From: Atractiella rhizophila
Taxonomy: Eukaryota
DNA length: 55,835 bases
Assembly (NCBI GenBank): GCA_021432655.1
Contig: MU271481.1
Location: 1-55,835 of the forward strand
Reading direction: 5' to 3'
This document shows positions 1 to 55,835 of this stretch, in pieces. How positions within the stretch are numbered: position 1 is the stretch's first letter; every line of letters starts with the position of its first letter. The notes under the pieces were generated by a model. It did not search any database and was not told where the DNA came from. It saw only the letters and a list, made by a program, of their open reading frames with translations. The position numbers and the translations under genes are program-made.

Positions 1-1067
1 ACGTCTGTCGCGTTCCAATAGATAAAGTCCGTTCCAGGATCGATGGAAATATCGTCAGGAGCATCCTCACATTTGTAAGCCGGTGCTTGAAGCGTCGTCG
101 TGAATGTGCAGTTCACACTCTCGCATGCCGCTTTCCAACCAGTGACAGGCGCAGAGGAAAGGAAGACGCGGGTTGCGAGCGCTTGCATCGGCAAGGATGG
201 GCCATCGTACGTTGCGTCCGCCGGATCTCCCTATCCTTTCGATGAGAACGAGCTTCCGTCAGTCAAGTGACATCATAGACAGACCTTCCAAACGATATAA
301 TTTACCAGTTCCGTCTCCTCCGGAAACAGTGTATTCGCCATTGAGAAAGTCGGAACTGTGCAAGGCATGGTAGACGTCGAGGTGCGGAAAGAAGCTGTAA
401 GAGTTGCGGGAGTAAGGATGGCGGGAATGGCGAGTAGACGCGCGATGGTAGAAATGAGGACAAGAGATTTGCTATTCCTCCAAAGCGCGAAGTGAAGGTA
501 GGAAAAGATGGAATTGTTCAGCGCAAATGAAGCAGAAATGTCCTTGAGCGAGCGATAGGTCGTTCGAGCATGGTTCCTATGCTCAAGCTCAGTCATTGAA
601 GATACAGAATGTAAACAGACATACCATGCGGTTTTCGTGAAAGCAATGCTGACAGCCTCAGTGACGAAGACTTGAAAGGCGAATCCCAATCCAGTCCCTA
701 TCCTCAACAACCAATTCTGACTGAGTCCCACATCATCAATAGCTCTTGTATCCACACTATTATAGACGAAGTGATGCGCCAATGCCATGGCCAGCGAAGC
801 AACGAGCCAAAAGGAGGAGATGAGAAAGGTTCCCGAAAGGAAGTGATCAATGAATCGGCGTCGTGGGCGAGAATCGGCGTCGACAACATGGAAGGCAGTC
901 GATCCTGTCTCCTTCGAATTCCACGCTGACTGGAAGTACGAGCTCTCGTTCGGCCTACCCAGTAGGGTCGAATCGCTCGCGTTTCTGACTATGTCGGGAC
1001 GGGGTCCTTGGAGGCGATACTCTTCGTTTTCTAGTTCGTTCGTATGAACTGAGCGGTAGGAGGCCAT
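1..1067 (-). CDS. Fungal multi-pass membrane protein, 5' part (runs off the window start)
   Basis: ORF 273-1067 with hydrophobic helices and a 'HHFVYNSVD...QNWLLRIGTGLGFAF' pattern typical of an uncharacterised fungal membrane family; coding-like sequence continues toward position 1. Confidence 0.6.
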
Positions 1068-1501
1068 TCTGCGGAAACATGATCAGAAGTCCACTCAGAC
1101 ATCCTCAAAAATTCCACCCACCAGATATCGTCACTGTTGGATAGAAGAGGAGAAAACGAGTGCTGTAGAGGGCAGCTGAAACTTATGTAGTGCCGACGTG
1201 CCAAACAGCCCCAGCAGCTCCGATGGCACAGCTCCTACTGTTCCCAGCACCTCTTGCCGTCTTCCATCTCATTGTACACCTGCGTAAAATTCGAATGTTC
1301 GCTTCTTCAATTGTTCGCCCCTAATGACACCGGCGGTGTTGAGCTTGTCTCTCCATGTTCAAAACAACTGATGAGTCACCATTGTCATGACTGTGCGTTA
1401 TCTCCAGGGCAGTCTCGATATGAAATATGTGAAACCTGTCCCAAAAGGTTGGAGAATAAGCTCACGGTAGTCCTGAAGCCAGAACCAAAGAAGACCAAAG
1501 A

Positions 1502-2700
1502 ATGACACCAACGATGGAGGATGTTTGGGGGGACATCTCTCGATTCCCTAAGCTGAAGTCAAGAGGTGAAAAGTCTCGATTAAGCGATTCAGAGCTGCAG
1601 TCCTTTGTCCAGACTCCTCGGGAAGAAGACTCCGTTGCAGCTGCCCGCGCTTTCCTCCAACTGACGGAGGAAGTGTTGAATCTGGGAAAAGAGCTGGATG
1701 TCGTTGCTGGGAAATTAGACAGGCTGGAGAAGGAGGCTGGAGAGCTCGACAGGTGGGCTGAAGGTGGGTCGCTTCTTGTCATTCTCCAGCTGGGTTGGTG
1801 TTGAAGAGATACGAATAGAGCATAAGACTACGTAAATGATATTTCAGCTGTGATTACTTCGTCCACATCCGAGAGTGATGAATGCATTCGACGCCTTATG
1901 AATGTCTGAGGATATCTGTAAGCGAGCGAGCATCTGCGCCTGCATTTGAGTCAGAGGTGGCAGGATGTACCTCAAAGGTTGCATGGATTCGTTGGATCTG
2001 AAATATAAAAGGCTTTCACATAACCTGGCTACACAGTGAAGGGTGTCATGTTCAAACAGACCTGCTATAAAGAGCGTAGTATCTAAAACAGCTGAAGCCT
2101 CACGTGATCCTACGTGCAGGGCAATATCTTGGATTCTATTTGAACCTTGGTGGATGCTCAGAAATGGGGAAGAGAGATGAACCACAAGTTTGTTATCCAA
2201 GAAATAGCGGTCTCCGAACCCCTCATCGCGCCGTATTGCCGCCAGTGCCAGAGTTGGACGCTGATGGAAAACAAAGCGAAGTCATAGTCCTCTTACTCGG
2301 GCGAAAGAAGCCTAGACAAAATTGATGGTTTTGCTCATCGTTACATAAGGCCCTAGTCTCATGCAGCGGGGATTGAATTCTTGTCTACCAGATCTGCTAG
2401 CTCTATTATGTGTCATCCAGCACTGGAAGCTCGAAATGACCTATTCGCAAGGTGCACAGAGTAGCATCAGACTATCTGCTCGGTGATAATCCAAGGAATC
2501 TATTGCATTTTCGATGTGATATGGAAGTGAGTCTGGTGGAGATGGGGAATAAGGATGTCGGGGAATCAAGGCCGTCGAATTCAGCGCCAAAGGATGATTC
2601 TTCACCTTTGACAGAAAATATAAGGACAAAATATGGAGGATTTACCGTCTATATTTACAATGACTTATTATAAGGGACCTCGCAGACGGAAACGAGAGCA
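1502..2700 (+). CDS. Hypothetical protein with coiled-coil first exon; 3' structure uncertain
   Basis: ORF 1502-1804 with heptad-like LTEEVLNLGKELDVVAGKLDRLEKEAGELDRW followed by a GTGGGT donor; downstream exons not resolved and end coordinate approximate. Confidence 0.3.
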
Positions 2701-3330
2701 CGTTAGTTCAAAACTAGGTGAAAAGCTGGTCAATACCTTCCTCCAAATGCATCGGCGTCTCTTGAAGCAGCAGATTTGCAGCCAACTCTACAAATAATAT
2801 CACATTACACGTTTCATCTATCCTCGACTCAGCCTCACTACGGCCAGCCCACGCTTTAAGTTGACATGAGAGAGACTCGGGATGGTAAGGTCGCTGCCGT
2901 TTGCGAACCCTTTTAGAGCGCTCAGCTCCCATCGTCTGATCCCGCGCTAAAGGAAAGGTCCTCCGAGGGATCCAGTCAGGGATACCCACCCATTCTTGTT
3001 TGGGCTGAAAGGATGACAGAGGTCCACAAGTCAACTTGTCAACTTGAGTCAAGGTGCCGACTTTCGGCTTCCTCAAATGGATACTGATACTTTCTTTGCC
3101 ACTTTGTCTGAACATAAAACCATGAAGCAGCCTCCGTTTGTTCAACATTCGTACACCTCACGTCTTGCGTTACTCTGTGCGTCCGTTCCTGACGCAGTGA
3201 CCGTGACCCTCGTAAAGAGACGAAAGCAAGCCCCGTCGTAGTCGTCCGGACGAACGAAGAACGAGCCCCTGAGGTGCTGTAACCACAAAAACGACGAATT
3301 CTTCATTTCGCCACTCATCCTTCGCCCACA

Positions 3331-6300
3331 ATGTTCCTACGTCGTCTTCCCCCCCGGCACCTCCTCCGCACCTCCCTCTCTCCGCGGCAGACTCCCCTCC
3401 GCGCACTGGCCACCGCTGCCTCCCCCACACCCGCCAACCTCAAGTCGGCCCCGTCGCCAGTCGACGCCTTCGCCAATGGCACCAACTCGTACTACATCGA
3501 GGAAATGTACCGCCTCTACCAGCGCGACCCTTCCGCCGTGCACCCCAGTTGGAAGGTCTACTTTAGCGGGATGGACACCAAGGGCTTGAAGAGCGAACAT
3601 GCTTTTGTCCCCCCTCCCCAACTTATGGCTGGGCTGGGCGCTATGCCTGTGGCTGCGGATGGAGCACCCGTATTGAGTATGGGTGGTGGAGGTGATTTGG
3701 AGGATCATATGAAGGTTCGTTGCCCTCTTTTACACGTCGGGGTTCGGCGCTGCAAGCAAAAGCAGCTTCATTAATGCATGCTTGTGGTTCGACGTGGGGC
3801 TCCTCTTTAGCCTTTTGGATGGGCCATTTCTCGTCCGGATTGCTCCACCTTTGTAGCGAACGAATTTTACTGGTGGTCTGTAGCAAAATTACGCTTAGCG
3901 TCACGAGAACCAGCAGCGAGCTTGCCATTGGCAGTTCAAATACTCAGACTGAAGGTCTTCATTTAAACCCCCTCGTTCTCGCATTCTTTTCGTTATTGAG
4001 CAGCCCAGAAGTTCATGTTGCAGCGAGGCAGCCAAAGTGCGTTGGTTGACACATTATGGTGATGGGTAATAGGTACAATTGCTCGTTCGAGCATACCAAG
4101 TACGGGGTCACCACATCGCGACCCTGGATCCACTAGGCATCAACGCCGTCGACCTCGACTCATCCGTCCCCTCCGAACTTCAAATCTCGACCTACGGATG
4201 GGAAGAGAAGGATCTCGACAAAGAATTCGCGCTAGGTCCCGGTATCCTTCCCCAATTCCTCGAATCCGGCATCACGAAGATGACCCTTCGAGAGGTGATT
4301 GAGACCTGCAAGAAGGTCTATTGCTCATCAGTCGGCGTCCAATACGTCCATATCCCCGACCGTCTCCAATGCGATTGGCTCCGAGCTAAATTCGAAACCC
4401 CTGTCCCGTACAGCTATACCATCGACGAGAAGAGGATGATATTGGATAGACTGATTTGGTCGGACTCTTTCGAAAAGTTCATCGCGTCCAAATACCCGAA
4501 TGAAAAGCGTTTCGGACTCGAAGGTTGCGAGAGCTTGATTCCGGGAATGAAGGCCTTGATCGATAGGAGCGTGGATGAGGGAGTGAAGAGCATCGTCATC
4601 GGCATGCCCCATCGAGGAAGGCTCAATGTGCTGTCGAACGTCATTCGTAAACCGACGGAAGCTATCCTTAACGAATTCGCTGGCTCGAAGGATCCCAACG
4701 AAGAGGGAGGTGGAGACGTCAAGTATCATTTGGGCGCCAACTACGTGCGACCGACCCCGTCAGGGAAGAGAGTGTACCTTTCCCTCGTTGCTAATCCTTC
4801 GCATTTGGAAGCCGAAGACCCGGTCGTGCTCGGCAAAACGAAGGGGATTCAACACTTTGAAGGGATGGGAGACACGAACAGCGCCATGGGCGTGTTGTTG
4901 CATGGAGATGCAGCGTTCGCAGGTCAAGGAGTGGTCTATGAGACCATGGGGATGTACGATTTGCCAAACTATGGAACGGGGGGAACGATCCACCTCATCG
5001 TCAACAATCAGATTGGATTCACCACCGACCCGAGAGAAGGACGATCGACCCCGTACCCCTCCGATATCGCCAAAGCTATCGACGCACCTATCTTCCACGT
5101 AAATGGTGACGATGTGGAAGCGGTCAATTTCGTCTGTCAGTTGGCGGCGGATTGGAGGGCCAAATTCAAGAAGGACGTGGTCATCGATATCGTTTGTTAT
5201 CGAAAGCACGGACATAACGAAACCGATCAACCCTCTTTCACCCAACCGAAGATGTATCAGGCGATCGGGAAGCAGAAGAGCGCGTTGGAACAGTATGCGG
5301 AGAAGCTGGTGAAGGAGGAAACGTTCACGAAGGAGGAGATTGAGAAACATAAGCAGTGGGTTTGGGGAATGTTGGAGAAGGCTCAAGAGGCTTCTAAAGA
5401 TTATAAGACGACAAGTAGGGAGTGGTTGTCTAGCAGTTGGGAGGGATTCCCGAGTCCTAAAGAGCTGAAGGAGAATATCCTCGAGGCGAGGAAGACGGGA
5501 GTGGAGGTCGACCGTCTCAAGTCGATCGGAGAACAGTTGGGCAATTTCCCGGATACGTTCAGCGTTCATAGGAATTTGGCGAGGATTTTGGCTACGAGAG
5601 CAAAGACGGTGAAGGAGGGAGTGAACATCGATTACTCCACTGCCGAGGCTTTGGCTTTCGGTACGCTTGCGCTGGAGGGAAACCATGTTCGTCTCTCGGG
5701 TCAAGATGTAGAGAGAGGAACGTTCTCACAGAGACACGCCGTGCTCCATGATCAAGAGACGGACGAACGTTATACCCCTCTCAACCATTTGAGTGAGGAT
5801 CAGGCGAAACTCACCATTTGTAACTCTCCTCTGTCCGAATTCGGGGTTCTCGGTTTCGAATTGGGCTATTCGTTGGTCGATCCCCATAGTTTGACTATTT
5901 GGGAAGCACAGTGTTCGTCATTTCTCATATATGTTTTATCTCGAACAGAATTGCCTGAACTGCGCTGCGATGATGGATAGTTGGCGACTTCGCAAACGGT
6001 GCCGCAGTGATAGTCGACCAATTCATCTCCTCTGGCGAGCGCAAATGGCTACAACGCTCCGGTCTGGTCATGTCCCTTCCTCATGGATACGACGGTCAAG
6101 GACCAGAACACTCCTCTGCTAGGCTCGAAAGGTTCCTCCAGCTCTGCGATGACCATCCCCTCCGTTTCCCGAGGGGCGATAAACTCAAACGACAGCTTCA
6201 GGATTGCAATATGCAGGTCGTTTATCCTACCACTCCCTCCAATTGCTTCCACGTGCTGAGGAGACAGGTTCATCGGTATGCTTTTCATCAACCTTTTCCA

Positions 6301-6969
6301 TACAAGACGGAAGCAATGCTCAGTCGACCATAACAGTGACTTCCGAAAGCCACTTATCCTCCTTTTCTCCAAAAACTTGCTCCGTCATCCGATGGCGAGA
6401 AGCACAATCGAGGAAATGGGGGCCGGAACGGCCTTCCAGCGTTTCATCCCCGATCCTCATCCCGAATCTCTTGCCCCTCCCGAAGAGATCAAGCGTCACA
6501 TCGTTCGTCCTTTTTTTCTCGCAGGGATTGCCTCCTCATTTGTGCATAGATCTGTTCTGGACAAGTTTACTACCAGCTTCTACAAGAGCGGGAGAATCGC
6601 GGTATCAACAACATTGCCATATCTCGACTTGAACAAATCTCTCCTGTGCCATACGACCTCATCGTTCCTGCTCTGAATAAGTATCCCAACTCGGATGTCA
6701 TGTGGGCTCAAGAGGAACCGCTCAACGGTGGTGCCTGGTCGTACCTGCAGTCGAGAATTGAAACCGCCATGCGCGAAACCGATCACCATAAGGAACAAAG
6801 GGTCTGGTTTGCAGGTCGTGACCCCACTTCGAGCGTGGCGACTGGAAGCAAGGCAGCCCACAAAGCTGAAATGGCAGCCGTATGCCCTTTTCTTCCATTT
6901 CTGTTTGGTCATAACTAATTGTGCTGTTGGTCACAGTATCTAAATGCCGCTTTAACTCTACGGGAGTAG
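3331..6969 (+). CDS. KGD1: 2-oxoglutarate dehydrogenase E1 component, mitochondrial
   Basis: Arg-rich presequence; motifs [76 protein letters not shown]. Introns 3715-4072, 5913-5980, 6276-6336, 6503-6549, 6880-6936; stop TAG 6967-6969. Confidence 0.97.
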
Positions 6970-7275
6970 ACAATGCTCGGTTATTTGAAGTAAATACGGA
7001 ATGTAGTAGTTTCAATAGTCCTTATATTCGTCTTTCTAATCGCATAGCAATCTCATGTGCTCGAATTTCACCAATCAAAGCCTCATCAGGGCCGACCCTT
7101 TCCTTATCTGTTTGACACGAGATCTCGAAGATTGGATTGATCAGATTTGAGGTAGGGACTCAACAAATTAACGCTCGCATTTGAGTCTTCCAGGCTTTTG
7201 TGTGAACGTGGGGAGAATTCTCCGCCTACTCGTAGCTCTCTAATGTAATCCTTCACTCCCTTCTCTCTTTTGCTG

Positions 7276-9477
7276 TCAAAGAACACCGTCTGCGGTATCA
7301 TTAGAGTTCACCTTTCCAACGGCCAAGTTGTCCTGTGCTCGTTGCACCTCCTTTGTCCAATCTGCTCTCTCAATGAATAAGACACTGGCAATCATAGTCC
7401 CATAGACGGCGACGGTGCAGCCCACCCAGAGTCCAAACAGACCCATTTGAAAGTTAGAGAACGCAAGGTAGAAACCGAGTGGTAATCCGACGACATAAAA
7501 TGCAGCTGATTGCAAGCACTTCAAAAGGAAAAACCATATGGAGGATGGTACAACGCACTCAAATTGATTGCTGCCCCAACGTTTTGTCTTCCCATGCCTC
7601 TCAGTACCCCCGTTCTACGAGGCAAGTCAGTGTTTGGCAGCGGCGACGGATGCGAAACGGACGAGGCTGCCGAGACTCCATCACCCAACTGAAAGGATGC
7701 AACCTGCACATGAGGTATCAGACTCTCCTCCAGATCGGACTTTGGGGCAGCTTACTAATGGTAGAACAGAAGCAACAGATTCAACTATCGGCGCCTCACC
7801 AATGAAAAGATAACCCCATTTGTTCCTGAGGAGGAACAGCCACAATGAGTTGATAACAGAAATTCCAGCAGCTAACAAGATCGTGATTCGACCTGTACCG
7901 TTTAGCTGTTGATACGACACATATGAACGGGAAAACCCACTTGTCTTCTGAGCCATGATTCCAAAGCCGCCACCAATGCAGTTCCCGGTCCTGACGGCTG
8001 CAGCTCTAAGTCGTCATTCAGTGGAGCTGTTCACACTTTCGTTGAAGAAACGGCGCACGATCCCAAAGCAGCTGGGAGCTGGTAACTCAATGCTGCTGTG
8101 ATGATAAGAATGCTCTGCGCCGCCAGTTGAGCCGGACCCATCAATGAGGCTCCAAACGTGATGACTTCCCTGATGAACGAAAGGTTCACGGAACGTTCAT
8201 TCTATAAGGAAATTGACCCAACCATGACCACCATTCGCTCCCCTAAACACTTTGAGCAGTTTTTACAGAAAATCAACAATGAAAACGGACCACCATAAGG
8301 ATACCTGCTATTCCCTGTTGAAGAGTCAACTACATGTTACTCCAAAGCCACTACACACCAATTTGAGATTCATCCACAAGCCTATCTGTAGATCAGCGAG
8401 GCGATTTGTGAGCAAGGATGCACAAACCTCTAGCGTTGAGAATCTCCATCGAAAATCCACCCCAGCCTTTTCTGTCCACCCACCACACACTATACGCCAA
8501 AGAGAACAAGAACATCGACCACATAGACAAGACCGTCGCCACAGGAGCACCGGCAAAACCAATCCGTACTGAATCTGGTCCCCAGACAAGTAGCAGGTTA
8601 CCTGCAATGTTGATCGGTAGACTGAAGGCTGTGGCTACAGTCGGAACGGTCATCAATGCCTGTTGGATCATTGAGAATCGTCACTCTAAGCAGAGAGGAG
8701 GTACCTGAGCTTGCAGCCAGCGTCGAACACACTCAAAGCCTGCATAAGCCGGTAAACCACAGCTCACTATCTGTTAAATCTTGAGCTTGCATCTGAACGT
8801 AGACAAACGACGTACTCGAAGGTAAAGCGAAGCAAGTCGAGCGACTTCGGCATCCTGTCGAAGAACAATGAAGATTGGCTCTGCTAACCAGAATAATGTG
8901 ATTTGAGGTACTGCCAACAACAGTAGTATGAGATAAGTCCTTAAGGCGTGTAGAGACGTGGATTTGGGATTGGAAGAGGTGAAAGCTTGAGAAGAAAGAG
9001 AATCGATGGCGGAGCACACTCCTGATACCAGAGAGAAGCAAGCAACGTTCGCAGTTATCGATGCCAGTGATGAAGCTACACACTGAAGCGTAAGCGCATA
9101 CCTCGATTTATCGAAGCAGAGCGCTCACCAGCCAATTCCGTCGTCCCCAAATGGCCCACGCTAAAAACGGTAACGGCCAATAGCGAATATTCAAAGCAAT
9201 AAGTGGCGAATATTGGAGTCGTGTAACAAGCGAGAAGCCACCATTCCTTTCTGGTGTTCCAATGTGGATCAAACAATCCGAGGGCTCTATCATGCGTGGA
9301 CGTGGCAAGGAGAGGTGTGCTTTCGCTGGCACCAAGAGCAGGGGTCACCGAAGGACGTCCCCTAACTTGAACATTCGGTTCGCACTCGGGAACTTGAATG
9401 CTGGAAATATTGAGTCCGTCGAAAGATGTCACTCGTACGTCCAGGTCGTTGTGATCAGTGTGTGAATTGGAAGCCAT
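7276..9477 (-). CDS. MATE family multidrug/toxin efflux transporter
   Basis: Exon peptides SVGHLGTTELA, AIDSLSSQAF, GPDSVRIGFAGAPVAT, GVLRGMGRQNVGAAINL, FYVVGLPLG, GLFGLWVG, DWTKEVQRA; many short introns. Confidence 0.92.
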
Positions 9478-9956
9478 AGGGTATGGAGAATGAGCTTGGG
9501 CTCTTAGTTCCTCTAGCTGTTGCAAGGGTCTTCGATGTATACAGGACAGGATGAATCAAGCAAGAATAGGCTGAAACCTTTAAGTGTTTATATGAGCCGG
9601 GTAAAAGACCATGGCTTGACTCGAGTCGATGGAGAGGCGTCTAGTAAGAATCGGCACTCTTTCTCAGTCAAGAACAACGGCGCTGCGCTATTAGGATTTG
9701 ATGCTATTGAATTTTTGCTACAAATTGGTGGTATGCAAGCTGGGCTGCTATAAAGCTGTGATTAATATCGGCTTACTCAGCATTGAGAGAGGGAATCAGA
9801 AACCAGAAGTCATGTTGGTGTGCTGATTTGAACCGACTCAGTCAGTTTGAGAGGGAGACTGTCTGGTTGATTGAATCTCGTGAGGAGCGAGCTTCCAACA
9901 TGATAGGAAAGCTCATACAGGTCGAGTACACGTCGATTATAACATGAGAAATGTTT

Positions 9957-9990
9957 CGATTATATGGAGCGATTATATGGAGCGATTATA
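9957..9990. repeat. 13-bp tandem repeat (CGATTATATGGAG x2.6)
   Basis: Direct reading: cgattatatggag cgattatatggag cgattata. Confidence 0.85.
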
Positions 9991-10034
9991 GGACAATCAA
10001 TACAGTAGGAAAGTAGCGATGCTGAAATGTGTGA

Positions 10035-12101
10035 CTAAAAATAAGGAAGAGTAGTTCGGAAATCGTCCAACACGGGCGAGGGACTGCGATCATAATATGA
10101 AATGTCAGAGGAAGAATCCAACGGCAAAAATTGTAGAGGTTGCTGCTGTACTAGGGAGTTTTCATCCTCAAAATCTTGCATGAATTGGACCATTTTGCTG
10201 CTAGGCCACAGGATCCTTTCGCATCTCTTCATCATGCTAATACCACCTTCATAAAAGCATTTTGTTGGAAGGAGACACGCACAGAAACCCATCATCTCGC
10301 AGTCGCGCGTTATTCTGGCTTTGCATCCATCTTGCAAACCATCCACCGTCCATAAGACGAAGCTCCGCCATTATGCTTCGTTGCCAAAGAAAAGGATTGC
10401 TGAATCCGCCAGACCACATCTTTCTGATGTTTTGAAAGCTTCAGACAGGTAGCTAATAGAGTAGACAAGCTGCTCGTCTAATCGCCGTTGAGTGATATCG
10501 CGAAGTTCTTGTGAGATTGAATCATGCAAACGTTGCTCTTGAGAAAGAAGGATGGCGAGGGCCAATGCGTGCCGGGTCATAGATGCCACCACTTCGTTCA
10601 CGAAAAGAATAGGGAATTGAGAGTCCCCAAATGATACTGAAAGGCTAGCGTCGTCGCTTGGTGTCCCAATTATCGTAGGGAAGTCTAGTAAAGCTGTCGG
10701 AAAGTGTATATGCCACTGCTCTTGAAAAGATGTCACAGCCATCGCAAGGGGCACGATCTCATCGACGTATTTTGTACCATCGTCTAAGACAAGGTTCTGC
10801 TCTGATAATTGGGAGGTAAGAATGAGATGGAGCGGAGTGAATTATAGGCCTACCAGAATAGATCAGAGCCCTGGTGACTCTTTCGAGGTATGACAAGCAA
10901 TCATGAAGTGATGACGATGACGGAGTCATCAGGTGGAGTTCGAAGGCGAAGCCCAAATCAAGGTAGTGTTGGTAATGTGGCAGGTAACGAATGCAGTGTT
11001 CCTCAGATCTTCAAGAACCTTGAGCCAATATCCACATTCGAATGGGGAACTTACATCTTAGGTTCGCAAGCATAAAGAAAGCCTTTGTGATTGTCAATCC
11101 TCTTCACGATCACAGTCAGCGACGAAGATGTGGTTCGCTGCTAGACCTACACATAATATCCTGAAACACTCCTCTAAGATTGACTTTCGATCCTCGCCTG
11201 ACGTCCACCATAGAACAGACAGATGTTTGAGAGATATTTCTGTGAGAATGTCCCATACCAGTGGGTCCTGTAGGAGTCTCAGCTGCGTCTGAATCAGAGA
11301 ATAATACGCACCGGGTATTCATCCACCAAGGCTTGTCCTAGCTGCACGAGATCACTCAAGCTTTCCAACGACGGTCGACGCAAAGGTGATTGTGGCAACA
11401 GAGCTTCTTCCAGTAGACTGCTGACTGTTACTTTCCATTCTTTGTATTTTTTCTCGACTTCTGCTCTTTCAGTAATTGGTAGACTTGAAGCGGAGACGTC
11501 TGATGATGGGCTTAAGCTGGATAAATCCTATCCTTTCCTTAATAGGGGCTAGGGGATGATCACAAAGAAACTTACGACCTGCGAGGCGTCTGCTGCTGAT
11601 GGATAAACGATTAAAGACTTGGCAATGAAATGGGTTAGGAAAGTCAATGATTTGGGTGGGGGGGGGAGACCAACCAGTAAGTCGCTCAAAATCGATTGAA
11701 GTTGTGGTATCAAACTTCCTCGCGGCGGGCTTGCGTCTACGGGCGAGGTGGATTTCAATCGCTTAACCGCAGTGGTACTTTCTGTACGCCTTTTTCGTTT
11801 TGACTTGATTCGAGTAACGTCTGCTTCAAGTTGCCTGCTGGATGTATAATTTGACTTGTGAGAGAGCTGCTCCAAATCCCATCTGGAGAACAAGGTTAGG
11901 TCGCAACGAGGTTTCACATTCAAATACAAACCTTTTATCTGAAAGCTGAGCTGGACGCGTGCTGGTCTGTCGGGGTACGTGACAGGAGAAGATGCACTCT
12001 TTTGCATGTTGGACGCAGTTGTCGCAGGTGAAAGAGGAGCCCGTTCGAAAGCAATCCACTGCTGAGCTTCGACAGGCTTCACAACCAGGTTCCAAGTGCA
12101 T
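10035..12101 (-). CDS. Zn(II)2Cys6 binuclear-cluster transcription factor (3' end approximate)
   Basis: First exon CEAC-RSSAVD-C-FRTGSSFT-CDNC-VQHAKE-C = Cx2Cx6Cx8Cx2Cx6C; basic NLS-like KSKRKRR; downstream helical exons 10371-10956 and 10035-10346. Confidence 0.7.
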
Positions 12102-12688
12102 CTTTGAATATTTGAATACGGAAGAAAGAATAGAGTAATTACCTCAATTGAATGAAGTCTGCAGTTCAATATATACCTTATACCTCCTCCGCTGTTCCGA
12201 AGACTATGTCAGCAGAAACAGGATCCATAGAGGCTTCAAATGTTCAGTACTTTCACCTTGCCCCAAAAATGGTCCAAACTTGCTGAGACAATGCGTTGTA
12301 CCGCAGTGTACTAATCCCTCGTATACCCTCAGCTGAGCTTATCATGAGGAGCCATGAGTTAAGCAGCTCTCCGAAAGATGGAGTGTGGCCAAACAAGTGC
12401 CGAGTTCGACTCAAAGGAAGCTGTTAATGTTTGGAGAGATGGCCAAGTTGGCGACGAAAGGGATTAAATGGCTTTACGATGGTCAAACAAGGACGGACAA
12501 CGAGGGCTGTCAAGCCGTGGGATGGAGATGGAGTGTGCAGTGACGCTTGTAAAAAGATGCTTTGTACGTCAGGTTGGGTTACTGAAACAGAATTTTTATC
12601 GAATTTATCAGGTGTAACAGCACAGTAAGACAATGTCAACTACAACTACATCGCTCGCAACATGTCGTTGTCAGCGGATTTGCAGACA

Positions 12689-14115
12689 CTACGCGTCGAC
12701 AGCTTTTTGAGCCATCTGTAAAGCCCCCTCTTTTGTCTTGTTCCCTCCGATGAAACCACTGGCATGAACGAAGACACAACCATCAATGCCAGTCAACTTG
12801 CTCAACTGATCGTCCCTTACACCTCTCCAAGGCTCTGGCAGCGCTTTCCGGCTCTCAAAGCTGCCTTCTTCTTTCGGTACGGCTTGGACTCTCCAATTTG
12901 GACCATCCTCGGGATAAAGGATGTAAAGTGTCGAGGAATCTTTTGCTTCCTCTTCAAGTGTTGAGAGATGATCCTAAGGACAGCTCCAACTTGAATGATG
13001 TCTTTAGAGGACGGAATAACCCATACCTTCCAAGGTGCGAACTTTTCCAGCTCAATAATGCCGTTCTTTCGCCCTTTGAAGGCTCTCTCGACAATCTCCC
13101 TCGCTGGGAACCAAGAATCGTGCAGGCTTTGGAGAGCTTCGAAGAACTCCCCACCAGCGAGGACGGACGCTTTGAGGAATAGATCATCTTGATCTGCAGG
13201 AGTACTGGAGACATTCCAAGCCGGATTCAGCTTGTGAAACGGTTCAGAAACAAGATGCGAGGAGAAACGCAAGTGCGTACTCTGCTGATCCTCGAAGGAA
13301 GATCGGTTGACGACTTGTAGTTCCTTTTGATTTNNNNNNNNNNNNNNNNNNNNNNNNNNNNNNNNNNNNNNNNNNNNNNNNNNNNNNNNNNNNNNNNNNN
13401 NNNNNNNNNNNNNNNNNNNNNNNNNNNNNNNNNNNNNNNNNNNNNNNNNNNNNNNNNNNNNNNNNNNNNNNNNNNNNNNNNNNNNNNNNNNNNNNNNNNN
13501 NNNNNNNNNNNNNNNNNNNNNNNNNNNNNNNNNNNNNNNNNNNNNNNNNNNNNNNNNNNNNNNNNNNNNNNNNNNNNNNNNNNNNNNNNNNNNNNNNNNN
13601 NNNNNNNNNNNNNNNNNNNNNNNNNNNNNNNNNNNNNNNNNNNNNNNNNNNNNNNNNNNNNNNNNNNNNNNNNNNNNNNNNNNNNNNNNNNNNNNNNNNN
13701 NNNNNNNNNNNNNNNNNNNNNNNNNNNNNNNNNNNNNNNNNNNNNNNNNNNNNNNNNNNNNNNNNNNNNNNNNNNNNNNNNNNNNNNNNNNNNNNNNNNN
13801 NNNNNNNNNNNNNNNNNNNNNNNNNNNNNNNNNNNNNNNNNNNNNNNNNNNNNNNNNNNNNNNNNNNNNNNNNNNNNNNNNNNNNNNNNNNNNNNNNNNN
13901 NNNNNNNNNNNNNNNNNNNNNNNNNNNNNNNNNNNNNNNNNNNNNNNNNNNNNNNNNNNNNNNNNNNNNNNNNNNNNNNNNNNNNNNNCATGAAAAGTGC
14001 CAGAATGTGTTCCGATCAACTTTTTATTTTCGTTGCTCATGACAGACAGAGATGTGCGATGGATCTGAGGGGATATTCGAAGTGGAACTTTTCGAGGAAA
14101 CCGAGACAAAAACAT
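12689..14115 (-). CDS. MYG1: MYG1/UPF0160 family exonuclease (interrupted by assembly gap)
   Basis: N-terminal IGTHSGTFH, central LNPAWN, C-terminal CVFVHASGFIGGNKTKEGALQMAQKA; stop at 12689-12691. Confidence 0.93.
13334..13988. other. Assembly gap (N-run) inside MYG1
   Basis: Run of n. Confidence 1.
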
Positions 14116-14280
14116 CCACCAAGTCCAAGATGTGTGTCAAGTGAAAGACTAGAGCGAGACTACGGTTTCAAGCTGACTACCCGCCTAGAGAACCATATTT
14201 CGGCACGATGGCAGCTTGGCTGAACCGTCCCTCCATCTGTTGTTTAATCTTTTTCCTAAAGGGTCTTAAAACCCTCGCTT

Positions 14281-15692
14281 ATGCTCAGACGCCTGTGCGG
14301 ATTGACGGGCCATAACTCACGCCTGTTTTCAGCAATCCCGTTTCACAAGATGTCAAGCAAACCACAGATTGTGGTAGACTTCATCGTTGAGCAGGTGAAA
14401 CAGCACAAGGAGGTCAGAAAGGACCCTTTGTTTGTCGGCATACAAGGACCTCAAGGCAGTGGTGAGTTTAGTCTCGGATGCCTTTGAAACTTCGAAACCG
14501 GCGGCTGTTTCTTGCATCCGCTACTTCCACTGGCGCAACTCGATGCTTGTTTTTGGAATCAAAAGTCTTTTGTCAAAAAGTTTGCGCGATATCATTGTGC
14601 AGACTGCCATCTGTTTCGAGAAATGGCAAGATGAAAGGATGTGTGATCATGTCTATTGCTATTGACCGATATTGTATGCTCTTCTTCTGCTAGACACGAC
14701 CTTCCAGTGTGATCACCTTTGGTGCAGAGAATTGAACCTACATTCGCAATAATCTGTGAATGTGGCTTGGATGTCTTGATTCTTGCATCTTGTCATTTGT
14801 GACGTTGTATGGCTGATCCACCCCATTCATCTTACTGACGTCCAATCCAGGTAAATCCCATCTCTCTCGTCTCCTCGAGATCTCGCTACCGTCCCCTCCA
14901 CATTCGTACAAAACGCTCATCCTTTCACTGGATGATCTCTATCTTCCCTTCCAAGAGCAATCTTCACTTTCCCGCCAGCATCCTTCCAACGATCTTCTAA
15001 CCGGCCGCGGTCCACCGGGCACACACGATTTGCCGTTAGCTCTTGAGGTTTTTGGGAAATTGAGAAGGAGAGAAGAGCTGACGCTTCCTTCATACGACAA
15101 GAGTTTACACGATGGACGTGGTGATCGGGTAGAAGGGAGAATGGTGGTACATGGTAACTTAGCAAAAGAAGTGGAGATTGTGATCTTTGAAGGCTGGATG
15201 GTTGGCTTCTCTCCCCTTGCGGAACGACATTTGGTGGAGCGTTGGGAGAACGCGAAGGATGGAGAATGGATCAAGAGATACAGTCTCGAAACGCTGCTGG
15301 ACTCGAACCGAAGATTGATCGCTTATCAAGCGTTGTGGAAAGAGATAGATTGTTTCGTGCAGATTAATCCAGAGAAGACAGATTATGTCTGGGAGTGGAG
15401 GCTGGAGCAAGAACATAACATGAAGGCTAAGAATGGCGGGAAGGGGATGACAGATGAGGAGGTGAAAGCTTTTATATCTAGGTGAGCATTTCAAGCCAGC
15501 ATCTGCACTCGAGACTGATGTGCCTGTAGATATATGCCTAGTTACGAGCTTTTTCAAGGTGGAATCCGTGATGGCGCACCGAAGGAAATCACGGATTCTT
15601 CAGACAAGAAAATTGCCCCAAATTGGAAGGGACATGGTCTACAAATCACCATTGGACGCGGAAGGGAAGTCTTGGATACACAAAACTTCTGA
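14281..15692 (+). CDS. TDA10: P-loop kinase, TDA10 / D-glycerate 3-kinase (GLYK) family
   Basis: PLFVGIQGPQGSG|KS Walker A split by intron 14462-14850; LSLDDLYL, GRGPPGTHDL, YDKSLHDGRGDR, IFEGWMVGF, WRLEQEH, GMTDEEV..F..RYMPSYEL; stop TGA 15690-15692. Confidence 0.9.
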
Positions 15693-15721
15693 AGGCTTCC
15701 AAGCGCCTATTTCTCCCAAAG

Positions 15722-15812
15722 NNNNNNNNNNNNNNNNNNNNNNNNNNNNNNNNNNNNNNNNNNNNNNNNNNNNNNNNNNNNNNNNNNNNNNNNNNNNNNN
15801 NNNNNNNNNNNN
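15722..15812. other. Assembly gap (N-run)
   Basis: Run of n. Confidence 1.
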
Positions 15813-16889
15813 TTGTATAGCATCAATGGCATCAATTGGTCTCATGAAATCGAGCTCCAATTCGAAGCGCTTGAACCTGCTTGCACCAATTGGCAAGTCA
15901 GACGAACGGTAATTACAATAAATAACGTTCCCTTTTCCTCTTCCTGTGAGCTTTTTCTCCCAAAAGCAACCAACGCTTCAACAGCCACTCAACTTGAGCC
16001 ATACCGTACCACTGGGCGGCGTCGCGTATGTGTGTTAGAAATGTTTGGCGACGCGGAAGCTGCTTGATGGACTTGATTGAAACAGTGAATCTGGGCAGCC
16101 GCGATTGGTGAGCATTGTAATGATTTGCCTTTTCAGCGCCACAACTCCTGGCGAATCATCCATCAGATTGCCAGATTCACATTGTCTTGGACATTGCAAG
16201 TCTGAAAGAACTCAACTGCGCAAATGCATAGTTCAAGAGGCCGTGTTTGAGGGACGAAGATTGTGATGGCTTGACATGTCAGACTGTCATTTTCATGTCT
16301 TCTGATTTTGATTGAGAACTCCAAGAGAGGAAGATGAACGAGTCGCCTTGCGCTCGCTTGTTGATCACGCAGTCAAGGCTTCCCGACTTTCAATCCTTGC
16401 ATTCATTTGGGTTCACTTCTCGGTATCAACACGCACATGCCTGCGCATTCGAAATGGCGATGATGTTGTTCTATCTCGTTCATCACACATCACCAGATCC
16501 ACGCGACCTCCGCGCTGTAAGGCCTTTCTGGTTTTTGGGAGGGCTTTCAGGCTAGTGTGCAGTCCACATATGCCTCTGCTAACATCGTTGCATTGTATCA
16601 TTATGCCTCCTGACATCCGCTGCTTTCCCCATCTTTATATTTCGCAGTTTTTCGCTCACATCGGGCTTTTGGTAAAGCGGAACCGTACCTTATCAATGGC
16701 AAAGCATGTGGTGGATCTCGGCAGTGCCATTATTCAGTGGCTGATAAGGTTGTGAGCTTGCGATAAAAACTCCCCACCTCGCTGTCGAGTGACCCATCGA
16801 AATTTTTTTCGTATCGCTCCCTGGGCTTGACCACTGCTTTTGCCTGCTCCTCATTCGTTCAGCAGCAGTTCCCTTGACAAGAAGCAGAA

Positions 16890-19040
16890 ATGGATCCTAG
16901 TCAATCTGCCCCCGTCGTGGAGGAGAAGAAGGACGTGTCTAACGTACGTTTCCCAATCTCGAGCTAATGCCGTCTCATGGACGTGCCGTGCCATAGATGA
17001 CCGTCCTGCCCATGTACAACAAGCCGGAGCCTCAGAGGAGGACGAGCTCTGGCGTGTCGACTGACGAGAAGGCTGATTTGAAGGAGGGAGAGACGACTAC
17101 TCATGACGTAGAGCCAGCCCACAGCGAGAAAAAGAGTGGATTATACCAAAAGCTTAGGATTCCCATTCATGTTGGTTTCTCTTTGACATGACGCCCTGTC
17201 GCTGACGGATTTGTAGATTGGTCTTTTTGCTTTGATCCTTGCGTCAGTTCCTAAACTTTTTGATTTGAATGGAGAAAGCGAATAAGAATTGTAGATGGTG
17301 GATCTCTGGCATTGTCCTCAAGGCGACCCGTCATCGTTGGATCCAATCCACCATCCTTGCCTGGTTCTTCCTCCTCTGCATCATCTCGCGGCACATCCCC
17401 TTCTCGCCTCTGGGAAAGCCCATTGGTGCTGCTTGGAACACTGTCGTCGGCAAACCGTTCTGGGCCTTGCCTTACGTCGCCAGGCTTGGTCTGGGAGTCG
17501 TCAGTCTGCTCGCTTTGGTGCTTGGAACCGCCTTCGGTGTCGAACTCAGGGACGGCTCGAACTACGGTGACAGGGCGAGATGTCTCTTTGGATTGGCCGT
17601 TTTCCAAGCTGCATTCGCCCTTACTTCGACCAACATTCGTAAAGTCCAATGGGGTCAGCTCTTTGGTTGGTTTGAAAGATTAGGGCTGATGGGCAGCTGG
17701 TAGATACCGTCATTGTCGGTCTTGGATTCCAGCAGATCCTTGCTCTTTTGGTCTTCAAGACTGGTGCTGGTTTCGACTTCTTTAACTGTGAGTGTTCTTT
17801 ACATTTGCCGTAGTATGAGAAACTGAGTCAATGATGTATTCAGGGATTGCTCAGCTCGCCCAGGATTTCCTTGGCTGCGCTCAAGCTGGTGCTTCCTTCT
17901 TCTTCGGCGCGACCCTTGCCAGCCAGCACTTGTTCTTCGTCTCGACCCTTGCTGCCATCATCTTCTTCATCGCCTTCGTGCAAGCCGCTTACTACATCGG
18001 AGCTATGCAGTGGATCATTGAGAAATTTGCCTGGTTCTTCTTCAAGACCCTCAGGATCTCCGGTGCAGAAGCTGTCGTCGCTGCTTCCTCTCCTTTCATC
18101 GGTCAGGGAGAGTCTGCCTGTTTGGTCCGCCCTTATGTCGCGATGATGACGCCTTCAGAGGTATGTTTAGTTTTTTCGACTTCCTGTGATGCAAACGTTG
18201 AACACATTTGGGTGCAGATTCACCAGACCATGACTTCCGGTTTCGCGACCATCGCAGGATCTGTCTTGGGAGCTTACGTCTCTCTTGGAATGCCTGCCAG
18301 TTACCTCGTCACTTCCGCTGTCATGTCCATCCCTGCCTCCATTGCCATCTCTAAGCTTCGATACCCAGAGGAGGGAGAGCCTCTCACTAAGGGACGCGTT
18401 GTCGTCGCCCGAGATAACGACGATGCCGTCAACATCTTGCACGCCTACTCCAACGGAGCTTGGTTCGGTCTCCGCGTCGCTGGTATGATCCTTGCCAACG
18501 TCGCTACCCTCCTCTCCCTCATTGCCGCCATTGACGGTTTCCTTACCTGGTATGTCACATCATAACGCCAAACTCACTGTTTGTTTGCTTATCCACATTG
18601 AAGGACCGGAAAATCTTTCGGAATCCACCACCTCACTCTCGAACTCATCTTCCAATACATCTTCTACCCAATTGCGTGGTTAATCGGAGTACCCCAGGGA
18701 GAACTTCTCACGGTCTCCAGGCTCATTGGTGTCAAGCTTGTCGCCGTAAGTACACTATTTTAGATGCGAACAAAAGCTGAAGTGATGCGAATAGAACGAG
18801 TTCGTCGCTTACAGCGACCTTCAACCCCTCATCCCCACCCTCAGCCAGCGTGCGTTCACGATCGCAGTCTTCTCCCTCTGTGGATTCGCCAACCTCTCAT
18901 CGCTCGGAATCCAAATCGGAGTGCTGTCCTCCTTGGCCGACAATCAAAAGGTCGTCATCTCTCGCGTCGGTCCCTCCGCCCTCATTTGCGGTTTCATCGC
19001 GACTCTCCAGACCGCTGCTATTGCTGGTATGCTTGTCTGA
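16890..19040 (+). CDS. Concentrative nucleoside transporter (CNT/SLC28, H+/nucleoside symporter)
   Basis: [76 protein letters not shown]; multi-exon. Confidence 0.95.
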
Positions 19041-19364
19041 GGCCTCTTTTCACGGGCTTTCTATTCTCATGTCATGCCAACTTCATGAACGGCTTGTTTA
19101 ATGGTATTAGACTGGTAATGTTGTGTCACGCATGTTTGTTGGGGTAAAATGGATTTGCATTAATTATGCATTCATCTCGCATGGCGAAACAAGATGCTCC
19201 ATATTTAAGCGATTCTCAGTCTGCAGGACAATTTCGCGGTCTCGTGAGCTAGAGGAACCCATGTAGCCTATCACCGAGTATGAGAACCAATTTTTCTCCT
19301 GGATTCTTATTGTGGGGAGATAGAGGACCTCTGGTAACCTGAATTTACATTTGTACAAAGGTGT

Positions 19365-20687
19365 CTACGCCTGCTTAACCTTCTCTGTCAGCTCTGGGAC
19401 GGCGTCGTACAAATCACTATTCCATGGCGGATCAGTTAAATAAACCTCAATGACCTTGCAACGAGCAGACTCACGCAACCAATCCCACATCCGCAACCTG
19501 GAAGATGGGTGCTTCTGGGTCCTGCGTCCCCAACGCATCAGCGATTCCTGATTAGATGACAGCAAAAGAGCATACCTTGTTAATCGCGACGATGACCTTG
19601 GAATCCTTCATGCCAGCCAAATGCTGAATGGCTCCCGAAATTCCCACAGCCACATACAGCTCAGGAGCCACGACCTTTCCAGTCTGTCCGACTTGCAAGG
19701 AGTTGTCGGCATACCCACTGTCGACGGCAGCCCGACTGGCGCCGACTGCAGCCCCAAAAGCGTCAGCGAGGGGAACGATGAGAGAGTCAAAGTTTTCTTT
19801 GTTCTTCAACGCTCTTCCGCCTGAAACGACCCGTGAAGCAGAGCCGAGGTCGGGACGAGTGGAAGTTACGAGCTCGTCGGAGATCCAGGTTGAGAGAGCT
19901 GCGAGGAGCTTGTAAGCTTGATTTTTCGTGCATGAAAGGTTCTGGCATACCTGAACCGATGTTCGCTGCCTCCGCTTCTGCTAGCTCTGCCTCTGAGCTA
20001 CCGTCCTTCGTAGCCTCGAAAGCGCTTGCACGGATAGTTAGAACCTTGTATTTATCTTCTGTAGAGACCGTTGCAAGAGCGTTTCCAGCGTAAATCGGCC
20101 GTTCAAACTCTCCTTCTCCCAAGACTTTAGAGACATCCGAGATCTACTTTGGCCATCAACCACGAATATGAACTTGAGAAGAGAGAAGGGAGCGCACTTG
20201 CTCGACATCCAGCTTGGCGGCGACGCGAGGGAAGATGTTCTTCCCCGTTGCGGTATGACCGCCTACAAAGTGCGTGTAGCCTCCTTCCTCGATCAATTTG
20301 GCGAGCACGGGAGCTGACGGTTCAGGTAACGAGTGTGCCAAGTTTTCAGAAGTTTGAACGAGGAGTTTTTGCAGGGGCAATCTAGCTCGAGCTCACTCAT
20401 TCGGTCCCACCAACCATCAGTTGACTTGACGAATGCACTTACTTCTTTGCTTCTCCTTTCACGCCTTCTAACTCCTCCTTGCTTCCCAATAACACTCCGT
20501 CAACCTCACCCAGTTTCTTCGCAGCCGTTAAAGCGTTCAAAGATGCGGGATTTAGCTTCCCAGACCTGTGCTCGAGGTACAATAGCGTCTTTGCATGTCG
20601 AGCGGTGGAGCTCGAGAAGGCGCGTATGGATGTGCCTTGGGAGCTGCGCCAGATGCATGGAAGTGTACTGGCGACCGCGCGAGACAT
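19365..20687 (-). CDS. ETFA: Electron transfer flavoprotein alpha subunit
   Basis: [75 protein letters not shown]; mitochondrial presequence (yeast AIM45 ortholog). Confidence 0.97.
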
Positions 20688-20909
20688 CGTGCTGATAATT
20701 CTAAGTCTTGTAAAGGGCTAGAAGTCGTCCAAAGTTCTTCCCGCGTCACTACTTGAAAATGAGAAACAAAGCCCCCTAGCCTCCGGTTACTCTGGTTGTG
20801 GCTTAGTAACCGATATATCCGAATGCAAGCCCCACAAATATGGACAACCGCCGAGTTTTAAACGACGAGCAGAGCAGTCGACGCGTCTTAGCAACTCGCC
20901 AGCTACAAA

Positions 20910-23900
20910 ATGGCGGTGGAATCATTGCAATCTTCACCGTCATTGAGCGAAAAAGAGATGGAAAGATTTACCGAGCTGGTCTTGAAGCATCCGGAGGCGT
21001 TGGGGCTGTTTCCTTCAGTGACTTCTGTAAGCCGGGGAAGCGTCATCGACGAGGCTTAGCTGAGCAACGGACGATGAATAGAATGGGGACGTTTACGAAC
21101 CTCTGGAATATTTGGACCTCACCTCGCTGACCCATTTGGCTGATTTGAGCGAGCATTCCGCCTCTGAGCGACTCAATCGCTCCTCTTTCGCATCTTCCCT
21201 CAAAGAAACCCTCCTCGAACATTACTTCGCTGTCTCCCCAAACCCGATATCTTCCCTCGTGTATCCTTCGTTCTTGAAGAGTTATAGAGAGATTGGATTT
21301 AGTGGCGTACTCTCGCCAACTGTGACAAGCGAGTGTGGAGCTACAGGACAAAAGATCCTAGATGTAGAAGAAGATGTTCAGAGGGACTGTTTTGAGATCA
21401 TAGTCATGGCATTGGTTGTACTGGGAGCTCGTGCTAGTCCTCATTCTGTGAGCCTCTCAAGCTCCATTCTATCGCAAATTAATGTGCTGGTGGATAGGCA
21501 ATTCTGGGAACTGATGTGTCGAACTGCCCCTTGAAGCGTAGGAACCGCCCAGACTTGTGAGCTTGCCCGATGTGCTCCATGCGAACTGTATAGCTAATTT
21601 GAAAGCTTGGTTGCAGTCGGAAACTTGGTAGCTCTCGAGAGCCGTTCTGTCAACAATTATCCAAACATCTCATGAATTCTGCCTCTTCCTCATCTGCATT
21701 CAGCCTGAGTCGCTCAGGGCTGTTCGGGATCATGTTTGTACTCCCTCATCCCGTACTGTTCCCTGGCACCATAGTGACGTGAATTTACAGCGCGTTGACA
21801 GAGGCTGTCATGTCCCTCTGTCCTTGGATACAAAACGAATCGGAAGCTCAGATCGTACGAGGTTATCTATCTACAGCGATTGAGAACTTCAAAGAGCTGT
21901 GGAAAAGGGGCGACGCTGAAGGACTCGTGCACTCCTTAGGAGCTAGAATTTGGGTCAGTAGTTCTCGCCTCCATTCACAAGTTCATGGAGTTGACCGTTT
22001 GTCGCTGAACAGTGCATCGACATCGATTTGGCGTTACAAGTGAACAAACAGCCTTTCCTGTGAGTCCTCTTCACTATTCCGCCTGCATGTAACTGATTCG
22101 TTTCGTTTTTCCTTTAAGCGGACATGAGGATATTTTGAGCATCTTCTCGCTAAGCGATTGTCCACCGGAATACCTTCTGTCGTGTCAAGGTATGTTACAT
22201 GCGACGTCTGTCTGGGCACCGAACTCATCCTGCTACAAAGCCCTCCTCCAATCTGATCCCGAGCAACATTTCCGGGACGGTCTTCCCTCTCCGTTCGGTC
22301 CAAAATGTCGAAACAAAGTCCTTCCACTTTCCCTCTACGCTTTGCGACGTACTACCCTCTTAGCCACCCTTTCCGTTCCCTCCCTCACCTTCTCCTCCCT
22401 CCTTCAACTTGTTCAAGCGCTCTTCGTTCTACAAGCTCAGCACGCAAAGTGGTTTCTCGCTCATCGAGAATATATATTCAGGAAAACCACACTTCCTCTC
22501 TCCCCAAGGTCTGCTGCAAGCCATACGCGGATGTTCATCCTGCAAGAATTGGAGAATATCGCTCTTGTTTTTGCTGCTCAGTGGATTTGCGACGAGGCAA
22601 AGAAGTTATGGGGCTGTGTGGACGAGTATCGAGACGATTTGAATGCTATTGGACGAGTAGCAGAGAAAATGACACAGGAGTCGGTTGATCGTGGGCTGAT
22701 GCTTCTTCGGCGTGGATTAACTGTATTTTCACCCCTTTGTTGTGACTGAAAGTTGGACATTGATTTGGATAACTAGGTGGAGGCATTTGAAGAGCTATAT
22801 GGTCCGAAAGGAATGTTTATGTGGAGAGCACATCGCGTCTTTGAAAAATTGCCTGGAGGAGCAGAGTGGTTTTACGACTATTTCAAACGTGCTGAAGGGG
22901 AGACTGAACAAATAAAAAGGCTGAACGACATCGAATCGTAAGCTTGGCATTTCTCGTTGAGAAGCTGAAGATTGACGTAATGAGATAGACTGCTAGACTT
23001 CGCCTCTCCCGCTGCCTGGTTCGGTGCCAGTTATATCGGATGGGTGCGCTTGTTTGAGGATGTCTTGGAGAGGTGCTACATGAGCTTTGACCCGACAACC
23101 GTCGAGGTAAAGTACCTTGAATTCTCCAAACTAGTACTGATTGGCAATGAAGGTCCAGGGAACGAGGCTGAAAGCCGAGTTCATCGCTAAAACTTGGTTG
23201 CCGCCTATCATTGAGCCTTCGACATGTATAACCCCGCTGTTCGCCTCTACACGACCTATCACAGAAAATAATGGTTCAAGCAGCATCATCCATAACAGTC
23301 ATGATCGGGAAAGTAAGACTCAGGAACGTACCACGCGGTCTGCACTGGATAGGGAGGAAGACGAGGACGACTTGGAGCCTTCACGAAAGCGCAGGCGAAG
23401 GACATGTCGGAGATGCAGAAAACCGAGTTGTCGAGGTCACAAAGGTTCGTCTTGCTCCCAAATCTTCAATATTATAACTTACTTTATGCGAGTTCACCAG
23501 ATATCGCCCTATGTCTCGAGAAGCCCAGAATCCCTTGTGCGCGCTGTGGCGGGCTAGAATCATGCCCAAGAGGTGGGGTCGTTTTCCTTCACGGTCTCTG
23601 GAAATAATGGTGGACTTAGGGGCGGATGAGGGACGTGAGTGCAGTAACGCTGATGGTGGTTCTTCGGAACCACAGACAAAACAAGCACGAATAGAGACGA
23701 AGTCGCAACCACGGTGAGTTTTTTCGTCGCCGTAAGGCTCCAGTTAAAGTTTGATTGATCTTTGTGGAAGGAAACGAGATGTCAACGCAGAAAAGGAGCG
23801 AAGAAAGAGCCGCACGTGCCGTCGATGTAGGAAAGACACATGTAAGCTCTTCTTCACTCGCTTCGACCTAAACTTAACTTGTTGAGTAGGTAAAGGGTAC

Positions 23901-24053
23901 ATAGACATTTCTCTTTGCCCTGAGACGCCGAAAGTCGCATGTATTAAGTGCCATCGACTGGACTGTTTGGGGGGTAAGTGCCTGGCGCTCTTAGTAACCT
24001 GTGTTGACACTGCTGGTGCAGGTGCAGATGGTGGCAGACATTGTCAGAATTAG
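20910..24053 (+). CDS. Fungal transcription-factor-domain-like protein with two C-terminal 8-Cys repeats
   Basis: Hand-spliced exons stay in frame from MAVESLQSS (ATG 20910) through LLEHYF...LVVLGARASPHSAILG...GSSREPFC...DIDLALQVNKQPFL to RTCRRCRKPSC and RTCRRCRKDTC; stop TAG 24051-24053; all introns GT..AG, about 50 nt. Confidence 0.7.
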
Positions 24054-24263
24054 GTTTCTTATGTATTATTCTCGTTAGGGATTGTTCAGAACTAGTCACA
24101 TTAATCGATGGATGCGTTTTGTTGTAACTTCTTGATCTCCGACCATTGTAAAGTAGTCACGCAATTATAAATCCTTTATTTCTACCAATCTAATCCAGTT
24201 AAGCATTAAGGAAGCACAAACACAGAAGCACATTGAGAAATTCAACACTAAACAAATCATTGA
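22197..24263. repeat. Tandem segmental duplication, copy 1 (~2.07 kb)
   Basis: Starts acatgcgacgtctgtctggg, ends aacaaatcattga; repeated immediately downstream. Confidence 0.97.
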
Positions 24264-26332
24264 ACATGCGACGTCTGTCTGGGCACCGAACTCATCCTGC
24301 TACAAAGCCCTCCTCCAATCTGATCCCGAGCAACATTTCCGGGACGGTCTTCCCTCTCCGTTCGGTCCAAAATGTCGAAACAAAGTCCTTCCACTTTCCC
24401 TCTACGCTTTGCGACGTACTACCCTCTTAGCCACCCTTTCCGTTCCCTCCCTCACCTTCTCCTCCCTCCTTCAACTTGTTCAAGCGCTCTTCGTTCTACA
24501 AGCTCAGCACGCAAAGTGGTTTCTCGCTCATCGAGAATATATATTCAGGAAAACCACACTTCCTCTCTCCCCAAGGTCTGCAGCAAGCCATACGCGGATG
24601 TTCATCCTGCAAGAATTGGAGAATATCGCTCTGGTTTTTGCTGCTCAGTGGATTTGCGACGAGGCAAAGAAGTTATGGGGCTGTGTGGACGAGTATCGAG
24701 ATGATTTGAATGCTATTGGACGAATAGCAGAGAAAATGACACAGGAGTCGGTTGATCGCGGGCTGATGCTTCTTCGGCGTGGATTAACTGTATTTTCACC
24801 CCTTTGTTGTGACTGAAAGTTGGACATTGATTTGGATAACTAGGTGGAGGCATTTGAAGAGCTATATGGTCCGAAAGGAATGTTTATGTGGAGAGCACAT
24901 CGCGTCTTTGAAAAATTGCCTGGAGGAGCAGAGTGGTTTTACGACTATTTCAAACGTGCTGAAGGGGAGACTGAACAAATAAAAAGGCTGAACGACATCG
25001 AATCGTAAGCTTGACATTTCTCGCTGTGAAGCGGAAGATTGACGTAATGAGATAGACTGCTCGATTTCGCCTCTCCCGCTGCTTGGTTCGGTGCCAGTTA
25101 TATCGGATGGGTGCGCTTGTTTGAGGATGTCTTGGATAGGTGCTACATGGGCTTTGATCCGACAACCGTCGAGGTAAAGTACCTTGAATTCTCCAAAACT
25201 AGTACTGATTGGCAATGAATGTCCAGGGAACGAGGCTGAAAGCCGAGTTCATCGCTAAAACTTGGTTGCCGCCTATCATTGAGCCTTCGACATGTATAAC
25301 CCCGCTGTTCGCCTCTACACGACCTATCACAGAAAATAATGGTTCAAGCAGCATCATCCATAACAGTCATGATCGGGAAAGTAAGACTCAGGAACATACC
25401 ACGCGGTCTGCACTGGATAGGGAGGAAGACGAGGACGACTTGGAGCCTTCACGAAAGCGCAGGCGAAGGACATGTCGGAGATGCAGAAAACCGAGTTGTC
25501 GAGGTCACAAAGGTTCATTCTGCTCCCAGATCGTCAATATTATTGCTTACTGTATACGAGTTCACCAGATATTGCCTTATGCCCTGAGAAACCCAGAATC
25601 CCTTGTGCACGGTGTGGCGGGCTAGAATCATGCCCAAGAGGTGTGATCGCTTTCCTTCGCGGTCTCTAGAAATAATGCTGGCATTAGGGGCGGATGAGGG
25701 TCGTGAGTGCAGTAACGCTGTTGGTGGTTCTTTGGAACCACAGACAAAACAAGCACGAATCGAGACGAAGTCGCAACCACGGTGAGCTTTTTCGTCGCCG
25801 TAACAGCTCCGGTTAAAGTTTGATTGCTCTCTGTGGAAGGAAACGAGATGTTAACGCAGAGAAGGAGCGAAGAAAGAGCCGCACGTGCCGTCGATGTAGG
25901 AAAGACACATGTAAGCTCTTCTTCACTCGCTTCGACGTAAACTTAACACGTTGAGTAGGTAAAGGGTACATAGACATTTCTCTTTGCCCTGAGACACCGA
26001 AAGTCGCCTGTATTAAGTGCCATCGACTAGACTGTTTGGGGGGTAAGTACCCGGCGTTGTCAGTAACCAATGCTGACACTGCTGGTGCAGGTGCAGATGG
26101 TGGCAGACATTGTCAGAATTAGGTTTCTCATGTATTATTCTCGTTAGGGATTGTTTAGAACTAGTCACATTAATCGATGGATGCGTTTGTTGTAACTTCT
26201 TGATCTCCGACCATTGTAAAGTAGTCACGCAATTATAAAATCCTTTATTTCTACCAATCTAATCCAGTTAAGCATTAAGGAAGCACAAACACAGAAGCAC
26301 ATTGAGAAATTCAACACTAAACAAATCATTGA
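24264..26332. repeat. Tandem segmental duplication, copy 2
   Basis: Same start and end strings as copy 1, scattered substitutions, indels only in introns/3' flank. Confidence 0.97.
24308..26122 (+). other. Duplicated 3' exons of the 20910 gene (no own start exon; reading frames intact)
   Basis: Acceptor AG at 24306-24307, exon frames open to TAG 26120-26122, Cys repeats conserved. Confidence 0.7.
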
Positions 26333-26383
26333 TGGTATTACACTGAGAATGCTGTGCTGTCCTTTAAACAACAAGTCTCACAA

Positions 26384-29300
26384 TTACAGATTGACTTCTT
26401 GCAGAATCCTTCGAGCTTCAAAGAAATATGAGAGAGGTGATGTGTGAGAAGCGAAAAACATACCTATGGAATGATATTGCCACAAATCGCCAGAAATGCG
26501 ACGAAACTGCACTCCGTTGATGGCTATGAGCCAAGGAACCTTTACAATCGTGATCTCGAAACGTAGGATCATTTCTTTTGGATCGTTCTTCTCCGATACC
26601 TCGCTCAGCTTGATACTTGGCGCATGGGTGCATTCGAAACCGGAAGGTATCTCTACACTCTCGACTCCAAGGCGGTTGAGCACCTGAATGAGATCTTGTT
26701 TGATTTTAGTGGCGGATTTAGTCGTAGTAGTGGCAACAGAAAAAAGACCCTTGAGATACACCGGTTTGGCTTTCGTTACGACCTTGGCGGACGGAGTTCT
26801 CGAAGGACTGAGGGGAGGAGCCGGAGATTTTGGTTGTGCCACCATTTCCTCCGGTATGGGGGATCTGGCCTCAAGTCCGAGCACTTCAGGACGCTGATTT
26901 GTCTCCAGCGAAGTGTGGCGGCGTCTAGTATCTCTCGCGTCAGAAGAGAATGTTGCCCCACCAACAGATACTGCCCGCCCATGTCGGCTCCAAGTCCCAT
27001 GGGTACCCTGCCTACGATGATCCACAGGAGCAGGACCGTGTTCGTCAACTTGTGGGAGAGCCGATCCGCGACTAGTTACCCGACGAACACCTGTGTTCCC
27101 CCCACCAGGAGCAGTTTGTCCTCCAATAAACTGCACAGGCCCTCCCACGCTATTCCTCTGCTTATGTCGTCTGAACTCCGTCTCACGAAGCGAAGTCGCA
27201 CGACCTATCGTTGTCCCTTCTGCGTTGTGTACGCGACCAAGAGTCGGCGGAGGAGACCTGGGAGCTGATGGAGCATTGAGAGATCGCCTTCGAGCGACAG
27301 GAGAGGCGGGTGGAGCAAGGTCACCTTTCTTCGGTGACGTAGGTGTTGGAGGGACTGGAAGATGTTTGTCGTTCAAGTGTGGAGTGGGAGGGTAGATCGG
27401 CGGATACGGGGGGACGTTTGAGAGGAGCGAGATCGATGAAGATGCCAACTTTCCCCCTCCATGCACGCTCTCCCTCTCTCTCTTCTCCCGCACCAGATAA
27501 TAGATGGATACGAGAGGATGGAAGCCTTTTGTCGGGTCCCACGTGTCCGGCTTGCTTGCAGGTAAGAGAAGGGGGAAGGCGTCCGGCTTGGGCTCGGGTT
27601 CCGCGCTTTTGCCATCATGTTTGAAGAAAGTTGTCATCCTTTTAAAGTCTACTGAAAATCGCTTGCTCGGATTTCTCGAAGCAGAGAGAGTCGAAGAGCA
27701 TCTTTGCATCCCAGAAGCCGAATTCAGACTCTCGTCACTTTTCGCATTCCTCTTCCTATTCGCATCCCAATTCCTGACGGCGGCCGCATAATCCTCACTC
27801 CTTAAAACGTCCAGCAATTTATCGGTTATCTCTTCTTCAGAGCCAAAATCGAAGCCAGCCATCCGTTTAATCACGTCTGGATCCAACTCGGAAATCTGTA
27901 ACGGTTCTCGGATTGGCAAATATGAGTCGGGAGGGCCGTCAAAACCTTTATTCAGCCATGGATGATTGATGATCTCGTAAACAGTCGCACGCTTGAAAGG
28001 ATCGATCACAAAAATCTTCGCGAGGAGATCCCTGCATTCTACGAACCGGCATTAGATCAGTCCTCACGTGCTCTTGAATCGAGAAGGTGCGCCTCACCAG
28101 TTGTGAGGTAGTCAGGAAGGTGCGCCTTCCCAGCCTTAATTTTCGCGTGGAGCGCTGGCATGCTCTCATCTTCAAACGGTACCCTTCCACAAACCAATAC
28201 ATAGAGGACGACTCCAAAACTCCAAACGTCAACTTCTGGACCGGTATAGATCTTCGCGCTCAAGAGTTCAGGTGCAGCGAAGTAAACAGATCCACAAAAC
28301 GTGGACAGCTTCGCCATCGGAGAGAAAAGGTTGGACAGGCCGAAATCGGTCAATCGAATGTTCCCTGTCTTCGAAATGAGGATGTTCTCAATCTTCAGAT
28401 CACGATGGACGATGTTGTTTCCGTGACAATACTCTATCGCGCTCATTATCTGCCTCGCGAATCCTCGCGCTTTTCTCTCCGTCAGTCGACCATGCGAGAT
28501 GATATAATCCAGCATCTACGCGTTCGCCCCAAACTTCGGATCGGGCAGGAGAAACGAGAGGAAACGAACCTGTCCTCCAGACACATACTCCAATACAAAA
28601 GCATAGGTATCGGGGTAGACGAGGAGAGACTTCATTCCGCAAATGTAGGGGTGGTGTAAGAGGAGGAGGATGGAAGCTTCACGTATCGTACGGACTTCGT
28701 TGGAGGCATCTTTTTGCACCGCTTTATCGAGTTGGGACGGGGTGATAGTCAATGGTTCCTCAGACTTAGCTTGTTTTGACTCAAGTTTGCGAGTGATGGG
28801 ATAGCGTGGAATGATCTTGATCGCAACCTGGATCCATAATATCAAGAGATATCCCAAGCAACGATATCTACCACCCACAAAGGGGGAGACTGATCATGCA
28901 TGAAGAGAAGGCAAAGTTCTGGAAGTTAAAGGTAATGAGAGGAGCGCGTCTGGATTTGCTTAAGCGCTCAAGGACAGATTAACATCGATAAGCTTTCTGT
29001 GTATCTTTCTGATCGCGAAGGGGATTCATTCACCCAGAATAGAATTCAGTGACAGGCGAGCCTTCTTTGTATGCCGTGACCCATACTGTAGTCGAAGAAA
29101 ACTTTGGAAAGAGAATATGAGAAGCATACGGCTCAAAATCACGAAATATGGCCATCGAGGTGCCTCTTTGAAATTGAAATGAAACAGCATCATCAGACAG
29201 CAAGATTACTCACAGCTTCGCCTGTAGGTCCAAACGCTAACTTGACCTTCCCCATACTGCCAGCACCAAGGGTCTTCCCCAACACCCATTCACCAAGCTG

Positions 29301-29399
29301 CGCCGGTTTCTTTGAGCTCTTTGGTGCTTCATCCTGCAACTGCACAGCTGACGATGGTGGCGTCTGGTTAGCGGGTTCAACCGGCTCCGGGACTGCCAT
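26384..29399 (-). CDS. KIN1: Kin1/Kin2-type (PAR-1/MARK) Ser/Thr kinase with C-terminal KA1 domain
   Basis: [104 protein letters not shown]...[14 protein letters not shown]; intron 1 = 28828-29213. Confidence 0.93.
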
Positions 29400-29629
29400 T
29401 CTGATTAAGTGCGTAAGGAAACCTGGTAAGCCCCGGGAAAAGTGCCGGTTGAAGCCCAAGGAACCCAAACCAAGGTCAAAAAGGGGGGGCCAACCCGGAA
29501 AAAGAAGGGCCAACGGATCGGCCTTGGGGCCAAAAACCCGGCCTAAGGGGAATAACGGGGCCGTCCGGGTCCCAAATCCGCCCAATTCAACGTGGTGGGC
29601 AACTGGCCCGAAAGTGATTAATCAAGATG

Positions 29630-30720
29630 AAGAGATATTATCTACAATTGCTGAGGCTTCGAGATGATCGTCCTTCCGTTCCCACGGTCCTCTCCCGTCG
29701 TTTTCTCATTCGGCATCTTAATCGGTCTGCTTGTAATGCCGTGAACCGCTGGATGCTGGCTTGGAATCGGGAGTTGCTCGAGAAGACCTTAGCATATTTG
29801 GGGCGATATCGTCACGCAGCAACAGTGCGGTGTCCGGCTTCGCCAATCCAGAGCAAAATGAGGCAAAAGGTCATTCGCTGTGTGAGTGTCCAAGTGCGAT
29901 TCAGGATCTGCAGCGATTTCTGTGCCTTGAATGGAACCACAGACGCTCTAGACAAGGACATCTTGACAGCTTCGATGGAGCCAGTAGATTGAAGTTGGAA
30001 CCTGATTGCCACCTAATCTTCTACAACCCTCAATAGCTTCAATAGCCTTTATTCTCACTTCTATTTCCCTCACCTTCCGCCTCCTCCCGGTCTTGTCTTT
30101 ATTGCGGCGAAGCAATCGTTTCGCCGGTTCTCTTAATATGAAGCAACTTCTACCTGTAGAAGATAATGAGCCGTTGGCATGGATTCTTGTTAGTGTTTGC
30201 GGCAAGCATCGCCAACTTATCATCGAATGGACTTGCTCGCTCAGCAGGCCCGGAGTAACAGACACAGAAACACTATAAAACATCGAGCAAGTTGCGAACT
30301 TTTCCCCAACGGCCAGTAAAGATGTCTCAAACTCAAACTTCCACTAAAGAAAAGACCGACTTGATGCACGTCTTGAGCACTTGCGGAATCGGAGAGCATT
30401 ATGACAAGTAAGCGTAGCCCCTTTCTTCTCTTCGTAATGTTTGCTCATTTTGCGTCAAACCTAACCCACAGATTTGCAGCCTCCAAGTTCAATACTATGC
30501 GGTATGCTCTCCTTTCTCAGACCTTTGTAGCTGAGATATTTGATGCAAGTTCCCTGGTGGATGTGAAAGAGAAAGACTTAATTGATATCGGAATTCCAAC
30601 TGAGGCTTGCAAGGTGAGCATTGCCCTCGCACAGAATGAGAAATTGAAGTATATGCGTGAATAGAGCTTTTTGCTCCAGCTCGGGAAAAAAGAGGTCAAA
30701 GGTCAATTTCGTTATGGATC
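29630..30720 (+). pseudogene. Possible degenerate spliced gene relic
   Basis: Several good donor sites (GTGAGT ~29882, GTAAGC ~30408, GTGAGC ~30614) flanking coding-like segments, but no continuous frame could be built. Confidence 0.25.
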
Positions 30721-32259
30721 ACCTCTCTTCCTAACCATGCTGATTGCGCAATAAACAGTAAACCAGAACGCATCGATTCCGTATCCCATTACTTTTGGAA
30801 GTATGTCTTCCCTCTTTATTGCGACGCTTTGTTCACGGACCCCTATTTGCCATGTAGGATGACAGAGGTGACGAGGTGACGCGTCACGGCCGATTGAACA
30901 AATGTACTTGTACCTTGTATTCCTCAGGATTTGTATTGGAAATAGCATGTGCAATCTTACCAGTGCCTTGATCCAGATCTGGTTCGTCTGCGCCGTATTC
31001 GTGTTCACTCTGTCCTGCCCGAGCGTCATCTGTAAGCCTACTGTCACCCTTGACGATATCATCCAATCCTCGGACGGACCTTCCTTTCCTGTTCCTCTTC
31101 AGCAACTCGCCCGTCGTCACAATCTCGACGTAGTTTCGAGCGTACACGTCGGACAGTCCGATGACATCAGGAATGGGAAAAATATCGCGGCCGATGAAAG
31201 TGACCCATTGTGGTCAAAGGTCCCCTTTCACTGAAAACGCTGAAGACCAAGCGTTGCAAGCTTGCAAGCTACAAACAGTCACATTTCATTGAAAGTCATC
31301 TAGAAGGCATGCAGCTGATCAGGCTCCTTCTGTCACGTTGGACAACGCGCAATATGGTAGCAATCACCTCGCCCTCATTTATTGGGTTAGGTTCTGGGTT
31401 CTGCAATAGAAAGTTTGATGGTCGAGTTCAGAGTTCAAGGGATGATTAGATTTGCTGCGGTCTGACAAGAACCGTTACTCATGTTCTGGAATCCTCAGCC
31501 CATCGCCGTAATACCAAGCGGTTGGGCTTGCAGCCACTGATAGGCGTCAGTTAACGGAATGGATGGACTGTAAATTACAGAAAATACCGTGAGGATTCCC
31601 TTTCTTCTGGCGTGCAATCCTCCCCACCATACAGTGTGTCTTGTATGCTTGTATTGTCAAGAATCGGCAGACAGAAGGTTCTTAAACTGTCCTCAGGCTG
31701 TTGCAGGTTGTCACTGTGCCGCCTTTAGCAGAGAACTTAGCATGTCGCATTTCTTGATTGCTCCTGCCCGTGTTTCATGAAAATGACCTTGAGAAGTTGA
31801 GAAAGCTGCACGATGATTCAAGTATTGTATTTTGCGCTCACGGAGGCTTGGGTTAGCTTTATGCCTCCTTTGACTGGATGAAGACCGTCAGATCCATTAT
31901 TTGCTCCAAGCCCCGGTACGCGAAATCCGAATATTACAGTTCCCTCACCTGCTCTCACCAGTGAGCGTGCTACCCTCTTCCATACTGCTTGCGAATATAC
32001 GCAAGTGTTGGCAAGTATGGATAGACATAGACGGATATGGGAGCATCCTGCATTATCCTGCGGCTCCTGAATCGGATGCAAAGCCAAGTCTTCGCGCACG
32101 AGTTGCTTTCAAGGGACCGAGGAGGTGAGCTACAACAGAGTAGAGTAGGTAGCGGACCAATACATAATAAATGGTTATCCAGATGCAGGAAGCTTTATAT
32201 ATATCGCCTATTCATTCAGAAACCCAACAGTATAGCTATCGAAATATATATCAACCTTC

Positions 32260-33729
32260 ATGTCATCCTCAAACACGGAAGATAGCAAAAGCCTGTACGA
32301 TTATGAGTGAGTGCGACTCCCCTCAATTGTCCTTGCTATTGATTGTTCTCTAGCCCAAATGGTTCTCTTCCAGTCGTCGCAGGAGTTATCTTTGTCATTC
32401 TTTTGGCACTCCACCTCTGGCAAGCCTTCAAAGCGAAGACCTGGTTCTACATGGTGCCGCCAATTTTATACTGATCATGTTTGCATTCTAACATGGTATG
32501 GGATAGTCACCCTTCATTGTTGGCATTGTGGTTGAGGCAGTTGGCTATTTTCTACGCAAAATTTCCGTTGGAGATCAAGAGTAGGTGTTCTTCGCGTATT
32601 GCATCAACTTTCTCACATTCCGTAGTTCATTGGGTCTCTACGCCGGTCAACAATTGGCGATAGTAGTAGCACGTACGTCCTGTCATTTTCAATAACGCAG
32701 TCCTAATCTCCACGTTCCAGCTTCACTGCTCGCCGCCTCACTGTATCAGTGTTTCGGGCGGTGTGTACTTTTTGTCGGCGCCGAATACAGCCCAGTGCGC
32801 CCCACTTGGGTCACACGAATATTTGTCGCTGGAGACGTCGTATCATTTCTAGGCAAGCCATTCCACTTGTCACCGGTCTTTAGAATATTCTCACGTCTCT
32901 CTTCTAGTTCAAGCAACTGGTAAGACCCTTCCGTCCTTGTAATAAAGCTTTCCCATTAAAGAGCACCTAGGCGCCTCCCTCTTCGCTAAGGATGATCTAA
33001 CCAAAGATGAGCGCGGTATACCCTTCGTTGTACAGTAACTGGATTGTCCTAACGAGCGCTGAGCGCACAGATCGAGCAAGACTCATCCTAATCGGGGGAC
33101 TGTCGATTCAAGCCATCTTCCTTGCTGTCTTCCTCTTCCTGCCTTTCATTTACACTAGACGGTACAATAAGGCGAACTCATCTCGGACAAGCAAAGCGAT
33201 CAAAATCCTCCCCATTTTGCAACTGGTCTCAGGACTCATCTTGGTCTGCCCTACTGTTCTGCCTTTTCCCCGCAGATGGTACTCATCATGTAATAAACAG
33301 GTCCGCTGCATTTATAGGTTTGCAGAATTCGTAACTTCGAACAACGGCACTGGATACCTTTTGGAGCACGAGGTGTGGTGTAAGTTACTTCGCCTTGCTC
33401 ATTGCATGCCGAGCGAGCGACGGCTGACGAGAACTTCAAGTTTGGATTGGAGAAACGCTCCTAATTATTACCGCCTGTTCAATTTTTGGGATCTACTATC
33501 CCGCACGGCGGGTATTTCCTTGGTTTAATATATGCTCCTGAATCTGCTCTTCTGCAACAGGTGGATTCCAAACGACAAGTCATTAAGGGAAAGCACCTCT
33601 GTTCTGCCGAAACACGTCTCTCAGGATTTAGCATACACTGGCGGGCCAGCACACGAATATCAAGGATTGACAAGCCTACCTCCTTCACAAGGGTCAATGC
33701 TCAACATCCCCATGAGTTACAGCAACTGA
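32260..33729 (+). CDS. RTA1-like (lipid-translocating exporter family) 7-TM protein
   Basis: SLYDYDPNGSLPVVAG, LAASLYQCFGR, YSPVRPTWVTRIFVAGDVVSFLVQATG, LIGGLSIQ, RCIYRFAEF...GYLLEHEVW. Confidence 0.88.
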
Positions 33730-34235
33730 GTTAATGAAGCTTTCCTGATTCCTAGACGTTGTATCCTTCACGATATTGCAAACAGAATTGCCTTTCGATG
33801 GGAGATATTTCTATAGCATATTGTGGCGAGCCGGAAGACAGTAAATGGACATTTGTAATCCACTGAATTATTCCATTGTCGCATCACAGCGGAACGAAGT
33901 TGAAAGCAGCTTCCGAGTCTGCGGAAGAAGGGGTTGCAGTCTTTCACCTTGCTTTCACCTATTAATCGTGGTAGTCTCAACTAATCTTAAGAAACAGTAC
34001 TTCGCCAAAGATTGTCCAAAGTCGTCAAATGCATCAAGACCCTCATAGCATCATACACGACTTCAAATTGGCGGCTGAAAACAGGTCTAGCTTTAGACCG
34101 GACGAGAGCTTCTTCACCATCCTGGAATCCATGGCCCTTTCTCCTTTCCTTTCCCTGTTGACGTTCCGTCCCGAGAGAAAGTGACGCGCGACCAACAAGA
34201 AAACAATCAATTCCACTCTTTTGGACAAGTTGGAA

Positions 34236-34930
34236 CTACAGCTCCTCCTTTTTGGGGGCAGTCTTACCGACTATTTCAAGCAGTTCCACCTCAAAGATAA
34301 GGTCCGCGTTGGGAGGAATAGCCCCTGGCGCGCCACGAGAGCCTATTGACGACGTGGAGGAACAATCACTTGTTGTAGTAAGAAAATGGAGAGGGAATGA
34401 ACGAACCGTAGCCCATGGAGGAAGGAATTACAAGCTTCCTTTTCTCGCCAACGCACATATCCGTCAACCCCTGATCCCAGCCTTCCAAATAACTCTTTTG
34501 TGAGCGCGAGAGAGGAGGCGGGAAAGGAAAAGGACCTTTGATGACCTGTCCGACACCGAGCTATCACGGATAGAATGAATAGGAATTGTTACAACAGAAA
34601 CAAGGAGAGTGAGAAAGCTCACCCGAAACTTGAACGGTTGTCCACGGTCCAAAGAAGAATCAAATTTTGTGCCGTCAGCGGCGAGCATGCCAGTATAATG
34701 CATGGCGAGAGTATCGCCAATTTGAGACTTGAAGGGACTACATCACGCAGCGAATGTGTCCAAAGAGGTCACGAACAATGAAAACAAGGAATTATTGCTT
34801 GTCACTAACCCTTGACCGCTTTTGAAAGAAGAACATACCAGTCAGCGGGGAGGTGCTTCACGCCAATTTGCAGTTGGTCCACTGCGAGTGCCAGACCTGA
34901 AAAGAGGAGAGCAAACAAGAAGCGGATCAT
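34236..34930 (-). CDS. FPR2: FKBP-type peptidyl-prolyl isomerase, ER-lumenal (FKBP2/FPR2)
   Basis: Signal peptide [57 protein letters not shown]-terminal KEEL* retention-like signal. Confidence 0.93.
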
Positions 34931-35241
34931 TGCTGGAAGGGATGAGCGGATGAGCAAGTCTAGCAGAGGCCGAGTTGTTGAGTTGTTGAGATGGGATGTT
35001 TGTGCAGTTTCCCCGCGGTCACGGCTACGAAAGCAGAACACGTGGCAGTGGTATGATGTGAACAACTTGGAACAACCTCATATTTCCTACGTAGAATCCC
35101 GCCTTTACTATTAGTGCATTTACTGCAAATAACACAATTACACTCGTATTCATTGCAAGGGTTTGTCCGCGTGTATGTATCTATCAGCAATGAAAAGGTC
35201 CATCTACAATGCTACAGCCTGAGTGCAGGACTTCTCTACAA

Positions 35242-37030
35242 CTAGCAGTGTAACAAGAAAAATGAGAGGGCAAGTCCTGTTGCGAAGAGTCTGACGCTGT
35301 ATGTGAGGCATGAAGCAGCACCATCGTAGCCTAGTTGATATGCCGTCTGGTTTCCAAAGAATGTACGATGCCAATCTTCCACCGTTGCGTTCCCCTATCC
35401 ACCATCCAGACTTCTATAAGCTACAATCCTGAAGCAGTCCAGAGAAAGCAACATACTCCCACAATCCTGTAATCGTTTAATTGCTCTGCTGATGCGTTTC
35501 CAATCTATTTTCCAAGTGAGTTTCAACGCGCGAGAGTCAAGCAAGAAGACAATGTCGTACCTTGATATAGTTGAAAAAGCTAACGGCCGTCAAATTGGGA
35601 AACCTGTTCTTGGTTTCGACAGCAAGCAACTGCTGAGCCCAAACGGCTTTCATTTGCACCTCGCTAGCTCCACCATCGTGTGGTGTGAGGGAGGTGAGGT
35701 TTGATACCTCATCGAAAGGCACTTCTGAATCGGCTGGGTAGTGGGCAAGAGATTGAGGAATATAGTAGTGATATTGTGCTGCTGTCTCGCTGACGACGAC
35801 GGGATGAGAGGGTCCGTAGCTTTGACCAGCGAATCAGCCAAGCATGTAGAAGAAATGCATAGAACGAACCGATCGTGGAACCTTGAGAAGAGAGAAAAGA
35901 AAGTTCCATCAGGCGTGACGGTATTCAGTGTTTGCCCTTCACCCGAAGAATAGAAAGAGAGTCCGGCAATGTCCACATCTATCTCTCATTCCATCAGCTG
36001 AATGGAACATGCCGTCGAACCAGAAGGAGATACATTCGGTCCCCTGTGTTACGCAAAATGTCAGCTCTGGTGATTGGAAAAAGAGCCGGGTTTCGAACGA
36101 ACGGGATAATAAGCCTCATAACCCCTTAGCTGCCCAACATCTGTTGCATCTGCACTTCCATAGATGTTCGGAGACCACAGCATGAACGTGCTGTTTGTAG
36201 ATGCGTGGACTGCAGACGCTAGATCTCGAAAGGCAGTTATGAAAGGCTCGGGTTGCAAGCCGTACGCCATCCATTCTCCATTCTAGTTTCTCATCATTCT
36301 AAATACGAAGAGAGAAGAGAAGATACATACCATCTCGTACGCAAATCTGTTTAATGTTAAAGCAGTTCAGTACCAGGAAGATGAGACAAACCGTAGCCAA
36401 ACAGTGATATTACGTCGGTTGAAGTTCCTGCACTTCTCAACAAGCGCATCTCGCATCGCGCCAGTCCATCCGTCCCCCTCTAAACTGCGGCTAGGAATGA
36501 TGGCAGGTGCATAGACAGTACCTTCTGGCAATTCGGACAGCCCGTACGAGTGCCAGTCCATTTGCCCTAGAGAAGTGTCCTACAATCCAGCGTCGAGCTT
36601 GAGTATTGGAGTAAGTATATCGGATTTAGAGATGACGAACAGAAGGAGAAATGGACACGTAGTCGCCGACGATGGCGATGGGAGCGCCTAGACGCTGATT
36701 GATGTCGCGAGGCGATTCATTGGTCCAATCCGGCAGAGCACTTGTGGGAAGATAAGCGTCAGCTCAGCGTAACCGGATAGGATGACATTAAATCACCCTA
36801 CGTAGATTCCACTCTTCGAGATCTTGTCGCTAGTCAGTCCAAGATCAGAAGGACGTTCACGTTGGGAGATCCCAACGGTACTGAACAAAAATCAAAGATG
36901 ATTCAAATAATCATTAAAGAGGAAAGCTCACAGTAGACTTGTAAGGAGCGTGAAGTGAGACCGCGGCAACATAACAAACCAGAAGGCAAAACGAGCTGGG
37001 GGATTCCAAATCAGTCTTCAAATGCTTCAT
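35242..37030 (-). CDS. Glycoside hydrolase family 26-like protein, secreted/probably GPI-anchored
   Basis: VWLRFAYEMNGEW (acid/base Glu), MLWSPN, YEAYYP, VDIAGLSFY, PVVVSET (nucleophile Glu), RFPNLTAVSFFNYIK; ends YDGAAS + hydrophobic tail. Confidence 0.8.
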
Positions 37031-37747
37031 CGGCTGATTTACACCAGCTCACATTGACGTCTTGCCAGGGTCTTGCTATTTCTTGAGCTTAAGCGCGAGC
37101 GATAAGGCCGGCGAAAACGTTCCACGGCTGTGTCATGGTGGCAAAGATCATTGTGAGATTACGATTGTGACGGTCAAGATGCTTGGGCGAAATTCGAAGA
37201 GAAACTGTAACTTCTGAAGTGAACCTCTATGCTGGATTCCCATGATACTGGCAGGCCTGGGCTGAGAGACTTGTACCTGTAACAAAAGGACTCGGGGCAA
37301 GTCATGGCAGGAATTACAGAAAGTCAAAAAGCAAAGCACTTTGCTGATCACCAGATCATCCCGCAGACTTGTTGATTGACTGAAAAGATTTACATGGATC
37401 AGTCTGACTTTCTTGAGCAGGGTAGTAGTTCTCAGGTCAACCAGAGTCAGTAGTCTACTAGTATCGAGTTGGTTCGCTTTACTCTCCTAGGGCTTAGATA
37501 GCAAAGCGATGAGCGGATGAAAATGACAGGGTGCATTGGATTGTCCAACTAAATGAATAGCTTCTCTCCCTCCCAATCCATCGCCGATAGATCGTGCAAT
37601 AACAACAAAAAAAGGAACCAGTCCACCCATGAATGATCGAACGAAGAAACGCCAGGTCTCTCTCCTCCACTCAGCTCAGCCGAATAAAGTAGGTTTCGAG
37701 TGCCAGCCGCTCCAGTCGGATCATCCACAAAGAACATGATGAGGGGA

Positions 37748-38379
37748 CTAAACGTCCCCAACCTTTCCACGTCTATCTTCTCCCTTTCTTTCCCCTCGTT
37801 GTTGAGCCTTGACAAAAGCGTATACGGCGAAGAGGTAGAAGAGGGAAGCGTCTACCGTTTGGTAGACGAGGATGGCCCAGAACGAACACCAGAAGTAAAA
37901 GATCGATTTGAAGACGTGAGAACGGTTGAGGGCCGAGTTTTCGAGGAATGGGACGGAATATTCCAGTGCGAGAGTGAACAGACCGTTCAGCTAGTGACAT
38001 CATATCAGATTGTGACTTGGAATCATACGTGAAAAGGTAGTGCGAACCAGATTGAAGATTTGGAAAAGGGGAAAGTCTACGGTTAGTTTGACGAAAATAT
38101 CTGAGCTGGAAGGTGGACTATCCATACAATTCAAGTCAGTTTCGTGTCGACCTCAAGAGGAGCGCGAAAAACGAACATCAACCCCACAGGTCCGAGCACA
38201 CCACCAATCATATCCCAAAAGAACTTTCGGTAAAAGAATGCCCAAAACGCTCCCCAAACGACGTCTTGGCCATGTCATCAATTTCGCCTCCTTTCCTAAA
38301 GGAAACACAGGAAAGACTCACAAGTACCGCTGGTCAAAGCGACCAAGCGACCCCAATCTTGATACATCAATTTTCCCAT
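37748..38379 (-). CDS. NoxD/PRO41-like small membrane protein (fungal p22phox-like NADPH oxidase partner)
   Basis: Four hand-spliced exons: MGKLMYQDWGRLVALTSGT / YVVWGAFWAFFYRKFFWDMIGG / FQIFNL / LNGLFTLALEYSVPFLENSALNRSHVF...VYQTVDASLFY...GDV*; fits the PRO41 pattern MGKL..W.RL..T, K.FWD, LALE, RS..F, YQ. Confidence 0.75.
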
Positions 38380-39214
38380 TCTTTAGTTCTTCTGAATCCT
38401 TGCTGACTGACTAATTAACCTATCGACCGAGCGATTTCTTGTGCGGAAAAGGATACGAGGCGTCGAAGGAAGCACTTCGTTCGAATTCGTAGGGTTGTTG
38501 GATTTTGCAGTCTAGTTTCGTGCCACTCAGTGGCAAAGTCCTTTAGTTTTCTGGAATGTTCTACTATTTTCTAGTTGCCACTGCTGTAAGCTATATAAAC
38601 ACATAGAATTCCATTTCCTGGTGCTCATGCGTTTGCAAGAGCTCAGCCAAACGTAAAAGTCGTACTTAGCTCCGCTCCTCAGCCCGTCGATTTCCAACAA
38701 GGGTAGGTAGGTGAGTCGAAAGAGAAGTTGTGAGAAAAGACTGAATGAAAGAGGATCAATCCTTCTCCCTTGTCCCTAGTCTCGCCAAGGACAGAAAAGT
38801 GAACTGAAGAAACGAGAGTGGCGCAGCCTAGAAGCGTAAGTGGGAAAGGGAAGAAGGATACTGTCGACCTTTACGCTCTTGGGAACGAGAACTTCGTCGT
38901 TTGGGTGGAACGATGCTTAAAGTTCGACCTGGTTCGACCGTCCCAACTCAATGGAAATTATGACTTTCACGTGGCTGGACATGTGGCCGCTTACCTACCG
39001 TTGCCTGGGGACTGGTTGAAAAAAGTTGTTGCTGGTGCATTGGTCCAGGCGCTATTGGGCGTGAAGCAGTCCTGTCAAGCCAACGCGTACTTGCGATTTG
39101 CGTGATAAGAGCTCTCACAAATCAAAGTAACCCCTCAACACAACAGAAGGACTGACAACACTGGACAACATGAATTGCAATGAACACATTATAATGTAAC
39201 AGTGTTACTAAGTG

Positions 39215-41264
39215 CTAAGGTGGCTCAAAGCGAACTCGGTGCCTTCTGCTCCTTCCAAGCGGACGGTTTCCCAGCTGAGAACCAAGCAGGTCCAAAAGAA
39301 GCTTCAGTAATAATAAAGGCATTTTCAGGGATCCTGAACACGGGTGGATCGAAAGAGCTCTCTGTCGTCGCGTGCGATTGTGATTGCAAATCCTCGTCCG
39401 TTCCAAGATAGGAGGAACAAGAGGACATCAACTTGCGCGGTTGACCAATTTCTAAGTCATCATCCATAGCAGAGGAACCGCTCGCCTTCCTGGAGTGTGT
39501 TTCTCGACGATCGGAAGAAGAAGAAAGGCCAAGGAAGCTGCCATCATCGAGCCCTCGTTGGAAGTTCAGAATCAATCCAGGCTGTCAGAAAGATTTCAAC
39601 GTGTACCGATGTTCGTGAGAAGGTACTTACAGTTCCAAACGCTATGAAGGTCCAGCTGGACGCGCCATCAGCGGATCTCACGATGAAAGACAGAAAACTC
39701 ACAAATACCAAAGGTGGATGATTGCGACGTTGGTGTCATCGGACGCTTTCGCTCCCAGCACCAGGGTGAACACTGTACCCCCGAGGCTGGCAGGTTCATT
39801 AGAGATGTCAGTTGACGCAAGACGAATGAAAGGAACATACTAGCTTAAAGAAGACCCAAAAAGACCGAAGGCTGTAAACAGATGAGCTAATGCCTGTACG
39901 GTGGGAAATGGTTGACAAACCGTGAACTTTAAGGTTGAACAGAGCCCGGCGCAAAGCACTGACTTTTAGTTCGGTGTCCTCTTCCAGAGAGGTCTGTGGA
40001 TTACCAATCTGGGCTAGTCGCCTGAGCTAATAACACGAGTAAGCTGATGTTACTTGAAGGGTGACAGCAGAATCTAGCTGGAACACTCACATCGTTAAGA
40101 ACTCGCTCAAAGATGTTAATATGACTCTTGAGCTTCCGGACCATGACGAAGAAGGCGTAACTGCCCAGCTGGACATACGTTGTGTGTTCAGTAAAAAGCT
40201 TTCGGAAATGGGATGAGACGAACGCACACAGAATACCCCAAAGACCAACCAGGCCCCCCATAAAGCGACTGTTACCCGGTCAACCTCGAGGCACTTCCGA
40301 TCCAGCTCCGTCAATTCTTTGAGTGGTACAACTAACTGCAACAGGTCGTGTTGATCGTCGACAACGGTGGTGTTCTGAAATAAGAGTAGGCTCTCCATCA
40401 CTCGTCCGTAGGCTCCGAAACTACGGTTGCAAACGATATTTGACCATATATGAGTTCCAACGGTTGTGGCAGAATATAACAGAGGAACCACAACGGCAAA
40501 GAGTACGCTGAGAATGCGAAGTCGCCCGCTTGAGTGAAGCGAAGATGGATCCAGTTGCATTGCTTGCGTATTGATAGATGCTGCTGTGACGATCCCATAT
40601 GCTGCCTTATTATGAGCATATTTTTTCAAGTCGAAGGGAAAAAGTAACCTTTGTAATACCCTGCCAACCAGACGGTCAACCTTACGACCCGTCAGTCATG
40701 CTTTCAATTGTGGAGAAGGAAACCTACCATGAGAACATTCGAAAAAGAATCAAGTTCATAGAAGCATCCTTTCCATTCAAGATCTCGCTTATCCGCCACA
40801 CACTCAGCTCATTGCCTTGACAATTAGTCAGTCAGGCACTCTCAGCCAAGAAGCACGTACTGGTGAGGTATGCCAAAAGGAGAGAACTGAAGATCACGGG
40901 AGTGTTGATAACAATGCAACGATCTGTAAAAGCAACTTCAAGCACAAACTGCCTAGTCCATGGAGAAACGTACCTCGGATCGAAAAGAGAAAGAAATTCT
41001 TATTTCTCAAACGAATGGCAATGCAGGCAATGGAGATCAACCCCAGGACTGCGTTCAAAGCTGTCCAAGGAGATTAGGCAGAAATACCTAGGAAGAAGCA
41101 GACGCACCAAGAATGGAATAAAACTGAGGCAGCGCACTCCTTGGAAAGCTGGGGAATAAAAATTGATCCACCAACGCTGAGATTGTTTTGGATAGGTCCG
41201 AGACTGAACCTTCCCTCAAAGCAATCTGGATTATTCCTGCAAGCTGGCTGGCAAGGTCTCCCAT
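39215..41264 (-). CDS. Hypothetical multi-pass membrane protein (3' end approximate)
   Basis: ATG 41264 (MGDLASQLAG...), several hydrophobic exons (e.g. ILSVLFAVVVPLLYS, VTVALWGAWLVFGVFC), short introns, Ser/acidic tail 39225-39575. Confidence 0.55.
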
Positions 41265-42073
41265 AGCTAGGAATAAAGGTGCGATCTCTGGAACTAGGCT
41301 ACCTCTGTGGAAACTAGAGCACCATCAAACATCCAGGTATTGGCACTCCGAGATAAGTAAGCAGGAGCTGCCATGTCCATGGGGTGGACTGATATATCGA
41401 CGGGAACTGTCGAAGCTCGGTGGAACTTCTTGATGAAAAATTTTACCTCCGTCTGCAGATTGTTAGTTTAAGACATTGGTCTGGATCACAAGAATAGCAA
41501 ATATGTTAAAATCCCAAAGACATATAGTTTCTAGGACGAGGTTGAATCATGGACGTGGAAACGTCGAAGAAGCCCGTCAAACTTCGCAGGGATCGGGAAG
41601 TCCATTGGTATCATGGTTACATGGCGCACGTAGAAATTCGGTTCGGTCCCATTAAAGGCAAGTTGGCACACGATTGGAACAAACACAACTGAACAGCTGA
41701 AGTAATGAGCTGAGTTGAATAAGGTCAGCCCTTAAATTGCAAAAGCACGTAGGCTCTAAAAAATTAATAATAAAGCAAGGCGAACTCGCCGGCTTCACCG
41801 CTTAACGGTCTCCTGGTGTCCCGGGCAACAGAAACAGATTCGCCAAAAAGATTCACCATCAAAGGATGCATGAGCCAGCATGATCACTTTCATTACCATG
41901 ACACACAAAGCACTGATGCAAGTGAGATAAAATATTGCGCCGCCAAATTCGGGAGATGTACGAGCCAACACATGTCAGGTGCGATCGCAAAGGATTCCAA
42001 ATCCTGAAGTACTCCAGACAAGACGGCGGACACGGGGGTTCGATTGGGCTGGTAACCTACGGGAGAGCGGGCG

Positions 42074-45064
42074 CTAGCCATCACCATAATACTTCCTGCG
42101 CAGCTCCTCCACCGTCAGATTGGCATCTTCTTCCAATTCACGCATCTCCTCTTCACTATCTTCGTTCGCTCCGTCCTCTTCCCCTTCCATTTCAGCTTCC
42201 ATCTGTTCATCGTCCTGGGCTCTGTCGTCATCCTCCTCATCTTCAAACTCCGAATTGCGTTCCCGATCGTTCTCGACATCAGCGTGAATCTGGTGGTCAT
42301 GTTCCTCCTCCAGCTCAGCATCGTCTTCAGATTCAATAGCAGTGGGGGCGGCGACGTCGGCAGGAGGAAGGAGTGAAGATGCGTTTTGTGAAACGTGCTG
42401 GCTCATGCTCGGAGTAAGGGCCGCGGTTGCCAGTGAGGAAAGATCAGGAACAATTGGACCTTGACTGGTGATGCTAAAGGCTTCTGAAATCTGCGCCAGT
42501 TCGCCCGCTTCCTCCCTCATCATCGCTTCCATGTCTATTTCGTTGTCCTCACGAGCACTCTGTTCATCCACCCCATTCGGTTCAAAAGCTTCGGAGGATG
42601 GAGTCGTGGGGTTGTTGTTGTCATGGTGGTCTTCCGAATTTTCCTCCTCTTCGGGATCATCACTCACTGCTCCTTCTTCGTATTCCTCTTCCTCCTCTTC
42701 TTCTTCCTCTTCTTCGTCTTCACTAGTCCCCCTTCCTCTTCCTCCAAGAAGCTCTCGGCTCTGCTCCAAGAGGCGATCGAGTTGTTTCTTACCCTCCTTC
42801 TCCCTCTCAATCCTCTCCGCTTCCTCCTTCCTTGCCATGACGAGCTCGTAAGCCTCCCTCCACTTCTTCTTGATCTCTTTTGCAATCCATCTCGCATTTG
42901 CCTTCCTCTCTTTCTCTTCCGCTTCCTCCGCCTCCTTCTCACGAGTCTCTTTGTTGGCCCAATACTCCTTCACTATCTTCCCGAGTGGACCCTTCTTCTC
43001 CCTCCCATGAACGCGTGCCTTCCCTTCATATCCTAAGCCCCATAATTTCGCCAAGCTAGTTGCATGAAGGACGAGTGCGTCCCGATGATCTTCCTTCCGC
43101 TTATGCTCCACGTTTTTCTTGAGACTAGGGTCCATTTCCACTCCATCCCCGAACTCCTCCAAATGCTTGACCTTCGCCCAAATCTCCATTTCCTTCTCCA
43201 ACTTCTTCCCTTCTCTGTAGCTAGAGCATGGATCTCCTTCCACCGGTACAAGATCCACAATTTCGTCCACGATCTCTGCCAACTCCTTCCCCTCATATGG
43301 CGCAAACCATTCCTCTAGAAAGATTTGATACGGTTGCATGTACTGAGGCATAAGGTCTGAGGATTCCTTGAGCCGTTTCTTGGGAGGCGGAAGATTAGGG
43401 AGGAACACTGTATACTGTTCCACCGGCTCAGGCGGCGGCGGTAAGCGTCGACGGGAGTTGACTGGGGGAGGAGAAGGCGAAGGAGGAATGGGAGGAAGAT
43501 TGAGGCCAGCGATTTCTGAATCCGTAATCCTAGAAAAAGGTGATGTCGCTCGCTTCTTTTTCTTCTTTTTCGTCGAAGTTTTTGAGGTCGCGGTCTTGGG
43601 TTGCTCCGTTAGTGAAGGCAAGTCTACCGCCATTGTTTCCTCATCCTCACCATCCTCATTGACCTTTGACTTTTTCTTGGGTCGCTGCGAAACGACCTTC
43701 TCCTTTGCTTGAGCCTTTGCTCTCCTTCCCCCTTGTTCGATGTTCACCGTGCCACCGCTCCCAATATCAGATCCTAGGAGATGCTGCAGTTCTCTCTCGA
43801 ATCCGGACCTTCTGATCTTCTTTGGCTTCTGCGCTGGCATTGGCACAGACGCTTCTGCAAGTGAAACCTCAGGGTCGGGTATGGAAAGATTTGACGGACC
43901 GGGGGGTAACGTTGCGGTTGTTGTAACGGTTCGAGGGACGATATCAGGCCCAAGCAGAGATTGCAGCTCCCTCTCGAAGCCAGAGCGACGCGACTTCTTC
44001 TTCGGTGGCGGTTGGGGACGGAGTGTGGATTCGAACAAGGTGGAGCCGCTAGCGCCGTTGCTCGTCGTTGACTCCAGAGAGAGGGAAGGCAGTGCTCCAG
44101 TGGAACTAGAGTTGATGGGAAGACTGCTGGTGGACGCCTCCGCTTCCACGGAAGGAGAAGGCACGGTAGGAGGACGAGTGAGCTTGAGCGTAATCTTCCT
44201 TCTCTTCTCAGGTTGCGGCGAGTCCGCAGGAGTAGGCGTTGACCCGGTGGGCGTAGGCGCAATGTGTTCAAGCTTCCTTTTGTCCCCTACTTGAGGCGGC
44301 GGAGGTTTAAATCGAATTTTGCCCTTCGAAGCCTTTCTCACAACAGCAACGGCGCGCGAGCTCTCGACTTCTTCGTCCAGAGCGGTTGCAAGCGCTTCTG
44401 CGGGCAAAGAAGCTTCTGCTTCCATTGGTGCTGGTGGTGAAGCCTGAACAGTTTTCGTTCGCTGTTTATCTGGAGTACCACTGATTACTTGTGTGCGCTC
44501 TGCTATGCTACGCCGCGTCTTTCGTACACCGGTGTTGGATGGATCGGATGCTTTGGCAAGAAGGTCGTACTGGCTTGCGAACTGGTGAATGGGAATTAAT
44601 GCAATGTTCTCGAGCACGGAAGAAAGTGTTGGCAAAACAGGTAGTGAGAGGCAAGCTTACCTCGGAGAAAACGTGTGACGAGTCCTTCTTCGCTTCCTGC
44701 ACCTTAGTTAGCACCAAGCAGCTCAGTCAAAGAGGGTGAAGGAGACAAACAGCTGGGTCATAATTGACCAATGTCTTATATTTCTCAAGGTGAAAGAGCT
44801 CCCTCACTAATTCATCATGTGTTTCCTTAATCCTTCAGAATACACCCAAGAAGAACACGAATCACCCTCCCAGTCCCATTTCTAGACGCGAGATACTCAC
44901 AAGTCTGCGTCCAACTGTGTTTTTGCAATCTCCTCTTCACGCCCTTGCAGAATTTCTTCGCGTGTTGGCTCAATGTGTGGAGGCACTGAATCTGTAGCCG
45001 TAGCGACCGCCTTTTGGAGCGTTTCTTCATCTGAAGATGCTGAAGAGAGGTCTGAGGAAGACAT
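42074..45064 (-). CDS. SWR1 N-terminal region (HSA domain plus acidic tract) with no ATPase domain
   Basis: Spliced 5' exons give HDELVRELFHLEKYKTLVNYDP..AKKDSSHVF; HSA-like EYW...ARWIAKEIKKKW...EGKKQLDRLLEQSRELL; ends MRELEEDANLTVEELRRKYYGDG* at 42074. Confidence 0.8.
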
Positions 45065-46093
45065 CGCGGTACTGGCGCGGAAGTCGCGTGTGGATCGGCT
45101 CCGTGTTCTGCAAACAGAAACGACGAACGGGATGGAAGCAAGTTTTGAGGTGCCTTGCTAGGACAGCAGTAGGATGTTAGAGATGACGGTTGTTGCTATG
45201 TTAATATTATATAGCCGTTTGTCTTGATGTGAGCTCGTTATTGGTCGTGATGGTGGGGATTGTCTGCTTTGCTTGTTTGCCCTATCTTATCGGATATCCC
45301 CAAGGAATGAACTTGCGAAGGAACTGTTTACTGGACATGTAGTCGATAGACGACCATAAGTTTCAGAACTTCACAAATACTAGAATCGGGATATTGGCTA
45401 TAAAAGACCAGCATTGTCCCGCTGACATTCTTGAGAAAAAATAATGGAGAAGGCGACTGGTGGAATGTATCTTCCATATACTTCCACGACCATTGTCGAA
45501 AACAGACAAATTTCCGTTCTCCTTAATTTGTGTTATGCTTTGTATACATCTTCCCCGTCTCAAGACACTCTTCAAAACTCTGTCGTCGCCTTTCTACTTC
45601 GCAAAGCTTTGTTAACGGAAGGTTCTGTGTGCTGAACTGCCAGCGCCGCTGAGCTATATTTACGTCGTTCATTCCTTGATGTCTTATTGCTATCATTTCT
45701 CCTTACAACATTCTCCCAGCTTGTGGCCACACTGGCCACACCGTCTTTTAGGTCACGTGTAGTGAGTTCTCTTCCTTGTCCGTGCGCCAAGACACTTTCC
45801 TTTTATTCCGTCTCTCGGGTGTTTCGCTACAGTCTTATTGCATCTTTTTCCTCCTGCTATGTAAATCGAACAGTTTCTTTAGTTTCTGGACGGGTTACCA
45901 CTATGCTTCTTCAGATTGTCCTGTCTTGAAATAGAGCTTCGTCCTGACAAGATCTTGTCCATATAATCCATATACCTCCTCCCCAGCTCCCTCGAACTTC
46001 TCAGCGCGCTTGGCTCTCTTTGTGGTGAGCCCTTATAAGGCTCTATAGTAATCATTTGTCACTCTTCTTCCTCTTCCGTTGATCCCACCAAAC

Positions 46094-46830
46094 ATGCATG
46101 ATTTCCGCTCTGTCTTTCTCTTCCTAGTCTGCGTACTCGCTACTTCTGCGACAACCGAGACCGTCAGTCTGGTTCGGAGGCAAGAACGTGAACCTGAAGA
46201 TCCAGAGACGAGCGAAGAGCCAAAGAGTACGAACTCAGCCAAATTCGACGAACAAAATCTAATTGCGAGCTGTACTTTTTCTCCTTTCCTGTCTTCTCCG
46301 TTCCCTATTTACATCATCAGGAGTATATGCTCATCCAAGGATGAACAGTATCTTATTTCGGCGCACTCGTTGGCTTAGGCGCCCTGTACCTCTTTGTCAA
46401 CTATATTAGGCGAAAACAGGATGAAAGGCGAGCGGCACAGGATTGGAAAGCCGGGAAAATTGGAACGAGGCTTAAAGAAAAGATCCTCTCCTCCAACAAT
46501 GTAAATGTGCGGGGATTGGAGGAAGGAGAGGGGATGAAGAAGGAGTCGCCTTATCCGCCGAGTCCACCGTTTGGTGCGAGAGGAAACGAGAGGGGAAATG
46601 GCTCAGTCGGTCCCTTCATAGCTTGTTGTGGAAATCTGATGCGAAGGGAGTGCGTAGGGAAGGCAGGTTACAATGGTGCCGGAAGAGAGCGCAGATTCTT
46701 CTTCCAAGTGACTCCGAAAGTTCCTTTTGGTTTGCCACATTTTCCATCTTTGCCATCGATCACCGTGTTAGGTTTGCTAGTCGTAACCGCTTTTTCAAGG
46801 TGCTACTCACCATCATCTAAAACGATCTAG
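46094..46830 (+). CDS. Small single-pass (type I) membrane protein, hypothetical
   Basis: Signal peptide MHDFRSVFLFLVCVLATSA; after an intron, TM LSYFGALVGLGALYLFVNYI followed by RRK; end uncertain. Confidence 0.55.
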
Positions 46831-47455
46831 CTTGTGCCTTTTGACATGTAGGATCATTCTGCATCCTTTTTTTGCGAAATCTTTGGTTAAACTGTACTCT
46901 TTGCCGGAGATGCAGTTCTGCCCTCCTCATCTCTACTCGGTTTTATTTCTCTAGCTTATTGACTTCGTCACCACTTTTGTGGCATATCTCTCATAAGCGT
47001 ACCTTATGCCCAATCTAAGGAGATGTCCTTGTGCCGACATGTCATTCATCTTCCCGCACATTCTCAGCCTAACACTCCCAATAAAGTACGGGTATTGGTC
47101 GGGAAGACTGCCTGTGTTCTCGAAGAACTCTCACTTCCCATGACAGACAAGCTAGGCGGTAAATATCTGTTCGGCGATACTGAAAAGGGGCCAACAGTGA
47201 TCTTCTGACATAAATTATCTTCACAACTCCTGTTTAGGCTTTCTTTCTGGGAATCCCTCTATTCTAGGCACTCACCTTTCAGGTCCAGATTTATATGAGC
47301 ACTGAGGAGCTGGAGCGACAAGACACAATCAGGAGCTATCCCTTCTTTGTTTACGTCCGAGACACCATTGCCTGCTCTTTCTTCAAGTTCGGCAGAGACC
47401 TCTTCTGAGTCCACCATCCTGTATCCGCCAAGCCATCCCTCTTCTCCATGCCGTC

Positions 47456-49451
47456 ATGGAGTTGTCATTCGTTACCAAGAATGCAGATACACTGCACTAT
47501 TCTGAGGACAGCCTGATTACCTCTTCGGATCATGTTATTGACGGAGGGATCAAGACGAACACAATTGTGCGCATCGATGCAGTGCTCTCCGCTCTGGTTC
47601 GTCTTGTCTTCCTCATCTTTCCATTTTCATACCCCTTCTTCGAGTTGCATCATGAAACCTGATGATGGCTTACGCGTTTTATGCAGTCGTTAGCAGGATC
47701 TGGATTCATGATCAGCTCGTTTCTGCTAGCTAAACACCACCGCTCACGACGGCAGATCATCTTCGGACTCGCAGTGTCGGATTTCTTCCATGTCCGTCTC
47801 CATCCTCTCCTCAGTCCCAAGATTATTCATTTCTGACATTGTTTTGCTGGGTTAGGCACTCTCAGTCTTTGCTCCGACCGTTGCCACTCTCGCTCGCAAT
47901 GGATGGACCATGCCTGCTGGTGCAGCCTGTACCGTCTCCGGTTACACGTATCAAGTCTTCGTTCTCGCGTCAGCATTCTGGACTTTGCTGTACGTTTACT
48001 GCTCCACGGTAATCGTCAGTCTAAGGTACTTGGGAATTCCGAACCAAATAGTGTCGCCATTTGCACCTACTACCTTCTCTCAAACCCGTTTTCCATCGTC
48101 TGCGAGCTCTTGCACGATGGAAGGAAGTACGTGCCCTTCCTTTGGCTACTTATCTACGTATTTTGCTTCGTCTATGCTGGTATTGGCTGGGGACTGTATG
48201 GGTACAGTTCTTGCTTGGCCTTATCACGGTGTTGGCTGAACGGTACGCAGATATTCACCTGTGGGAGGCGGGATCTGCAACTATGGGGTCAACTCTGGAT
48301 GGTATGGTACGCTGGCACTATTCGTACCAAGGTTAGCAAATCGAGAAAGAATCTATTGCAGACCAGAATGCTGAAACTTTGTTGAACAGGACAATCATCT
48401 TCCTCCTCGTCATTAGCATCTATGTCTACCTCTTCTGCTTCTTCCGTCGGAGAGCCAATAATTTTAATGAAGAAGGAAACACGGCAGTGGCTGCTGCCAA
48501 ACTCAATAAAGGCTACACACCTCCAACCAGCGGTGCGAACGATAACAAGAACTGCCTCTTCGATCCTTCTTACACCTTAGCGAACACGTCATCTCATCCT
48601 GATATCACAATGGGTGAAATAAGCATAGAAAGACTTGATTCTAATGCTTCTGGTGTCAGGGATGCCAGGGACAGTCAAGCTACGTTGGTAGATGGCGCTG
48701 TTGATCCTCAATTGAAGGCTGGGAAGGTGGAATGGAGCGATAATCTGCTCAATAAACGACAGGGGTCTCCTTTTCCTTCCACATCGAACCTGAATCCATC
48801 GCCATACCAACGCGTCGCAGTCTCGCAAAGTACCTTTTCTCCGCTTCCCATTATCGCAAGGTTGACATCCTCATCCATCCTCGCTCCTCAAAGGCCGACA
48901 CTTACCGCTCTTTCGTTGACTTCCACCGTCGGTGCTACCATGTCCTTAGCCTCTACAGTTGAGCAGCCAGTAATTCAAAGGAGGCGTACGGACTACGCGC
49001 TCGATTTTGGAGGGAGGGCTCAACCTGAAAATGTGAACGGAGCGGAGAAGGAGAGGAGAGGAAGTCATGAGAAGAGATTGACCGCAATGGAGGTTAATCG
49101 GAGGGTGTCGCTATTGATGATTCTTTACCCTGTGGCTGTAAGCCATTTCTCCCCTGCCTTCTCTCTCTCTTTCATTGACTTAATCTGTATTGAAAATGAC
49201 TTGGGACGGGCAGTACCTCGTGATTTTCTCAGTCAGTCTCGCGAAGATGATCTATGAGCTTGCTTGGGACCATAACCTTCATTATCTCTCCGCAATCGCC
49301 CGATTCCTCATCTTCAGCCAAGGTTTGATAGATGCTGTGAGTTATTCGCTCCCTCCACCTTCTCTTTTGTCCATGAACTAATTCTTCACAGGTCATTTAC
49401 GTTGGCGTCGAAGCAGCTTTCAAAAAGGCGATGGCATCGAGTTCGAGTTGA
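47456..49451 (+). CDS. G-protein-coupled receptor, Git3/Gpr1 or cAMP-receptor-like
   Basis: SLAGSGFMI, RQIIFGLAVSDF, CTVSGYTYQVFVLASAFWTL, long third cytoplasmic loop, RRVSLLMILYPVA.YL, FSQGLIDAVIY. Confidence 0.82.
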
Positions 49452-50104
49452 TTGCGTAATCGTACGATAATCTAGATGGCGTATCGATGGTTTTGGGGAT
49501 CACTGAGAGAAAGATTATGGACCTTTCGTCTTTTTTCCGTTTGTACACCGCTTTCAACTATGTTCTGCAATGTAAAATTGTGAAGACCCGACTGTGACGA
49601 GCTCAACATTACTACTATGCCACTAAGATGTTATTTCTTGCTATCAACAGTCACTAGTCACCGTGCTGAGTTGCTACAGACAGGCTAAATCGTATCACAG
49701 AACAAACGCAAACAGATAAAGTCGCTGCATTCTGAACGATATCGGAACCAATTTGAACGGACCAGCTGAGAGAAAAGAACGAAGAGATGGTTCGCATAAA
49801 ACAACATGAACTGAACGGATAACACGCTATTTACGCCCTTAAAACTTAAACGGCAAAGCTTACGCCACTAATTTTGTGTACAACAACAGTCGTTTCGAAA
49901 GAAGATAAAAGAGAACAAGAATTCGAAAACGATTGTCCAACCAATCGGAACAAAGCACAATCAACTCCGATTCACTGTCATCTTCCGCATCCACTTCTTC
50001 CATCGCATAGCATCCAATATAGAGAGCTTTTACAACCTCTAAAGCAAACGACCCAGATTCGCGCACCAAACACGATTCGAGAAGAATAAAATCACCGATC
50101 CCAT

Positions 50105-51657
50105 TCAGGCCCTAAAAGGAACTTCACCTTCAGCTTCAGCATCAAGTTCAGTCTCAGAATCCGGAGGGCTGGGATATCCGATTAAGTCAGGGACGATTGC
50201 TTCGGTCGTCCTTTGTCCGATCCTCTCGTGGAAGTCAGAAGCAATATCTTGAATGGCTTTCTCCTTGCTCTTCCCCCTTTCCTTCGAAGAAGTTCCTTTG
50301 GCGGTCTGGAATCTTAAATCCCTCCTCCCTAATGCAACCTTTCTAGGTTTAACCCGAGAAGGAGTGAGTTTGACGCGGATAGCGCGAGAGGGAGACGCAG
50401 TGTGGATGATTCCTTCTGTGTCGACGGACGTGATGTGGCCGAAGGTATAGTCGAATGCTCCTTCTCCGACGGACTGCGGTGGGGTCGGTGGTGGAGTAGG
50501 AGGACAAGGAAGTTGTGTGGTAGTTGCGTGCCGTGGGGTGTTGGCAGGACACTTGAGTTGGTAGCGAGTAACCTCGGTCGGTGGTGAGGACAAGGCACAT
50601 CCGGAATCTGGCCTTGTTATCGTTCCTACAGGGAGCCATTCAGTGACACAAAGGTTTGAGGGAATGAAGAAAAACCTCTGGGTTCTCCGGCGGAAGCAGA
50701 GGTCGACGCCGCTGGAATATCCCTTTGGATAGGTGGGCTGGAGAGTCCGGCGTGAGCTTCTTCTTTCTCTTTGCCCGTTGTCTTCCTCGATCTTTCCTTC
50801 TCGATCTTCGTCTCTGCACGCGATCATTCATTAATACCTCATTTTCTTGAGAGCGGAACGGCGAACTTTCAGAAGCAAAGCTAGGTGAGTTTAGTTGCAC
50901 CTCCTTCCCATTGTCCCCTCGAACCATCACCACCTTCGTTTTTCTCCAGTTCCTTCCAAGGATAGGATTGTAAGGTATCTCTTCCCCGCCGGATTCCACA
51001 GGGTCAGGGAGCTTCCTACCCTTCTTCAGCCTCCACTCAACCATCACTATTGGTTGGTAAGGATTTCTGAGTTTCACTTCCTCGACCGCTCGTCTGCCCC
51101 AGCCCGCTTCGATCTCACGGATAGACAATCCATCATGGATGTCGGGATAAGCCATAGCTCGATGACCCGTGAGAATGGACCTGTAGTCATACGGATCTCG
51201 AGGTGGTGGAGTAGGAGAAGGAGACCTGGAGACAACCAGTTCGAACGGGTTTGCGTCGGTCTGTTCCATCCAAGGAATCAGGAAAGGTGGCAAGGAGGAA
51301 GGAGAGAACACAAACATCTCTACTCGGTGTAAGCCATCGACGCTTCCTCCAGGAGAGCTCCCTCAGTTCGGTCTATCCCCAATCTCGGGTTAACACTTGA
51401 GTCCCAATCGTCTCCACCAAAATTTGAAAGCCAAAGGAATGGATAATTGTTGGGGTCCGGCTCTGGAGTAGGAGGAAACTGGGAAGGAAACCTCACGATG
51501 TTCAGACGACGCGATTTCGCAAAAGCTTTCAATGCTTCCACTGCGGCTCCTTCCTTCGCCTTATAGTGATTCAACGCGTTCCAACCCTTCGCTTCGTGAT
51601 ATTTCGTGACGACCAGCGTCGCCCCCGCCTTCTCCCCTCCGCTGAAAAATCCAAACA
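50105..51657 (-). CDS. Hypothetical Pro/basic-rich protein, exon structure unresolved
   Basis: Three consecutive same-strand ORFs (51320-51934, 50640-51317, 50105-50827) in different frames with intron-like pyrimidine tracts at the junctions. Confidence 0.4.
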
Positions 51658-52724
51658 TGCTTGGATATAACGTCGAAATGGTAACTTCCCGGTGGCGTGA
51701 CTGTTGTGAAAAGGTCCAAAGTTGGATTGAAGGGCGAGACACCTTGACAGCTTTTAAGCCAGCGCCATGAACCAGAAACTGGAGGGACGTGAGAAAGACG
51801 GCAGCCCCCGCAAAATAACGTCTGTCGGGAGGCGAATGAATGGAAAGACGGGATGTTAAGCGACGCGTATGACATGTTGATAACCGCCCATTCTTATCTA
51901 TATCTACTCTATTTGTCCAATGATCTGAAGACATGCCGCCACCGCTTTTGACTGTATCTGACGCATAGTTGAATTGAAACCAGTCGGCACGCTTTGGATT
52001 GCGAATATTGAGTCTTCAGGACCATCTTGTGGTTGTTTGTTCCAACAGACGGCCGGAAATAATCTTCACGCGTCGCCAGGAATGGACAGTTAGAACAGGG
52101 TCGTAAGATCAGGGCAGTGAATAAGAGCTAGAGGAAGGAGTAGGGAAGGAGTTAACGACTAGGGCGAATCCGTGGGTGGTTCACTTTTCTTCTCGATATT
52201 TGAGGAGCGTTTAAGTGTATGCACCATGATCGATCCAACAACATGCTATGGAGAGACGAGATGAGGACACGGTGTTTCGAGACGTCTCATCAAATATAAC
52301 AACCTGTTGCCGTAAAGGAAAGCAGTGATACTGTGATGGGGCCGCACTTCGAAGCAAGGATAGTATCTCCAGCAGTATTCTGGTGCAGAAGCTTGACGGC
52401 TACTTCGGTTTGCGTCAAAGTGTAGATTTGGGGTGAAGAGTCGAGTTCACGAGAAGAGTTCTCACAGAACTTTCGTGCTCAATACAAGTCTACACCTCCA
52501 TTCTGCTCAGCCAAGTAGAAACCTACAAATAATGTTCATAAACACAGACAGTATTCGTCTAGCGTTTCGTGTTCTGTTTTGTCGTTGGGCATACAAGAAA
52601 GTGTCTTTTATGACGTACTGGCATGCAGTGGCCACAAAATAAAACTTACTAAACCTCAGTTGCTCGATCCTGTTCCATTTGTAAAGAATCCCACGAATGT
52701 CGCACATGGGGTTTAGTCGTCGGG

Positions 52725-52962
52725 GCTGGATTTTTCAGCTTGTGTGGAGCTGAATTTTTAGCCTCAAAGACACTTAAAACCTTGTCGCTTTGAGCCCATA
52801 CGTGCTGAATTTTTCAGCCAAGGTAAGCTGAACTTCCTGATTCAGTCTTTCAAGTTCAGCTGAAGACTTACTACTCAGCTTATTAATTTCCGCAGATTCA
52901 GAATTCAGCCTCCGTCGCTCAGGCGTATAATGCAGAACAAATGCTGAAAGTGCTAGGCTGAG
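52725..52962. repeat. Cluster of short GCTGA/TCAGC inverted repeats
   Basis: GCTGRATTTTT(C)AGC at 52725, 52749, 52804; perfect 10-bp inverted pair 52826-52835/52852-52861. Confidence 0.7.
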
Positions 52963-55364
52963 ACGAAGTGTAATGCAAAGTGTAGCGTCTAATTTCGCTC
53001 AAAGGTCGTTTTTGGGGAGCGAGTGTTGTTGCTGGTACGTTCTGACGGAATGGAAATGCGATTTCCTCCATATTCCCTAGTCTTTTGTTCACATTGCATT
53101 AAACATCTTATGGCAAACGCACTCATCATCTAGCACGTATCTGTGCCTCAAAGTGAGTGAATTTAGAAAACGTTCGTCTTCGAGCTCTCATGATGGTCTC
53201 TTACCACCAGTACATACTACTATCCATAAATCAAGACACAAAGTGTGGTAACTCAGTCCAATGGCTTGAACCCGTGTATCCACATTCACAAGTAGGAATG
53301 CTCCTCACAGCATACTAGACTTTTATTCAAGAATTACTTGTGTCAATTTGCAGCTTTAGAGCATGAGAGGTTCACAAAGAGTTATTGCAGAACATATGCA
53401 TGTACAGCTCAAGTCGACAGCTCCATCCTGTCAGCCAAATAGACCACAATATTATAAATTCAAACATACTACCTATCACCTCCACCTTCTGATAATAGGA
53501 AAACAACGCTCGAGTCGTCAGTCAACTCCTTTCCTCCTCTTTGTGCCACTCGGACTTGCTCCGTGGTCCACTGCCCAAAGAAAAGAATGACTTCGCGGCC
53601 GTACAACCTCAGGATCTTCTGAAAAAATATTTCAATAAGATTTATGAAGCCGTTGAAGCTGGCAGTACAATGGCGAATGGACACGAAGCGAACACTTCTG
53701 AATTGTAGCCTTAAAAAAGTCGAAAGGGGACAAGGTTGCTGTCGGCATGACCACCATCAATCCTCAGGTATGTGAATTCGCGAATGTGCAATGGTTGAGT
53801 GAAGATGAAACTTTCGATGTCGGTGCATCACTGAGGTCCTTAGTCGATTTTGAGGGTTTGTAAGTGAGGTAGGATTTGCAAAATAACGGGGGGGGGGGTG
53901 GGATAACAACTTGCCACTGGAGTATTGACACAGTTCCCGCTGAGAGTAATGTCTCTGTCAACATTTTCAGGAAGCAGTATCTGACGTTAAAGATCTTTAG
54001 CTCATTGAGATATATCGTGCTTCCGCCTTAAGATGCAAAATGTGCCGGTTGCAGCAAATGTGAAGTTTGCAACCGCTTGCTCTATCTTCTTCAGTGAATC
54101 GCGCTGAAGACCATACCCGTCGGCCTGGTGACTATTCAAGTACTCCAAGTTTCTCTGAAGCCTTAGATGGCTCAGCTTGAAAAACATAGCTCGCTGCCTC
54201 CATGATCTACACACTTGAAATTCTGGAAATGGATTTTGCATCGTATCGAGCATAGAATAGGTATTCGAATATGATACCTAGAATCTCGACGGGAAAACTC
54301 ATGATCGTCGCGTCCGGCAGCACCATTGAAAGGTGAAGGTTCCAAAATGCCTGTCGCCCATACCCATAAACATTGGAATCCGAACGGATAGATCGATCAT
54401 GACAGGATTCGTCCCGTAAAATGATCGAGGCTCTACTCCCAGCTCGATTTCAAGAAGTTTGGACATGCCCTCAGGAGGTTGACCATCAGGCGCATTGTTA
54501 ATTGTTACACTGATCATAAGACCCGAATCATTTATTTGAGCGTCAAGAAAAGATGTGGCGGAAATGGACTTGGAACTGGTATTTGTTGCACGGATCCAGA
54601 GGACAAAATAATTGTGCGCATAGAGTAGTGTTCGAGGTTCGACACTCTCTCGACCCAATTGTGGGAGAGGTGGATACAAAGCTTTCGAAGGTTCGTAGTG
54701 GCCCGAAAAGATGACGTCCAGCCAAATGTATCTTTACGTCGAGGCTCCCTTCGGTCAGTTTTGGCACCCTGTAAATGCGTAGAATCGAGTAGAATAGTCA
54801 TCCGTTGGTTGATCCCATCATTGTGTGGAACGGGCATCCGCACAGATCTCTGTTCCACATTCGGTTCGGTTTTGCTATTATACAGGATTGAGAAGGAACA
54901 AAAATATCGACTACATGGGGGTTAAATATCCCGCTTATTCATGGAGCTCTTCTTAACTTCTCTCATGGAAAACACGCTTCCATAGCGTGCGTCATAGCAG
55001 CCATATGTTCGCCGAGATGCGCTAAAGACACGTTCTGTTACGAAAACAACGCAACAGCAAGCTGCACTTTAGCAATATATGATGTCATCAGCAGGTTATG
55101 TCGAAGCTTCGCGTTTGAAGTTGGGCTTGAAATACTACGACGCCGATATCGCGATGGCTTGAAACGATTGATGAAATCCATTGGGTATCTATGATCACAG
55201 AACAATGCTGACAGGTTAAGTATGCAGGAGTAAATGGAAAGAAATGTGTTATGAAATACAACAAGTGCATCTCTCCTCCCTTCACCCATGTCATCCATCC
55301 AAACTCACACTTCGACACACTCCATCCACTTCACAACTGAGCTGGAACAGAAACAGGAACCCTG

Positions 55365-55835
55365 TCACGGATTGACAGGCCTCAAAATCGGCTGGGGCGG
55401 AGGCTCTTCGAACTCCCTCCTCTCTCCTGGCGCATTTTTGTTTCCTTCGACGTCAATAGGCACGATCACATCGACTGTTGAAGCAGCAACTGAGTCCGTC
55501 AAGCTGGATAAATCCTCTGCGTCCGTTTCGTCTAGATCCATGTCAACGATAGAAGAGGTGGTAGAGGAGGGATGAGGGGATGAAGGGTTCGCGTCTTGGT
55601 TCAGGAGATAGTTGGGGTGGGAGCGAACCAGAGAGGTATAGTAGGTTGCGAGCGTGAGGGAGGTAGTCTGTCAAACGGTACCAGCTTGTCACAAAGGCGA
55701 TTTCAGATGAAGTGAAAGAGGGAGACGCACAACCAATCTCCAATCGATGGCGTCACAAAACTCTCTCTCCAAAACGTTCATCTCCATTAAACTGACGCCT
55801 CCAACCTTGGCATACCTCGTATTAGTACAAAAACT
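55365..55835 (-). CDS. 3' end of a hypothetical protein (acidic tail), gene begins beyond the window
   Basis: Minus-strand frame DMDLDETDAEDLSSLTDS...EFEEPPPQPILRPVNP* ending 55365. Confidence 0.4.

What the first reader, a model, noticed from the sequence alone, without database searches (positions are those of the whole stretch)
42074..45064. SWR1 gene that ends before its SNF2 ATPase: possible split chromatin remodeller or free HSA scaffold
Seen: a ~930-aa spliced ORF with a 2.5-kb uninterrupted exon, carrying what I recognise as the basidiomycete SWR1 N-terminal motif (HDELVRELFHLE...YDP), an HSA-like helix and the acidic 'LEEDANLTVEELRRKY' segment, then TAG. The next same-strand gene starts only ~800 nt downstream, and no helicase motifs (LRxYQ, ILADEMGLGKT, DEAH) are visible in between. 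Known: in SWR1/SRCAP/p400 this segment directly precedes the ATPase, HSA binds actin/Arp4, and Eaf1 has HSA plus a SANT domain (no SANT is evident here). Inference: SWR1 fission into two genes, or a stand-alone HSA paralog that could partition actin-Arp modules between SWR1-C and NuA4.
Basis: partly seen in the sequence, partly recalled or inferred. Interest (0 to 1): 0.72.

Follow-up and report, generated by a model that had tools for sequence, protein, structure and literature searches.

The report
SWR1 front half as stand-alone gene
A root fungus carries a gene for only the front, partner-binding half of the chromatin remodeller SWR1, and the motor half lies nowhere on this piece of DNA, so the enzyme may be made from two genes.

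Summary
The window is a whole 55,835-bp scaffold of Atractiella rhizophila. On the minus strand, 45064-42074 is a four-exon gene. Its 929-aa product equals NCBI model KAH8919001.1, a "hypothetical protein".

What the protein has:
- the SWR1-specific N-terminal motif;
- an HSA/post-HSA helix whose best solved relative is yeast Swr1 residues 349-462;
- the conserved acidic block ...LTVEELRRKY, followed by YGDG and TAG.

Evidence that it ends before the motor:
- Relatives continue for about 60-120 more residues into the SNF2 ATPase.
- tblastn with eight full-length SWR1 proteins finds no ATPase anywhere on the scaffold.
- The next same-strand gene is a separate spliced gene for a membrane-like protein.
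- A second copy on another scaffold is 95% identical and ends at the same residues. Its differences cluster in the linker (2/287, 20/130 and 0/70 substitutions).

It is not Eaf1. Whether an ATPase-only gene or a second full SWR1 exists elsewhere could not be tested, because no whole genome is held. Two protein searches showed no Atractiella ATPase row but were rank-limited.

The scan earlier noted a similarly truncated Tra1 in this genome. Verdict: real truncated gene, probable fission, moderately interesting.

The parts
44901..45064 (-). Exon 1 with the start codon (ATG at 45064-45062); acidic/serine-rich N-terminus
   Evidence: Exon mapping of P0037 onto the window; sequence
44751..44832 (-). 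Exon 2: SWR1-specific N-terminal motif (HDELVRELFHLEKYKTLVNYDPA)
   Evidence: tblastn matches of 6 of 8 full-length SWR1 queries at 44834-44649; alignment
44661..44696 (-). Exon 3 (36 nt)
42074..44581 (-). Exon 4, 2,508 nt including the TAG stop at 42076-42074. It holds the basic/proline-rich region, the HSA and post-HSA helix, a poly-Glu run, the variable acidic linker and the conserved C-terminal acidic block.
42737..43099 (-). HSA plus post-HSA region. Predicted as a long helix with a break at a KKGP insertion.
   Evidence: tblastn of all 8 full-length SWR1 queries falls within 43267-42737. Alignment. Best PDB match is yeast Swr1 349-462. AlphaFold2 model: helices 55-84 and 88-179 of the 181-residue segment 43249-42707, mean pLDDT 79.8.
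42077..42286 (-). Last 70 residues: acidic block ending ...EEMRELEEDANLTVEELRRKYYGDG. Identical in both copies; conserved block of fungal SWR1 proteins.
   Evidence: 0 of 70 residues differ between P0037 and P0001; alignments
41598..42073 (-). Spacer between the stop codon and the upper end of the next same-strand transcript. Presumed 3' UTR plus the neighbour's promoter. No recognisable SWR1 remnant.
   Evidence: Sequence; tblastn negative; RNA contig end at 41597
38889..41597 (-). Neighbouring spliced gene, not part of SWR1. About 530-550 aa, hydrophobic and membrane-like, with no family match.
   Evidence: 2,234-nt spliced contig of run X3; approximate model with ATG at 41264; 0 Pfam families for 11 open-frame pieces

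Best explanation
[quoted passage not shown] In yeast that half is the platform for the N-module (actin, Arp4, Swc4, Yaf9, Bdf1, Swc7). A rearrangement or deletion cut the ancestral SWR1 gene a few codons after the conserved acidic block (...EELRRKY), inside the disordered acidic linker that precedes the ATPase. I infer that the ATPase half, with its Rvb1/2- and C-module-binding insert, is encoded by another gene elsewhere in the genome. I also infer that the two halves work as a two-piece SWR1 held together non-covalently by the contacts that cross-linking found in yeast (HSA/Arp4 to Rvb1; N-module to C-module). Shown here: the gene structure, the stop, the absence of an ATPase on the scaffold, homology to SWR1 N-halves, and a second copy with the same end and uneven conservation. 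Inferred: the existence of the ATPase gene, the assembly of the two pieces, and the function.
For: (1) The gene model equals NCBI protein P0037 and ends at TAG 42076-42074.
(2) phmmer against 1.84 billion representatives gave 36 hits. Of 25 scanned with Pfam, 21 have HSA, 20 have an SNF2 domain, and 13 are full HSA+SNF2+Helicase_C proteins. Named ones are SWR1 of Sporobolomyces, Tilletia, Saitoella, Tulasnella, Tortispora, Malassezia, Neolecta, Tremellales and Blastocladiella.
(3) In the alignment the end of the protein lines up with ...EELLK(K/R)YGYG of the relatives, which then run on into PPFLLRGTLRPYQ...ILADEMGLGKT.
(4) No ATPase similarity on the scaffold. The next same-strand gene is a different spliced gene. 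A simple in-place nonsense mutation with a decaying ATPase behind it is therefore excluded.
(5) The second copy, P0001, on a 47,661-bp scaffold ends at the same ...YYGDG. All 4 indels keep the frame. Substitutions are 2 in 287, 20 in 130 and 0 in 70 residues (Fisher p 1.5e-10). This fits constraint on the HSA region and the C-terminal block.
(6) Contigs of run X3 lie on the gene, for example 787 nt at 43440-44226 with 1 differing letter. X3 carries intron-skipping joints with CT..AC ends and a poly-T loose end, so it holds RNA.
(7) None of the 22 phmmer hits whose clusters were looked up is a second Atractiella protein with a SWR1 N-half.
(8) In yeast the N-terminal half recruits its module independently, and the modules contact each other and Rvb1 (PMC3776929, passages read). 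An 'NTD alone' construct keeps its subunits (PMC5499540, passages read).
Against: The ATPase half was not found. No whole genome is held. No Atractiella row appeared among the best 120 of 7,014 short (30-962 aa) or the best 120 of 7,657 mid-length (444-1416 aa) SWR1-ATPase relatives. The second list was cut at 842 bits, about where an Atractiella protein would be expected to score, and proteins over 1,416 aa were not searched with an ATPase query.

Pfam's HSA model does not recognise the HSA stretch. That stretch has two small insertions with Gly/Pro, and the model breaks the helix there with low confidence. The Arp-binding helix may therefore be altered.

I did not see this gene's own introns spliced or its 3' end in RNA, because the tables were cut. 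The uneven conservation rests on protein differences only; no synonymous rate was available.

Yeast Swr1 N-terminal truncations lose histone exchange (PMC5499540), so a covalent link may matter.
Confidence: 0.5

Rival explanations
1. Truncated paralogue: an intact full-length SWR1 exists elsewhere in the genome. This gene would then be a partial duplicate that kept only the N-half. It could be a free HSA scaffold, a regulator or decoy for the N-module subunits, or a copy on its way to decay.
For: The HSA stretch is unusual: no Pfam hit, and two Gly/Pro-containing insertions. That would fit relaxed or changed constraint after duplication. ATPase queries did not cover proteins longer than 1,416 aa.
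Against: The phmmer search with this protein reached SWR1 N-halves as distant as Blastocladiella and Saitoella. No second Atractiella protein appeared among the 22 of 36 hits whose clusters were looked up; the 14 not looked up are all under 800 aa. The HSA region and the C-terminal block are nearly invariant between the two copies, so it is not decaying.
Confidence: 0.2
2. Relic after loss: the ATPase half was lost from the genome. The N-half survives because it has a role of its own, for example holding the actin-Arp4-Swc4-Yaf9 module for NuA4 or another complex.
For: No Atractiella SWR1-type ATPase row in either protein search. The N-half is conserved between the copies.
Against: SWR1-type ATPases were found across all fungal groups returned, so loss would be exceptional. 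Both searches were rank-limited and covered annotated proteins only.
Confidence: 0.1
3. Assembly artefact: the scaffold is wrongly joined at about 42074 and the real gene continues into ATPase exons on another scaffold.
For: The assembly is a draft with runs of N and, apparently, separate scaffolds for two near-identical copies. No listed contig of the DNA run X1 was shown bridging 41941-42100 (tables cut).
Against: The join would have to fall within a few bases of the stop, since YGDG still matches the relatives' YGYG, and it would have to do so in both copies. X1 has depth in 30 of 30 bins, and none of the loose ends listed is near 42074; 27 further loose-end rows were not shown.
Confidence: 0.08
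4. It is the NuA4 platform protein Eaf1/Vid21, not a SWR1 fragment.
For: It has an HSA region and no ATPase.
Against: No SANT or Myb family. It carries the N-terminal motif and the C-terminal acidic block shared with SWR1 proteins. 20 of 25 scanned relatives have an SNF2 domain. The best solved relative is yeast Swr1.
Confidence: 0.02

Closest known systems
Swr1 of Saccharomyces cerevisiae (catalytic subunit of SWR1-C), N-terminal half
   Same: HSA/post-HSA homology to residues 349-462. Position upstream of the ATPase. In yeast this half is the docking platform for Bdf1-Arp4-Act1-Swc4-Yaf9-Swc7, and it can hold its subunits as an 'NTD alone' construct (PMC3776929 and PMC5499540, passages read).
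   Different: In yeast it is one polypeptide with the ATPase; here the gene stops before the ATPase. Two small insertions lie in the HSA helix, and Pfam HSA gives no hit.
Full-length SWR1 of other Pucciniomycotina, e.g. Sporobolomyces pararoseus GAA5961619.1 (P0004, 1,752 aa)
   Same: N-terminal motif (58.6% identity over 29 residues), the HSA region and the acidic ...IEELMKKYGYG block, in the same order.
   Different: P0004 continues for about 900 residues with SNF2-rel_dom 920-1217 and Helicase_C 1467-1579. The Atractiella protein ends 4 residues after the block.
Eaf1/Vid21 (NuA4 platform) and the p400 fusion of Eaf1-like and Swr1-like parts
   Same: An HSA-bearing scaffold without its own motor, as Eaf1 is. 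p400 shows that these modules have been rearranged in evolution (recalled knowledge; PMC4358907 seen as abstract only).
   Different: No SANT domain. The flanking motifs are SWR1-type. This would be a separation, the opposite of the p400 fusion.
ATPase-only or N-half-only SWR1 gene models in other fungal annotations (e.g. Tulasnella calospora, 838 aa; Sporobolomyces johnsonii, 809 aa)
   Same: Database proteins that contain only one half of SWR1.
   Different: I could not inspect their loci. Relatives of those two have full-length models: Tulasnella sp. 418 (1,587 aa) and S. pararoseus (1,752 aa). Many of these may therefore be split annotations of one gene. In Atractiella the other half is not within 42 kb downstream or 10 kb upstream.

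Membership tests
SWR1/SRCAP-type catalytic subunit (Swr1 branch of the INO80-like SNF2 ATPases) | SNF2 ATPase: SNF2-related N lobe and Helicase_C lobe separated by a long insert | tested here: not met
   0 Pfam families in the 860-aa frame and in the 929-aa protein. No tblastn match to ATPase residues of 8 full-length SWR1 proteins anywhere in the window.
SWR1/SRCAP-type catalytic subunit (Swr1 branch of the INO80-like SNF2 ATPases) | HSA/post-HSA region upstream of the ATPase (binds actin and Arp4) | tested here: met
   Homology: phmmer to yeast Swr1 349-462, E 2e-6. Alignment with the Pfam-HSA stretches of the relatives. Predicted long helix. Caveat: the Pfam HSA model does not hit, and the helix is interrupted at an insertion. 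Binding was not tested.
SWR1/SRCAP-type catalytic subunit (Swr1 branch of the INO80-like SNF2 ATPases) | Fungal SWR1 N-terminal motif (HD..VRELFHLE...YDP...D.S.VF) and the pre-ATPase acidic block (...EELL..YGY) | tested here: met
   tblastn and alignments. These features are my own reading of the alignment, not a curated family definition.
SWR1/SRCAP-type catalytic subunit (Swr1 branch of the INO80-like SNF2 ATPases) | ATP-driven H2A.Z-H2B exchange within a complex | not testable with these tools
   Needs biochemistry or genetics.
Eaf1/Vid21 (NuA4 scaffold) | HSA followed by a SANT domain; no SWR1-type flanks | tested here: not met
   No SANT or Myb hit. SWR1-type N-terminal and C-terminal blocks are present. 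The relatives are SWR1 proteins.
Split gene (fission of SWR1 into two genes) | Both halves present as separate, expressed genes in the same genome | tested here: inconclusive
   N-half: present, and covered by contigs of an RNA-bearing run. ATPase half: not searchable in the genome and not seen in two rank-limited protein searches.

The most novel reading that the evidence does not exclude
Atractiella runs SWR1 as a two-gene enzyme. Its freed N-half is a mobile actin-Arp4-Swc4-Yaf9 platform that can dock on the ATPase half and also serve NuA4. That would be a natural reversal of the p400 fusion. Together with the truncated Tra1 noted earlier in the same genome (unchecked here), it would point to a lineage in which the giant shared scaffolds of NuA4/SWR1 have been cut into pieces.
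Probability: 0.12. Interest if true: 0.8.

Novelty: new variant of a known kind. Interest (0 to 1): 0.5.

Why it matters
SWR1 deposits histone H2A.Z at promoters. In every characterised case one polypeptide joins the subunit-recruiting N-half to the motor. A fungus that encodes the N-half alone would show whether the covalent link is needed, and would give a natural system for studying the N-module on its own.

It would also bear on how NuA4 and SWR1, which share four subunits, have been fused and separated in evolution. If an intact SWR1 turns out to exist elsewhere, the gene is instead a rare conserved HSA-only paralogue. If neither, the fungus would lack a near-universal enzyme.

Practically, the NCBI record calls it a hypothetical protein, and it can now be named.

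Tried and rejected
1. Whole-genome search for PF00176 and PF07529: no genome is held for this window.

2. First protein search, near lengths: it returned only the second Atractiella copy, because low-complexity words filled the 8,000 candidates.

3. ATPase hunt with Sporobolomyces queries: no Atractiella row in either list of 120.
   - One unnamed NCBI row (P0182, 1,345 aa, 66.6-kb contig) looked promising, but it is 85% identical to Kalmanozyma SWR1, so it is from the Ustilaginales.
   - P0002, the best foreign hit (35% identity), looked like an HSA-only protein. It contains LRPPFLLRGSLRPYQ... and then runs into an intron, so it is an ordinary SWR1 cut by open-frame calling.

4. Earlier notes of this scan searched by an ATPase sequence and by look-alike stretches: nothing.

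5. Metagenome scan with the protein: 373 pattern matches, none confirmed.

6. Idea that the C-terminal block is the H2A.Z-H2B-binding Swr1-Z/SRCAP-Z element. It lies in a similar place, and SRCAP-Z uses V551, L554 and L555 (preprint 10.64898/2025.12.30.697126, passages read).
   - The single sequence gave no PDB hit at E<=10.
   - A 9-sequence profile gave only 4 chance hits and no Swr1 or SRCAP chain.
   - The idea is not supported.

7. ESM Atlas: no usable feature hit; all structure rows have TM under 0.3.

8. Read laying:
   - The tables were cut: 34 joints, 27 loose ends and 555 pieces were not shown. I therefore could not see the gene's own splice joints, a poly(A) end near 42074, or a DNA contig bridging 41941-42100.
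   - Lower X3 depth in the bin 41571-42121, and a bin without X3 cover at 31653-32203, are not used as evidence.

9. A splice that skips the TAG: the three GT sites in the last 45 nt (GTGGAG, GTATTA, GTGATG) lack the G at position 5 that all three real introns of this gene have. The only nearby acceptor would give a 28-nt intron. The frame after the TAG closes again after 32 codons without any SWR1-like sequence. All this is read from the sequence.

10. Complex prediction was not used: no Atractiella partner sequences were at hand.
Full report
**What is there**

The window is an entire 55,835-bp scaffold of the basidiomycete Atractiella rhizophila (Pucciniomycotina). An exact look-up shows that the 929-aa NCBI protein KAH8919001.1 ("hypothetical protein BT69DRAFT_1353475", P0037) lies on a contig of exactly this length. 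Mapping it back gives a minus-strand gene with four exons: 45064-44901, 44832-44751, 44696-44661 and 44581-42074. The three introns are 68, 54 and 79 nt long and all are GT..AG.

The last exon is 2,508 nt. It is part of an 860-codon open frame, which cannot be chance. The gene ends ...AAG TAT TAT GGT GAT GGC TAG, with TAG at 42076-42074.

**What it is related to**

Pfam finds nothing in the protein: 0 families at E<=1 for the long frame and 0 at E<=0.1 for the whole protein. A phmmer search of 1.84 billion representative proteins gave 36 hits at E<=0.001. I scanned 25 of them against Pfam:
- 21 have an HSA domain.
- 20 have an SNF2-related domain.
- 13 are complete HSA + SNF2 + Helicase_C proteins of 1,386-1,834 aa.

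Cluster look-ups of 22 hits name SWR1 proteins of Sporobolomyces, Tilletia, Saitoella, Tulasnella, Tortispora, Malassezia, Neolecta, a Tremellales species and Blastocladiella.

An alignment of the N-terminal parts shows three shared blocks in the same order:
- the N-terminal motif HDELVRELFHLEKY.TLV.YDP...D.S.VF;
- the HSA/post-HSA stretch;
- an acidic block, ...EEMRELEEDANLTVEELRRKY, matching ...DDAEMPIEELMKKYGYG in Sporobolomyces.

The best solved relative of the HSA stretch is yeast Swr1, residues 349-462 (E 2e-6). Relative to yeast and the other fungi, the Atractiella HSA has two short insertions containing Gly and Pro. This probably explains the Pfam miss. An AlphaFold2 model of residues 470-650 of the frame was built from a 21-sequence alignment and has mean pLDDT 79.8. 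It gives helices 55-84 and 88-179 with a three-residue break at the KKGP insertion and low confidence around it.

There is no SANT domain, so this is not Eaf1.

**Where it stops**

In the relatives, the acidic block is followed by roughly 60-120 residues of acidic linker. Then comes PPFLLRGTLRPYQ...NGILADEMGLGKT, the start of the ATPase. The Atractiella protein ends four residues after the block.

tblastn of eight full-length SWR1 proteins against the whole window at E<=1 hits only the three blocks above, plus a few chance matches with E>=0.08. Nothing aligns to ATPase residues. The sequence after the TAG has no SWR1-like reading, and the frame closes again after 32 codons.

This is not a nonsense mutation in front of a decaying ATPase. 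The ATPase-coding DNA is simply not here.

**Surroundings**

Four public runs were laid on 30000-46500.
- Run X1 behaves as DNA. It has depth in 30 of 30 bins and no intron-type joints.
- Run X3 carries many joints that skip 50-123 nt with CT..AC ends, which are minus-strand GT..AG introns. It also has a poly-T loose end at 37510, so it holds RNA.

A 2,234-nt spliced X3 contig runs from 38889 up to 41597. The stretch 34-41.6 kb has no long open frame because it is packed with short introns, not because it is junk. My approximate model of that neighbour starts at ATG 41264 and encodes a hydrophobic protein of about 530-550 aa. It has no Pfam match in 11 open-frame pieces. It is unrelated to SNF2.

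X3 contigs also lie on the SWR1-like gene, for example 787 nt at 43440-44226 with one differing letter. Two further runs show short pieces there. Because the tables were cut, I did not see this gene's own splice joints, its 3' end, or a DNA contig across 41941-42100. Expression is likely, but the mRNA end is not shown.

**A second copy**

The same assembly holds a 492-aa partial model, P0001 (KAH8917885.1), on a 47,661-bp scaffold. It is 95% identical over residues 443-929 and ends with the same ...EELRRKYYGDG. It may be the other haplotype or a recent duplicate.

The differences are 22 substitutions and 4 indels, all of which keep the frame. They are very unevenly spread (Fisher p 1.5e-10):
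- 2 in the 287 residues that include the HSA region;
- 20 in the 130-residue linker;
- 0 in the last 70 residues.

This argues against an assembly misjoin, which would have to fall at the same codon twice. It also argues against a decaying pseudogene. It rests on protein differences only, because I had no DNA of the second copy for a synonymous rate.

**Where is the motor?**

This is the open point. No whole genome is held for the window. I searched the 5.8-billion-protein collection, which contains the NCBI Atractiella proteins, with SWR1 ATPase queries from the same subphylum.
- Among proteins of 30-962 aa, 7,014 passed E<=1e-50. The best 120 (684 bits or more) include no Atractiella row.
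- Among proteins of 444-1,416 aa, 7,657 passed. The best 120 (842 bits or more) again include none.

The first result makes a near-complete annotated ATPase-only protein under 963 aa unlikely. The second list is cut about where such a protein would score. Longer proteins were not searched with an ATPase query.

Conversely, a second Atractiella protein with a SWR1-type N-half did not appear among the 22 phmmer hits I could name. The 14 I could not look up are all shorter than 800 aa.

Many fungi have ATPase-only SWR1 database models. Relatives of two of them have full-length proteins, so many of these are probably split annotations of one locus. That explanation fails here, because no ATPase lies within 42 kb downstream or 10 kb upstream.

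**How it most likely works**

In yeast the N-terminal half of Swr1 recruits Bdf1-Arp4-Act1-Swc4-Yaf9-Swc7, while the ATPase insert recruits Rvb1/2 and the Swc2-Swc3-Arp6-Swc6 module. The modules assemble independently. Cross-links connect the HSA domain and Arp4 to Rvb1, and the N-module to the C-module (PMC3776929, passages read). An N-terminal domain alone keeps its subunits, whereas N-terminal truncations keep nucleosome binding and ATPase activity but lose histone exchange (PMC5499540, passages read).

The break in Atractiella lies in the disordered linker between these two halves. My best reading (about 0.5) is a gene fission: the 929-aa protein is the N-module platform, and it joins a separately encoded ATPase half through the inter-module contacts.

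The rivals are:
- a conserved truncated paralogue beside an intact SWR1 (0.2);
- a surviving N-half after loss of the motor (0.1);
- an assembly error (0.08);
- Eaf1 (0.02).

**Literature and earlier notes**

- A full-text search for SWR1, "HSA domain", split and "separate polypeptide" found 28 papers with at least 3 of the 4 terms. None of the 12 listed describes a naturally split SWR1 in its title or abstract.
- A search for "Atractiella rhizophila" plus genome found 12 papers. None of the 10 listed concerns chromatin proteins.
- These two searches are the only basis for saying it is undescribed.
I did not check it. It either hints at a lineage habit of cutting giant chromatin scaffolds or warns about the assembly.

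**Verdict**

It is a new variant of a known kind, with interest 0.5. One genome-wide search would settle it.

Noticed in passing
window 38491-38699: A 209-bp piece is skipped by one DNA contig of run X1 and by contigs of X3, X4 and X7 (joint 38490>38700, ends AG..CA). The bin around it reaches depth 10,454 in X1 against about 250 elsewhere. It looks like a short multi-copy element inserted in this copy only. It sits inside the most strongly covered transcript of the stretch (X3 depth up to about 30,000 at 37.2-38.8 kb).
   Followed up: no
window 22197-26105: Tandem duplication with a period of about 2,067-2,069 bp. Three 300-nt probes repeat at 100%, 99% and 94% identity, duplicating at least two open frames (22093-22749 / 24157-24816 and 23141-23557 / 25209-25625).
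   Followed up: partly
window 34000-41600, minus strand: Genes here are cut by very many short introns (50-123 nt, every 100-300 nt), so no long open frame is visible. By contrast the SWR1-like gene has one 2,508-nt exon, with all three of its introns in the first 0.5 kb.
   Followed up: partly
window 35978-36102 and 36283-36387: RNA contigs replace these stretches with 9-10 other letters (ends CT..AA and TA..GA). These are not ordinary introns; they may be allelic indels or unusual junctions.
   Followed up: no
window about 13331-13990 and about 15720-15810: Runs of N (scaffold gaps) inside or next to open frames.
   Followed up: no
other pieces of the same genome (earlier notes e1-7571898, e1-7574028): Earlier notes of this scan report a Tra1 gene that ends at the HEAT/FAT boundary and a multi-copy SNF2-like ATPase gene known only from Atractiella. 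Either could bear on how this genome treats giant chromatin genes.
   Followed up: no
proteins P0047, P0053, P0083 and others: Many fungal annotations hold ATPase-only SWR1 models of about 720-960 aa on large contigs (Sporobolomyces johnsonii, Tulasnella calospora, Serpula lacrymans, Schizophyllum commune, Clavulina). They are probably models split at the acidic linker, but their loci were not inspected.
   Followed up: no
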